The translations under genes were made by a program, and so were the position numbers. Positions 1 to 64,000 of a stretch of 64,000 nucleotides of DNA are shown piece by piece. Position 1 is the stretch's first letter, and each line of letters begins with the position of its first letter. The stretch is from positions 436 through 64,435 of the IMG/VR virus record IMGVR_UViG_3300032291_002550; one strand, 5' to 3'. The notes beneath the pieces were generated by a model. It did no database searches and was not told the origin of the DNA. It saw only the letters and a list, made by a program, of their open reading frames with translations. This DNA is from a virus.

Positions 1-3
1 TAA

Positions 4-1644
<1,641 letters not shown>

Positions 1645-1650
1645 TAAGTT

Positions 1651-1761
1651 ATGTTAAATAGATTTGTTGAGTTATTAGCAGAAATTCAGCAAGAAAAAGA
1701 AAGTCCCGTTTCACTAAATATTAACTCTAGGGTTATGTTAGTGGACGGGACTAATTTTTAA
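1651..1761 (+). pseudogene. Short ORF (36 aa) duplicating the 5' end of the downstream RNase H gene
   Basis: Encodes MLNRFVELLAEIQQEKESPVSLNINSRVMLVDGTNF*. The C-terminal NSRVMLVDGTNF is homologous to LDVNSRPMVIDGTNFFF encoded at 2815-2913 just upstream of the RNase H body. Its start has the aagttATG context. It contains the inverted repeat gtcccgt(1703-1709)/acgggac(1745-1751). Confidence 0.4.
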
Positions 1762-1811
1762 TTCTTTTCTTAGTTAGTTTTCTATGTAGCCATATATTTA
1801 TTTTAAAAGAA

Positions 1812-2816
1812 ATGTATACACAAGAACAAATAAATAAAGTATATGAGTTATTAACTGACACTAATAATTCTATTTGCGGATTAAGTAACTTAAATATAAT
1901 GAGGTATTTGGGTCATGATAGACCTAAAAAATCCGTAATTAAAAAATTATCTAATCAACTATTCTCGACATATAGTAAAGAATATATAATGGCTATTTGT
2001 AGATCTAAGCAAAGTCGTATAGCAAATACATCCAGAAATTCTAAACCTATACGATATTCAGATGCTTCTAAAAAGCGTATGAGTGAGTCAATGAAGAGAC
2101 GAAATAGTGAGATAAAAAACACTCCGGAAGGTGAGCGCATTTTTCAAATTAAACGTGATGCTATGCTTAAGACTCGTTCATATGGACTTCATTTAACTGA
2201 CGAAGCTATGAAAAAGAAATATCAAACACGTAAATCAAAGTCTGATAAATGGCATTCTGACGAAACTATTAAAAAAATGATATTATCTAATACGGGTCAA
2301 ACACGGAATGAAGTATCTAAGAAACGTATGTCAGATGCTAAAAAAGGTACTATACCATGGAATAAAGGTATTCCATGTAAAGATAGTACTAAAGAAAAGT
2401 TGTCTGATGCTATATCCTATCTTCATCAAATTGGTAATTATCCATTTAAAATTAAATCAAAGGGACATGCAGAAATTGAACAAATATTACTAGAACTTAA
2501 TTATGATGTAATATCTGAATTTAAATTAGGAAAATATTCATATGATCTTTATATTAAAGATATCTTACTAATAATAGAATTTCATGGAACATATTGGCAT
2601 TTAGACCCGAAGATATATAAAGAAGATTATTATGATAAATCAAAAAATCGATATGCAAAGGATCAATGGGATAGGGATGATATTAGAAAATGTCATGCTA
2701 CATCTGCTGGGTATAAATATTCAGTTATATGGCAATCAGAATGGGAAAGTATGACTACCCAAAATAAAATAAATAAACTTAAATCAATAATAGAAAATGG
2801 ATATAGAATACCTTAA
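1812..2816 (+). CDS. Homing endonuclease (HEG1): NUMOD3-like DNA-binding repeats plus a C-terminal PD-(D/E)xK (DUF559/Vsr-like) nuclease domain
   Basis: Tandem H-S-(D/E)-E-T-K-x-K-(I/M)-S-like repeats: KWHSDETIKKMILSNTG, SKKRMSESMKRRNS, SKKRMSDAKKGT. C-terminal YSYDLYIKDILLIIEFHGTYWHLDP...K matches the D-x(n)-E-x-H/K nuclease core. Inserted in the 5' region of rnh. Confidence 0.7.
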   Translation: MYTQEQINKVYELLTDTNNSICGLSNLNIMRYLGHDRPKKSVIKKLSNQLFSTYSKEYIMAICRSKQSRIANTSRNSKPIRYSDASKKRMSESMKRRNSEIKNTPEGERIFQIKRDAMLKTRSYGLHLTDEAMKKKYQTRKSKSDKWHSDETIKKMILSNTGQTRNEVSKKRMSDAKKGTIPWNKGIPCKDSTKEKLSDAISYLHQIGNYPFKIKSKGHAEIEQILLELNYDVISEFKLGKYSYDLYIKDILLIIEFHGTYWHLDPKIYKEDYYDKSKNRYAKDQWDRDDIRKCHATSAGYKYSVIWQSEWESMTTQNKINKLKSIIENGYRIP

Positions 2817-2893
2817 TAAATTATTCAAAGAAACCTTTGAATCTAACAATCAATCATTAACATTAGATGTTAATTCACGCCCCATGGTAATAG

Positions 2894-3856
2894 ATGGGAC
2901 GAATTTTTTTTTTAAGATGTTTTATGGCTAACCCCGTAATGAATGAAAACGGGGAGCATTTAGGCGGGTCTTTAGGATTCTTAAAGTCACTAGCTTCTTA
3001 TGTTAAAACATTCAAACCTACAAGAATTATTATTACGTTTGATGGTAAAGGAGGCTCTAAAAAAAGAAAAGAGTTATATCCTGAATATAAAGGTAATCGT
3101 TTAGCTCCTAAATCTTTTAACAGAGCTGAGATATTTGAAAATGCAGAAGATGAAAGTGCTTCAATGAAGCATCAGTTTGTAAGATTAATACAATACCTAC
3201 GTTGCTTACCGGTGTCGGTAATTACTGCAGATCATGTAGAAGCAGATGATATGGTAGCATATTTAACTACAGATATTCTTAATACAAAAAGTAATAATGT
3301 AATGATAGTTTCAGACGATAAAGATTATCTGCAACTTGTAAATGAGAAAGTTAATGTATATAGACCAGTAGAAAAGCGTTTATATAAATTAGAGGATGTT
3401 AAAGTAAGATTTGGGGTACCTGCAGAGAATTATCACCTCTATAAAGTATTTATTGGAGATGATGGCGATAATATACCCGGAGTGCCTGGAATCGGCCCTA
3501 AGACCGTAGGAAAATTGCCTATTTTACAAGAAAATAGAGTAGTTGGTTTAGAAGAATTTTTATCTTTTTGCGAAGATAAACAAGATGATAAATTATACAA
3601 AAAAATCATTAACAATAAAGACATTATAACACGTAATTATAAATTAATGCAACTACATAATGTAGATATATCAGGTACACATAAACTATTCTTAATTGAT
3701 AAGTTTAACGAACCTATATCGTTAATTAATAAAAATGAGTTTATACAAATATTAACTACTGATAAAGGATATAACTATATTAACGATCCTATTACATTTT
3801 TAAATATGTTTAATCAGTTAAATATATTTGCACTAGGAAATAATAATAATTCTTGA
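2894..3856 (+). CDS. rnh: RNase H / 5'-3' exonuclease (FEN family, T4 rnh-like). The true start is probably the ATG at 2884, which requires a frame change in a T10 tract
   Basis: IIITFDGKGGSKKRKELYPEYKGNR, the H3TH motif GDDGDNIPGVPGIGPKT, and acidic active-site residues. The ORF as called begins MGRIFFLRCF and lacks the conserved DG Asp. The upstream out-of-frame ATG at 2884 encodes MVIDGTNFFF*, which supplies it. Confidence 0.85.
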   Translation: MGRIFFLRCFMANPVMNENGEHLGGSLGFLKSLASYVKTFKPTRIIITFDGKGGSKKRKELYPEYKGNRLAPKSFNRAEIFENAEDESASMKHQFVRLIQYLRCLPVSVITADHVEADDMVAYLTTDILNTKSNNVMIVSDDKDYLQLVNEKVNVYRPVEKRLYKLEDVKVRFGVPAENYHLYKVFIGDDGDNIPGVPGIGPKTVGKLPILQENRVVGLEEFLSFCEDKQDDKLYKKIINNKDIITRNYKLMQLHNVDISGTHKLFLIDKFNEPISLINKNEFIQILTTDKGYNYINDPITFLNMFNQLNIFALGNNNNS

Positions 3857-3887
3857 TCTTTAGAAAAGTATATTATATATTAGGAAT

Positions 3888-5249
3888 ATGAGTCAAGATA
3901 GATTTACGCAGTACGGAAAAACCTTTCAATTAAAAATAATTGCAGCCCTTATAAAAGATAAAACATTTCTTCAACAAATATTCGATATTCTAATACCTGA
4001 ATATTTTGATTCTGAAGCTAATATTTGGATTGTAGATATTATCATGAAATACTTTCCAGAATATAAAACAGTACCTACATTAGAAGTATTTAAAGTAAAG
4101 GCGCTAGAACTTACATCTGAACCTTTAAAAATGTCTATCGTAGAATCTTTAAAAGATATATTAAGATATGTTGAAGCAGAAGATTTAGATTTTGTCAAAA
4201 CAGAATGTGTTAACTTTTGTAAAAATCAATGTATTAAAAAAGCTATTATCGAATCTGTTGAGTTATTACAATCAGGAGAATATGATAATATCAAAAAGAA
4301 AATTGATACTGCAATGAAAGCAGGAGCTAATCAAGATATTGGATTAGATTATTTAAAGGATGTTAAGCTTCGTTATGAAGAATCTGCTAGAATAACTTTA
4401 CCTACACCTTGGACTGCATTTAATGAATTGGTTGATGGCGGTATTGGTAAAGGAGAGCTTATTATATTTGTGGCAGGACCTGGTGCTGGTAAATCTACTT
4501 CGATGATTAATGTAGGAGCTCATTTATTAAGACAAGGAAAAACAGTAGTCCATTATACAATGGAATTATCAGAGCCCTATGTAGCTCAAAGATATGATTC
4601 AGTAGTTACTGGAATAGCAACAGCAAACTTAAAATATAACTTAGAAGAAGTTGAGCATGAATTATCAAAACTAAAAGGACAATTATATTTAAAGTTCTTT
4701 CCGACAAAAACAGCATCTGTAACGACATTAAAAGCTCATTTAGATAAAATGATAATGCAAGGAGTAAAACCTGATATTGTTATTGTAGATTATGCAGATT
4801 TATTACGTTCAGCAAAAGCAAAAGAAAAACTTCATGAAGAATTAGAAACTACATATGAAGATTTAAGAGGATTAGCCGGAGAATATCAAATACCAGTTGT
4901 TACGGCATCTCAAGCAAATAGATCTTCTGTAGAATCTGATATTATTACATCAGATCAAGTAGCTTCTTCATTTAGTAAGATTATGATTGGAGATGTTATT
5001 ATTTCATTAGCAAGAAAAACAACAGATAAGATTGCAGGTACAGGAAGAGTGCATTTTATTAAGAATCGTTTCGGGCCAGATGGATTAACATTACCAACTA
5101 AACTTAATATGTCAAATGGTAGAATTGATATGTATCAAGAATCATCTGTTAAAGGAAGAGAAACAAAAACAGAGATGGATGAAGATTCAGTAACACGAAA
5201 ATCTTTAGCTACAAAATATTCAGAACTTCTAGGAAATTCTCTAGGATAA
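3888..5249 (+). CDS. Replicative DNA helicase (DnaB / T4 gp41 family)
   Basis: Walker A IIFVAGPGAGKSTSM, RecA-like core, 453 aa, and a position next to the replication genes. Confidence 0.75.
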   Translation: MSQDRFTQYGKTFQLKIIAALIKDKTFLQQIFDILIPEYFDSEANIWIVDIIMKYFPEYKTVPTLEVFKVKALELTSEPLKMSIVESLKDILRYVEAEDLDFVKTECVNFCKNQCIKKAIIESVELLQSGEYDNIKKKIDTAMKAGANQDIGLDYLKDVKLRYEESARITLPTPWTAFNELVDGGIGKGELIIFVAGPGAGKSTSMINVGAHLLRQGKTVVHYTMELSEPYVAQRYDSVVTGIATANLKYNLEEVEHELSKLKGQLYLKFFPTKTASVTTLKAHLDKMIMQGVKPDIVIVDYADLLRSAKAKEKLHEELETTYEDLRGLAGEYQIPVVTASQANRSSVESDIITSDQVASSFSKIMIGDVIISLARKTTDKIAGTGRVHFIKNRFGPDGLTLPTKLNMSNGRIDMYQESSVKGRETKTEMDEDSVTRKSLATKYSELLGNSLG

Positions 5250-5305
5250 TTATATTAAACAGATGATAAAATTAGCAAATATATTAAATGAAATTATTGA
5301 TATAT

Positions 5306-5455
5306 ATGGAAGATGAAACTATAATATATAAAATAGAAATCTTACAACTTATAGAAAGATTTTATAACATCAAAATACATGATGATGAAGTTGAAAATAT
5401 AATTACATTTAAAGATTTAATCAGTATGGTAAAACAAAAAATAGAAATTTATTAG
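5306..5455 (+). CDS. Small hypothetical protein (49 aa) in the helicase-nrdB intergenic region, not in the ORF track
   Basis: Uninterrupted ORF MEDETIIYKIEILQLIERFYNIKIHDDEVENIITFKDLISMVKQKIEIY in an otherwise 300-bp noncoding gap. Confidence 0.3.
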   Translation: MEDETIIYKIEILQLIERFYNIKIHDDEVENIITFKDLISMVKQKIEIY

Positions 5456-5556
5456 CACGAACTTCTAGGATAAACCTTATGTAATTGATAATTATTAATA
5501 CCTAAATAAAATACGTTATAACTAATATCAATTTACATTATTACAAATTACACAAC

Positions 5557-6537
5557 ATGAACAACAACATTTTTAAACCTAGAGTCAATATTCTGCCATA
5601 TGAATATCCATCATTATTAGCATATAAAGATGCTATAAGACATTCATATTGGATTGATACCGAATTCAATTTTACAACCGACATTAATGATTTTAAAACT
5701 AAAGTAACTGACCAAGAAAGGGAAGTTATTAAAAGAGCAATGTTAGCAATTGCTCAAATAGAAGTTAATGTTAAAACATTTTGGGCAGATATGTATAAAA
5801 GAATGCCTATTACAGAAGTAGGAGATGTAGGAATGACATTTGCCGAATCTGAAGTTCGTCATAAAGATGCATATGCTCGTCTTATAAGAATTTTAGGACT
5901 AGAAGATGAATTTCAACATGTTATCGAAATACCAGCTATCAAAGACCGAATTGCATATTTATCTAAATATTTAGATGGTACGAGGAGTAAAGACGATAAA
6001 ATGTATACTAAATCAATACTTTTATTTTCTTTATTTATTGAACATGTAAGTTTATTTAGTCAATTTCTAATTATGATGTCATTTAATAAGGAAAAGAACT
6101 TATTTAAAGGAATTTCTAATGTTGTTGAAGCAACTTCTAAAGAAGAAGAAATTCATGGTAATTTTGGTTCAGAAATTATTAATATTATCAAAAAAGAAAA
6201 TCCGGAATGGTTTGATGAAGAATTTGATCGTCTTATTTATTCTGCTTGCAAAAAAGCATATACAGCAGAAGTTAAGATATTGGATTGGATTTTCGAACAT
6301 GGAGAATTAGAGTTCTTATCTAAAAAGACTATCGAACAATTTATACAGAATCGATTTAATAATTCACTTCAAAGAATAGGAATGCAGCCAGTATTTCAAG
6401 TAGATTTTTCAGAAGTAGAAAAAACTCTATGGTTTGATATTGAAATTACATCTACTAAAGAAGGAGATTTCTTTTATAAAAAGCAAATAGATTACAACAA
6501 AAAAGGTAAAAGCATCACTGAAGATGATTTATTTTAA
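5557..6537 (+). CDS. nrdB: Ribonucleotide reductase small subunit (class Ia NrdB)
   Basis: Two di-iron E-x-x-H motifs (ESEVRHKDAY and EEEIHGNF) and the conserved ferritin-like core. Confidence 0.9.
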   Translation: MNNNIFKPRVNILPYEYPSLLAYKDAIRHSYWIDTEFNFTTDINDFKTKVTDQEREVIKRAMLAIAQIEVNVKTFWADMYKRMPITEVGDVGMTFAESEVRHKDAYARLIRILGLEDEFQHVIEIPAIKDRIAYLSKYLDGTRSKDDKMYTKSILLFSLFIEHVSLFSQFLIMMSFNKEKNLFKGISNVVEATSKEEEIHGNFGSEIINIIKKENPEWFDEEFDRLIYSACKKAYTAEVKILDWIFEHGELEFLSKKTIEQFIQNRFNNSLQRIGMQPVFQVDFSEVEKTLWFDIEITSTKEGDFFYKKQIDYNKKGKSITEDDLF

Positions 6538-6547
6538 ATAAACAAAT

Positions 6548-8173
6548 ATGATACAAGAAAAATATTATTGGTTAAACGAAAATAGCAGAACATTCTTATC
6601 TAGAGGCTATATATCTGAAACACCAGAACAAAGAATTAAAGATATTGCAAATACAGCAGAAAAATATCTTAAGATAGAAGGATTTGCAAAGAAATTTGAA
6701 GAGTATATGGCTAGAGGCTATTATAGTTTATCTACACCAGTTTGGATTAACTTTGGGAAAGATAAAGGATTACCTATTAGCTGTTATGGTTCTAATGTAG
6801 ATGATACTTTAGACAGTATTTTAAATGCTGCTAGAGAAATTGGTATGATGAGTAAATATGGCGGAGGTACATCTGCATATTTAGGAAATATTAGAGCTAG
6901 AGGTACAAGAATATCAACAGGAGGAACAGCAGATGGCCCGACACATTATGCACGTTTATATGATACAACAGTAGATGTATCTAAACAATCAGAAGCTAGA
7001 CGTGGAGCTTGTGCTGTATGGTTACCTGTAGAACATGGAGATATTTTAGAATTTTTAGATATCGGAACTGAAGGTAACTTAATTCAAAATCTTCAATATG
7101 GGGTTACAGTTACAGATGCATGGTTAAATGAAATGAAATCTGGAGATGCTGAAAAACGTAAGATTTGGGCAAAGATCATACAAAGAAGAAATGAATTTGG
7201 CTTTCCATATATTATGTTTAAAGACAATTCAAATAACAATACACCATATAAAGAATTAGGATTAGATATTACAGCATCTAATTTATGCTCTGAAATTCAA
7301 TTACCGACAGATTCATTTAACTCATTTGTTTGTTGTTTAGGTTCATTAAATTTATTACATTGGGATGAAATTAAAGAATGTGATGCTATTGAAGTATATA
7401 CAATGTTCTTAAATGCGGTTATGGATGAATTTATATTTAAGTCATATAATATGCCGGGAATGAAACGAGCTCATAGATTTGCTGAACAACATAGAGCAAT
7501 TGGATTAGGTGTATTAGGATATCATTCTTTATTTCAGTCTAAACTAATTCCATTTGAATCTCTTCAAGCCAAACAATTAAATTATGAAATCTTTAAAATT
7601 CTTAAAGAAAGAAGTGATTCTGCATCAAAATATTTACATGATGAAAAAGGATATCGTTCATTAAGAGCTGGGTTTGCAAATACTACATTAGTTGCTATTG
7701 CTCCTACTAAATCAAGTTCATTTATTTTAGGACAAGTATCAATGGGTATTGAGCCGATTAAATCAAATTACTTTATAAAGGATTTAGCAAAATCAAAAAC
7801 AATTTATAAGAATCCTTATTTAGAACTAGAATTAGAAAAGTATGGATTAAATACACCAGCAGTATGGGAAGGAATTTTAAAGAAAGATGGTTCAGTGCAA
7901 CACTTAGATTTTCCTACTAAAGAAGTATTTAAATCATTTATTGAAATATCTCCTAAGGAAATTATTTTACAAGCAGCGCAGAGACAACAATTTATAGATC
8001 AATCTCAATCATTAAATTTAATGATTCATCCTTCAGTACCAGCAAAAGATATTAACCAATTATATTTATATGCTCATGAAGAAGGTATAAAGACATTGTA
8101 TTATCAATTTAGTCAATCATCAGCACAATCATTTTCTAGAAATATTCTAGAATGTGTAAGTTGCGAATCTTAA
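6548..8173 (+). CDS. nrdA: Ribonucleotide reductase large subunit (NrdA), compact form without an ATP-cone
   Basis: Active-site ASNLCSEI, the catalytic cysteines, and the C-terminal CVSCES redox pair. Only 541 aa. Confidence 0.85.
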   Translation: MIQEKYYWLNENSRTFLSRGYISETPEQRIKDIANTAEKYLKIEGFAKKFEEYMARGYYSLSTPVWINFGKDKGLPISCYGSNVDDTLDSILNAAREIGMMSKYGGGTSAYLGNIRARGTRISTGGTADGPTHYARLYDTTVDVSKQSEARRGACAVWLPVEHGDILEFLDIGTEGNLIQNLQYGVTVTDAWLNEMKSGDAEKRKIWAKIIQRRNEFGFPYIMFKDNSNNNTPYKELGLDITASNLCSEIQLPTDSFNSFVCCLGSLNLLHWDEIKECDAIEVYTMFLNAVMDEFIFKSYNMPGMKRAHRFAEQHRAIGLGVLGYHSLFQSKLIPFESLQAKQLNYEIFKILKERSDSASKYLHDEKGYRSLRAGFANTTLVAIAPTKSSSFILGQVSMGIEPIKSNYFIKDLAKSKTIYKNPYLELELEKYGLNTPAVWEGILKKDGSVQHLDFPTKEVFKSFIEISPKEIILQAAQRQQFIDQSQSLNLMIHPSVPAKDINQLYLYAHEEGIKTLYYQFSQSSAQSFSRNILECVSCES

Positions 8174-8189
8174 TATTTAAAAAAAAGTT

Positions 8190-8417
8190 ATGGAATTATT
8201 TGGGTGGATATGCACTATAACAGTGCTAATTGGATTTATATTAAATAGTATCCAAAAACTAAAATATGCTATATACGTATGGATAATCGGCGATATCGGA
8301 TGGATATTATATGATATATCCATACGTAATTATAGCCACTTAGCATTAAGTGGAATTATCATATTAATAAACTTATACGGGTTATATAAAATAAATAAAA
8401 ATGAAAGTAGGAATTAA
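8190..8417 (+). CDS. Small membrane protein (2-3 TM)
   Basis: Hydrophobic 75-aa ORF with the aagttATG start context. Confidence 0.4.
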   Translation: MELFGWICTITVLIGFILNSIQKLKYAIYVWIIGDIGWILYDISIRNYSHLALSGIIILINLYGLYKINKNESRN

Positions 8418-8826
8418 AAAGTTACATCCGGATGCAGTAATACCAAAGTATTCAAAACCGGGAGATGCAGGATTAGATTTAACTGCAGTAGAAGTTATTA
8501 ACAACGAAGGATTTCAAATTACCTATAGAACAGGTCTAGCAATGGAAATTCCAATAGGATATGTTGGGCTATTATTTCCAAGAAGTTCTATTCGTAATTA
8601 TCAAATCTCATTATCAAATTGTGTTGGAGTAATTGATAGCGGTTACAGAGGAGAAATACAATTTACGTTTAATAAGAATGGTGGAATACCTTCTAAGCGT
8701 TATGAAGTAAGAGATCGTGTTGGACAAATCATCATATTACCGTACCCAGAAATTGAATTTGTAGAGTTAGATAATTTATCTGAATCAGAAAGAGGCGAAG
8801 GTGGATTTGGAAGTACCGGGAAATAA
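8401..8826 (+). CDS. dut: dUTP diphosphatase (dUTPase)
   Basis: KPGDAGLDL, RSSIRNY and GVIDSGYRGEI motifs. Confidence 0.9.
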   Translation: MKVGIKKLHPDAVIPKYSKPGDAGLDLTAVEVINNEGFQITYRTGLAMEIPIGYVGLLFPRSSIRNYQISLSNCVGVIDSGYRGEIQFTFNKNGGIPSKRYEVRDRVGQIIILPYPEIEFVELDNLSESERGEGGFGSTGK

Positions 8827-8861
8827 TTTAATCTCTGATATTTATATTATATAATATAAGT

Positions 8862-9923
8862 ATGATAGATAAAATATTAGAACGTATACAACTTACTAAA
8901 GAAGATGTCCATGGCATGATTAATGATGCTCTTAAATCTAAAAAAGAAGATACATCATTAATCATTCCAAAATCTTTACAACAAAAGATTATTAAGGCCG
9001 GCAAGGAACTTGATTTTAAAACATTTATAAATAATTTACCTGGAGGCGCGTCGTCAATTGCGATGTCTAACTTTTTAGCTTCTTTAAAACCTAACGAACA
9101 AGATGAATTCGTAAACTTACTATATTCTAAAAAATCTGTTGCAGATATTAATGCTGGAGATTATTCTTCAGGATTCGGTTCTAGATTATATGAGTTAGAG
9201 CCGAAAGGTATTGGAAAAGCAGAATTATTTTTAGCTACATTATTAAGAAATTCTAAAGTTTCTGGCGGTGGAGAATCATTTGATTTATCTATAGGAAATA
9301 AAAAATACGAGATTAAAGATTACAGAAGTGCTGGGTCTGCTCCAATTCGTTTAGGTACTAAAGGTAAAGTTACGAGATTTGAATTTTGGAAAGAGATTAT
9401 TAAAACATTAGACGTCGTTAACAATTTAGTAGCTACTGGCGAAATTAAATATATTCAAAATGAAAGCTTAAAAAAATTAATAACGGATGTTTATTCTCGT
9501 ATTGATATGATATCAAAAGGAGAATTAAATAAAGACGATATTAAAAAATTAAAACAACTTTATGTTGAATTTAATGCATTATCTCAATCAAATGCAACAG
9601 GATATACATATGTTACATTTAGAGGGCCAAATATAGAACCTACATCATATGTAGTTGATGAAGTACCTGCAAATTTAAAGAAAAATGTAACCTTAAATTT
9701 AAAACAAAAAGGGGCTTCAGAAAGTTTAATTATTGAATTACGAAGATTAAAATACGTAAGAAACCCTAAAGAGTTTGAAATGGATATGCAAGAAGCTGTA
9801 AATTCAATTGTAGGAAATGAAATTCCATTTATAGTATTTAGACCAGATGGGCCAAAAATTACTACAGAATTTGAATTCTCTAAAATCTCTCAAGGAGGTA
9901 TTTATATTAAAGAAAAGGTATAA
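8862..9923 (+). CDS. Hypothetical protein; possible PD-(D/E)xK-like core (ESFDL...YEIKDY)
   Basis: 353 aa with no strong motif. The D...EIK pattern is only suggestive. Confidence 0.45.
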   Translation: MIDKILERIQLTKEDVHGMINDALKSKKEDTSLIIPKSLQQKIIKAGKELDFKTFINNLPGGASSIAMSNFLASLKPNEQDEFVNLLYSKKSVADINAGDYSSGFGSRLYELEPKGIGKAELFLATLLRNSKVSGGGESFDLSIGNKKYEIKDYRSAGSAPIRLGTKGKVTRFEFWKEIIKTLDVVNNLVATGEIKYIQNESLKKLITDVYSRIDMISKGELNKDDIKKLKQLYVEFNALSQSNATGYTYVTFRGPNIEPTSYVVDEVPANLKKNVTLNLKQKGASESLIIELRRLKYVRNPKEFEMDMQEAVNSIVGNEIPFIVFRPDGPKITTEFEFSKISQGGIYIKEKV

Positions 9924-9943
9924 ATAATGTACAACTTTAAAGT

Positions 9944-9975
9944 GCTCGAATATAAAAATTTCGAGCTCTTTTACT
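9944..9975 (+). terminator. Rho-independent terminator
   Basis: Hairpin gctcgaa-(9 nt loop)-ttcgagc followed by tcttttact. Confidence 0.6.
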
Positions 9976-9991
9976 CTTATTTTAAAAAATA

Positions 9992-10034
9992 TTAGGAAAT
10001 TTGAAATGTATTACTTATATTTAAGTATATAAAG
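9992..10034 (+). promoter_or_regulatory. Conserved intergenic element, copy 1 (dyad plus mini-ORF), upstream of the QueD-like gene
   Basis: ttaggaaatttgaaatgtattacttatatttaagtatataaag. Matches the consensus found at six other loci. Confidence 0.6.
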
Positions 10035-10038
10035 AATT

Positions 10039-10563
10039 ATGAGAAAATATCAATCAACAAAGCGCTTTGATAATTATAGTGTCGCGATTAGACAATGGAA
10101 AGCAAAACATTCTCATTGCCAACTCTTACATGGATATGCTTTAGAATTTAAAGTATGGTTTGAATCTGTAGATGGTGTAGATGAAGAACAATTAGATGAA
10201 ATGAATTGGATTGTAGATTATGGTATCTTTAGTCGTAACGGATTAAAAGATTGGATGAATGATATGTTTGATCATACCATGTTAATCGAGAAAGATGACC
10301 CCTATTATGATGTATTTGAACAAATGGGTCAAATGGGAATAGCTAAACCAATATTCATGGATAGAATCGGTGCAGAAAGTGCTGCTAAATTAGTATTTGA
10401 TAAGTTTAATGATGTATTTTCTAAAACAGAAGGTGGTAGAGTCAAAGTCGTTAAAGTAGAATGTTTTGAAAATAATAAGAATAGTTCAGTATATTATGAA
10501 GATAATATTCAATCAAATCAAATAAAAACAATAAAAAATCATAGCCCTGAACATGGGTGTTAA
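10039..10563 (+). CDS. queD: QueD-like 6-carboxy-tetrahydropterin synthase (PTPS fold) with non-canonical Zn-ligand positions
   Basis: HSHCQLLHGYALEF aligns to E. coli QueD HKCGRLHGHSF. The motif reads C-x3-H-G-Y, not C-x3-H-G-H, and the first His (AHRL) is replaced (AIRQ). Confidence 0.65.
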   Translation: MRKYQSTKRFDNYSVAIRQWKAKHSHCQLLHGYALEFKVWFESVDGVDEEQLDEMNWIVDYGIFSRNGLKDWMNDMFDHTMLIEKDDPYYDVFEQMGQMGIAKPIFMDRIGAESAAKLVFDKFNDVFSKTEGGRVKVVKVECFENNKNSSVYYEDNIQSNQIKTIKNHSPEHGC

Positions 10564-10825
10564 TAAACAAGTTATGGCAAATTACAGTAAACAATGGGTT
10601 GAAAATAATGACCCCAACGGTATCGAATGGGATTTTGATATCTTAGAAAAAGCAGATCTTTTACAAGCAGATACATACGTTCCAGAAATATGTGAAGGTT
10701 ATGGGTTTATTGCAATTGGTAGAAGTATTGATAATGAAATAATGTTGGCAGTGCCGGTACCTCCATTGCCAGATGATACCGAAGAAATGATACAATGGGT
10801 ACCATATAATGAAATAATAAAATGA
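10553..10825 (+). CDS. Hypothetical protein
   Basis: 90-aa ORF overlapping its neighbours by ATGA. Confidence 0.4.
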   Translation: MGVNKQVMANYSKQWVENNDPNGIEWDFDILEKADLLQADTYVPEICEGYGFIAIGRSIDNEIMLAVPVPPLPDDTEEMIQWVPYNEIIK

Positions 10826-11379
10826 AATTAAAACAGCTCTACAATAAGTTACTTTTAGAAAGATATGTTAATCTTACAGACGACTCTGACAGAAGAAAAT
10901 ATGGTCAGTTAGTTTGGAATATGCTCCAAGATTCATATAAAGATATCGGAGGATATAAAGGCGCGTCATCTATAGATGATTTAATCGCATCTTCGAGCTT
11001 ATGGAAATTAGTACGTCGTAATGGTAAAATTGTAGCGTTTTCTTTGTATAAAGATCTTAAAGGAAGAAAAGGAATTGGTGTTGCAACTGACGGGACTGAA
11101 GAGGGCAAAAAAGCACTTTATGATTTATGGGCAGAAGACCTAAAATTAAATAGATCATGGACAGAAGTATCTGGAAAGACCAAACATATTAAACTTAAAC
11201 ATGGATTTAAGCCGATTCCTAATAAGTATGCAGCAGAAATTTTAAATAAAGAAATTTTAAGTCTTAATCCTGATGGTATACATTATACAAGATTAATAGG
11301 TGGGGTTCCATATGAAAAAGCAATTGTAGGGCAAATACCTGGATATGAAAATGTCAAGGACTTTAAATACACAAAATAA
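10822..11379 (+). CDS. Hypothetical protein
   Basis: 185-aa ORF. Confidence 0.45.
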   Translation: MKLKQLYNKLLLERYVNLTDDSDRRKYGQLVWNMLQDSYKDIGGYKGASSIDDLIASSSLWKLVRRNGKIVAFSLYKDLKGRKGIGVATDGTEEGKKALYDLWAEDLKLNRSWTEVSGKTKHIKLKHGFKPIPNKYAAEILNKEILSLNPDGIHYTRLIGGVPYEKAIVGQIPGYENVKDFKYTK

Positions 11380-12008
11380 TGAATATAATTTATATACATG
11401 GATTTAAATCTGCTGGCGAAGGAGATAAATCTAATCAACTTAAGACATATTTCTCCAAGTATGGACAAAAAGTAAATATAATTAGCCCTACATTATCAGC
11501 CAATCCTAAAGAAGCCGTAAATACATTATCTTCAATTATTAAAGGTACTAAGGGTCCTGTTATTGTTGTAGGTACTTCATTAGGCGGATTTTATGCTTTA
11601 TATTGTGCGGCTAGATTTGATGTCCCGGCATTTGTAATTAATCCATCGTTAGAGCCTCATAAATCCTTAGCTAAGGATATCGGGACACATACGCGCTATG
11701 GAAGTGGCGAGCCATATGAATTTAAGAAAGAATATTTAGATTCATTAAAGTTTTTATTTGATGCTATTCAATCATCATCTATTACATCATCAAATTTACA
11801 TTTTTATATTTCTTCTGATGATGAACGTTTAACGTTTGATAAATTAGATCAATACTTTCCGTATAGAAAAACTTTAAAGAAGTTTGAAAATGCGGGTCAT
11901 AGATTTTCTAGATTCAACGAAATATTACCAGATATTGAAAATGTCGTAAAAGAATTAAATTTTATTACAGAAGCTTTGAAAAGAAATAAAAATTTATTAT
12001 ATATTTAA
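11379..12008 (+). CDS. Alpha/beta-hydrolase (YqiA/UPF0227-like esterase)
   Basis: IYIHGFKSAG and the nucleophile elbow VVGTSLGGFYA. Confidence 0.6.
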   Translation: MNIIYIHGFKSAGEGDKSNQLKTYFSKYGQKVNIISPTLSANPKEAVNTLSSIIKGTKGPVIVVGTSLGGFYALYCAARFDVPAFVINPSLEPHKSLAKDIGTHTRYGSGEPYEFKKEYLDSLKFLFDAIQSSSITSSNLHFYISSDDERLTFDKLDQYFPYRKTLKKFENAGHRFSRFNEILPDIENVVKELNFITEALKRNKNLLYI

Positions 12009-12023
12009 GTAAATAAAAAAGTT

Positions 12024-12413
12024 ATGGAAGAAAATTTTTATATCACAAAAGAAGTGATAAAAGATATAGAACATTCAGAAATTGATTATCTAATTCATGA
12101 AGAATTTGGTTATGATTATGAAAATGATCAAGAATTAGTTGAAATAGAAATCGGTAATGGCGAAGTTACAAATGCACCAATTAGTATTGATTTGATGATT
12201 AAGACATTTCAGGAATTAAAAGAACAAGGTGCAACGCACGTTTCTCTTGATTATCACTGCGACCATATTGGGTATGAAATGACAGGATATAAAATATATC
12301 ATTCAACAGAAGATCAAATTAAAGCTTATGAAGATAAGTTAGCAATTAATCAAGAAAAAGAGCTTAAATTAAGAGCATTACGAGAGGAATATAAAAGAAT
12401 AGAAAATGAGTAA
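12024..12413 (+). CDS. Highly acidic small protein
   Basis: 129 aa with a strongly biased D/E content. Confidence 0.45.
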   Translation: MEENFYITKEVIKDIEHSEIDYLIHEEFGYDYENDQELVEIEIGNGEVTNAPISIDLMIKTFQELKEQGATHVSLDYHCDHIGYEMTGYKIYHSTEDQIKAYEDKLAINQEKELKLRALREEYKRIENE

Positions 12414-12711
12414 GATTAAAATAAAAAAAGAAGTCTTTTTCCTTGAAAAGGATACGCCTATTACTTGGAAAGAAATTAAAGATTTCAAATTTGAAGATGA
12501 TGATATCATTGATATAGGTTCTGAAGAACCATATTATAGCGAAAATAATTCTTGGGAGGCTTTTTGTTATTGTCGTGTTGAAAGAATGGTTGAAGAGACT
12601 GATGAAGAATATGAGGATAGAATGGAAAGAAAAAAATCTACCGATTCATTATTAAAAAAGAATAGATATGAACAATATCTAAAACTTAAAAAAGAATTCG
12701 AAGTCGAATAA
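12406..12711 (+). CDS. Highly acidic small protein
   Basis: 101 aa, with EDDDIIDIGSEEPYY...EETDEEYEDRMERKK. Confidence 0.45.
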   Translation: MSKIKIKKEVFFLEKDTPITWKEIKDFKFEDDDIIDIGSEEPYYSENNSWEAFCYCRVERMVEETDEEYEDRMERKKSTDSLLKKNRYEQYLKLKKEFEVE

Positions 12712-12728
12712 AATAAATAAAAAAAGTT

Positions 12729-13562
12729 ATGAGTAAAATAAATAGTAATAAACTACTAATTAGTAGCGATTTTTACAGCATTCAAGGCGAGGGCATTTCA
12801 TCAGGAATACCAGCATATTTCGTAAGATTAGGAATATGTAACTTAACTTGCGGAATGTCTCGTAAATTTGCAAATCAATTGGAAAAAGATAAATCATTAG
12901 AAGATGGAGAAATCTTTGAAGGTGATTTACATAAAGAAGGTAAAGCAACTTGGACTTGTGATTCAACAAGCCAATGGTTATGGAGAGGTGAAGATAAAGA
13001 ATTCCAATATCTAATTGATAGATGGAAAGAACAAGATATCTATGAAGATATTAAGAATGGTACTATACGTATTATTTGGACTGGTGGAGAACCTACAATC
13101 AAAGGACATCAAGAAGCTATTGTCAACTTTCATAATTATTGGGCCGAACAAGGAGAGCCTACATTTAATTCTTATAGTGAAATAGAAACAAACGGAACAG
13201 TAGTAATCGAAGATCATTTATTCAGATTATTAAATCAAATCAATTGTTCTCCTAAATTATCTAACTCAGGTATGACTGAGAAGCAACGTATTAATCCAGA
13301 CGCTATCAAGCGTATAATGGAACATTCTAATTATCAATTTAAATTTGTTATATCCAATGAAGAAGACATTAAAGAATTATTCCGCGACTTTGTCGTACCA
13401 TTTAGCATACCGCTTTCCAATGTGGTTTGTATGCCAGGATTAGATGATGTAGCTAATTTTGAAGAACGTACTCAATTTGTATTAGAGATGGCTAAGAAAT
13501 ATAAGTTTAGAGGATTAACAAGATTGCACATTGCGGCATGGAATAAGACGTTAAATGTTTAA
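12729..13562 (+). CDS. queE: 7-carboxy-7-deazaguanine synthase (radical SAM QueE)
   Basis: N-terminal SIQGEGISSGIPAYFVRLGICNLTC matches the QueE signature EGxxxGxPxxFVRxxGCNLxC. Third Cys is distal (WTC). Confidence 0.75.
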   Translation: MSKINSNKLLISSDFYSIQGEGISSGIPAYFVRLGICNLTCGMSRKFANQLEKDKSLEDGEIFEGDLHKEGKATWTCDSTSQWLWRGEDKEFQYLIDRWKEQDIYEDIKNGTIRIIWTGGEPTIKGHQEAIVNFHNYWAEQGEPTFNSYSEIETNGTVVIEDHLFRLLNQINCSPKLSNSGMTEKQRINPDAIKRIMEHSNYQFKFVISNEEDIKELFRDFVVPFSIPLSNVVCMPGLDDVANFEERTQFVLEMAKKYKFRGLTRLHIAAWNKTLNV

Positions 13563-13565
13563 GTT

Positions 13566-13985
13566 ATGGATAAAGAACTAGAACAGTTTAAACAGTTTGA
13601 GCCTAAAAACTCTAATCGTTTTTATGTTAAATTTGGAGACCCATTTAATATACCTATTTATGTAATTAAAGAAGTTCAAAGACCTTCATTTAAAATGGCT
13701 AACTGCGGCATACAATGGAATGATATGATTTTTACTATGTATGACCCAATTAATCCATCAACATCTCAGGCTATCTTCGAAGGATTAAGAAAGTTAAGAA
13801 TGCAAGATTCTCAACAAATTAAAATTAATCTAAAGTTATTAGGCCCGATTGGGGATTCTATAGAATTATGGGATATTGTTGGGACTATAGATTATATAGA
13901 TTTTGGATATTTAGATTGGAATAGCGGTGACCCTCTTAATATAAAAGTAAATATTAAAGTACTACATGCAATATTACAATATTAA
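13566..13985 (+). CDS. Hypothetical protein
   Basis: 139-aa ORF. Confidence 0.45.
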   Translation: MDKELEQFKQFEPKNSNRFYVKFGDPFNIPIYVIKEVQRPSFKMANCGIQWNDMIFTMYDPINPSTSQAIFEGLRKLRMQDSQQIKINLKLLGPIGDSIELWDIVGTIDYIDFGYLDWNSGDPLNIKVNIKVLHAILQY

Positions 13986-13997
13986 AAACATATAAGT

Positions 13998-14141
13998 ATG
14001 AAAACAAGAGACGAACAAATTGATGATATCGCGAGGCATATAGCTCGAGGAGGATGGTCCTCTATTAGAGCATATGTCGAAGATCACATTCAAGATTGGG
14101 AATTAGAAGATGAAGATGAAATCAATACTGAAGAAGATTAA
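13998..14141 (+). CDS. Small acidic hypothetical protein (47 aa); alternative to, or overlapping, track ORF 14110..14307
   Basis: ORF MKTRDEQIDDIARHIARGGWSSIRAYVEDHIQDWELEDEDEINTEED, preceded by tataagtATG. Confidence 0.3.
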   Translation: MKTRDEQIDDIARHIARGGWSSIRAYVEDHIQDWELEDEDEINTEED

Positions 14142-14307
14142 ACTCAAATTTCATTATATAGGTAATGAAAATACATGGAGCTTTCTTCCTACAATACAAG
14201 GTTGGTATGTTGACTTAAAAAAATATAACCATGGGGATAATTACGCAATAGTTCTAAGATTTTTAAATAAAGCTGTTGGAATAAATATTTGCATAAAAAA
14301 TAAATAA
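14110..14307 (+). CDS. Small hypothetical protein
   Basis: 65-aa ORF. Its coding status is uncertain because it overlaps 13998..14141. Confidence 0.25.
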   Translation: MKMKSILKKIKLKFHYIGNENTWSFLPTIQGWYVDLKKYNHGDNYAIVLRFLNKAVGINICIKNK

Positions 14308-14311
14308 AGTT

Positions 14312-14548
14312 ATGAGTAAATATAGAATTACAGAAAAAGTAAATGGATTAGGAGAAAAGACATTCCATTTAGAAGAAGATAGACTTTTTGGATGGCATGA
14401 AGTTTATTATTCGATGGGACATGAATACTCTGCTCCTATTTATCATAAAACATTAGAAGATGCTATAGCTGAAAGAGATAGATTATTAGCAGCTGAAAAA
14501 CATGAAAAATTGGCTAACACAATAATATCAACTAAAGTAATAGAATGA
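14312..14548 (+). CDS. Small hypothetical protein
   Basis: 78 aa with the aagttATG context. Confidence 0.45.
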   Translation: MSKYRITEKVNGLGEKTFHLEEDRLFGWHEVYYSMGHEYSAPIYHKTLEDAIAERDRLLAAEKHEKLANTIISTKVIE

Positions 14549-14715
14549 AAAAGAATCAAATGGCAGCAGAAATGGTCAACAATTATATTGATAAAGTAAT
14601 TGAATCACTTACAGCACAAAGAGATAGTTTAAATGAACTTATCACAAACTGTGAAGAAATTAGAACGAATATATTAAATGAAATAAATAATACTACACAA
14701 ATTAATAATAAATAA
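14545..14715 (+). CDS. Small hypothetical protein (56 aa), not in the ORF track
   Basis: ORF MKKNQMAAEMVNNYIDKVIESLTAQRDSLNELITNCEEIRTNILNEINNTTQINNK with an ATGA overlap onto the upstream gene. Confidence 0.35.
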   Translation: MKKNQMAAEMVNNYIDKVIESLTAQRDSLNELITNCEEIRTNILNEINNTTQINNK

Positions 14716-14719
14716 AGTC

Positions 14720-15019
14720 ATGATAACAAGTAAACCATTAGGAGATAGAGTCTTAGTAGAAGCTCTTCCTAAAAATGAAGAAAAAACAACAGAAGCAGGA
14801 TTTTTTATTCCTGATTCAGCATCAACAGAAGATGTAAAATTTACAACAGTAGTAGCCGTAGGTGATGGTATCTTTACACAAAGCGGAACGCCAATTCCTA
14901 TGTCAGTAAAAGTAGGAGATAAAGTAGTTCTTCCTCCGTATCATCAAGGAAATGATATTAAGATTGACGGTAAAGATTATATTATTTTAAGAGAGTCTGA
15001 ATTATTAATGGTTCTGTAA
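14720..15019 (+). CDS. groES: Co-chaperonin GroES (Hsp10)
   Basis: PLGDRVLVE...EKTTEAGFFIP...VVAVGDG...VKVGDKVV...ILRESELLMV aligns along the full length of bacterial GroES. Confidence 0.85.
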   Translation: MITSKPLGDRVLVEALPKNEEKTTEAGFFIPDSASTEDVKFTTVVAVGDGIFTQSGTPIPMSVKVGDKVVLPPYHQGNDIKIDGKDYIILRESELLMVL

Positions 15020-15055
15020 TTTGGTTTTTACAGTTGTTTCTCTTATATTAATGAT

Positions 15056-16240
15056 ATGATAAAGAAAAATTTATTCTATTTCGGGTTAGAACCCTTAAAA
15101 TCAAGATATACATTTCAGCTATCAACACGTTGGATGCCAGAAGCGTTTGAGCTTCAAAATGATAAAATTAATTTTATTGATGTAACGGGTGAGTTTGATG
15201 AAGATGCAGAAATTAAAGTAGGTGCAGTATTAGATGCTGTAGGTCGTGGTAAGTTTGCAATGAGCCAGTGCTCGAACTTTTTGGAATGTATTAGGCAAGG
15301 TCATGTAAAAGATGGAGATATTATCTTCTTGCAAGATTTTTGGACTCCGGGTATTGAAAGTATCTTTTATGCTTTAGACCTTTACGGTTATAAAGATATT
15401 AAGTTTTACGCTCGTAATTGGGCTCAATCTTCGGACGAATATGATTTTACCTTTGCAATGAGAAAGTGGATGAGACATTACGAATTGGGGCTAGATAAGC
15501 GTTTAAATGGTATGTTCGTTGGAAGTACTTTACATAGAGATTTGTTAAGAGCTGATGGGTTTACTTGTCCGATACATGTTGTATCTATGCCAGTTTCAGC
15601 AGAAGAAATAAGAAGTAAAGTTCCAGGTTGGAAAGAAAAGTTACTAGAACCGAAGAAAAATGTAGTTATGTTTTCATCTAGATTGGATAAAGAAAAAAAT
15701 CCATTCTTTATGCTTGAGGTAGCTAAGAAGTTCTTAAGAGAAAATCCTAATTTCCAATGGCACGTTACTACATCTGGTAAAGAATTAAGAAGTATGCTTC
15801 CGGGCGTAATAGATGCTTTTAGATTATATGCTAAAGAAGAATCTAGATTCAAATTATTAGAAGGATTAACTAAAGAAGAATATTATGAGGAATTAGCATC
15901 CAATGCTATCATCTTTAATTCTTCTTTACAAGATTGGGTATCATTTACAATTGTAGAAGGAACAGCATTTGGTATTGATGTAGTATATCCTAATTTTAGA
16001 GGATTTCCAGAACAAGTACCAGCAAATAGAATGTATACTCCTTTTGATGTAGACTCGGCAGTTAAGGTATTAGATACAACTATTGATGATATGGCTTATA
16101 ATGGAAGCACTAATTATGGTATTGTTGAGAGAAGCGACTTGGGAAGAAGAACAGAAGCTTGGATTGTAGCTAATAATCCTGATTTTGAATTAAATATTTG
16201 GCATGAAGCTGAATTATGTACAGAACTATTAAAAAAATAA
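15056..16240 (+). CDS. Putative GT-B fold glycosyltransferase (paralogue of 20285..21379; T4 beta-glucosyltransferase-like C-terminus)
   Basis: Shares the D(F/A)W(T/N)P(G/A)I motif and overall layout with ORF 20285. It is ~400 aa, the size of T4 DNA glucosyltransferases. Confidence 0.45.
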   Translation: MIKKNLFYFGLEPLKSRYTFQLSTRWMPEAFELQNDKINFIDVTGEFDEDAEIKVGAVLDAVGRGKFAMSQCSNFLECIRQGHVKDGDIIFLQDFWTPGIESIFYALDLYGYKDIKFYARNWAQSSDEYDFTFAMRKWMRHYELGLDKRLNGMFVGSTLHRDLLRADGFTCPIHVVSMPVSAEEIRSKVPGWKEKLLEPKKNVVMFSSRLDKEKNPFFMLEVAKKFLRENPNFQWHVTTSGKELRSMLPGVIDAFRLYAKEESRFKLLEGLTKEEYYEELASNAIIFNSSLQDWVSFTIVEGTAFGIDVVYPNFRGFPEQVPANRMYTPFDVDSAVKVLDTTIDDMAYNGSTNYGIVERSDLGRRTEAWIVANNPDFELNIWHEAELCTELLKK

Positions 16241-16857
16241 CAATGAAGAATTTTAAACAATACACTGAAGAAGAAAAAAATGAAATCATAGAAACTGCCA
16301 GTAAGCATTATTATGATTTCATGAAGGCCTTAGGATTAGATCCTGATTCAAATCCACATGAAATAGATACGCCAAGAAGAGTATCTAAATCATTTGTTAA
16401 CGATTTGATTAAATCAAAGTTTAATGAGCCACCTAAGATTACAGCATTTTCTAACACAGATGGATATGACGGAATGGTATTTCAAGGAGATATTAATGTT
16501 AAGTCTATTTGTAGCCATCATCATTTGCCGTTCACCGGTAAAGCATATGTAGCATATCTTCCAGCGCCAGATGGTAAAGTAATTGGTTTAAGTAAGTTAA
16601 ATCGTGTTGTAGATTATTTTTGTCGTATGCCGCAAGTCCAAGAAAATTTAACTGAACAGATAAGCGCGTATTTAAATAAAACATGTGAAGGTAATTTAGG
16701 TGTTGCAGTAGTAATAGAAGCAGGACATCAATGCGCGTGTTTAAGAGGTATACAGCATGATTCGACAATGATGACATCAAAATTAACTGGTGCATTTAAA
16801 GCTGATGCTGCTACCCGCGATGAATTTTATAAGTTTATAGGATATCTTAAAAAATAA
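16216..16857 (+). CDS. folE: GTP cyclohydrolase I (FolE)
   Basis: SICSHHHLPFTGKAYVAYLP matches the FolE CEHHLVPF zinc/active-site motif. Confidence 0.9.
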   Translation: MYRTIKKITMKNFKQYTEEEKNEIIETASKHYYDFMKALGLDPDSNPHEIDTPRRVSKSFVNDLIKSKFNEPPKITAFSNTDGYDGMVFQGDINVKSICSHHHLPFTGKAYVAYLPAPDGKVIGLSKLNRVVDYFCRMPQVQENLTEQISAYLNKTCEGNLGVAVVIEAGHQCACLRGIQHDSTMMTSKLTGAFKADAATRDEFYKFIGYLKK

Positions 16858-16858
16858 A

Positions 16859-17356
16859 ATGGCCCAGTATAGTACATCATTAACAGAAAGATTTCCAGTA
16901 ACCGGTACTAAAGGACAAATCGGAGAAGAGTGGCTTAAGTCAATATTACAGTCATATGGTTATGAAGTAACTGATTATGCAGGTCAAGTAGAACATCAAA
17001 AGCGCGGTTATGACTTTAGTATTAAGAAACCAGAATGGTTACGAGAATATTATCTAGATTGTAAAAATAATTTGTATTGTGATTGGGAATTGCATTTTAA
17101 AATAGAGATTGAAGATCATGGAAAGCTCGGTTGGTTTTTTTCGAGCCGAGCTGATCGAATCTATCATGTAAACCCATATACTAATACCTATATAATGTAT
17201 GATTTAAATGAAATGCGTAAATTGGTAGTAGATGCCTTATTAACTAATAATACTACGTTATTTAAAAGAGTAGATTATAAAGGGGCAATTCTTCTGCAGT
17301 TTGATATTACTCAAAACAATAAAGGATTATATCCTATAACAATAAAAAAACATTAA
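16859..17356 (+). CDS. Hypothetical protein
   Basis: 165-aa ORF between folE and the DNA polymerase gene. Confidence 0.45.
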   Translation: MAQYSTSLTERFPVTGTKGQIGEEWLKSILQSYGYEVTDYAGQVEHQKRGYDFSIKKPEWLREYYLDCKNNLYCDWELHFKIEIEDHGKLGWFFSSRADRIYHVNPYTNTYIMYDLNEMRKLVVDALLTNNTTLFKRVDYKGAILLQFDITQNNKGLYPITIKKH

Positions 17357-17359
17357 TAA

Positions 17360-19903
17360 ATGTATAAAAACGTATATTACGACAGAACAAATAACGAAGT
17401 TATTGTGTGGGATGACAAAAAGGGACGTCTTAACTTTAAATATAAAAAATACGCATATATCAAAGCCCCAAATGGAAAATATACTGCTTTAGACGGTAAT
17501 CGTGTAGAGAAAGTATATAATTGGGATAGAGAGGATGAACAAAGAGGAATTATATATGAATCAGATGTGAAGCCTGAATTACGTATTCTAATCGATAATT
17601 ACGGAGACACAGATGATATTTCAGAAGATATAACTACATTATTTTTTGATATTGAAGTATCTAAAGGAGATGGATATTCTACTCCATGGGAAGCTGATAA
17701 TGAAGTAACAGCAATAACTTTATATGATAATATTTCAAAAGATTGGAATGTATTATTATTGGATAAAGAACATTTAACAAAAAATAAAAGAACAGATAAA
17801 TATATCTTCGAAGCATTTTCGTCTGAAAAAGATTTATTAATGCGATTCTTTCAACTTTATCTAGAAATTAGCCCAGACATTTTAACAGGATGGAATATAG
17901 ATGGTTTTGACGTTCCTTATATCTATAACAGAACTAAAAAGCTTTTAGGAGCTAATGTTGCTAAACAATTAAGTCCAGTAGGAGTAGTTTCAAAAGACTT
18001 CCGTAAAGACAGAATGAATATTGGTGGTGTAGCTGCACTAGATTATATGTATTTGTATAAAGCATTTACTTATAACGAAGAACCTTCTTATGCTTTAGAA
18101 TTTATATCTCAAAAAGAATTAGGTCGCGGAAAGATTCAGTATGAAGGAGACTTAGATAATCTTTATAAACAAGATTTAGAAAAGTTTATTGAGTATAATA
18201 TTAATGACGTTCAATTGGTTGTAGACTTAGATGAGAAACTAGACTTTATTACATTAGCAAGAAACATTGCTCATAAAGGACATGTTCCTTATGAAGATGT
18301 ATTTGCATCTAGTAGATATTTGGATGGAGCTTGTCTTACTTACTTAAATCGACTAGGAGTTATTGCTACTAATAAACCCTTAAGAGAAGAAAGTGACGAA
18401 GATGAAGATTCTGACGAAAATGGATTTGAAGGAGCATTTGTAAAAGATCCTAAACCAGGATTGTATGAATGGGTATTTGACTTAGATTTAAAAGCCTTAT
18501 ATCCTTCAACTCAAAGAACGGTTAATATATCTCCTGAAACTAAGGTATGTAAGATTGAAAATTGGGACCATGTAAAATTCATGAAGAATGATGAAACTTA
18601 TGTATATAAGTATAAATCTAAATCTTGGAAAGGAATGGAGCTAAGAAAATTCTTAGAAGAAAATAATTTCTCTATCTCAGCTGTTGGTGTAATATATGAT
18701 CTTAAAACAAAAGGATTAGTTCCATCTATCTTAGAAAAGTGGGATACAGAAAGAACAGAATATCGACAACTTGCAAAGAAATATGGTGAAGGTGGTAATG
18801 AAAAAATGTATCGTTTCTTTGACTCTCGTCAATTAACTATGAAGATTTTATCTAACTCTTTATATGGTGTATTAGGAAATGCTGGATTTAGATTTTATGA
18901 TATTGATAATGCTGAAGGAACTACATTAGGAGGTAAAGCAGTTATTATGCATAAAACAAATTATGCTAATAATTGGCTAAACCAAAAATTAGGAACGAGT
19001 GGCATTGATTATGTATTGTATATTGATACGGATTCTGCATTCTTCTCAGCAATGCCGTTAATTAAAAAGATGCAAAGAAACCAAGGACGTGAATTAACTA
19101 GAGATGAATGTGCAGATATTACTTTTAAATTAGCCGTAGCTTGTGAAAGTGTTATTAATTCAACGTTTGATGAATTTGCAAAGAACGCATTTAATGCAAC
19201 AGAACATCATTTCCAAACAAAACAAGAATATGTATCTGAAACGGCAATATGGATTGCAAAGAAAAGATATGCTCAAAAAATTATCTCTGAAAAGGGTGTA
19301 AGTATATCTAAAATGACAAATGGTAAAAAAGAATACAAACTAGATGTAAAAGGATTGGATGTTGTAAGATCTTCATTTCCAAAAGCATTTAGAGGATTTA
19401 TGTCAGGCATTATTATTGATATTCTTAATAAAGCAGAAAAGCAAGAAATTGTTGATAAGATATTTGATCTTAAAGACTCATTACCTACATTAGACATTTA
19501 TGATATTATGACTATATCTGGTATTAAAGAATTAAGTAAGTATCCTTGTAAGAAAACAGGTTCTATATTTAAAACAAGACCAAAAGGAATGCCTATTCAT
19601 GCTAAATCTTGTGCAAATTTTAATGACCTATTAGAGCACTTTAAAATTAATTCAATGGCGCCTATTAGTGATGGAGATAAAATAAAATGGACTTACTTAA
19701 AACCTAACCGATTAGGTATTGAAACCTTAGCGCTAACGGGCTTTAATGATCCAATGGATATCTATTCTATCGTTAAGGAACATATTGATTATACGAGCAT
19801 CTTTGAAGCTTCCTTAGAAAATAAACTTAATGACTTTTTCGTTGCATTGGGATGGTCGGAAGTTCCTAAGAATAATCACGGAAAAAAATTCTTTGAATTT
19901 TAA
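17360..19903 (+). CDS. DNA polymerase, family B (T4 gp43-like)
   Basis: Exo I FDIEVS, Pol motif A DLDLKALYPS, motif C YIDTDSAFF. 847 aa. Confidence 0.9.
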   Translation: MYKNVYYDRTNNEVIVWDDKKGRLNFKYKKYAYIKAPNGKYTALDGNRVEKVYNWDREDEQRGIIYESDVKPELRILIDNYGDTDDISEDITTLFFDIEVSKGDGYSTPWEADNEVTAITLYDNISKDWNVLLLDKEHLTKNKRTDKYIFEAFSSEKDLLMRFFQLYLEISPDILTGWNIDGFDVPYIYNRTKKLLGANVAKQLSPVGVVSKDFRKDRMNIGGVAALDYMYLYKAFTYNEEPSYALEFISQKELGRGKIQYEGDLDNLYKQDLEKFIEYNINDVQLVVDLDEKLDFITLARNIAHKGHVPYEDVFASSRYLDGACLTYLNRLGVIATNKPLREESDEDEDSDENGFEGAFVKDPKPGLYEWVFDLDLKALYPSTQRTVNISPETKVCKIENWDHVKFMKNDETYVYKYKSKSWKGMELRKFLEENNFSISAVGVIYDLKTKGLVPSILEKWDTERTEYRQLAKKYGEGGNEKMYRFFDSRQLTMKILSNSLYGVLGNAGFRFYDIDNAEGTTLGGKAVIMHKTNYANNWLNQKLGTSGIDYVLYIDTDSAFFSAMPLIKKMQRNQGRELTRDECADITFKLAVACESVINSTFDEFAKNAFNATEHHFQTKQEYVSETAIWIAKKRYAQKIISEKGVSISKMTNGKKEYKLDVKGLDVVRSSFPKAFRGFMSGIIIDILNKAEKQEIVDKIFDLKDSLPTLDIYDIMTISGIKELSKYPCKKTGSIFKTRPKGMPIHAKSCANFNDLLEHFKINSMAPISDGDKIKWTYLKPNRLGIETLALTGFNDPMDIYSIVKEHIDYTSIFEASLENKLNDFFVALGWSEVPKNNHGKKFFEF

Positions 19904-19925
19904 TTAGTTTTTATTATATTATATT

Positions 19926-20285
19926 ATGAAAGATTTAAAAACCACTGTAATGGTCAAGTTATCAGTAGATGCTTGTCATAACTTTCCTTTAGCTGCGGAA
20001 TTATTTCCTGAGGTAGATTTCCTAGCAGATAGACATAGACATATGTTTCATTTTACTTTATCAAAAAAAGTATTTCATGACGATCGAGATGTAGAGTTTA
20101 TCATGTTCAAGAGAGATGTATTAGAATATCTTTTAGAAAAATATTATGATCATAGTACTAGAACACATGAATTTGGAGCTCAATCCTGTGAAATGTTAGC
20201 CAAAGAGCTATTAAATGAATTTGATTGTGAATGGGTTGAATGTTGGGAAGATAATGAAAATGGCGCTCGCTGCGAATTAGTATAA
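19926..20285 (+). CDS. Hypothetical protein
   Basis: 119-aa ORF. Confidence 0.45.
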   Translation: MKDLKTTVMVKLSVDACHNFPLAAELFPEVDFLADRHRHMFHFTLSKKVFHDDRDVEFIMFKRDVLEYLLEKYYDHSTRTHEFGAQSCEMLAKELLNEFDCEWVECWEDNENGARCELV

Positions 20286-21379
20286 TGAAAACAATCTATA
20301 TCTTAGACAGTAAGACGATTGAATTAAAATATATACGTAATTGGCAAAATAATCTTCAAGAATGTTTAGAGGAGTTTATTCAAAAGAAATCACTTAAATA
20401 TCAAGTAAAAACTCTTTATGATATTCAACCGAACCCATTATCAATTATAGATAATAGTCCTTTAACATTTAAAGATATTGTAAATCAACAAGCTTCGCAG
20501 TCTACCAGATTTGCGGAGCTCTTTTACAATAAAGAAGTACACCAAGGAGATCATTTTATTTTTATGGATGCTTGGAACCCTGCTATCTTTCAATTACGTT
20601 ATTTATCTACAGTATATCGTATACCTATTTGGATTCATGGATTTTGGCAAACCGGATCATTTAATAAAACATCTTATCTAGCATTTGCCAAAACATTAAC
20701 ATGGCAAAAAAATGCAGAACGAGCTTTAGTAGCTGCTATTAATCATAACTATTATGATAGCGATTATCATTTATCTTTACTTAAAAGCTTATTCAAAACA
20801 TTCGGAGCAAAGAATTTATTTAATAATCCAGGAAGAGTTCAAAAAGCTGGTCCTCCAATGACTCATGTACGTGATTATGCCGAGCAATTTAAAAAAACAA
20901 AGAAACGCGATATGATTTTATTTGCTGATAAAGGTACAGTAGATCGTAACATGATTATTTTTCGTGAACTGCAACGAGCAATGCCTCAATATGAATGGGT
21001 TTGTATAGAAGATAAAATGCCAAATGAAACTCAGTATCATGGATTATTAGCTTCTTCTAAATACGTATTAATCTTAGATTTAATTGATTCTTCTTCTATA
21101 ACAGCTTTTGAAGCCATGATGCACGGAGCAATACCATTAGCACCTGACAGATTAAACTTTAAAGAAATTGTACCAGAGAAATGGAGATATCCTTCGGAAT
21201 GGACATTAAGTTATTTAAATTACACGGAAAATTATACAGTAATTATAGATTATATCAAAGACCGTATGGAGAACTATGATACATATAAAGAAGGTATTGA
21301 AGAATGGGCGAAATATTTAGATACAAATTATTATAGAGTAGATGCGTTAAAAAATAACGTTTTTTATTTGGAACAATAA
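20285..21379 (+). CDS. Putative GT-B fold glycosyltransferase (paralogue of 15056..16240)
   Basis: FMDAWNPAIFQLRYL parallels LQDFWTPGIESIFYAL in ORF 15056. C-terminal ITAFEAMMHGAIPLAPDRLNF resembles T4 BGT ITLRVWETMASDAVMLIDEEF. Confidence 0.45.
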   Translation: MKTIYILDSKTIELKYIRNWQNNLQECLEEFIQKKSLKYQVKTLYDIQPNPLSIIDNSPLTFKDIVNQQASQSTRFAELFYNKEVHQGDHFIFMDAWNPAIFQLRYLSTVYRIPIWIHGFWQTGSFNKTSYLAFAKTLTWQKNAERALVAAINHNYYDSDYHLSLLKSLFKTFGAKNLFNNPGRVQKAGPPMTHVRDYAEQFKKTKKRDMILFADKGTVDRNMIIFRELQRAMPQYEWVCIEDKMPNETQYHGLLASSKYVLILDLIDSSSITAFEAMMHGAIPLAPDRLNFKEIVPEKWRYPSEWTLSYLNYTENYTVIIDYIKDRMENYDTYKEGIEEWAKYLDTNYYRVDALKNNVFYLEQ

Positions 21380-21396
21380 TTATAATAAATATAAAC

Positions 21397-22122
21397 ATGA
21401 AAAAATCAGAACTAAAAGTATTGATTAAGGAAGAGATTAAGAAAGTCTTGAAGGAAGAAGCAAATGAATCAAACTCGTTGAGTTCTTCAAATCTAAAACC
21501 CGGGGATATTATTATATTTTCTCAGGATGCTACTCCAAAATGGAAACGTTTTATTAATGGATTGGTATCCGGGTTTTATATGTCGAATATTCAGCCTAAA
21601 GCCGGTGATAAATTTAAAGTAACCGACTATGAAACATCATGGTCAGTAGGAGATTATCCTTTACAAAATCTAAATAGACCTAATGAGTTTATTAAAGCTA
21701 CAAATGGTGAAGATCAAATATCAGCACCTAGATCATGGATAGATAGTTTAATTAATAAAGGAATAGTTAATGTTAATAAACAATCTTCTTTAAAAGAATG
21801 GAATTCAAATAATCCTTTTGATGTTATGGCATTAACTGATAAAGAAGATTTGCAAGATATTTCAACTATACAATCTTTCGTAGAATATCATCATTTACCA
21901 AAATTAATTATTGATATATGTAAATATGCTGCAGAAGAGTTAAATGTATATCCAATTAAAATTACTCAACAAGGAATGGTATTTCCTTCCAAAGGATTTA
22001 ATAAAGTTGAATTAGAATTTAAAAATAATGGCCAAATTAATCTTTATAAATTTATTGGACGTACTTTAGATTCAGCATATCCATTTGAATATAAAATTTT
22101 TAAAGATATGATAACTAAATAA
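21397..22122 (+). CDS. Hypothetical protein
   Basis: 241-aa ORF. Confidence 0.45.
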   Translation: MKKSELKVLIKEEIKKVLKEEANESNSLSSSNLKPGDIIIFSQDATPKWKRFINGLVSGFYMSNIQPKAGDKFKVTDYETSWSVGDYPLQNLNRPNEFIKATNGEDQISAPRSWIDSLINKGIVNVNKQSSLKEWNSNNPFDVMALTDKEDLQDISTIQSFVEYHHLPKLIIDICKYAAEELNVYPIKITQQGMVFPSKGFNKVELEFKNNGQINLYKFIGRTLDSAYPFEYKIFKDMITK

Positions 22123-22135
22123 TTAAAATAAAATT

Positions 22136-22157
22136 AGCCCGAAAGGGCTTTTTTTAT
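22136..22157 (+). terminator. Rho-independent terminator
   Basis: agcccgaaagggct followed by T8. Confidence 0.75.
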
Positions 22158-22216
22158 GTTCTACATTAGGTTCTTTGAAATAATATCTTTATATTAGATA
22201 AAAAATAAGTTATAAA

Positions 22217-23425
22217 ATGGATTTATCAAAAATCACAGCACCGAACCCAAACAGAAAGCCATTATTTATTCCTTCATTATCCGCAGGAGGAACAGCAGCT
22301 TCTTTAAAAAAGAATAGAGAAGTTGAACCCGGTTTAACAACTAGATTTTATGCGGAAGATTTCCCAGAAGAATTTCGCCACCCATACTTCTTAATTACAG
22401 CAGGACATTTTTATAAAAAGATGGATGCTCGTGTAACATTTGGATTAGAGAATGTATTTACATTTGGAGATTCAGGAGGTTTCCAGATTGCATCAGGAGC
22501 TATTAAATGGGATGTAGGTATTAGAGATCAGATACTAGCATTCTTAGAAGAAAATTCAGACGTAGCTGCAAATTTAGATATTCCACCTCGTATGTCATAT
22601 GAAGGTAAATTTCAAGAATCATTAGATTTTAGTTACGATAATTTTAAATACTTTGCTAGTAAGCAACAAGGTAAAACTAAATTCTTAAACGTACTTCAAG
22701 GAAATAATCCTAGTCAGTTTAATTTATGGTATGATACCGTAAAAGACTTTGATTTTAAAGGATGGTGTGTTGGAGGTAGTCGTAGATTAGTAGATTTTAT
22801 TTATACTATTGCTTTATTCTTAGAGAATCGTGAATTTGAAAATCCAAGAAATGAATTTATTCATATGTTAGGTATTTCTAAAGTATCTGATTTCTTTATA
22901 CTTGGAACTTATCAAGCTCTTTTAAATAAGCATTATGGAGGTAAGATTCAATTAATGACGGATAGTTCTTCACCGGGACAATTTCCAGTATATGGAGATA
23001 TTATTTTAGCTCCGAATTTTGGAACATTAAATTGGACGCAAATGCATGTTTCTAGAGATATTAAGTATACAGCTGAAAAACTAATGCCTGTTCTTTATCA
23101 TACACCGGTATCTAAAAATTTTACAATGGGCGTAGTTAATGATTATAAACAAGAATATTATGATAGAGCTACCATTCAAAATTTATTAGTATTTAATAAA
23201 GGTATGTATGATATTGCAGATTTTTGTTCTGGAGATGTAGAGTTATTACAAGGAATTGTTCCGAATGATATGCATATTATTCTTAAATCAATACATGAAA
23301 TGTTCGAACAACCAGATAATGCATATAAAATTTACGAGAAGTATAGACATTATTACGTAAATTATGGAGGAGATTGGGTTCCTAGTCAAAACAGAGAAAT
23401 ATTAAATAATTTCTTTGAAAATTAA
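22217..23425 (+). CDS. dpdA: DpdA-like transglycosylase (tRNA-guanine transglycosylase family; predicted to insert 7-deazaguanine into DNA)
   Basis: TGT catalytic signature FGDSGGFQ, a TIM-barrel-length protein (402 aa), and co-occurrence with folE, queD and queE. Confidence 0.75.
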   Translation: MDLSKITAPNPNRKPLFIPSLSAGGTAASLKKNREVEPGLTTRFYAEDFPEEFRHPYFLITAGHFYKKMDARVTFGLENVFTFGDSGGFQIASGAIKWDVGIRDQILAFLEENSDVAANLDIPPRMSYEGKFQESLDFSYDNFKYFASKQQGKTKFLNVLQGNNPSQFNLWYDTVKDFDFKGWCVGGSRRLVDFIYTIALFLENREFENPRNEFIHMLGISKVSDFFILGTYQALLNKHYGGKIQLMTDSSSPGQFPVYGDIILAPNFGTLNWTQMHVSRDIKYTAEKLMPVLYHTPVSKNFTMGVVNDYKQEYYDRATIQNLLVFNKGMYDIADFCSGDVELLQGIVPNDMHIILKSIHEMFEQPDNAYKIYEKYRHYYVNYGGDWVPSQNREILNNFFEN

Positions 23426-23462
23426 AATAAAATCATTATAATTAAGAAAATAAAAATAAGTT

Positions 23463-24179
23463 ATGCAAAAAGAAAAATTGGTATCGTTTATCAATCGCTA
23501 TTATTTAGCTGGTAATACTGATAGCGTTAAGTTAGTTGTAAAAGAAGGACAGTTATTATGTTCTTTTATTTCCGCAAATCAAAATGTAATTGGAGAAGTT
23601 ACATTACAATCCGTTGATATGGAAGATGCAGAATTGGCAGTATATACTACAAGTCAATTATTAAAAATGCTTTCTGTATTAGATGACTCAGTAGAGATTA
23701 AGTTTGTAAAAGTCGGAGATAAAGTATTCTCAATGATTGTTGAAGATAAAAATACATCAATCACTTATATGTTAGCAGATTTATCTGTTATTAAAGCAGT
23801 TCCGAAAGTAAAAACCCTTCCTCAATTTGATGTAAGCATTAACATTACTAAAGAATTCTCTGAGAAGTTTTTGAAAGCTAAGAATGGTATGCCAGAAGCA
23901 GAAAACTTTGCGGTAGTATCAGATGCAATATCATCAGAAATATTACTTAATTATTCAACAGTAAATACTAATAGAATTAAGTTTAGTGTAGAAGCAACAT
24001 CACATAATAAACTAAATGCTACATGTTTTTCTGCGAATATCTTTAAAGAAATCTTAACTGCAAATAAAGGAGCAGAATCAGGAATATTTGAAGTGTCTGG
24101 ACAAGGATTAGCTCGTGTAACCTTCACAGGTAAAGATTTTAACAGCATTTATTATTTAGTACAATTAAGCATTCAATAA
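23463..24179 (+). CDS. Sliding clamp (T4 gp45-like), tentative
   Basis: 238 aa and located immediately upstream of the clamp loader. The N-terminal pattern resembles gp45. Confidence 0.5.
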   Translation: MQKEKLVSFINRYYLAGNTDSVKLVVKEGQLLCSFISANQNVIGEVTLQSVDMEDAELAVYTTSQLLKMLSVLDDSVEIKFVKVGDKVFSMIVEDKNTSITYMLADLSVIKAVPKVKTLPQFDVSINITKEFSEKFLKAKNGMPEAENFAVVSDAISSEILLNYSTVNTNRIKFSVEATSHNKLNATCFSANIFKEILTANKGAESGIFEVSGQGLARVTFTGKDFNSIYYLVQLSIQ

Positions 24180-24188
24180 CATTATATT

Positions 24189-24491
24189 ATGATAAACACA
24201 GAAATTATAGCAGAAACAAATAGACTTAAAGAGTCTTTCTTAAAGAATATGAATATGAATGTGCCGGCTTATGTAATTGGACCTAAGCAGCATTTTAGAT
24301 TTGTAAATTGGGTTATTGATGAATCATTAGATTCAAATTATCGTTTAGTGACTGATATTACAGCATTAAATGCTAAACGTAGCGAATTAGAATCTTTCGA
24401 GCAATATAAAGCTAGATTAAAGATGCAAAAGTTGCTAATGAAATATAGATACATGTTCATAACTGATTTAGCTGCGAAAAATGTTAATTAA
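24189..24491 (+). CDS. Hypothetical protein
   Basis: 100-aa ORF between the clamp and clamp-loader genes. Confidence 0.4.
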   Translation: MINTEIIAETNRLKESFLKNMNMNVPAYVIGPKQHFRFVNWVIDESLDSNYRLVTDITALNAKRSELESFEQYKARLKMQKLLMKYRYMFITDLAAKNVN

Positions 24492-25422
24492 TAAATACGC
24501 TGAACATGATATTTGGTGTGAGGCCTATAGGCCCGTTACCATTAATGATTATATCGGTAATGAGCATATAAAAGAAAAGATCGGGCAATATCTTCAAAAA
24601 GAGGATATTCCTCATCTTTTGTTATATGGACCTCCAGGTACTGGTAAAACGAGCTGTGCTAAATTAATTACTAATACTTTTGGATTTGAAACTCTTTATA
24701 TTAATGCATCAGATGAAAACTCTGTTGATGTAATTAGAGATAAAATAAAATCTTTTGTAAGTACTATTAGTTTTAATAAGTTTAAAGTAGTTATTTTAGA
24801 TGAAAGTGATTATGTTACGATTAATGGTCAAGCCGCTCTTCGTAACTTAATGGAAACATTTAGTAAACATGCCCGTTTTATTCTTACTTGTAATTATGTA
24901 GATAGAATTATTCCTGCCATTCAAAGTAGATGTCAAGTATTTCAAATCATTCCTCCTAGCAAAAAAGAAGTTGCGGAAAGAGTAGTAAAGATTTTAAATA
25001 ACGAAAACATTATATATGATATTAAAGATATTGCAACATTAGTTAATGAAGGATATCCTGATATCAGGAAAGTTATTAATCTTTGTCAACAACATTCATC
25101 TAACGGAGAATTAACTATATCTAAAGGAATTGCAGAACGTGGGAGCTATGCAATGAAATGTATTGATATTCTTAAATCAGAAAAGAATCCTAAAGATTGC
25201 TTTACGAATATTAGACAAACAATTGCAGATGCTAAGATAAAAGATTTTGCGGATTTGTATAGATTAATGTATGATGAAATTGAATCATATGGAAGTGGTC
25301 ATATAGGGCCTATTATATTAATCATTGCTGAATATCAGTATAAGGACAGTTTTAGTGTTAATAAAGATATCAACGTAGCAGCAATGTTTGGACAAATCAT
25401 AGGCGAGATTAACAAAAAATAA
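24481..25422 (+). CDS. Clamp loader ATPase subunit (AAA+, T4 gp44/RFC-like)
   Basis: Walker A GPPGTGKTS, Walker B ILDESD, and the SRC motif IQSRCQVF. Confidence 0.85.
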   Translation: MLINKYAEHDIWCEAYRPVTINDYIGNEHIKEKIGQYLQKEDIPHLLLYGPPGTGKTSCAKLITNTFGFETLYINASDENSVDVIRDKIKSFVSTISFNKFKVVILDESDYVTINGQAALRNLMETFSKHARFILTCNYVDRIIPAIQSRCQVFQIIPPSKKEVAERVVKILNNENIIYDIKDIATLVNEGYPDIRKVINLCQQHSSNGELTISKGIAERGSYAMKCIDILKSEKNPKDCFTNIRQTIADAKIKDFADLYRLMYDEIESYGSGHIGPIILIIAEYQYKDSFSVNKDINVAAMFGQIIGEINKK

Positions 25423-25427
25423 GCGAT

Positions 25428-25727
25428 ATGGAAAATGTTACGAGAGTAAAATTTGAATTGGAAATAGCAGCTCAACGTTTAATTAGCGAGTATATGGTTA
25501 ATAATGAACATATCGAATCGGAACTTAACCAAGGTATAAAAGCTGCATTTGAAAAAATAGATATTGCCGCGACGATAGAAAAAGCAGTAACTGATTGTAT
25601 AATAACAGCAATTAAACAATCATCGGATTATGGAGCTATTAGAAATGCTGTTAAAGAAAAAACGGATAAAATAGTTGAGCATTATATTGATGCTGCTGTT
25701 AATAAATTTAAAACAGATTATAATTAA
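25428..25727 (+). CDS. Hypothetical protein (positional candidate for the clamp-loader small subunit)
   Basis: 99 aa, immediately downstream of the clamp loader ATPase. Confidence 0.35.
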   Translation: MENVTRVKFELEIAAQRLISEYMVNNEHIESELNQGIKAAFEKIDIAATIEKAVTDCIITAIKQSSDYGAIRNAVKEKTDKIVEHYIDAAVNKFKTDYN

Positions 25728-25739
25728 AAAATAAAAGAT

Positions 25740-25961
25740 ATGGAAAATTTAAATATAAAACTATCAGATCAACCAACTATGAAGTGCGGTTCTTTAGATG
25801 AAGAAGGAAATTTATGTGAGAATGCTACATTCTTTCCGGTAATGTTCTTTAAAGAATTATCACCTATGATGTCTCCGTCAGGAAAAGAAGAACTTATTCC
25901 TGTAGAAACATATAGATGTACTGATTGCGGTTCTATTCCTAATAGATTTCCTCAACCATAA
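25740..25961 (+). CDS. Small zinc-ribbon protein
   Basis: Two CxxC-like pairs (C...C, CTDCGS). Confidence 0.4.
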   Translation: MENLNIKLSDQPTMKCGSLDEEGNLCENATFFPVMFFKELSPMMSPSGKEELIPVETYRCTDCGSIPNRFPQP

Positions 25962-26476
25962 TGGCTACACAAGATAAAAAAGTAACTGTTTTTGACATTG
26001 TTAAGATTATGACCACTACGGAAAGAACGTGGTCTGATCTTTCCGATGAAGAAAAGAATGTCGTAGAACCTTTCATGATTATCATGATTCTTTCGATGCA
26101 TCCTGATTTATTAGAGATATGTAATGAATTTCAACGTTATGCTATATCATCAGACTTATCTCCTAGGGAAGTATATACGTTCTTTAACGAGCTATTACCA
26201 AAGAGAAGTTATTATAGTACTTGGATAAAGGGAACGAAGGATAGTTCTTATAATGATCATCTAATTAGCTTAATCGCCCAAGAATATGAATGCTCGAAGA
26301 CCCAAGCATATGAATATTTAAATATCTTAACAGAATCTAATAATATAGAAGCAATTGTTAAAATAGTTTCTAAGTATGGATATACTGAAGCTCAAGTCGA
26401 AGCTATTATTTTAAATAAAACTATTCCAACAGCTAAACCAAAGAAAGTAGCTGCTAAAAAAACAAAATCAAAATGA
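25961..26476 (+). CDS. Hypothetical protein with a Lys-rich tail
   Basis: 171 aa, with C-terminal AKPKKVAAKKTKSK. Confidence 0.45.
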   Translation: MATQDKKVTVFDIVKIMTTTERTWSDLSDEEKNVVEPFMIIMILSMHPDLLEICNEFQRYAISSDLSPREVYTFFNELLPKRSYYSTWIKGTKDSSYNDHLISLIAQEYECSKTQAYEYLNILTESNNIEAIVKIVSKYGYTEAQVEAIILNKTIPTAKPKKVAAKKTKSK

Positions 26477-26739
26477 TAAACTATACATATATACTAGTAT
26501 TCTTTACAATGATGGCTACAGATTATTTCTGGGGCATTTATATTAAATCAATGTCTAAGCATCAAGCTATAAAAGCTTCGATATTCGGGGCATTTATTAT
26601 GTTATGCGGCGCATTTACAGCTATTAGTTATATAGAAAATCATTGGGCATTAATTCCAGCAACGATTGGTGGTATGATTGGTACATATATATCTGCTAAA
26701 TACGGTAACTTAGATAAAAATAATGGGCAAACAAACTAA
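26473..26739 (+). CDS. Small membrane protein
   Basis: 88 aa, hydrophobic. Confidence 0.4.
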   Translation: MINYTYILVFFTMMATDYFWGIYIKSMSKHQAIKASIFGAFIMLCGAFTAISYIENHWALIPATIGGMIGTYISAKYGNLDKNNGQTN

Positions 26740-26938
26740 AAAACATTCAATATTTGAAAGTATTACTAATACTATTATTGGACTTTTAACAACACTTATC
26801 TTTAGTCCACTTATATACGGTATAGTAGGAATAAAGTATACATTCAACCAATTAGGAATGGCGACAATATTATTTACTATATTATCAATAATACGTGGAT
26901 ATGTTGTAAGAAGATTCTTTAACAATAAAATAAAATAA
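26723..26938 (+). CDS. Small membrane protein
   Basis: 71 aa, hydrophobic. Confidence 0.4.
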   Translation: MGKQTKKHSIFESITNTIIGLLTTLIFSPLIYGIVGIKYTFNQLGMATILFTILSIIRGYVVRRFFNNKIK

Positions 26939-26940
26939 AA

Positions 26941-27252
26941 ATGACAACACCAAATAATAATTACGAGCACGTTAATCATCCTAAACATTATAATACATTC
27001 AGTAAAGAAGTAATTGATATGATGATAGATGTTTGGGGCATTGAAAAAACAATTGCATTTTGTGAAATGAATGCTTTTAAATATAAAATGCGTATGGGAG
27101 ATAAACCTGAACAACCATTAGAACAAGATGCTAAGAAAGCTTCATGGTATATTAATAAAGCAAAAGAATTAAAAGCTAAGTTAGAGATTATTGGAGTAAT
27201 AGAGCCTATTACGGAAGCAATAAAAGAAATTCATGTTAAGAGTCTTTCATAA
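26941..27252 (+). CDS. DUF3310-family phage protein
   Basis: VNHPKHYN...EVIDMM...FCEMNAFKYKMR pattern typical of DUF3310. Confidence 0.55.
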   Translation: MTTPNNNYEHVNHPKHYNTFSKEVIDMMIDVWGIEKTIAFCEMNAFKYKMRMGDKPEQPLEQDAKKASWYINKAKELKAKLEIIGVIEPITEAIKEIHVKSLS

Positions 27253-27254
27253 TA

Positions 27255-27971
27255 ATGAAGTATAGCACAGTAATAATATCAGACTTACATTTAGGAAGTA
27301 AAGCTTCTAGAAGAGATGACATACTAGAATTCTTAGATAAATTATCTACAGACACATTAATACTAAACGGAGATATTGTTGATGGGTGGTCTTTGCAAAG
27401 AGGAAGTAAATGGACTAAAAAAGATACTAAAATACTTAGAAGATTATTAAAGATATCTGAATCAGGGACTGATGTTATTTGGATTAGAGGTAATCATGAT
27501 GAATTTTTAAAAGAATTTATTCCATTTGATTTAGGAAATATTAAGATTGTTGAAGATTATATTCATCAATACGGTAAGACACGTTATTATATTTTTCATG
27601 GAGATGTATTAGATGTGTTTATTACAAAAGTAAAGTGGCTGGCTTATATTGGTTCTATTGGGTATGATATTGCTTTATGGATTAATCGTTGGTATAATCG
27701 TTGGAGAGTATGGAGAAAATTACCATACTATTCAATATCTAAGGATATTAAAAATGGTATTAAGAAAGCTACAAACTTTATAAATGACTTTGAAATAAAT
27801 GCTATTAAGTTAGCAAAGCAAAAAGGATGTAACGTAGCAATATGCGGCCATATTCATCAGCCATCTTTAAAGGATGGATATATGAATTCTGGAGATTGGT
27901 GTGAAAATTGTACAGCATTAGTAGAAACAAAAGACGGTAAATGGAAATTAATAGATTATCATAATAAATAA
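27255..27971 (+). CDS. Calcineurin-like metallophosphoesterase
   Basis: DLHLG, GNHDE and GHIHQP metal-ligand motifs. Confidence 0.75.
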   Translation: MKYSTVIISDLHLGSKASRRDDILEFLDKLSTDTLILNGDIVDGWSLQRGSKWTKKDTKILRRLLKISESGTDVIWIRGNHDEFLKEFIPFDLGNIKIVEDYIHQYGKTRYYIFHGDVLDVFITKVKWLAYIGSIGYDIALWINRWYNRWRVWRKLPYYSISKDIKNGIKKATNFINDFEINAIKLAKQKGCNVAICGHIHQPSLKDGYMNSGDWCENCTALVETKDGKWKLIDYHNK

Positions 27972-27972
27972 T

Positions 27973-28434
27973 ATGGAATTAATAAGCACGCATATATGTA
28001 AAGCATCAGATATTGGTATTCATAACAATATGTTCGGTGGTACATTAGTTGGATGGGTAGATGAAGCATCTGCAGTATATTCTGCACAAATTTGTGATAC
28101 GCCAAGAATGATTACTATTAAAGTAGATGAATTTATATTTAAGAAGCCTATAAAGTTGGGCAATATTATAAAGATTTATGGAAAAGTATCAGAATTCGGA
28201 AATACTTCTATAACATTATATATCGAAGCCAGAAAACATAATGTATATACAGGCATTCAAGAAGTCGTAACGCATACAAAAATGAAATTTGTGCGGATTG
28301 ACGATGAAGGAAATCCAATTCGTATATCTAATCGAGTAAAACAACGTTATCATAAAAGATTAAAGCAGTTCGGAAAAGGACTACTTTCTACAGAAGAACG
28401 ATTATTAGAAGAAGTTTCAGAGAAATCTAATTAA
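27973..28434 (+). CDS. Hotdog-fold acyl-CoA thioesterase
   Basis: MFGGTLVGWVDEASAVYS core typical of YbgC/4HBT thioesterases. Confidence 0.65.
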   Translation: MELISTHICKASDIGIHNNMFGGTLVGWVDEASAVYSAQICDTPRMITIKVDEFIFKKPIKLGNIIKIYGKVSEFGNTSITLYIEARKHNVYTGIQEVVTHTKMKFVRIDDEGNPIRISNRVKQRYHKRLKQFGKGLLSTEERLLEEVSEKSN

Positions 28435-28441
28435 ATGAATA

Positions 28442-28471
28442 GTAAGGAGTTAGTGAACCTAACTCCTTACA
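28442..28471 (+). other. Perfect 12-bp stem hairpin with a 6-nt loop and no T-tract
   Basis: gtaaggagttag-tgaacc-ctaactccttac. Confidence 0.6.
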
Positions 28472-28506
28472 TACTGAATATCAATACATTAAAATTATAA
28501 TAAAAT

Positions 28507-28550
28507 TTGGAAATATGAAATGTATTCCTTATCTTTAAGTATATTAAAAA
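28507..28550 (+). promoter_or_regulatory. Conserved intergenic element, copy 2
   Basis: ttggaaatatgaaatgtattccttatctttaagtatattaaaaaa. Mini-ORF MKCIPYL*. Confidence 0.6.
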
Positions 28551-28552
28551 AG

Positions 28553-28843
28553 ATGGCAAAGAAGATTAAAGAAGAAGCTATACCTAAAAAATCACTTAAA
28601 AAAGAAGTATCATATACAGATGATGAAGGAACAGATACTTGGATTTATAATGATAAAGGGCATCTTATTGAAGTAAAACTAGATTGGAATAAAGCATTTC
28701 TTAAAAAATATAAAGCAGATATCGAATATCAAGAATCATTACCTAAATCTAAAAGGCAATATCTTAATCCGGAAAATGGTAAGTTTGTTGGATATGCTCG
28801 AGCAAAAGCTTTAGGATTTTTTGAAGATGAAGATGATGAATAA
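28553..28843 (+). CDS. Hypothetical protein. Start corrected to the ATG downstream of the conserved element
   Basis: The track ORF begins inside the conserved element (MYSLSLSI). The ATG at 28553 (MAKKIKEE) follows the element, as at the other copies. Confidence 0.5.
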   Translation: MAKKIKEEAIPKKSLKKEVSYTDDEGTDTWIYNDKGHLIEVKLDWNKAFLKKYKADIEYQESLPKSKRQYLNPENGKFVGYARAKALGFFEDEDDE

Positions 28844-28862
28844 TAAAAATATTAAATAAATC

Positions 28863-29540
28863 ATGAAAAGAACATTATATTCGCGCGCGACCACAGGAAA
28901 GGTTTTAGAATGGACTATTGAAGTCGAATCTAATAAATATCGTACAATATCCGGTTATATAGACGGAGTAAAAACAACATCAGAATGGACTGTTTGCGAG
29001 CCTAAAAATATAGGAAGAGCAAATGCTACGACAGCAGAAGAACAAGCTATTAATGAATCAACAGCTATTCATCGTAAGAAAATGGAAAAGGGCGCATTTG
29101 AAAATATTAATGATATTGATACACCTATTTATTTCGAGCCAATGTTAGCTGCTAAATGGGAAGATTATAAAAATAAAATAGCATTTCCAGCATATTCTCA
29201 ACCGAAGTTAGATGGCTGTTTAAGTTATGATACGTTAATTAATACTGATAAAGGTAAGTTGATGATCGGAGATATTATTAATAATAATATCGATTGTTTA
29301 GTAGATACATATAATACCAATACCAATTTAATTGAACGTAAGAAAATTTTAAATAGAATGAAAAATGGTATTGATATTAATGAACAGCAACAAACTCAAT
29401 GGTATGAAATCGAAGTGGAAGATGGTCGAAAAATTAAAATTACCGGCAACCATCGAGTATATCTTCCGAAGTTACGGTGTTGGAGACGAGTAGATGAGTT
29501 AAATGAAAATGATATATTATTAAACTATTTTAAAAAATAA
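28863..29540 (+). CDS. lig: ATP-dependent DNA ligase, N-terminal fragment (N-extein through motif I KLDG) fused to the N-terminal half of a split intein
   Basis: Motif I PKLDG is followed directly by intein block A CLSYDTLI and block B ITGNHRVY. The ORF terminates after the intein-N region. Confidence 0.8.
   Translation: MKRTLYSRATTGKVLEWTIEVESNKYRTISGYIDGVKTTSEWTVCEPKNIGRANATTAEEQAINESTAIHRKKMEKGAFENINDIDTPIYFEPMLAAKWEDYKNKIAFPAYSQPKLDGCLSYDTLINTDKGKLMIGDIINNNIDCLVDTYNTNTNLIERKKILNRMKNGIDINEQQQTQWYEIEVEDGRKIKITGNHRVYLPKLRCWRRVDELNENDILLNYFKK
29217..29537 (+). mobile_element. Split intein N-terminal half (IntN, ~107 aa)
   Basis: Starts with Cys (CLSYDT) immediately after the ligase KLDG. 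Contains the TxxH block B (TGNH). Confidence 0.75.
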
Positions 29541-29589
29541 CCATCAACTTTTTGGTGTAATATAATAATTATAATAAATAAAGATTTAT

Positions 29590-30504
29590 ATGACACCTAT
29601 AGAAAAGTTACAACAGATAGAACTGAATACAGCAATTTTAAATTACCACGGTAATGATCATACAAGAAGAAAGTACATACGTGATATTATTACTGCTGAA
29701 TTACTTAAGTATTTAGTAATTGATAAAAAATATCCATCTAATTACATCGGAACATTGATTTCTGATATCATCGGTATACGAATAGATGCAGGATATATAA
29801 TTCATAGATGTAAAGAATTAAATATTAAAACATTTTCAATTAAAGAATCTGCTAACTTAAAATCAACAAAAGTAAGAAAGGCAGAAACATGTATAAAGAA
29901 ATATGGGTCATCAAATCCGTTAGGAAAACAAAGCCCGATATATAAAAAGCGCAATCAAACAGTCCAAGAAAAGTATGGTGTATCAAATGTATTTCAACTA
30001 GACTCTGTTAAAATGAAAACAAAAGATACGATGATAAAAAAGTATGGTGTATCAAATCCAGTATATATGGAAAACTATAAACGAAATTGTGGGCGTCGTA
30101 GTAAAATACATACTACAATAGAAACTCTCTTAATTGACTTAAATATACAATTTGAATCAGAAAAAAGAAATATGTTTTCTGCATTTAATAAATACTATAA
30201 TAAAATATATTCGCCTCAAGTAGACATCCTATTGAATGATTATAATATAGTAATAGAAATAAATGGAGATTTATGGCACGCAAATCCTAAAAAATATAAA
30301 GCAACTGACTTAATACCATTACGAATTGGACAGACTGAAGCCCAGATAATTTGGGCACGTGATGCTGCCAGAACAGAACAAATTAAATCATTCGGCTTCG
30401 AAGTAATTGAATTATGGGAGCATGATATTAAAACTAACTTAAGTATAATAAAAGAACAGTTATATGAAAAAATATATAAAAATAACAAAAATTACGAAGA
30501 TTGA
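29590..30504 (+). CDS. Homing endonuclease (HEG2) between the split-intein halves: KYGVSN repeats plus a C-terminal PD-(D/E)xK nuclease
   Basis: Repeats KKYGSSNP / EKYGVSNV / KKYGVSNP. C-terminal DILLNDYNIVIEINGDLWHANP resembles the nuclease core of HEG1 and HEG3. The 3' end overlaps the IntC ORF. Confidence 0.7.
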   Translation: MTPIEKLQQIELNTAILNYHGNDHTRRKYIRDIITAELLKYLVIDKKYPSNYIGTLISDIIGIRIDAGYIIHRCKELNIKTFSIKESANLKSTKVRKAETCIKKYGSSNPLGKQSPIYKKRNQTVQEKYGVSNVFQLDSVKMKTKDTMIKKYGVSNPVYMENYKRNCGRRSKIHTTIETLLIDLNIQFESEKRNMFSAFNKYYNKIYSPQVDILLNDYNIVIEINGDLWHANPKKYKATDLIPLRIGQTEAQIIWARDAARTEQIKSFGFEVIELWEHDIKTNLSIIKEQLYEKIYKNNKNYED

Positions 30505-30577
30505 TCCTGAAGTTAAATATGATCTTGAAATACAAGATAACCACAACTATTTTGCAAACGATATACTAGTGCATAAT
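30464..30577 (+). mobile_element. Split intein C-terminal half (IntC, 38 aa)
   Basis: Ends in block G NDILVHN, followed by the Cys+1 of the extein. Confidence 0.75.
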
Positions 30578-31315
30578 TGTCGTGCCATTGTTAAGAGTGA
30601 CGGTATGTGGACACGAAATGGTAAGCCTATTATATCTGCTCCGCATATATTTGAATGTCTTAAGCCGTTATTTGAAATTAATCCAGATCTTATTTTTGAC
30701 GGGGAACTTTATGCTGATAAATTTGCTAACGATTTTAATGCTATATGTTCATTAGTAAAGAAAACTAAACCAACAGCCGAAGATATTAACGAATCAAAGG
30801 AAAAGATTCAGTATCATGTATATGATTTACCGAGCTTTAATGCCACATTTGTTCCAAGATTCCAACATCTTCATAAAATGCTTACAAATTATCACCCGTC
30901 TATTGTTGTTGTACAAACAGAACAAGTAGACAATTTTAATGATGTAGATGCGTTCTACGAAGATTATATTTCTTTGGGATATGAAGGTCAAATGATACGA
31001 TTAGACGCTCAATATGAACATAAAAGAACAAAGTCTTTATTAAAGAATAAGTCCTTTATAGATGAAGAATATACGATCATTGATATTGAAGAAGGTAATG
31101 GAAACAAAGCCGGAATGGTAGGTTCTTTTGTATTTAAGAATGCTAATGGCAAAATATTCAATGCTTCTCCTAAGTTTAACTGGGGCATATGCCAACGAAT
31201 GTTAAACGATAGAGAATTATTAATCGGAAAAGAAGCTACGATTAAGTATTTTAATTTAACACCAGATAATATACCTAGATTTCCGTACGTAATAGCGATA
31301 CGAGATTACGAATAA
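30464..31315 (+). CDS. lig: Split intein C-terminal half fused to the DNA ligase C-terminal fragment (C-extein)
   Basis: After ...ILVHN, the extein CRAIVKSDG completes motif I KxDGxR. It is followed by motif III LIFDGELYA, motif IV EGQMIRLD and motif V LLKNKS. Confidence 0.8.
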   Translation: MKKYIKITKITKIDPEVKYDLEIQDNHNYFANDILVHNCRAIVKSDGMWTRNGKPIISAPHIFECLKPLFEINPDLIFDGELYADKFANDFNAICSLVKKTKPTAEDINESKEKIQYHVYDLPSFNATFVPRFQHLHKMLTNYHPSIVVVQTEQVDNFNDVDAFYEDYISLGYEGQMIRLDAQYEHKRTKSLLKNKSFIDEEYTIIDIEEGNGNKAGMVGSFVFKNANGKIFNASPKFNWGICQRMLNDRELLIGKEATIKYFNLTPDNIPRFPYVIAIRDYE

Positions 31316-31332
31316 AAAAACTTAAAAAAAGA

Positions 31333-31378
31333 TTAGGAAATATGAAATGTTTTCCTTATCTTTAAGTATATTAAAAAT
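31333..31378 (+). promoter_or_regulatory. Conserved intergenic element, copy 3
   Basis: ttaggaaatatgaaatgttttccttatctttaagtatattaaaaatt. Confidence 0.6.
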
Positions 31379-31389
31379 TAAAATTAGTT

Positions 31390-31587
31390 ATGATGAAATT
31401 TTTCAGTTGGATTAAAAACGACCCTTTCCTTAAAGGAATTCTACAAATAGCTTGTAATATTACTTTACTAGAATATGTTATTTTACCGATGCTTAATATG
31501 TCCAGTACAATATTATTCTTTCTAGGTATGTTATTAATATATCTCTTAATTGTAGTTAATATTCGAATCTTTAAAAAATTATACTAA
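31390..31587 (+). CDS. Small membrane protein
   Basis: 65 aa, hydrophobic. Confidence 0.4.
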   Translation: MMKFFSWIKNDPFLKGILQIACNITLLEYVILPMLNMSSTILFFLGMLLIYLLIVVNIRIFKKLY

Positions 31588-31601
31588 AAATAAAAACAAA
31601 A

Positions 31602-32429
31602 ATGAAAAATAAAATAAAATCAGTGTTAATGGTACTGGGTGCCATTTCACTACTTAGCTTAGGAAGTTGTTCACGTATTGACGCTGGACATGTAGGTATG
31701 AAAGTTTCTTACTTTGGAGATGACAAAGGAGTAAATGACATTGTGTATGTTACGGGGTGGACATTTTACAATCCTCTTACATCAACAGTTATTGAGTGGC
31801 CAACATTCGTTAGACACGTTGAGTATGTAGGAGAGCATGGGTTCGTTGTAAATTCAAAAGACGGAAGCGAATTTGCCGTAAATCCTATTATCAATTATAG
31901 TATCGTGCCGGATAAAGCTCCAGATATCTATAGAAAATATCGTAAAGATTTAGGTGATCTCGAAATAGCATTTTTAAAGACAACAGTCCAGGACGTATTT
32001 CGTGTCGCTGCTAATGAATTTAATGCAGATAGTTTAATAAGTAATAGACAAAGATTCGAGACGTTAGTAATGAAGGACTTACATAGTCGATTAACTTCGG
32101 AAGGATTCATGGTTCAGCAATTAACAAGTAACTTAGTTTATCCAGAATCATTTAAGAATGCGATTAATGCTAAGAATAATGCAGTACAGCAAGCTCTTCA
32201 GGCCGAGAATCAAGTAAAAACGGCAGAAGCTCAAGCTAAAATTAAAGTGGCTCAAGCAGACGGTGAAGCTCAAGCAATGTTAACGACCGCTCGCGCTGAA
32301 GCAGAAGCTAATAGATTAAGACAAACAACCTTAACAGAGAATTTATTACAGCAACAGTTTATTAATAAATGGGATGGTGTATTGCCTGTATATGGCCAAG
32401 TACCAACCTTATTTAAATCTATTCAGTAA
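31602..32429 (+). CDS. SPFH/band-7 (prohibitin/HflC-like) lipoprotein
   Basis: Lipobox LSLGSC. SPFH core with a C-terminal Ala/Gln-rich coiled coil (AEAQAKIKVAQADGEAQAMLTTARAEAEANRL). Confidence 0.7.
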   Translation: MKNKIKSVLMVLGAISLLSLGSCSRIDAGHVGMKVSYFGDDKGVNDIVYVTGWTFYNPLTSTVIEWPTFVRHVEYVGEHGFVVNSKDGSEFAVNPIINYSIVPDKAPDIYRKYRKDLGDLEIAFLKTTVQDVFRVAANEFNADSLISNRQRFETLVMKDLHSRLTSEGFMVQQLTSNLVYPESFKNAINAKNNAVQQALQAENQVKTAEAQAKIKVAQADGEAQAMLTTARAEAEANRLRQTTLTENLLQQQFINKWDGVLPVYGQVPTLFKSIQ

Positions 32430-32440
32430 TAAAACGGATA

Positions 32441-32513
32441 ACTCAGATGGCGTAATTGGTAACGCGCCCGTCCTGGAGATGGGAAGATATAGGTTCGAAT
32501 CCTATTCTGAGTT
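32441..32513 (+). tRNA. tRNA (73 nt). Anticodon loop CCUGGAG, so Pro(UGG) in the canonical register, but position 33 is C
   Basis: Hand-folded. Acceptor actcaga/tctgagt, D-stem gcgt/acgc, anticodon stem cccgt/atggg, T-arm atagg-ttcgaat-cctat. No encoded CCA. Confidence 0.6.
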
Positions 32514-32547
32514 CAAAAAAAAAATAACTTGCAAGTTATTTTAAATA

Positions 32548-32668
32548 GTCAGGTGGCGGAAAGGTATTAGTAGTGGTGAACGAAAATATCGTGGTAGACG
32601 CTAGTTAACAGACAGAGAGATAAAAGGAATGGTTTACTCTCATACAGGTTCGAATCCTGTCCTGACTA
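32548..32668 (+). ncRNA. Atypical tRNA-like element (121 nt) with a canonical acceptor stem and T-arm but a non-tRNA interior
   Basis: Acceptor agtcagg/cctgact and T-arm acagg-ttcgaat-cctgt are perfect. I could not fold the ~85-nt interior into D or anticodon arms. Confidence 0.35.
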
Positions 32669-32682
32669 CTAAAAAGAAAGTT

Positions 32683-32838
32683 ATGTCATCAGAAACAAAA
32701 AAAAGAAAGTCAGATAAAAAATTACATTGGGGTCGAGGTAGACATTTCATGAAATGGGTAGGTAAGGGCATAAAAGGACTTACTTATTTTACATCGTCTC
32801 AAAGACGAATAAATAATAAAATTGACTTAGAAGATTAA
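32683..32838 (+). CDS. Small basic protein (51 aa). Track ORF 32629..32838 trimmed to the aagttATG start
   Basis: MSSETKKRKSDKKLHWGRGRHF..., preceded by the conserved aagttATG context. The N-terminal part of the track ORF overlaps the tRNA-like element. Confidence 0.3.
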   Translation: MSSETKKRKSDKKLHWGRGRHFMKWVGKGIKGLTYFTSSQRRINNKIDLED

Positions 32839-32843
32839 AATAT

Positions 32844-32935
32844 AGTCAGGGGGTAATATAGGCAGCTACCCATCCGGAGTGGGGTGAGTTAAGAAGTGGG
32901 TTTCTTAAATGCAGGTTCGAATCCTGCCCTGACTG
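32844..32935 (+). ncRNA. Atypical tRNA-like element (92 nt), paralogous to the 32548..32668 element
   Basis: Same acceptor agtcagg/cctgact, and T-arm gcagg-ttcgaat-cctgc. The interior holds a 7-bp hairpin ttaagaa-gtgggt-ttcttaa and a possible tccggag loop, but no clean cloverleaf. Confidence 0.35.
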
Positions 32936-32949
32936 CAAAAATTAAAAGT

Positions 32950-33525
32950 ATGAAAGTAATATTCTTAGATATAGACGGCGTTCTTAATTGTCAAGATGCA
33001 TATCATAATAATGAATGTAAATATGTTGATTTTACATTAAATGATGTTGAAGACTTTTATCAGACATTTTGTTCTTGGAGTAAAATGTGGTTGAATAAAT
33101 TAATTGATGAGACTGGAGCTAAAATAGTAATATCTTCTACTTGGAGACATTCAGGTATTGATTTCATGAAAAAAGTTTGGGAATTAGAAGAAATGAGTGG
33201 CGAGATAATTGGGTTGACTCCTCACTTAAAAAGAGCCGATAACTATACTATACCTCGTGGATGTGAAATTGATTTTTACTTAAACAATACATTAAACTTT
33301 AGCCATATCAATTGGGATAAAACTATACAACAAGAATATATGTATAAATCAGGTATTGAAAACTATATTATAATTGATGATGATTCTGATATGTTGTATG
33401 GTCAAAGACATCATTTTATAAATGTATTACCTTCTCCAAGAAACACAAAAGGATTTAATGAAGAACATTATAAACTTGGAATGGAGATGTTAAGTAAAAC
33501 AGTAATTGATTTAAATTATGAATAA
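32950..33525 (+). CDS. HAD-superfamily hydrolase (nucleotidase-like). Start corrected from the track ORF
   Basis: HAD motif I FLDIDGVLN and ISSTWR. The track ORF's N-terminus overlaps the tRNA-like element. The ATG at 32950 has an aaagtATG context. Confidence 0.6.
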   Translation: MKVIFLDIDGVLNCQDAYHNNECKYVDFTLNDVEDFYQTFCSWSKMWLNKLIDETGAKIVISSTWRHSGIDFMKKVWELEEMSGEIIGLTPHLKRADNYTIPRGCEIDFYLNNTLNFSHINWDKTIQQEYMYKSGIENYIIIDDDSDMLYGQRHHFINVLPSPRNTKGFNEEHYKLGMEMLSKTVIDLNYE

Positions 33526-33925
33526 AGAATTTATCCCTTACGAAGAAGCATTAGCTTTAAAAGAATTAGGATTTGACGAACCTTGTTTTGGATATTTTTA
33601 TCATGAAAATATGTTTACAAAATGTCATCCAAATATTTACCACTCTAATACATTTACAGAATGTGATACGTATGAAGAAATACCACTAGATTCATGTAAA
33701 ACACCACTATATCAACAAGCATTTAGATGGTTTAGAAAGAAACATGGATTAAGTTCTTATGTGAGACTCATAAACTTGCAAGGCAAATCTTATTGGAAGA
33801 TTGATAAAGTCGAAACGGAAGATAAAATTAAAGGATATTCTTCTTTTGAAAATAGTTACGAAGGATCGGAGCTAGAATGTCTTAAAAAATTAATAGAGTT
33901 AATAACAATAAAAAATAATGAATAA
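33518..33925 (+). CDS. Hypothetical protein, tandem paralogue A
   Basis: MNKEFIPYEEALALKELGFDEPCFGYF...LECLKKLIELI, near-identical in layout to the next ORF. Confidence 0.5.
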   Translation: MNKEFIPYEEALALKELGFDEPCFGYFYHENMFTKCHPNIYHSNTFTECDTYEEIPLDSCKTPLYQQAFRWFRKKHGLSSYVRLINLQGKSYWKIDKVETEDKIKGYSSFENSYEGSELECLKKLIELITIKNNE

Positions 33926-34349
33926 AGAATTTGTACCATATGAACAAGCACTGGCTTTAAGAGATTTAGGATTTGACGAACCTTGTCTAGGGTATTTTGA
34001 TATACAATATAACGGTATTACTCAATCAAGTAGCGGTCGTTTAATTTTAGGTAAAGACCCCGATACATTGCAATGTACTAAAAAAATGCTATATATTCAT
34101 GGACAATTAAAAATTCTAGCGCCGACATATTCACAAGCATTTAAATGGGTTAAAGATAAGTATAGTTTATTCCACGAAATACAGATAGATAGGACAGCTG
34201 AGCCTAAATATTGGAATAATATATTCAAATATGAACATTTTGGAAATTATGAAGAACTTAGAGTAGGAGAATGGTTCTTACACAGAACTCAAGAAGACGC
34301 AGAGTTAGATTGTCTTAAAAAATTAATAGAAATAGTAAAAACAAAATAA
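33918..34349 (+). CDS. Hypothetical protein, tandem paralogue A'
   Basis: MNKEFVPYEQALALRDLGFDEPCLGYF...LDCLKKLIEIV. Confidence 0.5.
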   Translation: MNKEFVPYEQALALRDLGFDEPCLGYFDIQYNGITQSSSGRLILGKDPDTLQCTKKMLYIHGQLKILAPTYSQAFKWVKDKYSLFHEIQIDRTAEPKYWNNIFKYEHFGNYEELRVGEWFLHRTQEDAELDCLKKLIEIVKTK

Positions 34350-34350
34350 T

Positions 34351-34941
34351 ATGAAAGTAATATTCTTAGATAATGATGGCGTAATATGCCTAGCCCATAA
34401 TTGGGGTTCTAGATATAAAAAACGTGTTGCGGCAGATCGTAATCCGCACATGGATAGTAATTTACAAAATGTCGAATATCGTTTTGATAATTTTGATACT
34501 AAAGCAATTGAAGTATTAAATGAAATCTTAAAAAAGACTGATGCAGAAATAGTTGTTAGTTCTGATTGGAGATTACATGCAACCTTAGAGGAATTAGGTA
34601 AATATTACCTGTCTCAAGGTATTATTAAAGCGCCTATTGCTATTACTTCGAGGACTGAAGATATAGACCCCGGAGCATGGAATTTACTAAGATATAGAGC
34701 AGATCTGGAGCTAGAACGTTCGATTGAAATACTAGATTGGCTAGATAAACATCCTGAGGTAACGAATTGGGTTGCAGTTGATGATTTAAATATGTCCGTT
34801 AACTATTTATCAGGACTTTTTTCTAATAAAGATGAGTTAGATAAAAAGCCCGGATTGACAAATTTCGTTCATACTAAAAAATCTAGTGAAGGAATAAAAC
34901 AAGTGGGCATTAAGGATAAAATATTAAATTATTTGATATGA
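34351..34941 (+). CDS. HAD-superfamily hydrolase, paralogue of 32950..33525
   Basis: MKVIFLDNDGVI and SSDWR. Confidence 0.6.
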   Translation: MKVIFLDNDGVICLAHNWGSRYKKRVAADRNPHMDSNLQNVEYRFDNFDTKAIEVLNEILKKTDAEIVVSSDWRLHATLEELGKYYLSQGIIKAPIAITSRTEDIDPGAWNLLRYRADLELERSIEILDWLDKHPEVTNWVAVDDLNMSVNYLSGLFSNKDELDKKPGLTNFVHTKKSSEGIKQVGIKDKILNYLI

Positions 34942-35153
34942 CATACATTCTTACAATAATAATCGTATTACTTATAATATTGATTCCTTATGTAATAGGA
35001 AATACAATTTATATAAAATATGATGTAGATTATAATTTTATAGAAGCATGGCTGTTAGGTTCAGCTATAATAATGTTAACAATCAGTATTTGTATGTTAT
35101 TTTATTATATAGGAGTTATGTTTTTAAACGAACTTCGCGTGCAACTTAAATAA
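34938..35153 (+). CDS. Small membrane protein
   Basis: 71 aa with 2 TM. Confidence 0.4.
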   Translation: MTYILTIIIVLLIILIPYVIGNTIYIKYDVDYNFIEAWLLGSAIIMLTISICMLFYYIGVMFLNELRVQLK

Positions 35154-35157
35154 AAGA

Positions 35158-35200
35158 TTAGGAAATATGAAATGTTTTTATTATCTTTATGTAAATTAAA
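35158..35200 (+). promoter_or_regulatory. Conserved intergenic element, copy 4
   Basis: ttaggaaatatgaaatgtttttattatctttatgtaaattaaaaat. Confidence 0.55.
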
Positions 35201-35205
35201 AATAT

Positions 35206-35424
35206 ATGCAGCACGAAATTAATCTTTCATATACATTCGAAGAAATGGTTCGATTTTTAGAATCAAAAAAATATCTAATCTCCAGGCTTAATACAAGTTC
35301 TGGAGAATTATCATGGGCTCATAAATTTAATACTCCAGTACCTGATCCTGAAATGATTACGTATTCGAATATTAAAATGAAATTCGAGCAAGAATTTAGA
35401 ATACACTTATTAACAGTCAAATAA
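35206..35424 (+). CDS. Hypothetical protein
   Basis: 72-aa ORF directly after a copy of the conserved element. Confidence 0.45.
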   Translation: MQHEINLSYTFEEMVRFLESKKYLISRLNTSSGELSWAHKFNTPVPDPEMITYSNIKMKFEQEFRIHLLTVK

Positions 35425-35428
35425 TATT

Positions 35429-36223
35429 ATGAATAAAGAAAATAAAAAACTAGCCTTTAAAGGGTTTGATCGAGATTTAAAATGTAAAAATGTTCAATTC
35501 CGAATAGGAGATACGTTTACAACAGCTCATGCTAGCACTAATAAACCTCCAGCATTATGTTCAGCAGATGGTTATCATTATGGAATTACATTAAAAGATG
35601 TATTTGCTCATTATCCAGATAATAAAAGTAATCGTTTTTGTATTGTAGAAGTATCAGGGTTATATTCTGAAGATGGCCAAAAAGGTACAACGACATCTTT
35701 AAAGATAATTAGAGAATTATCAAAGGATGAAGTTATTAGACAAACGCTAGAAGAAAGTTTTGACTTAGAAACTTTAAAAGATATTCAAACACAATATCCT
35801 TTATGTCATGTAGGTGGAAGTATTGGATTATTTTTACATGGTGTTCGTTTAAAACGTTGGGCAGATAGTGGCTTATCTGATTTAGATTTAATCTTCCCTT
35901 ATTATATTGCTCCAGAAAGTACTGATAAATTAACATTAGATTTTTCAGCTGATAAAACATCTGGAAATGATTTTGATTATACGTTTTCCGTTAACGGAAT
36001 AAAGGTTGATGTAAAGATTGATAACATGCAGCGCTATGAATTAATTACATATAAGGGCTTTAAATATAAAGTAAGTCCTTTATTAACTATTCTTGAAGCA
36101 AAGATGAAATATGCCTTATTAGGACAATCAAAACATTCATCTGATATCAAAGAAATGATTTTGGGGCATAAAGAACCAAATATTATAGATATGAACTTAG
36201 ATGATCTTTTTTCTGGTTTATAA
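35429..36223 (+). CDS. Hypothetical protein
   Basis: 264-aa ORF. Confidence 0.45.
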   Translation: MNKENKKLAFKGFDRDLKCKNVQFRIGDTFTTAHASTNKPPALCSADGYHYGITLKDVFAHYPDNKSNRFCIVEVSGLYSEDGQKGTTTSLKIIRELSKDEVIRQTLEESFDLETLKDIQTQYPLCHVGGSIGLFLHGVRLKRWADSGLSDLDLIFPYYIAPESTDKLTLDFSADKTSGNDFDYTFSVNGIKVDVKIDNMQRYELITYKGFKYKVSPLLTILEAKMKYALLGQSKHSSDIKEMILGHKEPNIIDMNLDDLFSGL

Positions 36224-36225
36224 AT

Positions 36226-36723
36226 ATGAATAACGAACAACAAGAATTATTGGGTGATGCTTATGAAAATTGGTGTAAACAATTTGAAGTTGACCCGAAT
36301 AATTTTAATGGCGAAGAATTAGCGAATGGGCATAACGACCAATGCTGGGGTTATCCAATATTAGACCATGTTAAGCCTACATCAAAAGAATATAAAAGAG
36401 GACAAATAAATGCTTATTTAGAGGGTAAAGCCGAACAACCTTTTTTCTATTTAACACAAGAAGAATTTATCAACAAATGTAAAAACGATACAGAGTTCTC
36501 TGAAAGGTGGGGATTACAGATTGAAGAACGAGAGTTGAGTTTGGATGAAAGAGTTCATATTTTTAACTCAAAAATGATTAAGGAAGAAATTAGAACTCAA
36601 ATAGCAACGATTGGTATAGATAAGAGTTATTGGAAAAAATCATTAGAAGTAACTAAACATAATATACCAACACGCGCGGTCACAATAACATACAAAGATA
36701 AAAGTATAGAAAGTTATGAGTAA
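36226..36723 (+). CDS. Modular hypothetical protein containing peptide modules A and B that are also inserted into thymidylate synthase
   Basis: LTQEEFINKCKNDTEFSERWG (module A) then RELSLDER...NIPTRA (module B). Both recur in ORF 37330..38559 with ~80% DNA identity at the module ends. Confidence 0.5.
   Translation: MNNEQQELLGDAYENWCKQFEVDPNNFNGEELANGHNDQCWGYPILDHVKPTSKEYKRGQINAYLEGKAEQPFFYLTQEEFINKCKNDTEFSERWGLQIEERELSLDERVHIFNSKMIKEEIRTQIATIGIDKSYWKKSLEVTKHNIPTRAVTITYKDKSIESYE
36451..36513 (+). repeat. Module A, copy 0 (DNA repeat; the other copy is 37639..37701)
   Basis: ttaacacaagaagaatttatcaacaaatgtaaaaacgat... versus ttaacacaagaagaattcatcaacaaaatcaaaaccgat... Confidence 0.6.
36529..36678 (+). 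repeat. Module B, copy 0 (the other copies are 37951..38094 and 38287..38424)
   Basis: Conserved termini cgagagttgagtttggatgaaag ... aatataccaacacgcgcg. Confidence 0.6.
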
Positions 36724-36967
36724 AGTATATGTTAGATGGAATCCATTATATGAAAGAGTGGTATGTGTTCATTCGTCAGATGAATTAGAATGTGAAAAGT
36801 GCATTGAAGAACGAGAAAAAATAAAAAATACCCCATATACATTAAATGGTAAGTGGTTTGAAATTGATAGTAATAATAACCTATGTTATTGTGGAGATCC
36901 TGTTGATATGACTAATCCAGATTGTGTGGAATATAATTTATGTAAAGAACATTCAATGGATGTTTAA
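36716..36967 (+). CDS. Small Cys-rich protein
   Basis: 83 aa with CxxC-like pairs (CEKC, CYCG, C..C). Confidence 0.4.
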   Translation: MSKVYVRWNPLYERVVCVHSSDELECEKCIEEREKIKNTPYTLNGKWFEIDSNNNLCYCGDPVDMTNPDCVEYNLCKEHSMDV

Positions 36968-36994
36968 AATAAAAGAAAGTTATGAGTAAATAAA

Positions 36995-37291
36995 ATGAAT
37001 AATATACATAACGATTTAAATCATGTCTTAAATAAAGGTAATGGTATTGCATTAATTGTATCTATGGTAGAATGTCCTAAATGTGCTAAAGATATATGGT
37101 TAGAAATGGGAAGTCATTGTGGTTTTGACGCTAATTTAGATTTCGCAATTGACAATTATTGTTATGAGTGTTTTGAACCCATTAAATGTGTCTTTGACAT
37201 TGATGATATTAAAGACACCGGGTTTATCACTATATCAGATTATGGGAGTTTTACATCTAATAATTTTATAACAAATAAAAGTAAATTATGA
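36995..37291 (+). CDS. Small Cys-rich protein
   Basis: 98 aa with CPKC, CYEC. Confidence 0.4.
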   Translation: MNNIHNDLNHVLNKGNGIALIVSMVECPKCAKDIWLEMGSHCGFDANLDFAIDNYCYECFEPIKCVFDIDDIKDTGFITISDYGSFTSNNFITNKSKL

Positions 37292-37329
37292 GTGAAGAAA
37301 TAAAAGAAATATATTATAAAAAATAAAAG

Positions 37330-38559
37330 ATGAATAAATTAGATAAAGATTATTGTGACCTACTTCAAGATATTTTGGAAAATGGGACAAAAAAAGAAAC
37401 TCGTAATGGTGGAACTATAAGTGTTTTTGGTAGACAAATAAGACATAAAATGTCCGATGGATTTCCTTTGCTTACGACAAAGAAAATGTATATGAAAGGA
37501 ATTATAACTGAATTGTTATGGTTCTTACGTGGAGATACTAACATTAAATACTTAGTTGATAATAATTGTCATATTTGGGATGGTGATGCTTATAAGAATT
37601 ATTATAATAGAATGTGGAGTCTTAATCCTCTACCCAAGTTAACACAAGAAGAATTCATCAACAAAATCAAAACCGATGATGAGTTTGCTAATAAGTGGGG
37701 TGAGTTAGGACCAATTTATGGTAAGCAATGGAGAAGTTGGGAAACTAAGTATATTAAACCCAAAAGTCAATATGCGATTAAACCTAGTAATGGATGGCCA
37801 GATTCTATCAATATCGACCAAATCGCAAACCTAATCAACGACATTAAAACAAATCCAGACTCAAGACGATTAATGGTTAATGCTTGGAATGTGGGTGAAC
37901 TGGATTCGATGGTTCTTCCACCTTGTCATTATGGATTTCAAGTTTATACAAGAGAGTTGAGTTTAGAAGAGAGATGTGATGAATATATTAAAAGACACCC
38001 GAAAGAAACAAACGATGGAGTGTTAAATTACAAATGGATTGGTGATAATTTATGTACTCATGAAGATTACGATAAATGGAATATCCCAAAACGAGCAATC
38101 TCACTAATGTGGAATCAACGAAGCGTAGATACATTTTTAGGACTTCCTTTCAATATAGCATCTTACGGATTGTTGTTAGAAATCATTGCTAAGGCAGTTA
38201 ATATGGTTCCTGAAGAGTTAATTGGTAACTTAGGTGATACACATTTATATTTAAACCATATTGAACAAGCGAAGGAACAAATTGGGAGAGAATTAAGTTT
38301 AGATGAAAGGATTGATTTAGCATCATTAGATATACATTTCGATCCGTTTGATTTCGGCGTTGGTATGATATCTGCTGAGCATTCTCATAAAGTATGTGAT
38401 GATTATGGTATTCCAAAACGAACAAGACAACCTTATCCATTGCCAACATTAAGAATCTCTTCAGGTCCTTTAGATGATATTGCTCATCACGAAATTATGG
38501 ATTTTATATTAGAAAACTATCAATCACATCCATCAATTAAAGCTCCTTTGTCAAATTAA
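37330..38559 (+). CDS. thyA: Thymidylate synthase (ThyA) with three in-frame peptide-module insertions
   Basis: GELGPIYGKQWRSW, catalytic PPCH, DTFLGLPFNIASY (Asn conserved, so dUMP-specific), GDTHLY, C-terminal HPSIKAPL. 409 aa because of ~21-, 48- and 46-aa insertions. Confidence 0.85.
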   Translation: MNKLDKDYCDLLQDILENGTKKETRNGGTISVFGRQIRHKMSDGFPLLTTKKMYMKGIITELLWFLRGDTNIKYLVDNNCHIWDGDAYKNYYNRMWSLNPLPKLTQEEFINKIKTDDEFANKWGELGPIYGKQWRSWETKYIKPKSQYAIKPSNGWPDSINIDQIANLINDIKTNPDSRRLMVNAWNVGELDSMVLPPCHYGFQVYTRELSLEERCDEYIKRHPKETNDGVLNYKWIGDNLCTHEDYDKWNIPKRAISLMWNQRSVDTFLGLPFNIASYGLLLEIIAKAVNMVPEELIGNLGDTHLYLNHIEQAKEQIGRELSLDERIDLASLDIHFDPFDFGVGMISAEHSHKVCDDYGIPKRTRQPYPLPTLRISSGPLDDIAHHEIMDFILENYQSHPSIKAPLSN

Positions 38560-38575
38560 TAGATATTTATTATAA

Positions 38576-39115
38576 ATGATAAGTTTATCAATATTAGCTA
38601 CTGAAATATATCAAAAACTAGGAAAGAAATATCCTAATATAAACGAGCGTAAAAAAGCTACTAAAGATTATATATTAACAGAAATAACGCAATGGGGTAT
38701 TAAACAATCTTCCTTTGCATCAGGAGATATTTTATCTTTCAGGCCTGCAGAATTTAAAGGTACAGCTGACAGCAGTCCATTTGAAGTAAGATTAATTTAC
38801 GATTATGATGATAATTTTTGGGAATTAAAGTTTGGAAATTTAAATGCACCTGATGATGAAACACAATTTGGGTGGGCTCATGAAGATCCATATAAACTTC
38901 AAAAAGCTTTATTTTTACAAAATGTATTAAATAAAGAAATTGTTCCGCTTTTTAACGACCCAGAATTCATAGGTATTAGATTTGCTCCGTACGATGGAGA
39001 CGGATTAGCAGACCAACGATTAAGTTATTTTCAGAACATGTTTAATAAGTTAGATAAAGGCAAATTCAATATTAAAAAGTTCGAAGATACCTTTTATATA
39101 ACTAAAAAAGTATAA
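38576..39115 (+). CDS. Hypothetical protein
   Basis: 179-aa ORF. Confidence 0.45.
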   Translation: MISLSILATEIYQKLGKKYPNINERKKATKDYILTEITQWGIKQSSFASGDILSFRPAEFKGTADSSPFEVRLIYDYDDNFWELKFGNLNAPDDETQFGWAHEDPYKLQKALFLQNVLNKEIVPLFNDPEFIGIRFAPYDGDGLADQRLSYFQNMFNKLDKGKFNIKKFEDTFYITKKV

Positions 39116-39151
39116 TCAAATTAATAAAAAATTTTAATGTATTGTAAATTA

Positions 39152-39175
39152 GGGACTTAGGTCCCTTTTTTACTT
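39152..39175 (+). terminator. Rho-independent terminator
   Basis: agggac-ttag-gtccct followed by ttttttac. Confidence 0.75.
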
Positions 39176-39190
39176 TTTGATTGTTTATTT

Positions 39191-39229
39191 GAATTGTTTT
39201 CCTTATCTTTAAGTATAATAAGAAATAAT
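39191..39229 (+). promoter_or_regulatory. Conserved intergenic element, copy 5 (3' half only)
   Basis: ttttccttatctttaagtataataagaaataat, directly after the terminator and before the ATG at 39230. Confidence 0.5.
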
Positions 39230-39433
39230 ATGATATCTTCGAACTTTTTACAAATAGCTACAATGTTTAGCAACTCATTTATCGGCATTAACGATTATCA
39301 GAATGATTGGAAAGAAAGAATAAAACAGCAATGGCAAGAATCTAAATCTTTGCCTAGAAAACAAAAAAAAGCTAAAAGAAAGGAATTGAACCTGGATTGG
39401 AGCATTGCTAATTATAACCCGTTTAATTTTTAA
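39230..39433 (+). CDS. Small hypothetical protein. Start corrected to 39230
   Basis: MISSNFLQIATMF... The track ORF starts inside the conserved element. Confidence 0.4.
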   Translation: MISSNFLQIATMFSNSFIGINDYQNDWKERIKQQWQESKSLPRKQKKAKRKELNLDWSIANYNPFNF

Positions 39434-39668
39434 AGATATGGAATCTTTTAAGTATTTAAAAACTTATCAAAAACAATTAATAATAACAGTATCTACTTAT
39501 TTTATATTGTATATAAGTAAAACATTTATTATGTGGGAATTTGAAAATCCATTTAAATGGTTAATAGAAATGCCTACATATTCAGTAGGTGCGAGATTTG
39601 TAATATTACTTAGTTATAGTATATATCATAGTGTAGTATATGCGTTTATAAAATGCTTTGAACCTTAA
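39405..39668 (+). CDS. Small membrane protein
   Basis: 87 aa, hydrophobic. Confidence 0.4.
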   Translation: MLIITRLIFKDMESFKYLKTYQKQLIITVSTYFILYISKTFIMWEFENPFKWLIEMPTYSVGARFVILLSYSIYHSVVYAFIKCFEP

Positions 39669-39680
39669 ATTAAAAATAAT

Positions 39681-39938
39681 ATGATAACAATAATAATAAT
39701 TTTAGCAGTATACTTACTGTCAGCGTATGCATCTTATAAATTTACGCAAATAGCGCACTTTCATGAAAATGGGAGGTTTAATAATCTCGAGCCTGAATTT
39801 GATGATTTACTTATCACTTTTATGCCAATTGTAAATACAATATTAGCTATAGTATTCTGGATTGACTCTCCATACAGAAAATCAGAGTCTAACAGAATAT
39901 CCAATTTTTTCAAACCAAAAAATAAACAAATAAACTAA
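39681..39938 (+). CDS. Small membrane protein
   Basis: 85 aa, hydrophobic. Confidence 0.4.
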   Translation: MITIIIILAVYLLSAYASYKFTQIAHFHENGRFNNLEPEFDDLLITFMPIVNTILAIVFWIDSPYRKSESNRISNFFKPKNKQIN

Positions 39939-39945
39939 ATCAATT

Positions 39946-40428
39946 ATGCAATTAAAATTAAACTCATGGTACGTACAATTATGGAATTATACTTACCCAG
40001 AAACAGTCCCAAACAATTTATGTCCTTTATTTTGGAAATTAGTAATAGCAATATTGTTATTTCCTATTAATATTGTATTACGAATTCCTGTTAATATAAT
40101 GAACTTATTCACTAAAAACAAAGTAGAGCGCGGCGATGCTAGATCTGGTATAGGATTTGGTATTTATGCAATAATTATTGGAACAGCATTTATATTAACT
40201 TGTTTATATAACTATATTTTATGGGCAATTAATGCTTATAGTTATGATAACGGATGCGCGTCTTTAGGCGGACTATTTTTAGTAGTTGGGGCATTCTTTA
40301 TTATTAGACATTATTGGTTAACGTATAATACAGGTTATAAAATAGAACATACAGTATCAAATAATATAGTAGTAAATTATACTAAATCTTGGTATGAAAA
40401 TCATTGCCCTAAAATTAATTGGAAGTAA
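39946..40428 (+). CDS. Membrane protein (4 TM)
   Basis: 160 aa, hydrophobic. Confidence 0.4.
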   Translation: MQLKLNSWYVQLWNYTYPETVPNNLCPLFWKLVIAILLFPINIVLRIPVNIMNLFTKNKVERGDARSGIGFGIYAIIIGTAFILTCLYNYILWAINAYSYDNGCASLGGLFLVVGAFFIIRHYWLTYNTGYKIEHTVSNNIVVNYTKSWYENHCPKINWK

Positions 40429-40508
40429 ATAGTATATATTAGTTATACGAACGTATAAAGTATTTCACTAAGTTGTTAGATAATTATAAAAAATAATCTA
40501 ATAATTTA

Positions 40509-42386
40509 ATGAAATACTTTTTTACTCTCGGGCTGATCTTACTAACCTCTGTAATTTTCGCTCAAACATGCCCTACACCTAACGGCAACTCAATCATTAT
40601 CAAACCAACATATTCAGTTGGAAGCTCAATAGCAAATGAGTCAAATTCCATTCTTTGCTATAACAACACATCAGCAACAAAAATTACTGCGTTACAGTTT
40701 AGAATAACGTATGATACCGTTGCATTTACAAACCCTTCAGTTAGTTTAACATTAACAGACACTAGTAATCATTATCTTCAATATTATGTTGATAATGGTA
40801 ATATTACTATTACAACAGTGTATGACGGACAAGATGCTAATTACACTTATCCTTCAGGAGAATTAATCAAAGTTAATTTTAAACATTCTAATCCTTCTAC
40901 ATTCCAATACTTAACTGGGATTCAACCTTTAGCATTTAATTTATCTTATCCTACATTAGCTTCAACGAGCACCGGTAAAGATACAGTATTAACTAAATTT
41001 AATGCTGGTGGACAATTTATCAGACCTAGCATTCAATTTTCTGGAACATTTAAAAACGTAACAGGAACATATTCTAAAAAGATATTAGTTGGATTCTGGA
41101 AGCAACCTAAATCAGGTGGTAATTGGACATTAGTAGATGTTGATACAACAGATAAAGATGGTAAATTCTTATTCAAACCAATTATAGATACTACATATTG
41201 GACTTGTAAAATCGAAGTTAAAGGAGATACATTAAAATATGGTAATGTAGTTTCTACAGCAGATGCTCAGAAAGTAAATAGATTTGTATTAGGAATTGAA
41301 TCTCCAAAAGATTTTGATTTTTATACAGCAGATCCTAATAACTCAGGAAATATTTCAATTTCCGATGTATATACTATCTTTAATAGAATTGCAGGAAGAT
41401 TTAATAGTTTTTCAGTGCCTGATGTAAGATTCTTTACTGAATCAGAATATCTTGCAATCAAAGGAGAACCAACTACTAATTACACTCAAATGATTCCTGG
41501 CGTAACTAATTATTCATATACAATAATAACAGGAGTTGATTCTATAACAGTATATGTTTTAGTAACAGGAGATGCAAATGAAACAGGATATCAAATGGCT
41601 AAATTATCTCCTATAAAAATAACTAATCCATTAAATTCTCCAAACTTTATTATAGATCAAACTACAGAATACTATGCTAATTTAGATGAAATGGAAATTA
41701 AATTACCGACATTAAATGTTGAAGAAGGTAATTTAGTAAATATTCCAATACAAGTATTAACTAATGGTCAATCTTTAGGAGCTGTACAATTATCAATGAA
41801 ATATGACAGCGATTTATTAGAATTCAAAGGAGTAGCTTCAAAAGGAGCTACTTCTAACTGGATGTCATTTATAAATGCTAATAATAATGAAGTTGAATGG
41901 GGCGGTGTAGATATGAGTGAACAAAATAAAATTATTGACGGTCAAGAAGTAGCTGTATTACAGTTTATTGCTAGAAGACCTAAAATGGATTGGTCAGCAT
42001 CACCATTATATGTAACTCGTAAGTTTGTTGGAAATGCTGTAGCTAAAGATTTAAGCATTAGACCTACAGACGGAAGAATTGAAGTTCTTAAGACAGTTTT
42101 AAAGTCTGAAAAATTAAAAGATATTAATATCTTAATTTATCCTAATCCAACATCAGGTATTGTATCAGTTCAGTTTAGTGTACCTGAAAATAACTATACA
42201 TCAGTATACTTTATTGATTTAAATGGAAACAAAGTAGCTAATATCGTTAACGAGAAAATGCCAAAAGGAGAATACAGATATACAGCTAATCTTTCATCAT
42301 TACCTACTAATGCATATTTAGCAGTTATGGAATGTGACGGTAAAGTAATTGCAAGTACGAAAGTATTAAATGGGACAGTACTATAA
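40509..42386 (+). CDS. Secreted protein with a type IX secretion system (T9SS) C-terminal sorting domain
   Basis: Flavobacterial signal peptide (...VIFAQ). C-terminal ~85 aa INILIYPNPTSGIVSVQF...VYFIDLNGNKVANIV...KGEYRYTANLSSLPTNAYLAV matches the Por_Secre_tail (type A CTD) pattern. Confidence 0.7.
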   Translation: MKYFFTLGLILLTSVIFAQTCPTPNGNSIIIKPTYSVGSSIANESNSILCYNNTSATKITALQFRITYDTVAFTNPSVSLTLTDTSNHYLQYYVDNGNITITTVYDGQDANYTYPSGELIKVNFKHSNPSTFQYLTGIQPLAFNLSYPTLASTSTGKDTVLTKFNAGGQFIRPSIQFSGTFKNVTGTYSKKILVGFWKQPKSGGNWTLVDVDTTDKDGKFLFKPIIDTTYWTCKIEVKGDTLKYGNVVSTADAQKVNRFVLGIESPKDFDFYTADPNNSGNISISDVYTIFNRIAGRFNSFSVPDVRFFTESEYLAIKGEPTTNYTQMIPGVTNYSYTIITGVDSITVYVLVTGDANETGYQMAKLSPIKITNPLNSPNFIIDQTTEYYANLDEMEIKLPTLNVEEGNLVNIPIQVLTNGQSLGAVQLSMKYDSDLLEFKGVASKGATSNWMSFINANNNEVEWGGVDMSEQNKIIDGQEVAVLQFIARRPKMDWSASPLYVTRKFVGNAVAKDLSIRPTDGRIEVLKTVLKSEKLKDINILIYPNPTSGIVSVQFSVPENNYTSVYFIDLNGNKVANIVNEKMPKGEYRYTANLSSLPTNAYLAVMECDGKVIASTKVLNGTVL

Positions 42387-42408
42387 TTATATATAAATCA
42401 ATAAATTT

Positions 42409-42753
42409 ATGTCAGAAGAAACAGAAAACCACAATGATGGTACATGGAGCGGTCTAAAAAAGACTCTTATCGGTACATTATCAACAGCAGTACTTGGAGC
42501 AGGTACATGGCTAACTACAACATTCTTTACTCCTCAAACAGAGTCTAAAGAAGAAACTAAAACAGAGCAAGTAGCCCCAGCACCTGCAGCAGCTCCGGTA
42601 GTTATTAACTTATCTAATAACAACGAGCAAAAGCAATCTTCAGCGCCAGCTACTACAACTATTATTAAAGAAAGAGTAATAGAGAAACAAGCTCCTAAAG
42701 AAGAAAAGAAGAAAGAAGAAAAACCTAAAGAAGAAGAAGAAGCTCCTTGGTAA
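42409..42753 (+). CDS. Membrane-anchored low-complexity protein (Pro/Ala/Glu/Lys-rich)
   Basis: One TM, then AAPVVINLSNNNEQKQ...KEEKKKEEKPKEEEEA. Confidence 0.4.
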   Translation: MSEETENHNDGTWSGLKKTLIGTLSTAVLGAGTWLTTTFFTPQTESKEETKTEQVAPAPAAAPVVINLSNNNEQKQSSAPATTTIIKERVIEKQAPKEEKKKEEKPKEEEEAPW

Positions 42754-42754
42754 T

Positions 42755-43036
42755 ATGAAAACACCAATTACATTTAAAGAATGGATTCAAGACTTATTCA
42801 AAGATGAACGTGGTCAAGCATCTATCAAACCAGTAATTGCTTTGATAGGTACAATATTCTTATGCGTAACAATGGCAATTAATTCATTATCACAAAAGGA
42901 TTTTAATCCAAACTCAGAATTAGTTTATGCTGTTATGGCTATAACAATTGCTGGTATGGGGTCAGATACATTAGATAAGTTTTCTTTTAAGAAAAAAGAC
43001 AATTCAGATCAATCAGAACAACAAAAACAAGTTTAA
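42755..43036 (+). CDS. Small membrane protein
   Basis: 93 aa with 2 TM. Confidence 0.4.
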   Translation: MKTPITFKEWIQDLFKDERGQASIKPVIALIGTIFLCVTMAINSLSQKDFNPNSELVYAVMAITIAGMGSDTLDKFSFKKKDNSDQSEQQKQV

Positions 43037-43041
43037 CAACA

Positions 43042-43425
43042 ATGGCAAAAATTAAAGAAGTGATAGAAAATATCACGGAGCCAATATTAGGCTCAGAAAT
43101 TAAAAATGTAGATGAAAAAAACAGATTCTACTTTATGCTTCAACAAATGCAAAATAACAGATGGAAAATTACGGGTATCGTATTATTTTTATTCTTCTTT
43201 ATTATTGCAGGTATCAATTCAGCAGTATTTTTTGGTGTAAGCATCGAAGAATCTTGGAAAGAAATGCTTCTTATATTATTAGGAGCGTTTGTTGGAAATT
43301 TAAATAAAGTAATTGATTATTGGTTTAATTCAGAAGATAGAGATAAGATGCTAATCGCTAAGGTAGATGAAGAAGATGATTCTATTGATGAGATTATTGC
43401 TAAAAGAAATTCTCCAGCACAATAA
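43042..43425 (+). CDS. Small membrane protein
   Basis: 127 aa with 2 TM. Confidence 0.4.
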   Translation: MAKIKEVIENITEPILGSEIKNVDEKNRFYFMLQQMQNNRWKITGIVLFLFFFIIAGINSAVFFGVSIEESWKEMLLILLGAFVGNLNKVIDYWFNSEDRDKMLIAKVDEEDDSIDEIIAKRNSPAQ

Positions 43426-43427
43426 AA

Positions 43428-44117
43428 ATGAAAAAACTTTTAATGGGTATCACTATCCTGGCTTTATTGTCAGGATGTGGTACAACCAAAACAGAAACTT
43501 ATCAAGCAGAATTTGAAAAGAAACAATCAATTACTGTAGTAAGTGACTATGATGGTAAATCAATACCCGTTCAAATATTATCTATTGGTATTAATGAGAA
43601 TATATTAAGTTCTTATCCAATGCTAAAAGAAAAGAATGTTGGATTAGGTGTTACTAATATTGCTTTAGATTACTTAGAAGGAACAAATCGTTTTGAGTTT
43701 ACTGAAGACAAAGAAGAAATTAAACTTAAAATGGTAAAGCAATTTCAAGCAAGTGCAAAAGGCTTTACTGAAAATAAATTAGATGGCAAGGGAAAGATTA
43801 AACTAGCGAAATATTTTGTATATATCGAAGTTTATGATTTTTCTGTCGATGAACAAGAAACATATGTTGCGGGCAAAAAACAATTACAAGTGACTACAAG
43901 ATTAGGCTTACAAATAAGATTTGTAGATGCTGAAACTAGTCAAATTAGAGTTGGTTCAGGATTAGGAGAAGCTACGCAATATGGACAATCATTTTTGAAA
44001 TCTCTTGATATGAAATTTGCCCAATCAACTGTGGGAATTTCAACAAGAAAAGCTTTAGAGACAGGATGCTCTAGAGTAGTTTCAAAAATGATTAAAGATG
44101 GAATATTCGAAAAATAA
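43428..44117 (+). CDS. Lipoprotein (weak CsgG-like resemblance)
   Basis: Lipobox LLSGCGT. 229 aa. Confidence 0.45.
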   Translation: MKKLLMGITILALLSGCGTTKTETYQAEFEKKQSITVVSDYDGKSIPVQILSIGINENILSSYPMLKEKNVGLGVTNIALDYLEGTNRFEFTEDKEEIKLKMVKQFQASAKGFTENKLDGKGKIKLAKYFVYIEVYDFSVDEQETYVAGKKQLQVTTRLGLQIRFVDAETSQIRVGSGLGEATQYGQSFLKSLDMKFAQSTVGISTRKALETGCSRVVSKMIKDGIFEK

Positions 44118-45342
44118 AATACTTTTTATTATTTTAATTTTATGTATGATAAGTGGGTTGAGTGTAAAAGCTCAATCCATTTCATACTCTTATATCGACC
44201 CATGTACCAAAAAAACTAAAAATATTAATGTTTCTAACATTAATGGGTCTTTACCAATTGTAATGAATTATTACGGGCAAGTAAGAGCATTTACACCGAC
44301 AGAACTTCAAAATGGTACTTTTGATAATTGGGCTAATTCAGTATATAATGATTATGGAAAAGGAAATCCATGTGAACAAATAGGAATTCAAACAATTACA
44401 ACTAACGTATTAAATATAACTAATAATATAGTTAATAATGTCGTTTCATTAGGCTCAATGTTAACTTCAATAACATCAACAGGAGTTAGTTCTGTTCCTA
44501 CCGACGTTCCAACAGATTCTAAGAATGGGTCTAATGGTACCACATCTACTGATAAACCTGAAGGTGGTTCTGGAAATGGAGGTAGTGGTGGTTCTGGGGG
44601 TAATGTAGAAAATAAAGAAGAAAAGAAAGATGTGGAGCAGAAACAAGAAGAAGAAAAGAAAGACGCTGCTCAATCATCTGCGAAAACTACCAGCAAAGCC
44701 GTATCTAAATCAGATAAGCCATCTATTATGTTAACTGCTGATTTAGTAGGAATGCAATCTGCAGCAGATAAAACTCAAGACGCTAAAGCAACAATGTCTT
44801 ATATTAGAATATCTGGAAATAAAAAAACATCATTAGGTATATCGACAGACTTTACAGTAAATGCTAATATAGGAAATATAACAGTATTTAGATCTTGGAT
44901 GACTCAAAAAACGGCCCGTAAACATATAGATTTAATTTCTAATAGTATATCATTATTACCAAATAGCTATAGTAATACATTAGTATTTATAAGAATAGAT
45001 AACGTAAAGAAATTTACCGGATTGTATGGAGCTGGATGTATGTATGGATCTTTATATAATGAATCATTAACTTCTTTATTAGCATTAGGAGGTGGAATGT
45101 ATAAAGGACAATTAACTAAAAAGGTTGATGCGGTATTTATATTAGTAGCGGTATATGTTCCTTATACAAAATATTACACTGAAAATATATTGGAATCAAA
45201 ACCATTAATACTACCATTTATGAATATAAATTATAAACTAACTAAATCCTTTAGATTTGGATTAACGGGCGGAACTACATATTCAGTAAATGAACAAGTA
45301 ATAAATTATCAAGTATTATTTGGAGCTAAATTAACGTTATGA
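44098..45342 (+). CDS. Secreted protein with a Gly/Ser-rich linker and a possible C-terminal beta-barrel
   Basis: Signal peptide ...SVKAQ. GSGNGGSGGSGG linker. C-terminal alternating hydrophobic strands. Confidence 0.45.
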   Translation: MEYSKNKILFIILILCMISGLSVKAQSISYSYIDPCTKKTKNINVSNINGSLPIVMNYYGQVRAFTPTELQNGTFDNWANSVYNDYGKGNPCEQIGIQTITTNVLNITNNIVNNVVSLGSMLTSITSTGVSSVPTDVPTDSKNGSNGTTSTDKPEGGSGNGGSGGSGGNVENKEEKKDVEQKQEEEKKDAAQSSAKTTSKAVSKSDKPSIMLTADLVGMQSAADKTQDAKATMSYIRISGNKKTSLGISTDFTVNANIGNITVFRSWMTQKTARKHIDLISNSISLLPNSYSNTLVFIRIDNVKKFTGLYGAGCMYGSLYNESLTSLLALGGGMYKGQLTKKVDAVFILVAVYVPYTKYYTENILESKPLILPFMNINYKLTKSFRFGLTGGTTYSVNEQVINYQVLFGAKLTL

Positions 45343-46472
45343 AAAAATGTCTATGTATCTTATTCTTAATAATATCATCTTTTATTAATGCTCAGAACTT
45401 TTCTCAATCGGGGACTGTGTACGGGATTAATAATATAGGAATATCTAATATTAGAATACAACTTTGGAAACGAACAGTATCTACTTCTATTGTAAGTAAT
45501 TTAACTACAAAAGTATTTTCAACTCATAATGGAAATGGAAGTACTTCTCAATATGCTAATTATCCGACATCCTTAACAGAAATGGATAAATGCTTTAATA
45601 CATCATTTAGCAATACTATCTTAAGATGGTCCGGGACTTTATCTTCTAGTATAGTATTAAATTGGAGTAGTTGGAGCACTTTATCATCTAACGGAGTAAC
45701 TGTACCTAATAACGGAGAATATTTTTCTACAGAAGTAACAGGTACCTTTGTTCCTGCAGAATCTGGTACTTATACATTTGGTATAAATTCAGATGATGGA
45801 TCTGATTTATTAATAAACGGAGTATTGGTAAAATCATTTTATGGCGGACATGGTATGAGTGGATATCAATATGGAACTATTAACTTAGTTGCTGGAACTC
45901 AATATACCTTTAAAGCTAGAATGCAAGAATATGGAGGAGGCGAAGGATTAGCTGTTGTATGGAAACGACCATCCCAATCTACTTATTCACTTCAAGTAGC
46001 TGAATTAGGAACAACCACTATAAATACATCTGCATGGACTTTAGATACTACAGTATTAACTAATGCATTAGGAAATTATAATATATCAAGACCATCATTA
46101 GCAACAAATGAATGGAGAATAATATTAGACACATTATCAATACCTGCTCCACAAAGAATTAATGTTTTAGATAATACTAATCTTATATTTAATAAAAGAA
46201 CTATTAACGGAGCTGATTATTTTAGATATGATTTAAATACTGATAATAATTTCTCAGTATCAGATATTTATTTACAAATAAAGAAGCGTAGAGGATTAAT
46301 TTGGTCGGTACCGAATTATAGAATATACACACAAACAGATCATTCTATAATTAGAACATCAATTTTAAACTTAAGATCAACATACCCAGGGACGCAATCA
46401 TTTACAACATCTACATTAACAAATAGTGGAATAACTAACTTTTATATTATAAGAACAGGATATGACAATTAA
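45339..46472 (+). CDS. Secreted PA14-domain protein
   Basis: Signal ...FINAQ. GTFVPAESGTYTFGINSDDGSDLLINGVLV matches the PA14 core pattern. Confidence 0.5.
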   Translation: MKKCLCILFLIISSFINAQNFSQSGTVYGINNIGISNIRIQLWKRTVSTSIVSNLTTKVFSTHNGNGSTSQYANYPTSLTEMDKCFNTSFSNTILRWSGTLSSSIVLNWSSWSTLSSNGVTVPNNGEYFSTEVTGTFVPAESGTYTFGINSDDGSDLLINGVLVKSFYGGHGMSGYQYGTINLVAGTQYTFKARMQEYGGGEGLAVVWKRPSQSTYSLQVAELGTTTINTSAWTLDTTVLTNALGNYNISRPSLATNEWRIILDTLSIPAPQRINVLDNTNLIFNKRTINGADYFRYDLNTDNNFSVSDIYLQIKKRRGLIWSVPNYRIYTQTDHSIIRTSILNLRSTYPGTQSFTTSTLTNSGITNFYIIRTGYDN

Positions 46473-46908
46473 ATCATTATTATTCGGATTATTATTACTT
46501 CCGATATTTTCATTCGGGCAATGTATACATATTGACTCAGTTTATAATAAAACTGAATTAAAATCAATAGAAAATAGAAATGTATTATTCGGAGTTAAAC
46601 AAATAACGGAAGATTTATTACAAGAAAAAGGTTATGATATTTGTCCTAATCAAGGGTTAAATGTTAATATAGAAATAGTTTATATTGGATTACCGGAAAA
46701 TACTTTAAGAATTGCTGGTTTTGCTCTTCAAAACAAAATCACAGAAATAAAGGTAAATATAATTATCGATAAACAAGTTAAAGAAGGAACAGGCACATAC
46801 AAAACATCTACAAATGCTATGATGCTTGAAATTAACGAAGACGTTCCATTTAAACAAACAGTTCTTTCTAATGCAATTAAGTTAGCTCTTATTGATGCGT
46901 TAAAATAA
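46462..46908 (+). CDS. Secreted small protein
   Basis: Signal peptide ...FSFGQ. 148 aa. Confidence 0.45.
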   Translation: MTIKSLLFGLLLLPIFSFGQCIHIDSVYNKTELKSIENRNVLFGVKQITEDLLQEKGYDICPNQGLNVNIEIVYIGLPENTLRIAGFALQNKITEIKVNIIIDKQVKEGTGTYKTSTNAMMLEINEDVPFKQTVLSNAIKLALIDALK

Positions 46909-46912
46909 AGTA

Positions 46913-47293
46913 CTACTTTTTCTTAATAATAAATAATATACTCCAAAACAGTTCAAATGTAACGCCAAATACTATATAATATAGTATAACATCTAATACT
47001 GGGTTTATTATTGGTACGTAGCACGTTATTCCTACGTATAACAGCACTAACATTATACTCTTGGTTAAGTGCCATAAATCAGTAATCGCACATAATATGG
47101 ACGTAGAAAAGGGGAAAATGGGGCCTTGATTAGGGTCTCCATTCTTATATTTATTTCTCCATGACACAGAAGGGTCGATATACCACTTAAGTTGTACAAA
47201 TTTACTGAAAATTGACAAATTAAAACGATATGTAATTACGTCCATAATAGCATTACAAATTGCTGCTAGAAATATAAAAATTAATGTTAACAT
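46913..47293 (-). CDS. Integral membrane protein (4 TM); the only minus-strand gene in the window
   Basis: 126-aa hydrophobic ORF on the minus strand that does not overlap any + strand gene. Confidence 0.5.
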   Translation of the reverse strand: MLTLIFIFLAAICNAIMDVITYRFNLSIFSKFVQLKWYIDPSVSWRNKYKNGDPNQGPIFPFSTSILCAITDLWHLTKSIMLVLLYVGITCYVPIINPVLDVILYYIVFGVTFELFWSILFIIKKK

Positions 47294-47306
47294 TTTTTAA
47301 GTTTTA

Positions 47307-47338
47307 TTAGGAAATACGATATTTTTTATTTATAATTA
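47307..47338 (+). promoter_or_regulatory. Conserved intergenic element, partial copy (5' half) in a divergent intergenic region
   Basis: attaggaaatacgatattttttatttataatt, before the ATG at 47343. Confidence 0.4.
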
Positions 47339-47342
47339 TGAA

Positions 47343-48308
47343 ATGGCAATAATAAATAAGATTTTAAAAACGACGAATTCGTTAAACATTAATGATTCGA
47401 CAAAAAAGAAAATATCATTTTCGCAATATTCAAAGTGGGCAAAATGTCCTAGAAGCTGGAAACTTAGTTACATTGATAAAATAAAGGTATTTAAGCCATC
47501 GATGGCTCTCACGTTCGGAACTTCATTCCACGAAACTCTTCAACATTATCTTAAAGTACTTTATGATGAATCTGTTAAAAAAGCGGATGGAATAAATCTT
47601 CATGAAATGCTTCAAGAACAAATGATGAATAACTATGCATTAGATGTTATGAATAATAATAATGTACATTTTTCTAATCCTGAAGAAATAAAGGAATATT
47701 GGAATGATGGATGTGAAATATTAGATTATATCCGTAAACATCGTTTAGAGTATTTTTCTACTAAAGGAATGGAACTTGTTGGAATTGAACTTCCTTTATT
47801 AATTCAAGCTTCTGAAACCAATGAAAATGTAATGTATCTCGGCTATTTAGATGTAGTAATGTATGATAAGGTCTTAGATAAGATTATTATATACGATATT
47901 AAAACATCTACTAAAGGATGGACAGATAAAGAAAAGAAAGATAAGATTAAAACATCTCAAGTAATCTTATATAAAAAATACTTTTCAGAACTATTAGATT
48001 TCCCGATAGATAAAATTAACGTAATATTTTGGATTGTAAGAAGAAAGATATGGGAGAACCCGGATAATCCATTTATTAGAACAAAGCGCATACAAGAATT
48101 TATTCCTACTGCGGGTTCGAAAACATTAAAAGACGTAACTCGTAATGTTAATACATTTATTTCGAGCTGTTTTAATAAAGATGGAAGTTATAATAATGAA
48201 GCAACTTATCCAGCAATAAAAGGCGTGGATTCTGATCACTGCCGTTGGTGCGAATACAAAAATCACGAATCATGTCCAGCATCAGAACGTATAACAGCAT
48301 TAAATTAA
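47343..48308 (+). CDS. PD-(D/E)xK nuclease of the RecB/Cas4 family with a C-terminal Fe-S cysteine cluster
   Basis: GYLDVVMYD...IYDIKTSTK (D...D-x-K core). C-terminal CRWCEYKNHESC plus an upstream Cys (Cas4-like 4Cys). Confidence 0.6.
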   Translation: MAIINKILKTTNSLNINDSTKKKISFSQYSKWAKCPRSWKLSYIDKIKVFKPSMALTFGTSFHETLQHYLKVLYDESVKKADGINLHEMLQEQMMNNYALDVMNNNNVHFSNPEEIKEYWNDGCEILDYIRKHRLEYFSTKGMELVGIELPLLIQASETNENVMYLGYLDVVMYDKVLDKIIIYDIKTSTKGWTDKEKKDKIKTSQVILYKKYFSELLDFPIDKINVIFWIVRRKIWENPDNPFIRTKRIQEFIPTAGSKTLKDVTRNVNTFISSCFNKDGSYNNEATYPAIKGVDSDHCRWCEYKNHESCPASERITALN

Positions 48309-48317
48309 TAAAAAAGG

Positions 48318-48360
48318 TTGGAAATATGAAATGTATTCATTATCTTTAAGTATAATAAAT
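48318..48360 (+). promoter_or_regulatory. Conserved intergenic element, copy 6
   Basis: ttggaaatatgaaatgtattcattatctttaagtataataaat. Mini-ORF MKCIHYL*. Confidence 0.6.
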
Positions 48361-48600
48361 ATGACAATAAAAGAAAAAGAAATTGTAGAACAAGCTGAAA
48401 ATATTGTAAAAAAGTTTAATAAAATGTATCCAGTTGGAAGTATAGTAATGCACAGAGATAATAATATAAATGGAGTTAATTTTATAGAAAAAAAGGTAAA
48501 ATCAAAAGCATTTATTAGCGAAAGATTTGGTCCTTGTGTTTATTTCGAAGGTACGATTATATCTTCAATTGAAGAAGGTTATGTATTTTACAATAACTAA
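48361..48600 (+). CDS. Small hypothetical protein. Start corrected to 48361
   Basis: MTIKEKEIVEQ... directly after the element. Confidence 0.45.
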   Translation: MTIKEKEIVEQAENIVKKFNKMYPVGSIVMHRDNNINGVNFIEKKVKSKAFISERFGPCVYFEGTIISSIEEGYVFYNN

Positions 48601-48716
48601 ACGAATTTTAAAACGCTAACTACTAGCAAGTTAAAAAATAAATAAACTTTTATTTTGGTAATACGATTAGTAATACTATTTTTGAGGCAGATAATAAGAA
48701 AATAAACAATTTAAAC

Positions 48717-49259
48717 ATGGAATTAACAACTAAACACTTAGCAGCTTATTTGCCTTATGGGTTGAAAGTGTCAAATAGTATAAATTTTGCGGACTTTGGA
48801 ATATGTCAAAATACTACTGAATTACTTCAAGGATATAGTTTTGGCAACGTTATAACAGATAAAGACGAGTTTGGAATAGAATACTGCATATTACATTTGA
48901 GACCACTATCAGACCTGACAAAAGAGATAACTATTAATGGTGAAACTTTTGTGCCGATGCTAGAACTATTGAAAATTGCGATTAATGATTTTGATGATAA
49001 TGAAGGTGAAATAAATGCTGGAATGATTACCGAATGGGAGTTACATGATTTAAACATCACAGCATATTTAAATGAAGAATTAGTATGTAAATTATTATAC
49101 AATAAATCAAAAATTAAATTTACTTTTATATCTCCACAAGATTTATGGTGGTCATGCTCTTATAGTTTAATGGAAAAACTATTAGAATGGCACTTCGATA
49201 TTTTTGGACTTCTTGAAAATAATTTAGCAATTAATATTAACGAAATAAACAACTTATAA
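48717..49259 (+). CDS. Hypothetical protein
   Basis: 180-aa ORF. Confidence 0.45.
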   Translation: MELTTKHLAAYLPYGLKVSNSINFADFGICQNTTELLQGYSFGNVITDKDEFGIEYCILHLRPLSDLTKEITINGETFVPMLELLKIAINDFDDNEGEINAGMITEWELHDLNITAYLNEELVCKLLYNKSKIKFTFISPQDLWWSCSYSLMEKLLEWHFDIFGLLENNLAININEINNL

Positions 49260-49261
49260 CA

Positions 49262-50080
49262 ATGAACTACAAAATACGCATAACAGCAGAGAACCAAGCT
49301 ATTATCAAGAGAATAGCAGATGAAAATGAAATGAACCCAAATGAGTTTAAGTTTAATAGCCCTAATCCTATTTATCATATTGAAAATGGTGAGTTTACAT
49401 TTTATCCTCAAGACCCCAAAGAAACAAACGATTACACCGAACTAACCACCGAACAATTCGTTCAAATGTTCGACAAAAAAGAAACCGAACTAGACAAATG
49501 GCTAAAGGAAACTAAGGATAAGAATTTGAGCGAAATGGAGATTTATAAATTATTGTTTAGCCAAAAAGAATGTCCTGACAATATTTACATAGATTTAAAA
49601 AATAAATTTAGTGTCAATAGTCAAAAAGAGTTATCGGAATTTTTATTCAACCAATGGAACAATCCAACCGAAGAAAGTCCGAAAGTTGAAACAGAATGGC
49701 AGCCAAAAAGAGGGGATAGAGTGTTGGTGTTTGATGATTGGGACGAGCCTAAAGAAAGAATTTATTTAACATATTCAAAAGGTGAACGTTATCCATATAG
49801 AGTTGTAAGTGTAGGTACCGAGGACAAATTCAATAAAAATGAATTATTTGAAAGTTGCGCTTATCAACACATGAAACCACTACCAATAGAACAGCCCAAA
49901 GAACCCAACTTTAAAAGTAAGTTTGAAGCAACTATTGAGTTGATTGAAAATGAAATTAAAGCATTAGAAAACAAAAGAGATTATGCTGCAAAAGATAAGC
50001 TATATCAAATAGCTAGTGGATTAGTTTCAGAAATTGCACAAGCAACTAAACTGTTAAATAAAATTAAAGAACTAAAATGA
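49262..50080 (+). CDS. Hypothetical protein
   Basis: 272-aa ORF. Confidence 0.45.
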   Translation: MNYKIRITAENQAIIKRIADENEMNPNEFKFNSPNPIYHIENGEFTFYPQDPKETNDYTELTTEQFVQMFDKKETELDKWLKETKDKNLSEMEIYKLLFSQKECPDNIYIDLKNKFSVNSQKELSEFLFNQWNNPTEESPKVETEWQPKRGDRVLVFDDWDEPKERIYLTYSKGERYPYRVVSVGTEDKFNKNELFESCAYQHMKPLPIEQPKEPNFKSKFEATIELIENEIKALENKRDYAAKDKLYQIASGLVSEIAQATKLLNKIKELK

Positions 50081-50194
50081 AACCTGCACATAGAAGATAT
50101 AATCGAATATTTACAAAAATAAATCCAGAAGAATGTAAATTTCATATACATACTTTAGTTTATTATGGAATTAAGATTTGGAAGCAAACATTAA

Positions 50195-50659
50195 ATGTTA
50201 AATTTAAAAAGAAACGATATGATAGAATCTCCAACTAAAATATTAAAAATTGGGGTAACTGGAGATATTATTTATGAAAATGCTAGAAAGATTAAAGAAA
50301 CATTGTTTCAATTAAAACAAAATCTTAAAGGGCAAGAATTTATTGTATATTCTTTAGGAGGTAAGCACGGAGCAGATAAATATATTAAAAAATATTGCTT
50401 AGAGCTTAATATTCCATATAAAGAATATACGCCTTTATTTATCCCAGCAACATTATATTCAGTTTATCCTCCAGAAATGCATAATCAAAAATGGCATCCA
50501 GCAATTGCAGATCGCCATATACGTAATTTCTTAAAAGCATGTAAAAAATTTATTGTTTTTATTAACAAAGATGAAGTATCAGAAAAGTTTAGTTTGAAGC
50601 TTATAAAATCTCAAACAACAAAACTAAAAAATCCGGCCGTATTTATTAACGAGATTTAA
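50195..50659 (+). CDS. Hypothetical protein, possibly SLOG/DUF2493-like
   Basis: GVTGD...SLGGKHGADKYIKKY resembles the GGxxGAD motif of phage SLOG proteins. Weak. Confidence 0.4.
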   Translation: MLNLKRNDMIESPTKILKIGVTGDIIYENARKIKETLFQLKQNLKGQEFIVYSLGGKHGADKYIKKYCLELNIPYKEYTPLFIPATLYSVYPPEMHNQKWHPAIADRHIRNFLKACKKFIVFINKDEVSEKFSLKLIKSQTTKLKNPAVFINEI

Positions 50660-50698
50660 AAATCAGGCCTTTTTAAGTACTGAAATATAATTATATAT

Positions 50699-51274
50699 AT
50701 GAGTAATATTATTAAACTATCAAAACTTCTAACTGAAATATTAAATGAATTCGGAGACCTTAAAGGGATTGACCCCGTTAAATGGCAACGAGTATCTGAT
50801 AGATATTTATTTCAAGTAGATAATAATAAAGTAGAGTGTATGTTTCAACCATGGACTCATCAAGAATTAATAGATGTTATTATTCCTTCTGTTGATAATG
50901 AAGTATTTCAAGATACAGTTATAAAAAAACGATCAATAATATTAAATAGTTATAATTTATCATATACAGTTAATGGTCAAACAGATCAAGCAAAGAAAAC
51001 AGATGTTCATACATTTCTTGTTATAATAAGTACTATAGTAAGTATCGTAAAAGATTTTATTGAAACTAATAATCCATTTATTCTTACTATTATTAGTGCA
51101 TCAAAGTTTGGAGGTATATCTAATGATAAACAAAAAGATTTGATATATAGAGAAATTTCAAGACAACATCTTCCGAGTAATTATTACTTAAGAGATATTC
51201 ATATAAAAGAAATGTTGAATGGTAATGAACCAGTTAAAAATTTAAAAGGATTGATCTTGTTTAAAAGAAAATAA
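50699..51274 (+). CDS. Hypothetical protein
   Basis: 191-aa ORF. Confidence 0.45.
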   Translation: MSNIIKLSKLLTEILNEFGDLKGIDPVKWQRVSDRYLFQVDNNKVECMFQPWTHQELIDVIIPSVDNEVFQDTVIKKRSIILNSYNLSYTVNGQTDQAKKTDVHTFLVIISTIVSIVKDFIETNNPFILTIISASKFGGISNDKQKDLIYREISRQHLPSNYYLRDIHIKEMLNGNEPVKNLKGLILFKRK

Positions 51275-51315
51275 TTCATTATATTCAATTATAAAATAAA
51301 AATTAAAAATAAGTT

Positions 51316-51363
51316 ATGAAGAAAAAGAAAATTCTTTTCCTGTGTGATGACCCCAGATTTTAA
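51316..51363 (+). pseudogene. Mini-ORF (15 aa) mimicking the N-terminus of the glycosyltransferase downstream of HEG3: direct-repeat copy 1
   Basis: MKKKKILFLCDDPRF*, preceded by aagttATG. It recurs as ...EKKKILFLCDDP* at 52437-52511 and resembles MAREIILGTCHVF of ORF 52542. Confidence 0.4.
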
Positions 51364-51399
51364 TTTCCGACGATCCGAGATATTTATATTAAATATCGT

Positions 51400-52425
51400 A
51401 TGGAATCATCAAATAATTTTATCAAATGTGCTATATGCGATTCATTAATGCAGTCAAGAATTAATGGGTCGCACTTAAAAACACATAACATATCTATAAC
51501 AGAATATTTGATTAAGTATCCGTTTGCAGAAACGGGGTCTTATATATCATCAACTTTTAAATGTCAGATCTGTAACACTGATATTGAAAATAAAAGTTCA
51601 GTTAAGATAAAACATTTAAAAGATCATGGTTATTCTATAGATGAATATAATATACAGTACTTAAAACGTCTTTGCCAATGTGGATGTAATGGCATAGCAA
51701 CATATTCATATGCTAGACATAAGTATAACAAGTATATTGAAGGTCATGACATCACATCATGGAATACCGGATTAACTAAAGAAACACATGACTCTTTAAA
51801 GAGGGTATCAGAAGCTAGAAAAAGAACAAAAGGTACATATACAGATGAACAAAAATTAAAAATCTCTGAGAAAACTAAATTATCATGGAAAGAACATCCA
51901 GAATCTAAATTAAAGATGGTGAAATCTTATAAAGAGACTATGATTAAAAAATATGGAGTAGATAATTTTAGTAAAACACCAGAATTTCTAGAAAAGTTTA
52001 AAAATACATCTTTAAACCGATATGGAGTAGAATATCCTAATCAAGACCCTGAAATATATGAACGTTCATGTAAAGGCAGAAAATATTATAAAGATTATAT
52101 ATTACCATCAGGTAAAAAGATACGAATTCAAGGATATGAGGGATATGCTTTAGATATACTATTAAATTCATATCATGAAGATGATATATTAACAAAAAAA
52201 TCTGATATGCCAATAGTATGGTATGAATTTGAAAATAAAAGGCGCAGATATTACCCAGATATTTACATACCATCACAAAATCTAATAATTGAAGTTAAAT
52301 CTACATACACATATAATTTAGAGACTGCTCAGATACATTCTAAAATAAACTCTTTGAAAGATATGGGATTTAATACTAATATTTGGATTATCGATAAAAA
52401 AATAATATATTCAATTATAAAATAA
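51400..52425 (+). CDS. Homing endonuclease (HEG3): zinc-finger-like N-terminus, KYGVxN repeats and a C-terminal PD-(D/E)xK nuclease
   Basis: CAICD...HLKTH and CQICN...HLKDH pairs. Repeats KKYGVDNFSKTPEF / NRYGVEYPNQDPE like HEG2. C-terminal YYPDIYIPSQNLIIEVKSTY (PD...EVK). Confidence 0.65.
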   Translation: MESSNNFIKCAICDSLMQSRINGSHLKTHNISITEYLIKYPFAETGSYISSTFKCQICNTDIENKSSVKIKHLKDHGYSIDEYNIQYLKRLCQCGCNGIATYSYARHKYNKYIEGHDITSWNTGLTKETHDSLKRVSEARKRTKGTYTDEQKLKISEKTKLSWKEHPESKLKMVKSYKETMIKKYGVDNFSKTPEFLEKFKNTSLNRYGVEYPNQDPEIYERSCKGRKYYKDYILPSGKKIRIQGYEGYALDILLNSYHEDDILTKKSDMPIVWYEFENKRRRYYPDIYIPSQNLIIEVKSTYTYNLETAQIHSKINSLKDMGFNTNIWIIDKKIIYSIIK

Positions 52426-52436
52426 AATAAGTTACA

Positions 52437-52511
52437 ATGTTAAACAATTTAAACAGTAATGGTCGTCACTCGGAGAAGAAGAAGATTCTTTTCTTATGTG
52501 ACGACCCGTAA
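52437..52511 (+). pseudogene. Mini-ORF (24 aa), direct-repeat copy 2 of the glycosyltransferase N-terminus mimic; contains a long hairpin
   Basis: MLNNLNSNGRHSEKKKILFLCDDP*. DNA ggtcgtcac...gtgacgacc is a 9-bp inverted repeat enclosing gaagaagaag/cttttctt. Confidence 0.4.
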
Positions 52512-52541
52512 AAACCTAGATTTTCTAGTGGGATTGCCACG

Positions 52542-53867
52542 ATGGCAAGAGAAATTATCCTAGGCACTTGTCATGTATTTGATTATGTGATTGTCGGTGG
52601 CGCATTAAAACATCCAGAAGAAGGTCAAATAATTGACTTATCTCAATCAGTTAAGAAAGATACTGGTATTGATGCTAATGTTAAAATTTATCCTGTATCT
52701 GGTTATGGTACTCAAGAATTAGTACGTCATTTAATCTCTACAGAATCTCCGGATGTATTATTACATTTTACAGACCCTAGATATTGGACATGGTTGTATC
52801 AAATGGAAAATGAAATACGTCAAAGAATTCCAATTACTTACTTAAATATTTGGGACTGTCCACCACCCCCAATGTATAATAAACCTTATTATAAATCATG
52901 TGATTTATTAATGAATATTTCGAAGCAAACTTACGGAATTGTTCATAAGGTATTAGAAGGAGAAAATTATGAAGATTGGCAAATTACCTATGTTCCGCAC
53001 GGAATAAACGACTCACATTTCTTTCCAATATCAAAAGACTCAGACACATATAAAAGTGTCGTAGACTTAAGAAAATCATTCTTAAAGGGTAAGAAAAATA
53101 AAGATGTAATTCCTCAATTTGTATTTTTATTTAATTCTAGAAACATAAGAAGAAAACAAACAGCAGATATTATATTAGCATATAAAATGTTCTGCGATAA
53201 ACTTTCGAAATCAGAAGCAATGAAATGCGTTCTTGTTCTTCATACTCAACCAGTTGATGAAAATGGAACAAACTTATTAGAGGTTATTGAAACTTTATGT
53301 CCAGAATATAACGTTACTTTTACAGATAAATCATTTAATGTTCATGAAATGAATATACTTTATAACTCTTCAGATGTTTTAATTAATATTTCAAGTAATG
53401 AAGGATGGGGATTATCTGTAACAGAAGCTATAATGACTGGTAAAAATGTTATCGTAAATATGACTGGCGGTCTTCAAGATCAAGTTGGATTAATGAAAGA
53501 CGATGGCACATTAGTTACTAAAGAAGATTATAAAGATAAAGAATGGCATTCAAATCATGATGGAAGATATAACAAATGGGGTTCTTGGGCAATACCAATT
53601 ATTCCGAGCAATCGTTCTATTCAAGGGTCTATTCCAACTCCTTATATATTTGACGATCGTGTAAAGATTGAAGACTTAATGAATGCTATGCTGAAATGGT
53701 ATAATACTAATGAAGAAGAAAGAATTCATTCAGGAATAAAAGGTCGTCAATATCTTATTGATAACAGAATGAATGCAAAAGGAATGTGTGAGAATGTTAT
53801 AAAAGACATTACAACTTGCTTAGAAAATTTCGAGCCTAAAGAAAGATATTCAATTATTAAATTATAA
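52542..53867 (+). CDS. Glycosyltransferase (GT-B, GT4-like)
   Basis: C-terminal NISSNEGWGLSVTEAIMTGKNVIV matches the GT-B E-x7-E / EGFGL-type motif. 441 aa. Confidence 0.65.
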   Translation: MAREIILGTCHVFDYVIVGGALKHPEEGQIIDLSQSVKKDTGIDANVKIYPVSGYGTQELVRHLISTESPDVLLHFTDPRYWTWLYQMENEIRQRIPITYLNIWDCPPPPMYNKPYYKSCDLLMNISKQTYGIVHKVLEGENYEDWQITYVPHGINDSHFFPISKDSDTYKSVVDLRKSFLKGKKNKDVIPQFVFLFNSRNIRRKQTADIILAYKMFCDKLSKSEAMKCVLVLHTQPVDENGTNLLEVIETLCPEYNVTFTDKSFNVHEMNILYNSSDVLINISSNEGWGLSVTEAIMTGKNVIVNMTGGLQDQVGLMKDDGTLVTKEDYKDKEWHSNHDGRYNKWGSWAIPIIPSNRSIQGSIPTPYIFDDRVKIEDLMNAMLKWYNTNEEERIHSGIKGRQYLIDNRMNAKGMCENVIKDITTCLENFEPKERYSIIKL

Positions 53868-53880
53868 AATCAAAATAAAT

Positions 53881-54300
53881 ATGTTACATAGAATCATCAA
53901 TTGGATTGTAAGTCCATTCAAAAAGAAAGAAGAAGTAGTAGAAGTACCTACTACATTTACATTAACTAACTCAGTTCCATTATCAGAAACTACAAAGAAA
54001 CAGATTAGAGAAGATCTTATTGAAGCTGTGAAAGAGTTTAAAGAAAAACATTCTGCTGATATAGATACTTTACCGTTATCTAGAGTTTCAGCAGAAGCTA
54101 AAGAAAAGATTGCTGAAGTAATTAAAAGCGACCTTAAGGAACAAATGGAAGTTTATCCAATAACAGAAGAAGTTACTATTAATCATGAAGTAACCGTTAC
54201 AGAAACTCCAAAAACAAAAAAGAAACGTTATTATAAAAAGAAACCAAAGGTTACTAATAACGAATCTACAGTATCAAATACTAAAAAGAGTTCTAAATAA
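53881..54300 (+). CDS. Lys/Glu-rich hypothetical protein
   Basis: 139 aa with a KKKRYYKKKPK tail. Confidence 0.4.
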   Translation: MLHRIINWIVSPFKKKEEVVEVPTTFTLTNSVPLSETTKKQIREDLIEAVKEFKEKHSADIDTLPLSRVSAEAKEKIAEVIKSDLKEQMEVYPITEEVTINHEVTVTETPKTKKKRYYKKKPKVTNNESTVSNTKKSSK

Positions 54301-54302
54301 AA

Positions 54303-55625
54303 ATGAAAAAGACAGTCGTGCTTCAGGCATCGGTAGCTACGGCAAGTGGCTACGGTGCTAGATCTAGAGATATAGCAAAGGCTCTTATTGAAAATCCGGA
54401 TTATGATGTAAAAATTATCCCTACGAGATGGGGAGATACTCCGCAGAATTTCTTAAACGAGCAAGACCCCATTCATAAAGAAATTCTTAAGAGAATGGTA
54501 AAGCAAGGAGAACAGCTTCAACAACCAGATACATATATTCAAATTACAGTACCAAATGAATTTCAAAAGGTAGGTTTACGTAAGTCTATAGGTATTACTG
54601 CTGGAATGGAAACTACATTAGTAGACCCGTCATGGTTAGAAGGTAATAATCGTATGGACCAAGTACTTTGTTCTTCAAAGCATTCTGCGGATGTAATGAA
54701 ATCAAGTAAGTATGATAAGATGGACCAAAATACCCGTCAAAAAGTTGGAGAACTTACCACAGAAAAAGAAGTAGATGTATTGTTTGAAGGAATAGATTTT
54801 AATACTTATCGTAAAGTAGATTCAATTCATAAGTCTATTAATGATATTATGAATGAAATAAACAATAAGTTTTGTTTCTTAGTGGTTGGTCATTGGTTAC
54901 CTGGTCAAATGTGGGAAGATAGAAAAAATATCGGAGGTACTATTTATACATTCTTAGATACATTTAAGAATAAACAAAATGCTCCAGCATTATTACTTAA
55001 GATAAGTTGCGGAAGTTATTCTGAAATGGATCGTTTTGAAATATCTAAACGCGTTAATCAAATTAAAAAGATGTTTGATGATACAGCAACAAGATTACCA
55101 GATGTTTATTTAGTTCACGGAGATTTTACAGATGATGAAATGAATTCATTATATAATCATCCTAAAGTAAAAGCAATGATATCTATGACTAAAGGAGAAG
55201 GATTCGGAAGACCGTTAGCAGAATTTGCTATGACAGGTAAACCAATTATTGTTTCTCATTATTCTGGTCATAAAGATTTTCTTCCTCAAGAAATGGTAAT
55301 GTATATTCCAGGTGAAATGCGTAATGTACATTCTTCAGCAGTCGTTCAAAATATGATTCTTCCAGAGTCGCAATGGTTCATGCCAAACCCGATGGTAGCA
55401 GGAAGATATATGATTGATACATTTGAAGATTATAAATCTAAACTAGAGGTTTCAAGAAAGCTACCTAAATACTTAAAAGATAACTTCTCATATGAAAAGA
55501 TGAAAGAAAATCTTTATAAGTTTATTGATGCTCCAGTTAAGGAAATACAAAAGCCTCAGATGCAGCAAATTAAATTGCCATCACTTAAAAAAATCGAACT
55601 ACCTAAAATAAAAAAAGTAGAATAA
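54303..55625 (+). CDS. Glycosyltransferase (GT-B, GT4-like)
   Basis: SMTKGEGFGRPLAEFAMTGKPIIVS motif. 440 aa. Confidence 0.65.
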   Translation: MKKTVVLQASVATASGYGARSRDIAKALIENPDYDVKIIPTRWGDTPQNFLNEQDPIHKEILKRMVKQGEQLQQPDTYIQITVPNEFQKVGLRKSIGITAGMETTLVDPSWLEGNNRMDQVLCSSKHSADVMKSSKYDKMDQNTRQKVGELTTEKEVDVLFEGIDFNTYRKVDSIHKSINDIMNEINNKFCFLVVGHWLPGQMWEDRKNIGGTIYTFLDTFKNKQNAPALLLKISCGSYSEMDRFEISKRVNQIKKMFDDTATRLPDVYLVHGDFTDDEMNSLYNHPKVKAMISMTKGEGFGRPLAEFAMTGKPIIVSHYSGHKDFLPQEMVMYIPGEMRNVHSSAVVQNMILPESQWFMPNPMVAGRYMIDTFEDYKSKLEVSRKLPKYLKDNFSYEKMKENLYKFIDAPVKEIQKPQMQQIKLPSLKKIELPKIKKVE

Positions 55626-55631
55626 CGTTAT

Positions 55632-56147
55632 ATGTCATTGCAAATTAAATCATTACTTCTTCGAGAAGAATTAGAGCATCTTAATGAATTAACTCTAGGA
55701 ACTACAAAACCTTTTATTATATCAAAGGCATTAACACCAATTCCAGGAGATAAAGGATACTTTGAAGTATTTTATGCTCCGATTGAAGGGATAAATGATG
55801 ACAGTTCAATACCTGAGGTAATCGTTACATTTGCACATGTGAGAGATAATAAGTATGAGATGGGATTTACAATAAATGGCAGAGATACTCAAGCATTTAA
55901 AGCACCTATTTCATACTATCTTCGAATTATTAAAACAGTGACCTTAATAATTACAAAGTTTATACATAAAATTAACCCAGAAGCTATACGTCTTAGAGGC
56001 ATGGATAAAGAAAATGTATATAAGCCCGGTCAAAAAGATCGAATATACTTTTCATTTATGCAACAAGAAGGTCCGAAACTAGGATATCGTGTTGCGCAAG
56101 ATGGAAATGGATATCTAATAATGATAAAAAATAAAATAACTAATTAA
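55632..56147 (+). CDS. Hypothetical protein
   Basis: 171-aa ORF. Confidence 0.45.
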   Translation: MSLQIKSLLLREELEHLNELTLGTTKPFIISKALTPIPGDKGYFEVFYAPIEGINDDSSIPEVIVTFAHVRDNKYEMGFTINGRDTQAFKAPISYYLRIIKTVTLIITKFIHKINPEAIRLRGMDKENVYKPGQKDRIYFSFMQQEGPKLGYRVAQDGNGYLIMIKNKITN

Positions 56148-56148
56148 A

Positions 56149-56652
56149 ATGATTGAGCCAAACTTCACAGAAAAAGTTTTATGTCCGTGTAAGAACGGAG
56201 GTAATGCATTTAGAGATTCATTCGATAAGATTGAAGTTTCTTTATGCAGTACCTGCGGGTTAATGACCACTTCTCAATATCAAGAAGATTCGGAACACGT
56301 TGAACAAATTAAAGCATTATGCCCTCCGGAGATGATGTTTATTAGCATCTTAGACGAAAATGGATTTAGATGGTTTCCATCAGTTCTTCCATTCTCTAAA
56401 AAAGGTGTTATATATGCAGAACCTCGAGGTAAAGATGATTTTAAATGGATGGTTGCTCCTGTAGTTAAAGTTGCAGAAGCAGAAGGGCATTTATATATGA
56501 ACCCTGAAACAAATAAATCATATGAAAATAGAATTGCTACGGAAAAAGCAACTATCTTTGATAAGAATGAATTTTTAAAAGCATTAGAAATGTCAGATAT
56601 TCCAGAATCAAAAGCATTATTACAAAGAATTAATTTAATCTTTAATAAATAA
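56149..56652 (+). CDS. Hypothetical protein
   Basis: 167-aa ORF. Confidence 0.45.
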   Translation: MIEPNFTEKVLCPCKNGGNAFRDSFDKIEVSLCSTCGLMTTSQYQEDSEHVEQIKALCPPEMMFISILDENGFRWFPSVLPFSKKGVIYAEPRGKDDFKWMVAPVVKVAEAEGHLYMNPETNKSYENRIATEKATIFDKNEFLKALEMSDIPESKALLQRINLIFNK

Positions 56653-56653
56653 T

Positions 56654-56992
56654 ATGACTTCTCAAGAATTTACAATATGGCTAAAAGGTTTCTTAGATGC
56701 CATGACTCAAATTGAAAATCATCATATATCAAAGATTAAAGATACTCTAAATAAAGTATCTGATACCCCTGAATATACAATTGCCCCTGATATATCTAAT
56801 GAAAAATTAGTTCCGTATCATACTATATGTAGTTGTAGTCCAGCAAATGGTGGTAGTGGTATTTGTGGATGTGTTATGCCAAATAAGTTAGTATCTAGAG
56901 ACAGAAAATCTAATATCTATACTTCTACATCTGAAAATATACCTTTTAACTGGCAATATAAAGAAACAAATAAGACACTTCTTCATGATTAA
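56654..56992 (+). CDS. Hypothetical protein
   Basis: 112-aa ORF with a Cys/Gly-rich segment CSCSPANGGSGICGC. Confidence 0.4.
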   Translation: MTSQEFTIWLKGFLDAMTQIENHHISKIKDTLNKVSDTPEYTIAPDISNEKLVPYHTICSCSPANGGSGICGCVMPNKLVSRDRKSNIYTSTSENIPFNWQYKETNKTLLHD

Positions 56993-58073
56993 ATTAAAAG
57001 ACTTAATAAAAGAATCTAATGACGTGCATGAATATGGTTGCGTTATGCTTTACTTTAACTTTCCTGAAATAAATAAAATACATGATATGATTAATCCTGA
57101 TGATGTATACACAGAAGAAGGAGATAATAGTTATGGTTTAGAAACAGAACCTCATACAACGTTACTATATGGACTTCACCCGGAAGTAACTCTTAATAAT
57201 ATTAAAGAAGTTTTAAGTAAGTTTACATATTCTCCATGTACCGTATATAATACTTCATTATTTAATAATGAAAAATATGATGTATTAAAGTTTGATGTTA
57301 AAGGAGATAATCTTCATAAAACTAATGAAGCTTTAAAGGAATACCCTTATACTTCTAACTTTCCTAAATATCATCCACATTTAACAATTGGATATCTTAA
57401 TCCAAAAATGGGACAAGCATATGTTGATATACTTAAGAAATCTATACCTAAAGATGGATATCAATTAGTTCCGCAATATGCAGTATATTCAATGCCAGAC
57501 GGCACGAAGCATAAATTAAAAATTAATGTTAACGGTAATATTAACGAGTCTACTAGATGGATTGAATTAGCATTTATTGAAGATACTAAATTACTTAAAT
57601 CAAAAAAAAAGATAACGGAGTATTATAATAGCGCTAATCGGTTATTATTTGAACATCTAAACCCAAAGCTAGCATATCCATATACAGAAAAGACAATGTC
57701 TGATGGTCAAATGATGTGGAGTGTCGAAAAACAAGATAATGATCCTCAGTTCCTTGTAACTCTAAAAACTAAACCTAACTTAAAATATTGGATATTAGAT
57801 TTTTACTTTTTCGAAACAGGATATAGCGCTCAAAAAGGATTGACAGGTACACATTATCTAGATACATTAACAAAGATTATTAGAGATAACATAATTCCAT
57901 ATTTTAAAACACAGCAAGATAAAAATATTTTATTCTTTAATGCATATTCTGGAGATGATCATACAACAACTAGAAAAGTAGTATTTCAAAAAATACTTCA
58001 AAAGTTCATAAATACAGATGATTTTGAAATTTCTATTAAAGATAATGATTTTTTAATCTATAAACATACTTAA
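56985..58073 (+). CDS. 2H phosphoesterase-like (LigT-type) N-terminal domain protein
   Basis: Two H-x-T-x motifs: EPHTTLLYG and HPHLTIGYL. Confidence 0.5.
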   Translation: MIKLKDLIKESNDVHEYGCVMLYFNFPEINKIHDMINPDDVYTEEGDNSYGLETEPHTTLLYGLHPEVTLNNIKEVLSKFTYSPCTVYNTSLFNNEKYDVLKFDVKGDNLHKTNEALKEYPYTSNFPKYHPHLTIGYLNPKMGQAYVDILKKSIPKDGYQLVPQYAVYSMPDGTKHKLKINVNGNINESTRWIELAFIEDTKLLKSKKKITEYYNSANRLLFEHLNPKLAYPYTEKTMSDGQMMWSVEKQDNDPQFLVTLKTKPNLKYWILDFYFFETGYSAQKGLTGTHYLDTLTKIIRDNIIPYFKTQQDKNILFFNAYSGDDHTTTRKVVFQKILQKFINTDDFEISIKDNDFLIYKHT

Positions 58074-58077
58074 GCTA

Positions 58078-58719
58078 ATGCAAATTAATATAACATACGG
58101 AATTACGGTTTGTAATGAAGACGAAGAATTAGATCGTCTTCTTACACATCTTATTCCTTTAATAGATGATGAAGATGAAATTCTTATACTTAGAGATATT
58201 ACTAAAACTAACAGTAAAGTAACTAAGGTATTAGAAGCTCATACTACCCATTTTCCTAATCGTATACGAACAATCGAACGATTACTTAATAAAGATTTTG
58301 CTGCATTTAAAAATGCACTTATAGAAGAAGCAAAAGGTGATTATTTATTTCAAATCGATGCCGATGAAGTACCAAATGAATTCTTAATAGAAAATATAAA
58401 AGCAGTTATTGATATTAACAAAGAAGTAGATGTATTTTATATTCCGAGAGTTAATAAAGTAACGGGCATTACTAAGGAACATATAACTAAATGGCGTTGG
58501 CATATTGATGGTAATGAAAGAATAAATTTTCCAGATTTACAAATGCGCTTATTTAAATTAGATAAAGAAATAAAGTGGAAGAATAAAGTTCATGAAGTCT
58601 TGGATAATTACAAAATAACCACTATATTACCTTATGAAGAATATGAAGACTTTTGTCTGTATCATATTAAGGATATTAAAAAACAAGAAGAACAAAATAA
58701 ATTTTACGAGACAATATAA
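58078..58719 (+). CDS. GT-A fold (GT2-like) glycosyltransferase
   Basis: ITYGITVCNEDEELDRLL N-terminus and the DxD-like QIDADEVP. Confidence 0.5.
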   Translation: MQINITYGITVCNEDEELDRLLTHLIPLIDDEDEILILRDITKTNSKVTKVLEAHTTHFPNRIRTIERLLNKDFAAFKNALIEEAKGDYLFQIDADEVPNEFLIENIKAVIDINKEVDVFYIPRVNKVTGITKEHITKWRWHIDGNERINFPDLQMRLFKLDKEIKWKNKVHEVLDNYKITTILPYEEYEDFCLYHIKDIKKQEEQNKFYETI

Positions 58720-60581
58720 TGAATATTATAATACCTATAGGAGGAATTGGACAAAGATTTAAAGACGAAGGATATTTAATGCCTAAACCTTTAATTAATG
58801 TTTTAGGTAAACCTATGATTAATCGTGTTATTGATAGTTTAAATGTAACAGATGATGATTGTATTTATATAGTATATAATAATCAATTGAAAGAATTTAA
58901 TTTTGAAAGTTTAATTAAATTTTATTTTCCAAAAAAGTCTATTAAATTTATTGCATTAAATCATTTAACTAAAGGAGCAGCTGAAACAGTATTATATTGC
59001 CTAAATACATTATCTAATGTAGAGTTAAATAAAAATTTTTTATTAGTAGATTGTGATACTTTCTATACAGATGATATTATTACGTTATATAAAGAATCTG
59101 AATATAAGAATTTAATATATTATTTTGAAGATATTACAACTGACCCAATATTTTCTTATATTAAAATAGACTCAGATAATAAAATTCTCGACATAAAAGA
59201 AAAAGAAAAGATATCTGATTATGCAAACACTGGGGCGTATGGATTTGCTCATGGTCATTTACTTAAAACGTATTGTGAAGATATTTTAAAATTAAATACT
59301 TCAGAATTATATATTTCTTATATTTACGATAAGTTTTTAAAGGATAATATTGAAGTGTATGGTACGAAAATAACTAACTTTAATTGTGTCGGAACACCTT
59401 TACAACTTAAAATTTATTGTAACAAATACAAAAGCAACTCAGAGAAGCTTCGTATATGCTTTGACTTGGACAATACATTAGTATCATATCCACAAATACA
59501 TGGAGATTATTCTAGTGTACTACCTATTACAAAAAATATTAACTTTGCTAAGTTTTTAAAATCATTAGGCCATACAATTATAATACATACGGCTAGAAGA
59601 ATGAAAACTCATACCGGTAATGTTGGAGGTGTAGTTGCTGATATCGGTAAAGTTACTATTGATACGTTAGAGAAGTTTGAAATTCCATATGACGAACTTT
59701 ATTTTGGCAAACCATATGCTAATTTTTATATAGATGATCTGGGAGTTAATCCAATGTTATCATTAGATAAGGGATTAGGAATATTTAATACAATTACAGC
59801 CCCTCGAGAATTTAATAAAGTAGAATTTAATGGCTCTACAATGACTAAATACACTAATAATGAAGGAGAAGTTTATTGGTATCAAAATATACCTAAAAAA
59901 ATAGAATATCTGTTTCCAAAAGTATATAGTTCCGAAAATAATAAATTAATTTTAGAGAATATTGATGGTGTTACATATTCATATCTTTATACTCATAAAG
60001 AATTATCTTTAACTGATTTACATATATTATTAGATACATTAACGAGCGTATATGAACTTAAATCTAATGATGATATAAATATATATTCTAACTATTTTTA
60101 TAAGTTATCGAACAGATATTATTCTAATAAGCATATTTATAAAGATATACCAGAATCTAAAGAATTATTTATTTTAATTTCTAATCAATTAAAAGATTAT
60201 GAAAATAAAAATCTAGGTAAACAAAGAATAATACATGGAGATTTAGTATTTACGAATATTATAAAGACTAAAAATTCTTTAAAACTTATCGATATGCGTG
60301 GTAAAGTTGGAGATGTATTATCAATTGAAGGTGATATGTATTATGATTATGCTAAAATATATCAATCAATAATTGGATATGATTACATCTTAAATGATAT
60401 TGAAATGGATAACGTATATATGAATCAGTTTTTAGTAGAATTCGAATCGCACTTTTATAAAGATGAATTAAAATATATTAAACTTATCACGGCTAGTTTA
60501 TTATTTTCATTAATACCATTACATTCAGACACATCGGAGAAATTTGATAAATACTTTACCTTAATTAAAACCTTACTATGA
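58719..60581 (+). CDS. Multidomain sugar-activation enzyme: sugar-phosphate nucleotidyltransferase, HAD phosphatase and APH/choline-kinase-like kinase
   Basis: N-terminal IIPIGGIGQRF...KPLINVLGKPMI (NTP-transferase G-loop). Central CFDLDNTLV (HAD motif I). C-terminal IHGDLVFTNII...DMRG (Brenner HGDxxxxN kinase motif). Confidence 0.6.
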   Translation: MNIIIPIGGIGQRFKDEGYLMPKPLINVLGKPMINRVIDSLNVTDDDCIYIVYNNQLKEFNFESLIKFYFPKKSIKFIALNHLTKGAAETVLYCLNTLSNVELNKNFLLVDCDTFYTDDIITLYKESEYKNLIYYFEDITTDPIFSYIKIDSDNKILDIKEKEKISDYANTGAYGFAHGHLLKTYCEDILKLNTSELYISYIYDKFLKDNIEVYGTKITNFNCVGTPLQLKIYCNKYKSNSEKLRICFDLDNTLVSYPQIHGDYSSVLPITKNINFAKFLKSLGHTIIIHTARRMKTHTGNVGGVVADIGKVTIDTLEKFEIPYDELYFGKPYANFYIDDLGVNPMLSLDKGLGIFNTITAPREFNKVEFNGSTMTKYTNNEGEVYWYQNIPKKIEYLFPKVYSSENNKLILENIDGVTYSYLYTHKELSLTDLHILLDTLTSVYELKSNDDINIYSNYFYKLSNRYYSNKHIYKDIPESKELFILISNQLKDYENKNLGKQRIIHGDLVFTNIIKTKNSLKLIDMRGKVGDVLSIEGDMYYDYAKIYQSIIGYDYILNDIEMDNVYMNQFLVEFESHFYKDELKYIKLITASLLFSLIPLHSDTSEKFDKYFTLIKTLL

Positions 60582-61627
60582 CATATAAACAAGAAATAAT
60601 AAGTCTTGACTCAAATTATAACAGACAATATTATCATATCTTAGATAATGTATATGTTAAGCAACTAGATACGCCTGAGTATATTGAAGTGGTTCATGAT
60701 TCTAAAAAAGTAGTTGCTGGAATAGATAATGGAGCTCAGTCAGATGGAAATCCAAATACAATATATGATGATATTATTACAAAAGATAATATTATTGAAG
60801 ATGAATATATTAATGATGATGTATTTTTATTCTTTGATCAAGCAGGAGTAAATTATATACATTTCTTCTTTAATATGTTTTGTAAATGTTTTTATTATGA
60901 TAAGATTATTGAAACTAATCCAAATATCAAATTTGGTATTTTAGAAAGTTTTTATCAAGACTCAGGAAATTATTCGTTTATAAAAGATTGGTTAAATCTA
61001 TATTATAAAGATCTTAATGTAATTGTATTTAAAAAAGATATACAATATAAAGTTAAGAATTTAATACTTCCTAATGGATTTTATGCATTTCCTGAAGGTA
61101 GTGGATATAATAATATCTTACATAAAATAATTGAAACGGCATCTAAAATAGAACCAATACAAACTAAATCAAATAGCGTATATATTTCTCGTCAAGATAC
61201 AATTAAACGAGGCTGGTATCATAACAGAATACTTACAAACGAATTAGAACTTATTGATAAATTAAAATCAGAACTTAATTATGATATTGTAGAATTAATG
61301 GATTATGATATTATAGGTAAGATTCAAATTTTTAAATCATATAAGTATATTCTTCAGCAAAGTAGCGCATCTAATATGAATATATTATTTTCAGGAGAAG
61401 ATAATACAAATATCATATTAGCTCATCCATTAATGGAAGGATGGCTAGGATATCATTCTGCCAATTTTGCAAAAGCATCATTATCTAATTTAATAATGTT
61501 ATCTGATGGAGGTACATTGCTACCAGAATTAAAAGACCCGGCTGTTACAGATCCAAATAATTGCCCTTGGGAATTATCAAATATTGACGGAATTATAGAA
61601 GTATTAAAAACACAAATACATGAATAA
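60578..61627 (+). CDS. Hypothetical protein (in sugar island)
   Basis: 349-aa ORF. Confidence 0.45.
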   Translation: MTYKQEIISLDSNYNRQYYHILDNVYVKQLDTPEYIEVVHDSKKVVAGIDNGAQSDGNPNTIYDDIITKDNIIEDEYINDDVFLFFDQAGVNYIHFFFNMFCKCFYYDKIIETNPNIKFGILESFYQDSGNYSFIKDWLNLYYKDLNVIVFKKDIQYKVKNLILPNGFYAFPEGSGYNNILHKIIETASKIEPIQTKSNSVYISRQDTIKRGWYHNRILTNELELIDKLKSELNYDIVELMDYDIIGKIQIFKSYKYILQQSSASNMNILFSGEDNTNIILAHPLMEGWLGYHSANFAKASLSNLIMLSDGGTLLPELKDPAVTDPNNCPWELSNIDGIIEVLKTQIHE

Positions 61628-62567
61628 GAAAAAAATAGCTTGTATGCTGTTTAATTTATCAACAGCCAGTTTATCATATGATGAATTAAAAAATTATGAT
61701 AATGATACATTTTTTGCCCCGAATGCTGTTAATAGCTTTAAAAAATGGAATCCTGAAGTGGATACATTTTATTTAGATGACAATGGATTTAAAGAAATGT
61801 TAAAAGACTTAAATATTACAGAATTTTATGATAATGTAGGAGTAGTACGTATACATGTAATAAAAGAGTTAATGAAGCAGCGTGGTTATACTAAATGTAT
61901 TATGTTAGGTATTGATACATTTACATGTGCACGTTTAGATGAGTTTCTTGACGATGATGTTACAGATATGATTTGTTCAGCAGGACCTCCATATTCATTT
62001 ATCAAAACAGATTATTGGTCACCTCCAATTGTAGAATTTAATTATAATAATCAAATACATCATGATGTAGCATTTATTAATGCCGATGTAGTATGTATTA
62101 ATAATGCAGAAATGGCAGAATTATTATATAATAAAAGTATTGAATATTGGAGTAATCATGCAGAACAAGGAGGAATGAATTGGTGTTATAGCAATCAAGA
62201 TTCATTAGGAGTTAAAGTAAGTATCGTTGATTTTCCATATCTAACTTCAAAAGTATCATATAATGTACGATCTAAAGGAGATGCTTGTGGCGGATATCAA
62301 ATGATAAAAGGTAAAGTATTATCTGGGCGCGGAGGGCAAGTAATTTCAAATATTTATCCCACTTCAGAATATTCTGTTATAAATAATAAATTATTTACGA
62401 AAGACGGGAAACAAATTAAAGTATTTCATTACGCAGAAGGATTAGGATTTCGTACAGACAAAGATGAACAGACCTATGAAGAAGCAGTGTATGAAATGAA
62501 AACAATGTGGTTTAATAAAGAAACGATAGATTTTTTAGAAAAAGAATGCGGTTGTAATTTTAAATAG
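61620..62567 (+). CDS. Hypothetical protein (in sugar island)
   Basis: 315-aa ORF. Confidence 0.45.
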   Translation: MNKKKIACMLFNLSTASLSYDELKNYDNDTFFAPNAVNSFKKWNPEVDTFYLDDNGFKEMLKDLNITEFYDNVGVVRIHVIKELMKQRGYTKCIMLGIDTFTCARLDEFLDDDVTDMICSAGPPYSFIKTDYWSPPIVEFNYNNQIHHDVAFINADVVCINNAEMAELLYNKSIEYWSNHAEQGGMNWCYSNQDSLGVKVSIVDFPYLTSKVSYNVRSKGDACGGYQMIKGKVLSGRGGQVISNIYPTSEYSVINNKLFTKDGKQIKVFHYAEGLGFRTDKDEQTYEEAVYEMKTMWFNKETIDFLEKECGCNFK

Positions 62568-62586
62568 TATTTATTATATTATTGTT

Positions 62587-63900
62587 ATGAAAGAAATATT
62601 AGAATTAGTAGAAAAGTACATTCAAGAAAAACACTCTAAAAAGAGTTGGGAAGCAGGTAAAGATTGGGTTCAGTATGCTGGCCCTTATTTCAACTCTCGA
62701 GAATATGTTGCAGCAGTTAAATCTTTATTAGGAGAATGGTTAGTATTAGGAGCAGATGCTATTAAGTTTGAAACTAAATTTCCTAAACTATTTGGTAAGC
62801 AATATGGATTGTTAACTAATAGTGGATCTAGTGCAAACTTACTTATGATGTTAGCAATGACATCTAAAAGAGGTTTAAATCTTCCAAAAGGAACAAAAGT
62901 AATTACTCCTATTGCAGGATTTCCAACAACGATCAATCCAATAATACAAGTAGGATTTACTCCTATCTTTGTTGATATTGAGCTAGAGACTTTAAACTTA
63001 GATTTAGATGGTGTTGAAAAAGCTTGTATAGAAAATCCAGATGCAAAAATTATTACCTTTGCTCATGTATTAGGCAATCCACCTGATATGAATAGATTAA
63101 TGGATATTGTTAAAAAATATAACTTAATCCTATTAGAAGATTGTTGTGATGCATTAGGTTCAACATTTGAAGGTAAAGCATTAGGATCTTTTGGAGATTT
63201 AGCTAGCTGCTCATTCTATCCAGCACATCATATGACTATTGGTGAAGGTGGATTTGTAGCGTGTAAAGATGAAAGTACAGAGAGAATTATAAGAAGCTTT
63301 AGAGAATGGGGAAGAGGATGTTATTGTGTTGGAAAGCAAAACTTATTAGAGTGTGGAACTTGTAACAATAGATTCAGTAACTGGCTTCCTTCATTGCCAA
63401 ATGATTTATTCGATCATAAATACACTTACGAAGAGATTGGTTATAATTTAAAGCCAATTGAAATGCAAGCTGCTATTGGATTAGTTCAAATGGAAAAACT
63501 AAAGGAGATTGGTGAAAAGAGAAAAGAAAATTATAAGAACCTATTTGCAGCTTTTAGTAAGTATGAACAATACTTTCATTTACATAAAGCTCAACAAGGT
63601 GCAGATGTAGATTGGTTTGCATTTCCAATTACACTAAGAGATGATGCTCCATTCAAGCGTTCAGACATTTGTCAGTTTTTTGAAGCCAATAAAATACAAA
63701 CTAGACCATACTTTGCAGGTAATATTATGTTACAACCAGCTTATGCAGGAATGATGGATCCAGAAAAAGTAGTTAAAGATTATCCAGTTGCTAGAAAGGT
63801 AACTACAGATACATTCTTTTTAGGAACATCTCCGGTAATTGATAAAGCAAAGACAGATTATATTGAAACAATTTTAGATAAGTTTATACAAACTTTATGA
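62587..63900 (+). CDS. DegT/DnrJ/EryC1 family enzyme of the E1 (RfbH/DdhC, CDP-4-keto-6-deoxyglucose-3-dehydrase) type
   Basis: 437 aa. SFYPAHHMTIGEGGFV has His in place of the PLP-binding Lys, as in E1 dehydrases. GSSANLL. Cys cluster CYCVGKQNLLECGTC. Confidence 0.75.
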   Translation: MKEILELVEKYIQEKHSKKSWEAGKDWVQYAGPYFNSREYVAAVKSLLGEWLVLGADAIKFETKFPKLFGKQYGLLTNSGSSANLLMMLAMTSKRGLNLPKGTKVITPIAGFPTTINPIIQVGFTPIFVDIELETLNLDLDGVEKACIENPDAKIITFAHVLGNPPDMNRLMDIVKKYNLILLEDCCDALGSTFEGKALGSFGDLASCSFYPAHHMTIGEGGFVACKDESTERIIRSFREWGRGCYCVGKQNLLECGTCNNRFSNWLPSLPNDLFDHKYTYEEIGYNLKPIEMQAAIGLVQMEKLKEIGEKRKENYKNLFAAFSKYEQYFHLHKAQQGADVDWFAFPITLRDDAPFKRSDICQFFEANKIQTRPYFAGNIMLQPAYAGMMDPEKVVKDYPVARKVTTDTFFLGTSPVIDKAKTDYIETILDKFIQTL

Positions 63901-64000
63901 GGCCAATTGTAATATATACTTATGACTTTGATATAGGAGTTGGAGGTATTAAAGTAATGCACAAACTATGCCATATGTTAAATGAAATGGGCTATGAAAG
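63897..64000 (+). CDS. Hypothetical protein, 5' partial at the window end
   Basis: ATGA overlap. MRPIVIYTYDFDIGVGGIKVMHKL... continues beyond the window. Confidence 0.4.
   Translation, partial: MRPIVIYTYDFDIGVGGIKVMHKLCHMLNEMGYE

What the first reader, a model, noticed from the sequence alone, without database searches (positions are those of the whole stretch)
1645..2916. HEG1 sits in the 5' end of rnh, flanked by duplicated rnh 5' segments; the intact rnh N-terminus needs a frame change in a T10 homopolymer
The short ORF 1651..1761 ends ...LNINSRVMLVDGTNF*. The same peptide, plus homologous upstream residues (NKLFKE/LNRFVE), is encoded again at 2815..2913 (LTLDVNSRPMVIDGTNFFF*) directly in front of the rnh body. 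HEG1 therefore lies between two copies of about 100 nt.

The downstream copy holds the catalytic Asp (DG) and the ATG at 2884, but it is one frame off from the rnh ORF. The two join only across a run of ten T (2904..2913). Either 11 or 8 T would fuse them into M-V-I-D-G-T-N-F-F-L-R-C-F-M-A-N-P....

Three readings fit: a homopolymer sequencing error, programmed slippage regulating rnh, or an intron-like arrangement in which the upstream copy is exon 1.
Basis: seen in the sequence. Interest (0 to 1): 0.7.

Follow-up and report, generated by a model that had tools for sequence, protein, structure and literature searches.

The report
Homing-endonuclease cassette with built-in frameshift
A selfish endonuclease gene has inserted into a phage replication-nuclease gene (rnh), bringing its own replacement gene start plus a strictly conserved run of ten T that breaks the reading frame, most likely a programmed slippage site that also shields the phage from its own endonuclease, like the famous T4 gene 60 "hop".

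Summary

Window 1651..1761 is the resident rnh 5' end. It matches endonuclease-free relatives up to base 1758. Bases 1759..~2917 are a mobile cassette holding:
- a Vsr-like/NUMOD3 homing endonuclease (1812..2816);
- a divergent replacement rnh 5' end (2797..2913), overlapping the endonuclease stop out of frame;
- the T10 run.

T10 is not a sequencing error. Twelve contigs from separate assemblies, carrying five cassette variants in different resident backgrounds, all have exactly T10.

More distant relatives of this endonuclease sit before rnh in over 100 loci. There the replacement 5' end stops right after the catalytic-Asp motif DG(L/T/M), at an in-phase stop plus a 2-35 nt insert. Often the codon before the stop matches the codon before translation resumes (CTT TGA CTN). 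The endonuclease is never next to an uninterrupted allele. The interruption persists after endonuclease loss. The replacement segment is under purifying selection.

Best reading: a second, independent analogue of the T4 mobA/gene 60 cassette. Here the frame is probably restored by RNA-polymerase slippage or a +1 ribosomal shift on U10. Expression is inferred, not shown. Intron and error readings are rejected.

The parts
28..1644 (+). Phage GroEL gene. It is the upstream neighbour and the left homology arm for homing.
   Evidence: Pfam Cpn60_TCP1, E = 2e-78. In endonuclease-free relatives its stop is followed after 6 nt by the rnh start.
1651..1761 (+). Relic of the resident rnh 5' end: 36 codons plus a stop created at the cassette junction.
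   Evidence: Identical in protein to the N-terminus of endonuclease-free homologue P0001. Matches L001-L003 at all but 2-3 of its 108 nt, up to base 1758, then breaks cleanly. In each other cassette-bearing lineage the relic matches that lineage's own uninterrupted allele.
1702..1752 (+). Native RNA hairpin of the rnh 5' coding region. Its 3' arm covers the V-D-G-T codons.
   Evidence: MFE z-scores of -4 to -6 in uninterrupted alleles. 86.5% of cells are paired, against 25-47% in slid controls, and 4 pairs show compensatory changes.
1759..2917 (+). The inserted mobile cassette: spacer, endonuclease gene, replacement rnh 5' end, T10, and the TTA AGA codons.
   Evidence: Absent from L001-L016, which have GroEL followed directly by rnh. 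Resident identity ends at 1758 and resumes at about 2915-2918 once one T is removed. The cassette is less diverged than its flanks: dS 0.08 against 0.36 for window vs L086.
1812..2816 (+). Homing endonuclease gene: NUMOD3 DNA-binding repeats plus a C-terminal Vsr-like PD-(D/E)xK nuclease.
   Evidence: Pfam NUMOD3 at 35 bits (cut-off 20.4); MTES_1575 at 28 bits, below its cut-off. Invariant D245, E256, G259, Y261, W262, H263 across 13 homologues. Homologues at 41-99% identity, looked up, all sit before rnh.
2797..2913 (+). Cassette-borne replacement 5' end of rnh. It starts 20 nt inside the endonuclease ORF, out of frame, and carries the catalytic Asp of VIDG.
   Evidence: Fused with the body at 9 T, it gives 352 aa that match PF02739 from profile position 3 and cover 98% of 350-352 aa homologues. 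Equivalent segments in sister lineages have dN/dS of 0.12-0.22 at dS of 0.8 or more.
2878..2901 (+). Short hairpin CGCCCCAT-GGTAATAG-ATGGGACG, 2 nt before the T run. With the run it looks like a terminator.
   Evidence: -8.8 kcal/mol, z about -1 to -2. Flagged as terminator-like. The stem is invariant and only loop positions vary among the cassette variants. This is weak evidence.
2904..2913 (+). The T10 run, the recoding site. One base too many for a continuous ORF.
   Evidence: Exactly 10 T in 12 contigs and five cassette variants. Uninterrupted alleles have at most T5 here. It is the only T run of 8 or more in the 64-kb window.
2912..3856 (+). rnh body (5'-3' exonuclease / flap endonuclease, T4 RNase H type), in the +1 frame from TTA AGA TGT.
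   Evidence: Pfam 5_3_exonuc_N at E = 2e-33 and 5_3_exonuc at E = 2e-10. 92% identical to the uninterrupted homologue P0001. Body dN/dS is 0.02-0.15.

Best explanation
Bases 1759..~2917 are a mobile homing-endonuclease cassette that has invaded the phage rnh gene (5'-3' exonuclease, T4 RNase H type) at the conserved VDGTNF codons.

The cassette leaves the resident first 36 codons behind as a dead relic (1651..1761). It carries three things:
- a Vsr-like/NUMOD3 endonuclease gene;
- its own diverged copy of the rnh 5' end, which starts inside the endonuclease's last codons;
- at the 3' end of that copy, a T10 run holding one base too many.

Full-length Rnh is made only when one U is lost. The likelier route is RNA-polymerase slippage on the ten-base homopolymer, which spans the whole RNA-DNA hybrid. 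A short upstream hairpin may help. The other route is a +1 shift of tRNA-Phe from UUU to the overlapping UUU.

The extra base also changes the spacing of the reconstituted target sequence. This would protect the invaded genome from its own endonuclease. The same logic has been shown for the T4 mobA endonuclease and the 50-nt gene 60 bypass.

Shown here: the cassette anatomy, its mobility, the strict conservation of T10, and purifying selection on both coding parts.

Inferred, not shown: that the frame is restored, by which mechanism, and the protective role.
For: Breakpoints are clean against endonuclease-free relatives.

The same cassette sits in at least four different resident backgrounds. 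In each, the relic matches the local uninterrupted allele.

The cassette is much less diverged than its flanks: dS 0.08 vs 0.36, and 0.12 vs 0.95.

T10 is invariant in 12 contigs and five variants while neighbouring bases vary.

Removing one T gives DGTNFFLRCF, the same length as DGTNFYLRCF in relatives.

The cassette's own TTA AGA codons lie beyond the run in the new frame.

Two codon changes (TAC to TTT, TTG to TTA) extend a native T5 to a run as long as the RNA polymerase hybrid. Bacterial RNA polymerase slips efficiently at 9 A/T, and a 5' hairpin can direct a one-base deletion (PMC5009743).

Sister cassettes interrupt rnh at the same codon with an in-phase stop plus 2-35 nt. Most junction types repeat part of the take-off codon just before decoding resumes: about half of the 22 types keep its first two bases, and several more keep its last two.

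In loci retrieved by searching with the rnh protein, all 22 endonuclease-bearing loci are interrupted and 0 of 101 uninterrupted alleles has the endonuclease. Eighteen interrupted alleles have lost the endonuclease but remain intact.

The replacement segment has dN/dS of 0.12-0.22.

The anatomy matches the MobA element point by point (10.1101/2022.08.31.505936).
Against: There are no expression data. No transcript, peptide or cleavage assay exists for any member, and all members are metagenomic.

In the zero frame no stop or obviously slow codon follows the UUU codons (the next codon is AAG). A purely ribosomal +1 shift therefore lacks the usual stimulator.

The upstream hairpin in this family is weak (z about -1 to -2).

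Within the T10 family the replacement segment shows only 3-20 substitutions per pair, with dN/dS of 0.06-0.7, which is not decisive on its own.

Much of the purifying selection seen on rnh bodies may predate invasion.

T4 rnh is not strictly essential, so a cassette that merely damages rnh could still spread.

Some sister junctions have no matching landing triplet (L112, L190, L193, L207), and several have a GTG or TTG overlapping the stop. More than one mechanism may therefore operate.
Confidence: 0.6

Rival explanations
1. The cassette is purely selfish and rnh is simply knocked out. T10 and the replacement 5' end hitch-hike with the endonuclease, and host Pol I or another nuclease covers the lost function.
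For: Homing can spread a mildly harmful insert. T4 rnh mutants are viable (general knowledge of T4). Most body divergence may predate invasion.
Against: A ten-base homopolymer is highly mutable, yet it is invariant across variants whose endonucleases differ by 25%.

No body carries any further stop or frameshift, whether in the roughly 25 lineages seen first or in the 22 junction types catalogued later.

The replacement segment has dN/dS of 0.12-0.22 at saturating dS.

Interrupted alleles stay intact after endonuclease loss.

The pair L120/L123 shows 12 synonymous changes against 1 non-synonymous change in the body.
Confidence: 0.12
2. Rnh is made as a split protein. A 44-aa N-terminal peptide (2797..2931) and a body started at an internal ATG (2894 or 2924) assemble non-covalently, as in the endonuclease-split NrdA of phage Aeh1 or T4 gp39/gp60.
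For: Gene callers start the body at ATG 2924, giving 310 aa. The U-rich leader could favour initiation without a Shine-Dalgarno sequence. Some sister junctions have GTG or TTG overlapping the stop: TAGTG, TTGTGA, CTTTGA. Endonuclease-split genes that still function are known.
Against: Most sister junctions offer no start codon at all after the stop (CTT TGA CTN AAC, ACC TGA CA AAC and others), and no Met before the conserved N-x-F-I-R.

A body started at 2924 lacks FFLRCF. Those codons are nevertheless conserved in the body frame, with synonymous variation.

The cut would fall between strand beta-1 and helix alpha-1 of the nuclease core.
Confidence: 0.12
3. The hairpin plus T10 is an intrinsic terminator or attenuator ending the endonuclease transcript. 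The frame break is incidental.
For: The consensus scan flags 2881..2898 plus the T tail as terminator-like.
Against: The stem is short and weak (-8.8 kcal/mol). Termination inside the only usable 5' end of rnh would abolish rnh expression. It does not explain why sister cassettes carry stops without T runs at the same codon. It is not exclusive with slippage, because slippage-stimulating hairpins share features with terminators.
Confidence: 0.05
4. A homopolymer sequencing or assembly error. The true genome has T9 and an ordinary continuous ORF.
For: Homopolymers are classic error sites. All the data are assemblies, and I could not inspect reads.
Against: Twelve contigs from ENA, JGI and Logan assemblies of different runs and projects, carrying five sequence variants, all show exactly T10. 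Not one fused product was returned from the 5.8-billion-protein collection. Sister families have non-homopolymer interruptions at the same codon.
Confidence: 0.02
5. An intron-like element. The upstream copy is exon 1 and everything up to the T run is spliced out of the RNA.
For: The upstream relic is an intact in-frame 5' end in all T10-family loci.
Against: No group I or II intron model matches at E up to 10. The non-coding space is only about 150 nt. In sister lineages the relic lacks the DG motif or is absent, while the downstream copy is always kept and is under purifying selection.
Confidence: 0.02

Closest known systems
T4 mobA / gene 60 bypass cassette (MobA element; Bonocora et al. 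2011; Manning & Atkins 2022, bioRxiv 10.1101/2022.08.31.505936)
   Same: - An endonuclease gene is inserted at a fixed site in a conserved phage replication gene.
- The insert encodes a replacement segment homologous to, but diverged from, the host sequence.
- That segment overlaps the endonuclease ORF out of frame (20 nt here, 8-32 nt there).
- A recoding insert ('stops and/or frameshifts') lies at the segment's 3' end.
- The insert ends at or just after the resume point.
- There are multiple independent recent invasions.
- The endonuclease can be lost while the recoding site is kept.
   Different: - The endonuclease is Vsr-like/NUMOD3, not HNH.
- The target is rnh, not the topoisomerase II large subunit.
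- The gene is not split into two working halves. Its first 36 codons are replaced and the old ones left as a relic.
- The recoding insert is 1 nt in a T10 run (2-35 nt in sister lineages) rather than 50 nt.
- There is no GGA take-off/landing pair and no known nascent-peptide signal.
- Nothing has been tested experimentally.
Programmed transcriptional slippage (Thermus dnaX T9, Shigella spa13/mxiE, Roseiflexus IS630 hairpin-stimulated slippage; PMC5009743)
   Same: A conserved homopolymer at least as long as the 9-10 bp RNA-DNA hybrid joins two coding frames. A hairpin lies just 5' of the run. The change needed is loss of one base, which is what the Roseiflexus hairpin mechanism produces.
   Different: Here the run sits in an endonuclease cassette and probably also protects the target site. 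The hairpin is weak. Slippage has not been measured.
Synthetic 'stop-hops' (Weiss et al. 1987) and prfB-type +1 frameshifting
   Same: The P-site tRNA re-pairs to a matching codon downstream. Here that is UUU to UUU (+1). In sister cassettes it is CUU-UGA-CUN (+6), the matched-codons-flanking-a-stop design.
   Different: The T10 site has no stop or known slow codon in the A site. Stop-hops were engineered constructs, and the review and preprint I consulted describe them only as such, with no natural use mentioned.
Endonuclease-split genes that keep function (mobE in Aeh1 nrdA; T4 genes 39/60)
   Same: A free-standing endonuclease inside an essential-pathway gene, with added terminal segments that preserve function.
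   Different: Those rely on non-covalent assembly of two substantial polypeptides with proper start codons. Here most lineages have no start codon for the downstream part.

Membership tests
MobA-type endonuclease + recoding mobile cassette (functional class) | Endonuclease ORF inserted at a fixed site within a conserved phage gene, with presence/absence among near-identical genomes | tested here: met
   GroEL-rnh is contiguous in L001-L016. The same flanks with the insert occur in the window and L086-L096, with clean breaks at 1758 and about 2917.
MobA-type endonuclease + recoding mobile cassette (functional class) | Insert-encoded replacement segment, homologous to but diverged from the host sequence, overlapping the endonuclease ORF out of frame | tested here: met
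   2797..2913 is about 55% nt identical and 15/36 aa identical to the resident segment, and overlaps the endonuclease ORF by 20 nt.
MobA-type endonuclease + recoding mobile cassette (functional class) | Conserved stop or frameshift insert at the 3' end of the replacement segment, inside the cassette | tested here: met
   T10 is invariant in 12 contigs. The cassette-specific TTA AGA codons follow it in the new frame.
MobA-type endonuclease + recoding mobile cassette (functional class) | The recoding insert is decoded through (bypass or frameshift) and protects the site from the endonuclease | not testable with these tools
   Only indirect support. In loci found with rnh queries, the endonuclease is never beside an uninterrupted allele: all 22 endonuclease-bearing loci are interrupted, against 0 of 101 uninterrupted alleles. 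Both coding parts are under purifying selection.
MobA element proper (homologous family) | HNH-family MobA endonuclease, topoisomerase II target, 50-nt gap with GGA take-off and landing | tested here: not met
   Pfam finds NUMOD3 plus a Vsr-like nuclease. The target is a 5'-3' exonuclease and the gap is 1 nt. This is an analogue, not a member.
Vsr-like (PD-(D/E)xK) free-standing homing endonucleases with NUMOD3 | NUMOD3 DNA-binding motif and a Vsr-type catalytic core | tested here: inconclusive
   NUMOD3 is above its cut-off (35.4 vs 20.4 bits). The nuclease model MTES_1575 is below its cut-off (28.1 vs 38.2 bits). However, D245, E256, G259, Y261, W262 and H263 (IIEFHGTYWH) are invariant in 13 homologues, and one homologue is labelled Vsr by JGI.
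Programmed transcriptional slippage site | A/T homopolymer of 9 or more, with length conserved among diverged relatives and coding sequence in two frames on either side | tested here: met
   It is the only T run of 8 or more in the window.
Programmed transcriptional slippage site | Heterogeneous transcripts (U9/U10/U11) | not testable with these tools
   No transcript data are available.
+1 programmed ribosomal frameshift (prfB/antizyme type) | P-site codon allowing +1 re-pairing, plus a slow or stop A-site codon | tested here: inconclusive
   Re-pairing from UUU to UUU is perfect. The zero-frame A-site codon is UUU or AAG, not a stop.
Group I/II intron carrying an endonuclease gene | Conserved catalytic RNA core flanking the ORF | tested here: not met
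   No Rfam intron match at the gathering threshold or at E up to 10.
Intein | In-frame Hint domain within the host protein | tested here: not met
   The endonuclease ORF is separate and out of frame, and has no Hint/intein Pfam hit.

The most novel reading that the evidence does not exclude
The T10 run is one member of a large, previously undescribed natural series of recoding sites: a +1 shift, 5-11 nt 'stop-hops' with matching take-off and landing codons, and one 35-nt gap with a hairpin. These have evolved repeatedly at a single codon of phage rnh as self-protection modules of Vsr-like homing-endonuclease cassettes. If so, 'recoding as endonuclease immunity' would be a general principle rather than the single curiosity of T4 gene 60. 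It would also supply dozens of natural short-bypass variants for mechanistic study.
Probability: 0.5. Interest if true: 0.9.

Novelty: new variant of a known kind. Interest (0 to 1): 0.8.

Why it matters
Translational bypassing in T4 gene 60 has been studied for over 35 years. According to the 2022 preprint I read, its bypass cassette "remains unique". The only rationale offered for it, that the insert protects the phage from its own homing endonuclease, rests on that one element.

Here an unrelated endonuclease family, in an unrelated gene, shows the same architecture. Its interruptions range from one extra T to 35 nt. Uninterrupted alleles, endonuclease-bearing alleles and alleles that have lost the endonuclease all occur in the same phage clades.

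This makes the protection hypothesis directly testable. It provides natural counterparts of the engineered "stop-hops". It also flags a class of phage genes that automatic annotation truncates or calls pseudogenes: rnh was called as 310 or 320 aa, or even shorter, in every cassette-bearing contig.

Tried and rejected
- The repeat finder did not detect the duplication because the copies are too diverged.
- Rfam scans found no intron or other RNA family in 1500..3200.
- I first took the strong hairpin ending at the take-off codon (z of -4 to -7 in interrupted alleles) as a bypass-specific 5' stem-loop. Controls showed the same hairpin in uninterrupted, endonuclease-free alleles. It is a native feature of the gene and not evidence for recoding in itself.
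- RNAalifold on an ungapped 28-sequence alignment returned no structure, because the 5' arm shifts between lineages. Covariation could be counted only within the resident family.
- No T10-type cassette exists in IMG/VR.
- No endonuclease homologue exists in 50,697 deposited phage genomes. The nearest isolates by Rnh are Microcystis phage Mel-JY01 and Flavobacterium 'immuto' phages, at 37-46% identity. No cultured system is therefore at hand.
- Searching the literature for the sample and run identifiers found nothing, so the sequencing platform is unknown to me.
- Stop-codon reassignment was considered for the sister cassettes. It was rejected because TGA, TAG and TAA all occur at the same position and many junctions also change frame.
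- One dN/dS script timed out and was rewritten.
Full report
WHAT IS IN THE WINDOW

The region reads as follows:
- GroEL at 28..1644.
- A 36-codon ORF at 1651..1761 (MLNRFVELLAEIQQEKESPVSLNINSRVMLVDGTNF*).
- A 334-aa ORF at 1812..2816 with NUMOD3 motifs and a Vsr-like nuclease C-terminus.
- A 44-codon ORF at 2797..2931 (MDIEYLNKLFKETFESNNQSLTLDVNSRPMVIDGTNFFFKMFYG*).
- In the +1 frame, the body of a 5'-3' exonuclease / flap endonuclease of the T4 RNase H type, running to 3856.

Bases 2904..2913 are ten T.

The two short peptides are related: 15 of 36 residues are identical. Within the window each finds the other at E of about 1e-5, and nothing else scores below E = 0.1. At the DNA level they are only about 55% identical, so this is not a recent duplication.

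Direct translation with 6 to 13 T shows that 6, 9 or 12 T fuse the frames. With 9 T the sequence reads ...VIDGTNFFLRCFMANP... and the ORF is 352 aa. With 8 or 11 T a TAA results.

THE UPSTREAM COPY IS RESIDENT; THE DOWNSTREAM COPY CAME WITH THE ENDONUCLEASE

The 9-T fusion matches Pfam 5_3_exonuc_N from profile position 3. It aligns over 98% of its length to 350-352 aa homologues.

Those homologues all begin ML(N/E/S)R(F/Y)VELL...NINSRVMLVDGTNFYLRCF. The best of them, P0001, has the peptide of ORF 1651..1761 exactly.

In IMG/VR relatives L001-L016 the GroEL stop is followed after 6 nt by this rnh start. There is no endonuclease and no interruption.

Base-by-base comparison shows the following:
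- The window matches these alleles at all but 2-3 positions up to 1758 (...GGGACTAATTTTTA), then diverges completely.
- Identity resumes at about 2915-2918 (AGATGTTT...), but only if one T is removed.

The insert is therefore 1759..~2917. It contains the endonuclease gene, a foreign version of the first 38 rnh codons, the T run, and the first two codons after it (TTA AGA; a resident relative has CTT CGC).

T10 IS REAL AND CONSERVED

The window is part of a 196.9-kb ENA scaffold. An independent Logan assembly of run ERR2848539 is identical over 6.4 kb.

The endonuclease has homologues at 99%, 79%, 75%, 75% and 74% identity. Their contigs come from other runs and projects. All have the same layout: GroEL, relic, endonuclease, replacement 5' end, then a truncated rnh call.

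Every contig that reaches the site has GATGGGACGAA + T10 + AAG. That is 12 contigs and five sequence variants, and positions around the run vary among them.

In each lineage the relic matches that lineage's own uninterrupted allele, and the body is that lineage's body. L094 against L009 is an example.

Synonymous divergence of the cassette is far lower than that of the flanking rnh body. For the window against L086 it is 0.08 against 0.36. This is the signature of horizontal spread by homing.

No product fused through the run was returned from the 5.8-billion-protein collection: the best hit is 92% identical and has the resident-type N-terminus.

Uninterrupted alleles have at most T5 at this place. 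T10 is the only T run of 8 or more in the 29.5%-GC window. Dinucleotide shuffles would give about four A/T runs of 10 or more; the window has this T10 and one A10 just after a tRNA gene.

A sequencing error is therefore excluded for practical purposes.

THE WIDER FAMILY

Endonucleases at 41-45% identity sit in the same place in phages that lack GroEL, between uvsX and rnh. They show the same short ORFs on either side.

In those phages the replacement 5' end runs in frame into the body, but through GTC GAC GGT CTT TGA CT(G/A) AA(C/T). This reads V D G L stop L N, whereas the family consensus is DGLNxFIR.

Searching two contig collections with a profile of 13 endonucleases gave 160 loci. In nearly all those with a full-length endonuclease, rnh lies immediately downstream.

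Across about 25 lineages the replacement 5' end stops immediately after DG(L/T/M). An in-phase TGA, TAG or TAA is followed by a short insert, and the body resumes at N-x-F-I-R. The junctions are:

| Gap (nt) | Junction |
|---|---|
| 2 | ATG tg |
| 5 | ACC tgACA; TTG or CTG taGTG; ACT taGCT |
| 6 | CTT tga/taa/tag CTN in ten lineages; TTG tagTTA; CTC taaCTT |
| 7 | (several lineages) |
| 8 | (one lineage) |
| 11 | CTT tgaagaagCTG |
| 35 | contains a GC-rich hairpin |

Of the 22 distinct junction types catalogued later, about half have a triplet before the resume codon that shares its first two bases with the take-off codon. Several more share its last two bases. This is the design of the engineered "stop-hops" and, on a small scale, of gene 60. 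The window's UUU to UUU (+1) is the limiting case.

ASSOCIATION AND SELECTION

These counts come from loci retrieved with rnh proteins, and so are unbiased with respect to the endonuclease:
- All 22 endonuclease-bearing loci are interrupted.
- None of 101 uninterrupted alleles has the endonuclease.
- Eighteen interrupted alleles have no endonuclease. In those checked by ORF listing, uvsX is followed directly by a short N-terminal ORF, the junction, and an intact body.

The relic is shortened (L098, L136) or absent (L116, L106, L112, L134, L108) in other lineages. The replacement 5' end is always kept.

Between deeply diverged cassettes the replacement segment has dN/dS of 0.12-0.22 at dS of 0.8-1.5. 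Bodies have dN/dS of 0.02-0.15.

Within the T10 family the replacement segment has few substitutions and dN/dS of 0.06-0.7. That is not decisive alone.

These patterns say that the replacement segment is translated and matters, and that the body stays functional. Together this requires some way across the interruption.

MECHANISM (INFERRED)

For T10 I favour loss of one U during transcription, for three reasons:
- The run is as long as the 9-10 bp RNA-DNA hybrid.
- Bacterial RNA polymerase slips efficiently at 9 A/T.
- The cassette has changed two codons (TAC to TTT, TTG to TTA) in a way that lengthens the homopolymer far beyond what a ribosomal shift needs.

A short hairpin (2878..2901) 2 nt upstream has an invariant stem. 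It resembles the hairpin that directs a one-base deletion in a Roseiflexus insertion sequence. It is weak, however.

A +1 shift of tRNA-Phe is the alternative, or an additional contribution. It lacks a slow A-site codon.

The protective role is inferred from two things. One is the perfect one-way association above. The other is the MobA precedent, where substitutions alone did not block cleavage but the bypass insert did.

WHAT I CORRECTED ALONG THE WAY

A strong hairpin whose 3' arm covers the V-D-G codons ends exactly at the take-off codon in interrupted alleles (z of -4 to -7). It is equally present in uninterrupted, endonuclease-free alleles, including the relic at 1702..1752. It has compensatory changes.

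It is therefore a native feature of the gene. It may have predisposed this codon to recoding, but it is not evidence for recoding.

COMPARISON WITH KNOWN SYSTEMS

The anatomy matches the MobA/gene 60 element as described by Manning & Atkins:
- an insert-encoded, diverged homologous segment;
- an out-of-frame overlap with the endonuclease ORF;
- a cassette of "stops and/or frameshifts" at its end;
- an insert that ends at or just after the resume point;
- repeated recent invasions;
- loss of the endonuclease with retention of the recoding site.

It is not a member of that family. The endonuclease is Vsr-like rather than HNH. The target is rnh rather than topoisomerase. The gene's 5' end is replaced rather than the gene being split. 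The insert is 1 nt rather than 50.

I found no description of it in the searchable literature. No relative of the endonuclease exists in deposited phage genomes.

VERDICT

The finding is real and more interesting than proposed. It is a new variant of the endonuclease-plus-recoding cassette, with a conserved T10 as its recoding and protection module.

Confidence is high for the anatomy, the mobility and the conservation. It is moderate (about 0.6) for functional recoding and protection, because nothing has been measured.

Noticed in passing
window 28863..31315: The DNA ligase gene is in pieces. ORF 28863..29540 ends with an intein N-terminal splicing region. ORF 29590..30504 is a free-standing DUF7487/DUF559 (Vsr-like) endonuclease, 29% identical to the C-terminal domain of the rnh-associated one. 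ORF 30464..31315 begins with an intein C-terminal region followed by the ligase adenylation and OB domains. It looks like a split-intein 'fractured gene' with an endonuclease between the halves.
   Followed up: partly
window 1702..1752, and the same place in L001, L005, L007, L008, L014, L097, L265-L324: A conserved hairpin lies inside the first 35 codons of rnh, with its 3' arm on the V-D-G-(T/L) codons. It is present in uninterrupted, endonuclease-free alleles (z of -3 to -9) and has compensatory changes. Its function is unknown. Possibilities are translational control or a determinant of the endonuclease target.
   Followed up: partly
L104-L212, L264-L414 (junction list): Over 20 distinct short interruptions of rnh occur directly after DG(L/T/M). 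Each begins with an in-phase stop. They include CTT TGA CTN (+6) and a 35-nt gap with a GGCCCCCC/GGGGGGTC hairpin (L193). They are candidate natural stop-hops or bypasses.
   Followed up: partly
L338, L343, L352, L412, L413, L277, L319-L321: These are interrupted rnh alleles with no endonuclease. uvsX is followed directly by a short N-terminal ORF, the junction and an intact body. Either the endonuclease was lost after invasion or these are cleavage-resistant alleles kept by selection.
   Followed up: partly
window about 4490..4497 (DnaB-like helicase 3888..5249); L001 7679..9200; L094 3803..5114: Relatives carry an insertion of about 1.5 kb at the Walker-A region of the helicase gene. In L094 it has an intein-splicing Pfam hit and a small MTES_1575 ORF. 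The window lacks this insertion.
   Followed up: no
L098 1417..3870; also L396, L106, L112: uvsX is split by another Vsr-like endonuclease (284 aa...VIECYGDYWH...). The upstream piece covers UvsX residues 15-250. The downstream piece covers residues 232-385 after a 123-aa extension. A 19-residue stretch is therefore duplicated across the insert, reminiscent of the replacement-segment strategy.
   Followed up: partly
window 32441..32936: tRNA-Pro (TGG) lies at 32441..32514 and is followed immediately by an A10 run at 32515. ARAGORN also reports an odd 93-nt tRNA-like call with a 2-nt anticodon at 32844..32936.
   Followed up: no
L091-L094, left cassette junction: Three cassette variants carry 9 extra nt (TCTATATTA) between the relic and the common left end, so the relic reads ...NFYLY*. 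The window and L095 lack them. This suggests a small deletion between TTA repeats, or a slightly different recombination point.
   Followed up: no

Follow-up and report, generated by a model that had tools for sequence, protein, structure and literature searches.

A 7-deazaguanine DNA-modification gene set without a recognizable QueC raises two questions: which base the phage places in its DNA, and what two glycosyltransferase (GT) genes do among these genes. We examined the region at 10-23.4 kb of a 64,000-nucleotide stretch of viral DNA (the window), where the set sits among replication genes of a T4-like phage of ~197 kb; the sequence read comprised the 64-kb window and 6 kb upstream of it. 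The explanation that we favor, with a probability of about 0.6, is a DpdL-type deazaguanine module to which a GT contributes an extra step.

Gene content of the region

The features of the region are listed in Table 1. The preliminary description of this DNA had named FolE, a QueD-like protein, QueE, and a DpdA/TGT-family protein, and had taken them for a 7-deazaguanine DNA-modification gene set. All four assignments were borne out by profile matches and by the TGT fold of an AF2 model, and the gene set as a whole is supported. The genes had also been called dispersed, with no operon. This is true of queD, queE, and folE; in contrast, dpdL, a GT gene, an ORF, and dpdA form a compact block directly 3' of the DNA polymerase gene, and the block is kept in relatives.

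Table 1. Features of the analyzed region, with positions in the window.
Feature	Position	Strand	Basis
QueD (CPH4 synthase), phage variant	10039..10563	+	Pfam PTPS 6.5e-12 (45.9 bits, cut-off 22.4); phrog_2389 2.5e-31
QueE (CDG synthase, radical SAM)	12729..13562	+	phrog_2076 6e-39; five NCBIfam QueE models (E 8e-15 to 3e-7, every one below its own cut-off)
Predicted GT-B paralogue 1 (GT4-like), 394 aa, between groES and folE	15056..16240	+	Pfam Glycos_transf_1 2.1e-6 (27.8 bits, cut-off 26.4)
FolE, GTP cyclohydrolase I (start 16243, 204 aa, in the metagenome gene call)	16216..16857	+	Pfam GTP_cyclohydroI 5.1e-49; phrog_2197 2.6e-57
DpdL, QueD paralogue, proposed CDG decarboxylase	19926..20285	+	tblastn to phiST CGPG_00067; LxxxHRHxF motif
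Predicted GT-B paralogue 2 (GT4-like), 364 aa, between dpdL and dpdA	20285..21379	+	PA5oct gp167 similarity; AF2/Foldseek
241-aa ORF between GT and dpdA	21397..22122	+	no significant family match
DpdA-like DNA-guanine transglycosylase (TGT fold), large DpdA2/ACP17/PA5oct-like form, 402 aa	22217..23425	+	DSGGFQ (at 22469); AF2/Foldseek
Sugar island: two GT1, GT2, 620-aa sugar-phosphate nucleotidyltransferase, GT61, DegT aminotransferase	52542..63900	+	Pfam

The QueD had been described as non-canonical. Its sequence is indeed as described, with AIRQ replacing AHRL and C-x3-HGY replacing C-x3-HGH, but this is no oddity of the phage. The phiST QueD CGPG_00071 (40% identity, 1e-39) carries identical substitutions, and the RQ(W/P) plus C-x3-HGY form is common to the QueDs of phiST, ACP17, and BUCT-ZZ01, for which it is the ordinary one. 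A profile of the variant also matched the QueDs of BCSR5, RHph_I1_18, and MA9V-3. The Cys motif of QueE, C37-x3-C41-x35-C77, contains an insertion; when it was aligned with the QueEs of ACP17, BUCT-ZZ01, PA5oct, and phiST, the Cys positions were the same and the inserts were variable.

A dpdL gene and the absence of QueC from the window

No SGGxDS or looser PP-loop motif was present in the six frames of the window. Searches of the window with E. coli QueC, five phage QueCs, Gat-QueC, and a seven-sequence QueC HMM returned nothing better than E=0.06, a weak match to a Metallophos ORF, and QueC was also not found in the 6 kb upstream. The earlier failure to recognize a QueC was thus confirmed within the window. 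Should QueC be truly missing, the preliminary description had predicted, the pathway would stop at 7-carboxy-7-deazaguanine (CDG), giving dCDG in the DNA. This prediction is not supported, because the window encodes DpdL, a fifth gene product that had been overlooked and that alters the predicted pathway.

In tblastn searches, the DpdL of the window matched phiST CGPG_00067 (38.3% identity, 2e-17) and ACP17 (35%, 9e-10). Its FLADRHRHMF sequence fits LxxxHRHxF, the motif that defines DpdL, which has been proposed to act as the CDG decarboxylase of phiST, a phage whose DNA contains 100% 2'-deoxy-7-deazaguanine (dDG) (Cui et al. 2023, PMC10516641). H18, HRH, RD.EF, SCE, and ED.EN were conserved in DpdL across eight phages. 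We assign the ORF, by its sequence, as DpdL, with the decarboxylase role as proposed. Since DpdL is present, the lack of QueC is the mark by which the DpdL branch is known, and there are better predictions than dCDG. The region very probably represents a QueC-independent, DpdL-type (phiST/ACP17) 7-deazaguanine DNA-modification module, and the expected DNA content is dDG or a glycosylated derivative, rather than dCDG or dPreQ0.

Two other outcomes were weighed against this one. If the pathway ended at CDG, DpdA would insert CDG itself and the DNA would contain dCDG, perhaps esterified with a sugar. In favor of it, a GT-B enzyme could plausibly use a carboxylate as an acyl-glycoside acceptor, CDG is inserted with low efficiency by a DpdA2 in queC-deleted E. 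coli, and, besides the absence of QueC from the window, about eight related loci carry GT-dpdA without DpdL, with an unrelated 139-149-aa ORF in its place. However, the DpdL of the window bears all signature residues; phiST, with the same FolE/QueD/QueE/DpdL set, showed no detectable dCDG and had all of its G replaced by dDG; and STSV-2, the only virus reported to contain dCDG, has a different gene set. We consider this outcome highly unlikely. Alternatively, QueC might be supplied by the 133 kb of the genome outside the window or by the host, and the phage would insert preQ0 or ADG, like classical DpdA or Campylobacter phages. The 64 kb, plus 6 kb upstream, read out of ~197 kb is in keeping with this possibility, as is the fact that more distant members of the DpdA-like family adjoin QueC (loci L079, L091, L092, L093, and L100). 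Against it, the loci with QueC have neither DpdL nor an adjacent GT, so that the two configurations look like alternatives, and none of the clusters in ACP17, PA5oct, BUCT-ZZ01, Phosso, X1, and BCSR5, each read over 13-25 kb, showed a QueC. An external QueC is, if anything, still less probable than insertion of CDG.

The DpdA-like transglycosylase

The DpdA-like protein itself had no Pfam, PHROG, or PDB sequence match. Its AF2 model had a pLDDT of 89.2, and the top 50 Foldseek matches in the PDB were all TGT or ArcTGT (E 4e-9). Among its 711 homologues, some with 47% identity carry PF01702, which was matched by 13 of the 40 aligned family members; D85, D121, and D249 were invariant. The protein is related to PA5oct gp168 (tblastn 7e-17), and the hhalign probability was 95% to ACP17 gp123 and 0.9% to phiST DpdA3. 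This absence of a detectable sequence relation to DpdA3 counts against our preferred explanation. The model also matched the 464-aa protein R9TGF0 of Vibrio phage nt-1, which we take to be the published DpdA2 (E 6e-10, TMq 0.58), and did so better than it matched the small DpdA1-like TGTs (TMq 0.40-0.46).

None of the other loci that we examined contained a homologue of the 241-aa ORF upstream of dpdA. In Pfam it matched only USP7_ICP0_bdg, below threshold (1.7e-4, 21.5 bits; cut-off, 27 bits), which was taken as chance. The ORF appears to be lineage-specific, and its membership in the module is uncertain.

Two GT-B paralogues linked to dpdA and dpdL

Two ORFs of about 380 aa had been described as paralogues resembling T4 beta-glucosyltransferase (BGT) and physically tied to the deazaguanine genes. 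Their paralogy, although distant, was borne out by BLASTP (4e-6) and by one shared HMM family. Paralogue 2 had no Pfam, PHROG, or NCBIfam match of its own; its AF2 model (pLDDT 84, pTM 0.84) adopts a GT-B fold. The likeness to T4 BGT holds as far as this fold. The top Foldseek matches in the PDB were BshA, MshA, PglA, and WaaG (E 6e-9, TM about 0.6), GT4 enzymes whose substrates are small acceptors or glycans, and T4 BGT was not among the top 50. A D-x7-E motif was present, with K207 and E276 invariant, and the GTs are acidic (pI 5.3-7.7), with no hint of DNA binding, a point against our preferred explanation. The two are predicted to be GT4-like, retaining-type GT-B enzymes.

The physical tie to the deazaguanine genes was supported by other phages. 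Paralogue 2 is similar to PA5oct gp167 (29% identity, 8e-39), which is flanked by the DpdA-like gp168 and the DpdL-like gp166. Paralogue 1 is similar to the GT abutting dpdL in BUCT-ZZ01 (37% identity, 2e-52), and in the related locus L019 its orthologue (1e-159) immediately precedes the DpdA-like gene. Of 70 judgeable IMG/VR loci with a DpdA-like relative, 64 had a GT-family gene no farther than 3.5 kb from the DpdA-like gene, and 43 of these 64 also had DpdL, although most of the 70 belong to one broad T4-like clade and the counts are not independent. In the five loci with QueC next to dpdA, neither GT nor DpdL was nearby, and an adjacent GT was not seen together with QueC in any of the 70. 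Members of this GT family also lie beside dpdA or dpdL in six isolates of unrelated lineages, in permuted gene order: dpdA-GT-dpdL in ACP17 and PA5oct, GT-dpdA in X1 and BCSR5, dpdA-dpdL-GT in BUCT-ZZ01, and dpdL-GT in Phosso. In phiST, MA9V-3, RHph_I1_18, and Bakedbeans, DpdL occurs with no copy of this GT inside about 9 kb, indicating that dDG as such can be made without the GT. The occurrence of the GT follows that of the large DpdA-like form and not that of DpdL. These phages, and the roughly eight GT-dpdA loci lacking DpdL, count against our preferred explanation. PA5oct DNA resists cleavage at G-containing restriction sites.

The linkage could also have another origin, in which the DNA contains plain dDG as in phiST, the GT-B pair glycosylates a different target (a metabolite, a glycan of the virion or host, or some other DNA base), and its position is inherited synteny. 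This would fit the GT4 enzymes on small molecules or glycans found as nearest structures, the origin of the supporting loci mostly from one clade, the four additional GTs of the sugar island elsewhere in the phage, and the production of dDG by phiST-type phages that lack this GT; moreover, 7-deazaguanine (DG) has no hydroxyl acceptor, and C7 of dDG offers no obvious site for a sugar. It fits less well with a GT that stays beside dpdA/dpdL in six unrelated isolate lineages despite permuted order, and that is absent from the DpdA-like family precisely where QueC is present. In addition, no hydroxymethyl-pyrimidine pathway is visible in the window: no hydroxymethylase was found there, and the only thymidylate-synthase homologue scores as a true ThyA equivalog (TIGR03284, 306 bits; cut-off, 108). 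Overall, we regard a GT pair unrelated to the deazapurine as unlikely, and place the chance that the paralogues functionally belong to the module at about even. The conserved linkage with DpdA/DpdL strengthens the earlier idea of a sugar-decorated deazapurine.

The sugar island is a possible source of NDP-sugar donors. In the relatives L019-L021, the module is followed downstream by comparable GT/nucleotidyltransferase islands.

Proposed pathway

According to the family assignments, FolE, the phage variant of QueD, and QueE would convert GTP to CDG. By analogy with the published phiST proposal, DpdL would then take the carboxyl off CDG to give DG. The DpdA-like enzyme, with its computed TGT fold and catalytic Asp motifs, would act after replication, swapping guanine in the phage DNA for the deazapurine, its inferred substrate. 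One or both of the GT4-like paralogues may add a further step tied to the DpdL branch, for which the basis is conserved gene linkage. In its most likely form, a sugar would be transferred from an NDP-sugar to the deazapurine, whether this is still a free base or already part of the DNA; otherwise, the GT may have an accessory function on which DpdA or DpdL depends. The pathway type is already known, as the DpdL branch was recently described. The new point is the linkage of a GT to dpdA/dpdL, of which we found no published description in the literature; it hints at an undescribed extra step in deazaguanine modification, which might attach a sugar to the deazaguanine or serve as an indispensable accessory reaction.

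Comparison with known systems

The module shares with phiST the four biosynthetic families FolE, QueD, QueE, and DpdL, the absence of QueC, and a TGT-superfamily enzyme near dpdL (Cui et al. 2023, PMC10516641). In contrast, phiST has as its transglycosylase a 259-aa DpdA3, for which no similarity to the 402-aa protein of the window could be detected, an AAA_18 kinase-like gene rather than a GT lies between its dpdL and dpdA, and its genes are tightly grouped in a single cluster. Like the window, Acidovorax phage ACP17 (gp119-gp126) and Pseudomonas jumbo phage PA5oct (gp168-gp162) encode, as neighbors, a large DpdA-like protein, DpdL, QueE, and a member of the GT family described above. They differ in carrying one GT copy instead of two, in the order dpdA-GT-dpdL instead of dpdL-GT-orf-dpdA, and in their compact clusters, whereas in the window groES and the DNA polymerase gene lie among the genes of the module. 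The DpdA2 of nt-1 and the classical DpdA1 of phages such as 9g and CAjan are likewise TGT-fold DNA transglycosylases accompanied by FolE, QueD, and QueE (Hutinet et al. 2019, PMC6884629); however, those phages have QueC (or Gat-QueC, ArcS, QueF), insert preQ0 or derivatives, and have neither DpdL nor a linked GT. The T4 alpha- and beta-glucosyltransferases, which glucosylate 5hmC, offer the concept of post-replicative sugar decoration by a phage GT-B enzyme encoded near DNA-modification genes, but they fall outside the top 50 structural neighbors, and the window GTs group with GT4, with a match to Pfam Glycos_transf_1 for paralogue 1. Huimycin and dapiramicin, which are N2-glycosylated 7-deazaguanine natural products, provide a precedent for a GT using the 7-deazaguanine base as acceptor, although they are actinomycete secondary metabolites built on preQ0 and not DNA bases.

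Genome setting

The window has a G+C content of ~30%, and its + strand carries nearly all genes. It comes from a T4-like phage genome encoding a DnaB-like helicase, RNR, dUTPase, GroEL/GroES, and a gp43-type PolB, together with further T4-like replication genes (sliding clamp, clamp loader, gp32, and UvsX). The nearest isolate was Microcystis phage Mel-JY01, with a PolB identity of only 41.6%, and megablast of a 13.4-kb stretch against 50,697 phage records returned zero DNA-level matches. The proteins encoded in the first half of the window were identical to those on ENA ERZ28594725 scaffold_7 (196,913 bp). The ends of this scaffold, as well as those of two Logan contigs, fall at window positions ~13471-13526, inside queE, and overlap by ~55 bp, indicating that the genome is ~197 kb long and circular or permuted. 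Because the proteins at 43428 and 62587 are absent from scaffold_7, the window represents a rotated or closely related assembly. All records of this phage are metagenome assemblies.

Both chaperonin components are phage-encoded, and groES was also found within the que/folE neighborhood of relatives. The DNA ligase gene is apparently split: an ORF with a weak Intein_splicing match is followed by a DUF7487 gene, and a third piece matches Intein_splicing (weakly), DNA_ligase_A_M, and OB_2. This region may be a split intein, or a fractured gene into which a mobile ORF has been inserted. A tRNA-Pro(TGG) gene lies in the same interval as an aberrant 93-nt tRNA-like call, which has a two-base "anticodon" and overlaps the start of one of two HAD_SAK_2 paralogues.

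Features of the window and of two comparison loci; positions are those of the window unless a locus is named
Feature	Position	Length	Remarks
GroEL	28-1644	538 aa	Cpn60
QueD variant	10039-10563		
QueE	12729-13562		
ORF directly 3' of queE	13566-13985	139 aa	
GroES	14720-15019	99 aa	Cpn10
First glycosyltransferase	from 15056	394 aa	
FolE	16216-16857		
ORF between folE and the DNA polymerase gene	16859-17356	165 aa	no family match
DpdL	19926-20285	119 aa	directly after the DNA polymerase gene
Second glycosyltransferase	from 20285	364 aa	
DpdA-like protein	22217-23425	402 aa	DSGGFQ
Split DNA ligase region	28863-31315	225-aa and 283-aa ORFs	first and third pieces
First DUF7487 gene	29590-30504		inside the ligase region
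tRNA and tRNA-like calls	32441-32936		
HAD_SAK_2 paralogues	32896-33525; 34351-34941		
Thymidylate synthase	37330-38559	409 aa	usually ~265-320 aa
Second DUF7487 gene	51400-52425		
Sugar island	52-64 kb		GT1 (two), GT2, 620-aa nucleotidyltransferase, GT61, DegT aminotransferase (Pfam)
Protein inside the sugar island	56985-58073	362 aa	2H-phosphoesterase (2.8e-4) and anti-CBASS Acb1 (3.9e-4), both weak and sub-cut-off
PP-loop gene of Xanthomonas phage X1	L102:7341-7874	177 aa	"PAPS reductase family", right after folE
ORF in the place of DpdL	L019:8405-8824	139-149 aa	also in L024, L025, L027, L029, L031, and L080

Pathway genes and the DpdL branch

Among phage 7-deazaguanine systems, we assign the module in the window to the DpdL branch. 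FolE, QueD, and QueE, the CDG synthesis set of Dpd-type systems, were all present, and the identities proposed for them in the preliminary description held: FolE matched its Pfam model at 5e-49, the QueD-like protein matched PTPS (6.5e-12) and phrog_2389 (2.5e-31), and QueE matched phrog_2076 (6e-39) together with five NCBIfam QueE models, all below their cut-offs. The putative radical-SAM cysteines of QueE are arranged as C37-x3-C41-x35-C77, with a 33-aa insert inside the usual CX3CX2C motif. In an alignment with QueE from Acidovorax phage ACP17, C37, C41, and C77 coincide with its CX3CX2C cysteines, and inserts of similar size were present in BUCT-ZZ01 and PA5oct QueE. The ORF directly 3' of queE may be associated with the deazaguanine module, since in one related locus, L021, its homologue (9.5e-26) immediately follows the DpdA-like gene.

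The lack of a recognizable QueC, noted earlier, was confirmed for the window: neither an SGGxDS nor a relaxed PP-loop motif was found in the six frames of the window. Gene-absence searches covered the window and the 6 kb upstream of it, out of a genome of ~197 kb, and within this scope the best match was E = 0.06 for single queries (QueC of E. coli and of five phages, and a Gat-QueC) and E = 1.6 for a 7-sequence QueC profile. Neither QueC nor Gat-QueC, one of which the preQ0/dADG/dG+ branch requires, is thus encoded there.

For a true absence of QueC it had been predicted that the pathway would stop at CDG, giving dCDG in the DNA. The short ORF directly after the DNA polymerase gene had been overlooked. 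It contains FLADRHRHMFHF, and its FLADRHRHMF segment fits LxxxHRHxF, which replaces CxxxHGH in DpdL, the QueD paralogue of this branch (Cui et al. 2023, PMC10516641). The protein shared 38% identity (2e-17) with CGPG_00067 of Cellulophaga phage phiST and 35% with the ACP17 homologue, and H18, HRH, RD.EF, SCE, and ED.EN were common to it and eight phage DpdLs. Direct sequence searches with DpdL against PDB and Pfam returned no match, as was also the case for the DpdA-like protein; the two were identified through homologue profiles, fold prediction, and the published motif. As a missing QueC is the expected signature of the published DpdL branch, the dCDG prediction is left without basis. What was first observed stands, and the main conclusion drawn from it has been overtaken by the known pathway; since that core pathway has already been published, a missing QueC is in itself nothing new.

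The description of QueD as non-canonical was accurate as to its residues (AIRQ for AHRL, and C-x3-HGY), which mark neither an oddity of this phage nor a lesion. The protein lacks the canonical Zn-ligand set, keeping one of three histidines and no CxxxHGH, and still passes the Pfam PTPS cut-off. It shared 40% identity (1e-39) and the same substituted residues with QueD of phiST, for which dDG is proven; ACP17 and BUCT-ZZ01 QueD carry the same substitutions, and a profile built from the variant also matched the QueDs of BCSR5, RHph_I1_18, and MA9V-3. Because it occurs in these phages, and in QueC-bearing related loci as well as in loci without DpdL, the variant represents a widespread phage QueD clade. 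This distribution also rules out a heteromeric CPH4 synthase, in which the variant, with its Cys and without two His, would be complemented by DpdL, with three His and no Cys.

DpdA-like transglycosylase

The DSGGFQ protein had no sequence match in Pfam, PHROG, NCBIfam, or PDB. Its proposed membership of the DpdA/TGT family was borne out by an AlphaFold model (pLDDT 89, pTM 0.89), for which the top 50 Foldseek PDB matches were all TGT/ArcTGT (E 4e-9, probability 1.0). At least 711 metagenomic homologues were found, including some with PF01702 at 47% identity, and 13 of 40 aligned family members matched PF01702. D85 (in DSGGFQ), D121, and D249 were invariant in the family and, judged by motif position, are probably the TGT catalytic aspartates.

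Comparison with the 259-aa phiST DpdA3 (CGPG_00065) gave no match (BLASTP E 1.7, hhalign 0.9%). The protein aligned with ACP17 gp123 (hhalign 95%, E 2e-8), with gp168 of the Pseudomonas jumbo phage PA5oct (tblastn 7e-17), and with a 416-aa BUCT-ZZ01 protein (hhalign 69%). Among viral predicted structures, large TGT-like proteins matched better than small DpdA1-type proteins (TMq 0.40-0.46); one of the large matches was the 464-aa protein R9TGF0 of Vibrio phage nt-1 (E 6e-10, TMq 0.58), which may be the published DpdA2 of that phage. We refer to the predicted enzyme as large and DpdA2/ACP17-like, a description rather than a formal subfamily assignment.

Family and fold of the glycosyltransferases

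Of the two glycosyltransferase (GT) proteins, the first scored 27.8 bits with Pfam Glycos_transf_1 (PF00534; cut-off 26.4), and the second had no family match of its own. They are paralogous, as had been proposed (BLASTP 4e-6), and the single GT of ACP17 matched both (6e-18 and 2e-16). A joint profile recovered at least 733 proteins from metagenomes, and many of these carry a PF00534 annotation. The AlphaFold model of the second GT (pLDDT 84, pTM 0.84) adopted a GT-B fold, and its best solved neighbors were the retaining GT4 enzymes BshA, MshA, PglA, WaaG, and glycogen synthase (E 6e-9, TM ~0.6). The C-terminal domain of the family carries a D/E-x7-E motif, with E276 invariant and K207 nearly invariant, and the N-terminal domain a conserved GD...DxW.P, W140, E145 patch. 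Both proteins are putative GT4-like retaining GT-B glycosyltransferases (Pfam PF00534). The label "BGT-like" was correct as to a glycosyltransferase fold and not as to likeness to BGT: T4 BGT (GT63) fell outside the top 50 Foldseek PDB matches, and T4 beta-glucosyltransferase gave no sequence match either. Isoelectric points gave no information on whether the GTs bind DNA.

Linkage of the glycosyltransferases to dpdA

Homologues of these GTs lie beside dpdA or dpdL in cultured phages. In PA5oct, gp167, the homologue of the second GT (8e-39), lies between DpdA-like gp168 and DpdL-like gp166. The gene order is QueD-FolE-x-DpdA-GT-DpdL-QueE in ACP17, GT-"queuine tRNA-ribosyltransferase"-DpdL-QueE in X1, DpdA-DpdL-GT in BUCT-ZZ01, and DpdL-GT in Phosso; in BCSR5, the GT is directly followed by a 446-aa ORF, a candidate dpdA-like gene, and then by QueE. 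The lineages of these isolates are unrelated, and gene order is permuted with proximity preserved. The X1 cluster also contains a PP-loop superfamily gene whose product showed no match with the QueC profile and might catalyze an amidation or activation step in X1.

We then scanned 80 IMG/VR loci containing DpdA-like relatives with local profiles; 70 had enough flank. In these 70 loci, whose counts are not independent because most of them represent one broad clade, a GT-family gene lay ≤3.5 kb from the DpdA-like gene in 64 (with DpdL as well in 43 of the 64), QueC adjoined dpdA in five (with neither GT nor DpdL nearby in any of the five), neither GT nor QueC was found in one, and QueC together with an adjacent GT was found in none. 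The PolB-DpdL-GT-DpdA block was the same in three long metagenome contigs, and two of these resembled the window further in having another GT paralogue close to folE.

About eight related loci keep GT-dpdA and have, in the place of DpdL and directly upstream of GT-dpdA, a conserved ORF unrelated to DpdL (MYGKSYWYGKEVEGR...PHIYF...), which may be its non-homologous replacement. In DpdL phages of the phiST type, this GT is absent within ~9 kb. Taken together, these two groups indicate that, where QueC is missing, the presence of the GT goes with the large DpdA-like enzyme and not with DpdL as such. No paper linking DpdA or DpdL with a glycosyltransferase was found in the literature searched, and the word "glycosyl" is absent from both key papers. 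The QueC-exclusive, conserved embedding of GT4-like enzymes is apparently an undescribed variant.

Possible role of the glycosyltransferases

On the basis of family assignment, GTP would be converted to H2NTP by FolE, to CPH4 by the QueD variant, and to CDG by QueE. DpdL would then convert CDG to 7-deazaguanine, as proposed in the literature, and the TGT-fold enzyme, whose fold is modeled, would exchange G in phage DNA after replication. The linkage hints at a further, GT-dependent step, most likely transfer of a sugar onto the deazapurine, or else a required accessory role. We tentatively propose, with a probability of roughly 0.3, that phages combining a large DpdA-like enzyme with a linked GT4-like enzyme carry glycosylated 7-deazaguanine DNA; these would include the window phage, PA5oct, ACP17, X1, BCSR5, BUCT-ZZ01, and hundreds of aquatic T4-like phages. 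Glycosylation would take place either on the free deazapurine, ahead of its insertion by DpdA, or on the base in DNA, and the two paralogues of the window would attach two sugars or act in two sequence contexts. The sugar island could supply donors.

Hydroxymethyl-pyrimidines were considered as alternative acceptors. The only ThyA homologue in the window is a true thymidylate synthase equivalog, which makes such an acceptor unlikely. This enzyme is unusually long, and ThyA models matched it in 2-4 separate stretches, implying a large internal insertion. A phosphoribosyltransferase was rejected as part of the window module, no PF00156 gene being present in the window. In two related loci (L019 and L020), a PF00156 phosphoribosyltransferase occupies the slot held in the window by the 165-aa ORF, and the BUCT-ZZ01 que cluster contains an "XGPRT"; its role might be to salvage the guanine that DpdA sets free or to form a nucleotide of the deazapurine.

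If the GT acts on a deazapurine, the product would be a glycosylated purine, a new class of DNA hypermodification, and, if the proposal for these phages is true, no purine hypermodification bearing a sugar would have been described in DNA before. It would bear on sequencing and on restriction and CRISPR resistance of abundant aquatic T4-like phages, and it is directly testable in phages already cultured. PA5oct DNA is sensed by nucleases that recognize modified G (PMC12191111), and GT action on the deazapurine would identify the G modification of this therapeutic jumbo phage that END nucleases sense. The role of DpdL as CDG decarboxylase is a proposal in its source paper too, where heterologous expression failed (Cui et al. 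2023, PMC10516641). When phiST or ACP17 dpdL was expressed in E. coli with its own dpdA, no dDG was formed, and the authors suggested that other enzymes may be needed (PMC10516641); a GT acting on the deazapurine would explain the failed reconstitution with ACP17 dpdL and dpdA. Relative to the literature searched, what is new is a GT family that consistently lies beside dpdA and dpdL in phages of unrelated lineages, the GT and QueC excluding each other.

Follow-up and report, generated by a model that had tools for sequence, protein, structure and literature searches.

The repeated element described here is very probably a phage promoter, recognized by a sigma-dependent, multi-subunit RNA polymerase that would most likely belong to a Flavobacteriia (Bacteroidota) host. 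It was found in a 64,000-nucleotide (64-kb) stretch of viral DNA from IMG/VR, referred to here as the window, and would show where transcription units begin in an uncultured phage lineage whose replication genes are T4-type but whose gene order is that of the Flavobacterium phage immuto. The promoter is of a two-box type also present in that Flavobacterium phage. It is an ordinary kind of element, one that leaves current understanding standing, and the motif itself is new to the literature searched. In the proposed mechanism, the sigma-bearing host polymerase would read two boxes, T(T/A)GG and TATCTTTA, and start transcription at an A at position 36 of the element. Each copy would open a new transcription unit, often just past a hairpin or terminator. 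The near-identical copies would also act as, or mark, the boundaries of cassettes that are gained, lost, and moved between related phages, much like the PeSL elements of T4-like phages.

The window contains six strong copies and one weak copy, all of them on the + strand, intergenic, and in the same orientation as the genes. Exact matches to GGAAATNTGAAATGTNTT occur in the window at 9995, 28509, 31336, 35161, and 48320, all on the + strand, and none was seen in 100 shuffles. The 3' core, TTATNTTTAWGTA, has six exact matches where 0.35 are expected, the sixth being at 39203. A weight matrix trained on the five full window copies gives those copies 47–57 bits; the copy at 39180, which was absent from the training set, scores 36 bits, and the copy at 47307 scores 15 bits compared to 11 bits for the top background match. 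Every copy listed in the original prediction is present, far above chance, and formal motif statistics, named beforehand as part of the refuting check, do not support a random AT-rich origin, given the empty shuffles and the gap in the matrix scores. One of the two supposed half copies, placed at 39191, is real but nearly full (39180–39224), with its TTG and 3' spacer kept and its 3' box complete. The other, at 47307, does keep only its 5' half.

The element can be numbered as a 45-mer in which position 36 is the A of (A/T)GTA. Its parts, in order, are an A-rich upstream tract, T(T/A)GG, a 19-nt spacer, TATCTTTA, and (A/T)GTA. T(T/A)GG occupies positions 2–5 and is labelled the -33/-35 box, and TATCTTTA occupies positions 25–32 and is labelled the -7/-10 box. 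TTG and TA are separated by 20 nt, which equals the classical spacing (-35 hexamer, 17 nt, -10 hexamer). Three of the seven window copies have TTG as the upstream box; the other four have TAG. In the downstream box, TAT(C/A)TTTA, the bases T-12, A-11, T-8, T-7, and T-6 are invariant in the six strong window copies and in 48 aligned family copies, and A is found at -5 in all window copies. Transcription is predicted to start at the position 36 A, 3–5 nt past the box, because conservation ends there and start codons are placed there. Further A enrichment is seen about 41 and about 50 nt upstream of this predicted start. The leader that follows is short, A-rich, and without a Shine-Dalgarno sequence, often carries TAAAA, and leads into the start codon.

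The copy that drew attention to the element lies at 28506–28550 on the + strand (57 bits, exact pattern matches). It consists of TTTGG at 28506–28510, the spacer at 28511–28529, and TATCTTTA at 28530–28537, with a predicted transcription start at A 28541 and a leader at 28541–28552 that ends at the likely true start codon, 28553. Upstream of it, just 3' of the gene at 27973–28434, is a hairpin with a 12-bp stem (28442–28470, + strand; minimum free energy -10.8 kcal/mol, z -3.2) with no T run after it on the + strand. The copy at 9992–10036 (+ strand, TTAGG ... TATATTTA, matrix and exact match, predicted start 10027) is a candidate promoter for QueD (10039) and the 7-deazaguanine gene block, and a hairpin followed by T-rich sequence lies upstream of it (9939–9971, + strand; -12.4 kcal/mol, z -4.2). 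The copy at 31333–31377 (+ strand, matrix and exact match, predicted start 31368) also has a hairpin upstream (31278–31307, z -2.3); on its 3' side are a 65-aa ORF (31390), a lipoprotein-like gene, and tRNA-Pro (32441).

Small ORFs follow the other strong copies, all on the + strand, as well. A copy with the TATCTTTATGTA variant (35158–35202, predicted start 35193) precedes a 72-aa ORF at 35206, and a copy with an altered 5' spacer, ATTGTTTATTTGAATTG... (39180–39224, predicted start 39215), precedes a 67-aa ORF at 39230. The copy beginning GTTGG (48317–48361, predicted start 48352) would give a 9-nt leader to the 79-aa ORF at 48361. The weak copy (47307–47351, + strand) has an intact 5' half, TTAGGAAATA, and TATAATTA as its 3' box. 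Position 36 of this copy is one base short of the start of the exonuclease gene (47343), and the ATG of the exonuclease orthologue in the related locus L010 sits exactly on position 36.

Hairpins with z below -2 lie upstream of four of the six strong window copies (9992, 28506, 31333, and 39180) and of 29 of 113 family copies. The original prediction had several copies directly following terminator hairpins; the hairpins are there, but a + strand scan of 27500–40500 for a G+C-rich stem and then a T run, a stretch with the 9992 and 48317 copies outside it, gave a single terminator before a copy, the stem-loop at 39151–39166. This intrinsic terminator (39151–39173, + strand) has a GGGAC-TTA-GGTCCC stem and then TTTTTT (z -5.4) and is directly upstream of the 39180 copy. 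Since many copies lie just after a hairpin or terminator, each copy would begin a new transcription unit.

The element misleads ORF callers, as had been suspected, and the ORFs called at 28520, 39194, and 48331 begin inside it. The likely true starts are in-frame ATGs at 28553, 39230, and 48361, respectively, and the L012 orthologue of the 28553 gene has no upstream ATG. The annotation of the window gains three corrected gene starts.

An IMG/VR search anchored on the 3' box alone gave 95 distinct matches. Of these, 32 have T[TA]GG at an offset of exactly 20 nt upstream from TATCTTTA, with three or fewer at any other offset, and TTG peaks at the same offset (28 matches). The 20-nt gap between the boxes is fixed in about 110 distinct copies; the spacer varies between phage groups, and both boxes are retained. 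Past position 36, where conservation ends, the distance to the start codon falls into two clusters, 0–2 nt and 15–22 nt. Predicted leaders are 9–22 nt in the window and 0–2 nt in some relatives, in keeping with the earlier suggestion that a promoter here would make near-leaderless mRNAs. In several relatives, the start codon is on the predicted start site, which implies a leaderless mRNA. In L012 and L064, the element is fused to the start codon of the ligase gene, with the L012-type junction reading TATCTTTAAGT-ATG.

The element is also found upstream of tRNA genes in related viral contigs, at distances of 13–35 nt. For example, position 36 is at 1178 and tRNA-Gly at 1192 in L063, position 36 is at 9389 and tRNA-Phe at 9406 in L008, and position 36 is at 7150 and tRNA-Gln at 7185 in L079; L102 repeats the tRNA-Gly and tRNA-Phe arrangements. 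Because the element stands before tRNA genes, a translational operator or a leader peptide cannot explain those copies. A promoter had been one of the readings first offered, and these tRNA-upstream copies, the fixed gap between the boxes, and predicted promoters of the same layout in phage immuto all argue for it.

The other reading first offered was a translational operator or mRNA hairpin of the T4 RegA or gp32 type controlling the downstream gene. The element does end near start codons, its window copies carry the dyad GGAAA...TTTCC, and one copy (31327–31392) folds better than shuffled sequence (z -2.1). Like the T4 RegA operator, the element is AU-rich and adjoins start codons in a T4-related phage; unlike that operator, it precedes tRNA genes too, and its layout is that of two DNA boxes. 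In the remaining five copies, folding is no more stable than in shuffled sequence (z -0.7 to +0.4), the 39180 copy has TTTCC but has lost the 5' arm, and the dyad, while present in the window copies, is not conserved across the wider family. There is no covariation: 70.0% of cells are paired, shuffling gives 70.2%, and 297 of 500 shuffles do as well. Terminators just upstream of several copies also mean that the element would often go untranscribed from upstream. A scan of about 50 window ORFs, among them the 119-aa ORF that follows the polymerase gene, revealed no RegA homologue. Rfam gave no match to the element, the only RNA family match in the window being tRNA-Pro. Control at the RNA level is highly improbable on this evidence.

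The 7-codon mini-ORF within the element, MKCIPYL, is intact in four window copies and could in principle be a translated leader peptide that regulates the downstream gene. In the family, however, the ATG and the in-frame TAA are both kept in only 17 of 110 distinct copies. TTG stands at the start position 57 times and ATG 20 times, the other copies having various triplets there, and the stop position is TAT in 29 copies. With a transcription start at position 36, the mini-ORF would lie upstream of the transcript. The predominance of TTG at the ATG position agrees with the earlier proposal that selection acts on the nucleotides and not on the peptide, and a regulatory peptide is almost certainly not the explanation.

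The promoter can be compared to those of cultured Bacteroidota. In F. johnsoniae, primary-sigma promoters have TTTG at -33 and TAnnTTTG (TAHHTTTG) at -7 with a near-invariant G at -5, transcription starts 4–5 nt past the -7 element, and leaders average 33 nt; Bacteroidota genes lack a Shine-Dalgarno sequence and are A-rich upstream (PMC6847099). The TAAAA motif is another Bacteroidota feature (PMC2483708). The element has five of the six near-invariant -7 positions (T-12, A-11, T-8, T-7, and T-6), no G at -10 or -9, a TTG-type box about 20 nt upstream, and A-rich leaders with TAAAA and without a Shine-Dalgarno sequence. It differs in having A rather than G at -5 in every window copy, in an upstream box that is often TAG instead of TTG, in staying conserved across (A/G)GTAT at the start site, and in predicted leaders of 0–22 nt against the host average of 33 nt. 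Window genes in general have no Shine-Dalgarno sequence and A-rich upstream regions; this is the Bacteroidota pattern and was counted toward a Bacteroidota-type promoter.

A close parallel comes from immuto (vB_FspM_immuto, NC_055915), a phage of Flavobacterium sp. LMO8 that is in culture. In the first 100 kb of its genome, TTG-N20-TAHHTTT[AG] (where H is A, C, or T) occurs 31 times on the + strand versus 6 times on the - strand, and 28 matches that extend into (A/G/T)(A/G/T)TA are predicted promoters. Each site is followed within 0–28 nt by an ORF of 25 codons or more (annotated CDS starts where checked), and most sites lie in a dense run at 60.9–76.2 kb before small ORFs. Both phages have TTG, 20 nt, TAT(A/C)TTTA(G/A)GTAT, an A-rich leader, and ATG, with the start codon on the predicted start site in some cases, and in both the sites precede small ORFs and share their coding strand. 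In immuto, the spacer has its own sequence, TTGC takes the place of T(T/A)GG, and leaders are mostly 25 nt. Its DNA polymerase is of family A, whereas that of the window is a T4-type family B enzyme. A literature search found no published account of the immuto promoter run, and searches with the motif strings and for immuto or Mel-JY01 promoters returned nothing relevant.

The gene content points the same way. The order exonuclease, DnaB, RNR small subunit, RNR large subunit is common to immuto and the window, as are the Que genes and GroEL, and the window protein encoded at 40509–42386 has its sole homologue among GenBank phages in immuto. Against this, the closest relative by DNA polymerase is a phage reported on Microcystis (41.6% identity). 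The most likely host is taken to be one of the Flavobacteriia. Among GenBank phages there is no nucleotide match to the region, and the element has only three chance matches, in Streptococcus phages. Four matches to the element pattern in bacterial and archaeal genomes have unrelated flanks and 30–54% G+C; they were judged to be chance and give no clue to the host, so the element does not appear to be borrowed from a sequenced host.

One could also consider a promoter that needs a phage factor, either an activator and sigma-appropriation pair like MotA/AsiA or a phage sigma factor. The factor would recognize the spacer GGAAATATGAAATGT and a phage-specific TATHTTTA-RGTAT box, making this a middle-class promoter. 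The near-invariant host G at -5 is replaced by A in all window copies and in 28/28 immuto sites, with G at -5 in only a few distant IMG/VR copies (L169 and L211), and the upstream box is frequently TAG instead of TTG. Several distinct, internally conserved spacer types can occur on one contig, such as L053. Many copies have an (A/T)TGAAA box 12 nt upstream of the 3' box, which is roughly where the MotA box sits in T4. The spacer in the window's group is also far more conserved than a sigma-type promoter needs, a point against the simpler promoter; it could reflect an extra bound factor or simply the recent spread of the copies.

Against a phage factor, about 50 ORFs scanned in the 64-kb window, many of them without a known family, included no recognizable sigma factor, MotA, AsiA, or other transcription factor. 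TTAGG, TTTGG, and GTTGG interchange freely in orthologous copies, which suggests that they are equivalent forms. Spacers that are wholly different between groups, with the boxes kept, are what a plain sigma-type promoter predicts. The dense runs before small ORFs, as in immuto, look early, and early firing precedes phage proteins. Dependence on a phage factor therefore seems unlikely. A broader version draws on the window element, its immuto counterparts, and about 50 IMG/VR loci, and holds that Bacteroidota phages share a promoter grammar, TATHTTTA-RGTAT with A at -5 and group-specific spacers, read by host polymerase only once a phage protein redirects it, as a Bacteroidota counterpart of MotA/AsiA sigma appropriation, with a leaderless subset and with cassette shuffling driven by the repeated promoters. 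It is offered tentatively, as an outside possibility. If it were true, a subset of promoters would fire leaderless mRNAs, which are rare in Bacteroidota. A separate site in the window, at 48655–48684, has the canonical G at -5.

A host-read promoter serving small ORFs has a well-known precedent. T4 early promoters exist in many near-identical copies, with about 40 bp conserved including A-rich upstream tracts, and serve small early ORFs and tRNA genes. The element is likewise multi-copy, conserved over about 40 bp, A-rich upstream, and placed before small ORFs and tRNAs; it differs in its box sequences and in the host phylum. Its own timing is likely early or middle, given what lies downstream: small ORFs, genes of nucleotide metabolism and replication, and tRNAs.

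These same genes are not late genes, and this weighs against a T4-type late promoter, in which gp55 would read the TATAATAA / TATATTAA part. The T4 late consensus is TATAAATA, placed about 10 nt ahead of the start site, and the 3' end of the element resembles it. The TATAWT part, however, is the least conserved, and a start codon replaces it at the ligase of L012 and L064, the exonuclease of L010, and immuto gp238. A start 6–7 nt past the TATAWT part would also fall within or beyond the start codon at 48361, and a late promoter is extremely improbable. TATAWT was also the -10 in a first sigma-70 model, with (A/T)TGAAA as the -35. This model was rejected: it needs a 19-nt spacer and fails where the start codon replaces TATAWT, and it was for the latter reason that the model was changed to T(T/A)GG and TATCTTTA. 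A generic sigma-70 scan is uninformative at 30% G+C, with 87 promoter-like sites versus 86 expected, and element copies are not among the best 60 of the 87.

The cassette role is best seen when gene order in the window is compared to that in L009, L012, L064, L004, and L006. Gene order in these relatives breaks at element copies. For example, a single copy in the window corresponds in L009 to two copies with about 1 kb of additional small ORFs between them, and L004 is without the ligase block between two copies. No signal of a group I intron was found in the split ligase gene. These breaks are no proof that the rearrangements were caused by the copies. As the copies are nearly identical, they may also act as cassette boundaries or at least mark them.

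A similar arrangement is known from the promoter-early stem-loop (PeSL) cassettes of T4-like phages (Arbiol et al. 2010, PMC2839356; Comeau et al. 2014, PMC4122927), in which recombination between repeated promoters has been proposed as the cause of gene-order breaks (PMC4122927). In both cases, short, near-identical stem-loop and promoter units are repeated in a T4-related phage genome (the window carries homologues of the gp43-type polymerase and the gp44/62-type clamp loader), are enriched ahead of small or variable ORFs, and sit where close relatives differ by an insertion, a deletion, or a gene swap. PeSL boxes are sigma-70 TTGACA, 17 nt, and TATAAT, or close variants, with a Shine-Dalgarno sequence (PMC2839356, PMC4122927). 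The element fits in spacing but has T(T/A)GG and TATCTTTA as boxes (TTGGAA or TTAGGA, and TATCTT) and no Shine-Dalgarno sequence, and stem-loops lie upstream of only four of the six copies in the window and, in the wider family, of roughly one copy in four. PeSL cassettes are early in timing and are linked to exchange through circles.

The breaks could instead mean that the element is a recombination or mobility site, the target of a homing endonuclease or site-specific recombinase, with its promoter features incidental. Two HNH-type endonuclease ORFs are indeed present in the window, but they do not adjoin most copies. The copies are always co-oriented with genes and lie at constrained distances from start codons and tRNA 5' ends, and the two-box layout is shared with a distantly related Flavobacterium phage, where it forms a regular run before ORFs. 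Recombination between repeated promoters suffices to explain the breaks, as for PeSLs (PMC4122927). A mobility site is very unlikely to be the answer.

If the promoter reading is true, changing TATCTTTA to TATCGGGA is predicted to abolish activity. The element also raises the questions of why Flavobacterium-phage promoters have A at -5 when the host has G, whether these phages make leaderless mRNAs in a phylum without Shine-Dalgarno sequences, and whether cassette exchange is driven by repeated promoters, as proposed for PeSLs. Because immuto and its host are in culture, all three can be tested directly.

For uncultured relatives, the signature T(T/A)GG-N19-TATCTTTA(A/T)GTA is searchable and finds related phages in metagenomes. 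Within the window, two further sites may be copies that have drifted from it. A possible diverged copy at 11976–12011 (+ strand) has TTG, 21 nt, and TATATTTAAGTA and lies ahead of the gene at 12024. A possible degenerate copy at 22166–22195 (+ strand) was found by eye, the ungapped matrix having missed it; it has TTAGG, only 14 nt in place of 20 nt, and TATCTTTA, with a terminator at 22136–22155 preceding it and a gene at 22217 downstream.

A repeated element of about 45 bp has strong copies at 9992, 28506, 31333, 35158, 39180, and 48317, and it exists as first reported, since the 5' pattern given in the original prediction finds five exact matches in the window and none in 100 shuffles. The 3' core, TTATNTTTAWGTA, has six exact matches compared to 0.35 expected. 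A weight matrix trained on the five full copies, with the 39180 copy left out of training, scores the five at 47–57 bits and the untrained copy at 36 bits. A weak copy lies at 47307, scoring 15 bits versus 11 bits for the top background match, and possible weak, diverged copies lie at 11976 and 22166. Every window copy is intergenic and on the + strand. The element does mislead ORF callers, as had been proposed: three called ORFs (28520, 39194, and 48331) start within it, and their true starts are likely ATGs further along the same frame, at 28553, 39230, and 48361. In L012, a related locus, the orthologue of the 28553 gene lacks the upstream ATG and keeps ATGGCAAAG.

The original prediction offered either a promoter or a translational operator, possibly a hairpin, with a seven-codon mini-ORF. 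The analysis supports the promoter part of this interpretation and does not support the rest (operator, hairpin, and mini-ORF). In related viral contigs, copies are located directly 5' of tRNA genes: tRNA-Gly in L063 (position 36 of the element at 1178, tRNA at 1192), tRNA-Phe in L008 (9389 and 9406), and tRNA-Gln in L079 (7150 and 7185), with the Gly and Phe arrangements found again in L102. A promoter explains these copies; neither a translational operator nor a leader peptide can account for them. Reading the dyad as an RNA hairpin is not supported either. Positions 4–8 do not covary with 19–23 (70.0% of cells paired versus 70.2% when shuffled), 297 of 500 shuffles match the observed pairing, and shifting the partner by one column does equally well. 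In five of the six window copies, folding is no more stable than in shuffled sequence, and the 39180 copy has lost the 5' arm of the dyad and kept the 3' arm. What looks like a dyad comes largely from the upstream box, with its GG, and from the CC adjoining the downstream box. Of 110 distinct copies, only 17 keep the mini-ORF intact; at its start position 57 copies read TTG and 20 read ATG, and at its stop position 29 read TAT. No known RNA family matches the element. A scan of about 50 ORFs found no RegA, sigma, or MotA/AsiA-like protein, which is a weak negative. A RegA site, a structured RNA, and a T4 late promoter were all rejected as identities for the element, and its motif strings are absent from the searchable literature.

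An exact-pattern scan of IMG/VR finds the core in 12 loci, while two scans with looser patterns, together with a search by matrix, bring the family to 117 distinct copies at about 50 loci. In two of these (L053 and L057), there are 10–11 copies per 11–12 kb, 5' of small ORFs. Family members were gathered with patterns derived from the element, and the bias toward the 5' box is avoided only by a search anchored on the 3' box, TTATCTTTAAGTATAWTA, alone. This search gives 95 distinct matches, with T[TA]GG exactly 20 nt 5' of TATCTTTA in 32 and at any other offset in three at most; TTG is also most frequent at the 20-nt offset (n = 28). The remaining matches look like chance occurrences within coding sequence. 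The spacers are wholly different between phage groups (for example, GGAAATATGAAATGTTTTCC, GGATCGCATTGATTTTTTTC, and GGATAATTGAAATAAAATGC), and what is kept across groups is both boxes, (A/T)GTAT, and an A-rich leader. The 20-nt gap from TTG to TA equals that of −35 and −10 hexamers set 17 nt apart, as in sigma-dependent promoters.

Conservation extends through ...TATCTTTA(A/T)GTA and drops past the A at position 36, where transcription probably starts. Positions 36 and 37 lie 3 and 4 nt past the downstream box; in Flavobacterium johnsoniae, transcription starts 4–5 nt past the −7 element (PMC6847099). The start codon falls exactly at position 36 in the ligase genes of two relatives (L012 and L064), whose N-terminus, MKRTLYSR or MKKTLYSR, is that of the window gene at 28863, as well as in an exonuclease orthologue in L010. 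In Flavobacterium phage vB_FspM_immuto (NC_055915, here "immuto"), the annotated start of gp238, 20739, is likewise position 36. Leader lengths, measured from position 36 to the first ATG that begins an ORF with 30 codons or more, form clusters at 0–2 nt (19 copies) and at 15–22 nt (mode 19), with window copies at 9–22 nt. A first model with TATAWT as the −10 box is ruled out by the inferred start site.

The −7 element of F. johnsoniae is T−12 A−11 H H T−8 T−7 T−6 G−5, in which H is A, C, or T (PMC6847099). The element matches most of the defining positions of this Bacteroidota −33/−7 promoter but fails at the G of −5; the A at −5 and the predicted leaderless arrangements lend it some added value. 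Several lines converge to point to a host among the Flavobacteriia. Shine-Dalgarno sequences are absent and leaders are A-rich with TAAAA; TTT at −8 to −6 is usual in Bacteroidota −7 elements; the sole GenBank-phage homologue of the 625-aa protein at 40509–42386 sits in immuto; and immuto shares the gene order (exonuclease, DnaB, and the small and large RNR subunits) and the Que, GroEL, and sugar genes. The strongest line is that immuto carries the same promoter layout. In its first 100 kb, TTG-N20-TAHHTTT[AG] matches 31 times on the + strand versus six times on the − strand, and 28 sites run on into (A/G/T)(A/G/T)TA, 0–28 nt 5' of ORFs that span 25 codons or more. Each of these 28 sites carries A at −5, and their consensus is AAAAnAG-TTGC...TTCnTATaTTTAGgTATcaAtAattAAaA. 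Given this shared layout, the element is, judged by sequence, the form that one phage group has of a promoter type also used by immuto, whose host is a known Flavobacterium. A scan of bacterial genomes gave only four chance-like matches and is uninformative on the host.

One could suppose that a phage factor is required for the promoter to work, since −5 is invariably A while host promoters have G, four of the seven window copies have TAG as their upstream box, and spacers are conserved inside each group. However, orthologous copies interchange TTAGG, TTTGG, and GTTGG as upstream boxes, and we consider such a requirement improbable.

Most of the immuto sites lie in a dense run at 60.9–76.2 kb (L223/L224), where about 20 predicted promoters that are nearly identical to one another (TTGC, 17 nt, TATATTTAGGTATCAATAATTAAAAC) each precede a small hypothetical ORF. 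From this arrangement, the run looks like an early host-takeover region; no description of it was found in the literature searched. Microcystis phage Mel-JY01 (L222, PP395634.1, 53198–95738), the closest cultured relative by polymerase, repeats TTG-N20-TAnnTTTG 5' of many genes (for example, ...TTTCGTAAATTTGTA), a canonical Bacteroidota −7 box followed by AGGA-like ribosome-binding sites. Such a box is unexpected there, as the phage was reported on a cyanobacterium. In the window itself, a separate site with canonical host-type boxes (TTGG, 19 nt, TATTTTTG, G at −5) lies at 48655–48684, in the gap 5' of the gene at 48717. The genes at 3888, 8862, 19926, 29590, 42409, and 62587 have no element, and their upstream regions are rich in TATA repeats (TATATTATATA, TATAATTATATATAAAT), which could be a second promoter class, possibly of the T4 late type.

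The window has a G+C content of about 30%, and all of its convincing ORFs are on the + strand, with start codons preceded by A-rich sequence. Its gene content marks it as the part of a large phage genome that serves replication and nucleotide metabolism: it encodes a DnaB-type helicase, a T4 gp43-type family B DNA polymerase, gp44/62-type clamp-loader subunits, an ATP-dependent DNA ligase, nucleases, both ribonucleotide reductase subunits, dUTPase, and thymidylate synthase, as well as GroEL, 7-deazaguanine synthesis (QueD, QueE, FolE), and sugar-modification genes. GenBank phages give no nucleotide-level match; for the polymerase and clamp loader, identity to the proteins of Mel-JY01, a pelagiphage, and cyanophages is only about 40%, and IMG/VR contigs at 75–99% identity exist. 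The queuosine-type genes (QueD, QueE, and the GTP cyclohydrolase FolE) form a block at 10039–17356, directly 3' of the 9992 copy, whose content suggests modified DNA, as in immuto, which has DpdA too.

Gene order in relatives is disrupted at element copies. For example, L009 is 89–99% identical to window 1449–10255, and the single 9992 copy is there replaced by two, enclosing about 1 kb of extra small ORFs. This locus also has an additional 72-aa ORF 5' of QueD, and its left junction falls within the element, past TATATTTAA. In L012, L001, and L064, the ligase start is fused to the element, and the 96-aa ORF (28553–28843) is located elsewhere with its own copy; in L004, this ORF is followed by a terminator, the element, and the 31390 gene, with the ligase block missing. 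A hairpin (z below −2) lies 5' of four of the six strong window copies and 29 of 113 family copies, and in a terminator scan of 27500–40500, only the hairpin at 39151–39166 qualifies on the + strand. The same pattern of gene-order breaks is seen at the promoter-early stem-loops (PeSLs) of T4-like phages (PMC4122927). The copies may either drive exchanges or merely persist at cassette edges. In its working, the element would resemble a phage early or middle promoter like those of PeSL cassettes, but it is not a strict member of that class, since its boxes are not sigma-70 consensus, Shine-Dalgarno is absent, and the stem-loop is not always there.

The DNA ligase gene at 28863–31315 is split into an N-terminal part (28863–29540) and a C-terminal part (30464–31315), with an HNH-type endonuclease ORF at 29590–30504. 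Because three relatives (L012, L001, and L006) join 28863–29215 straight to 30587–31318, about 1.37 kb of the window is an insertion. Rfam gives no group I intron signal in it, even at an E-value of 1, and it could be a free-standing homing endonuclease or an unrecognised intron. A second HNH/homing-endonuclease-like ORF (1812–2816) lies between the GroEL and 5'-3' exonuclease genes. The sole intact tRNA is tRNA-Pro (32441–32514), and the region 32430–32973 also holds T-arm-like remnants (32642–32679 and 32909–32946) and an odd ARAGORN call (32844–32936). At the matching place, L063, L102, L079, and L008 have 18–24 tRNAs and a tmRNA gene; the array looks eroded in the window's genome. The 434 bp at 46909–47342 have no + strand ORF; the sole ORF there, of 126 aa on the − strand (46913–47293), may be the window's only candidate reverse-strand gene; alternatively, these 434 bp could be non-coding. 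Two tandem paralogue pairs occupy 32974–34941, 32974–33525 with 34351–34941 and 33518–33925 with 33918–34349, and contain stretches that are 76–84% identical.
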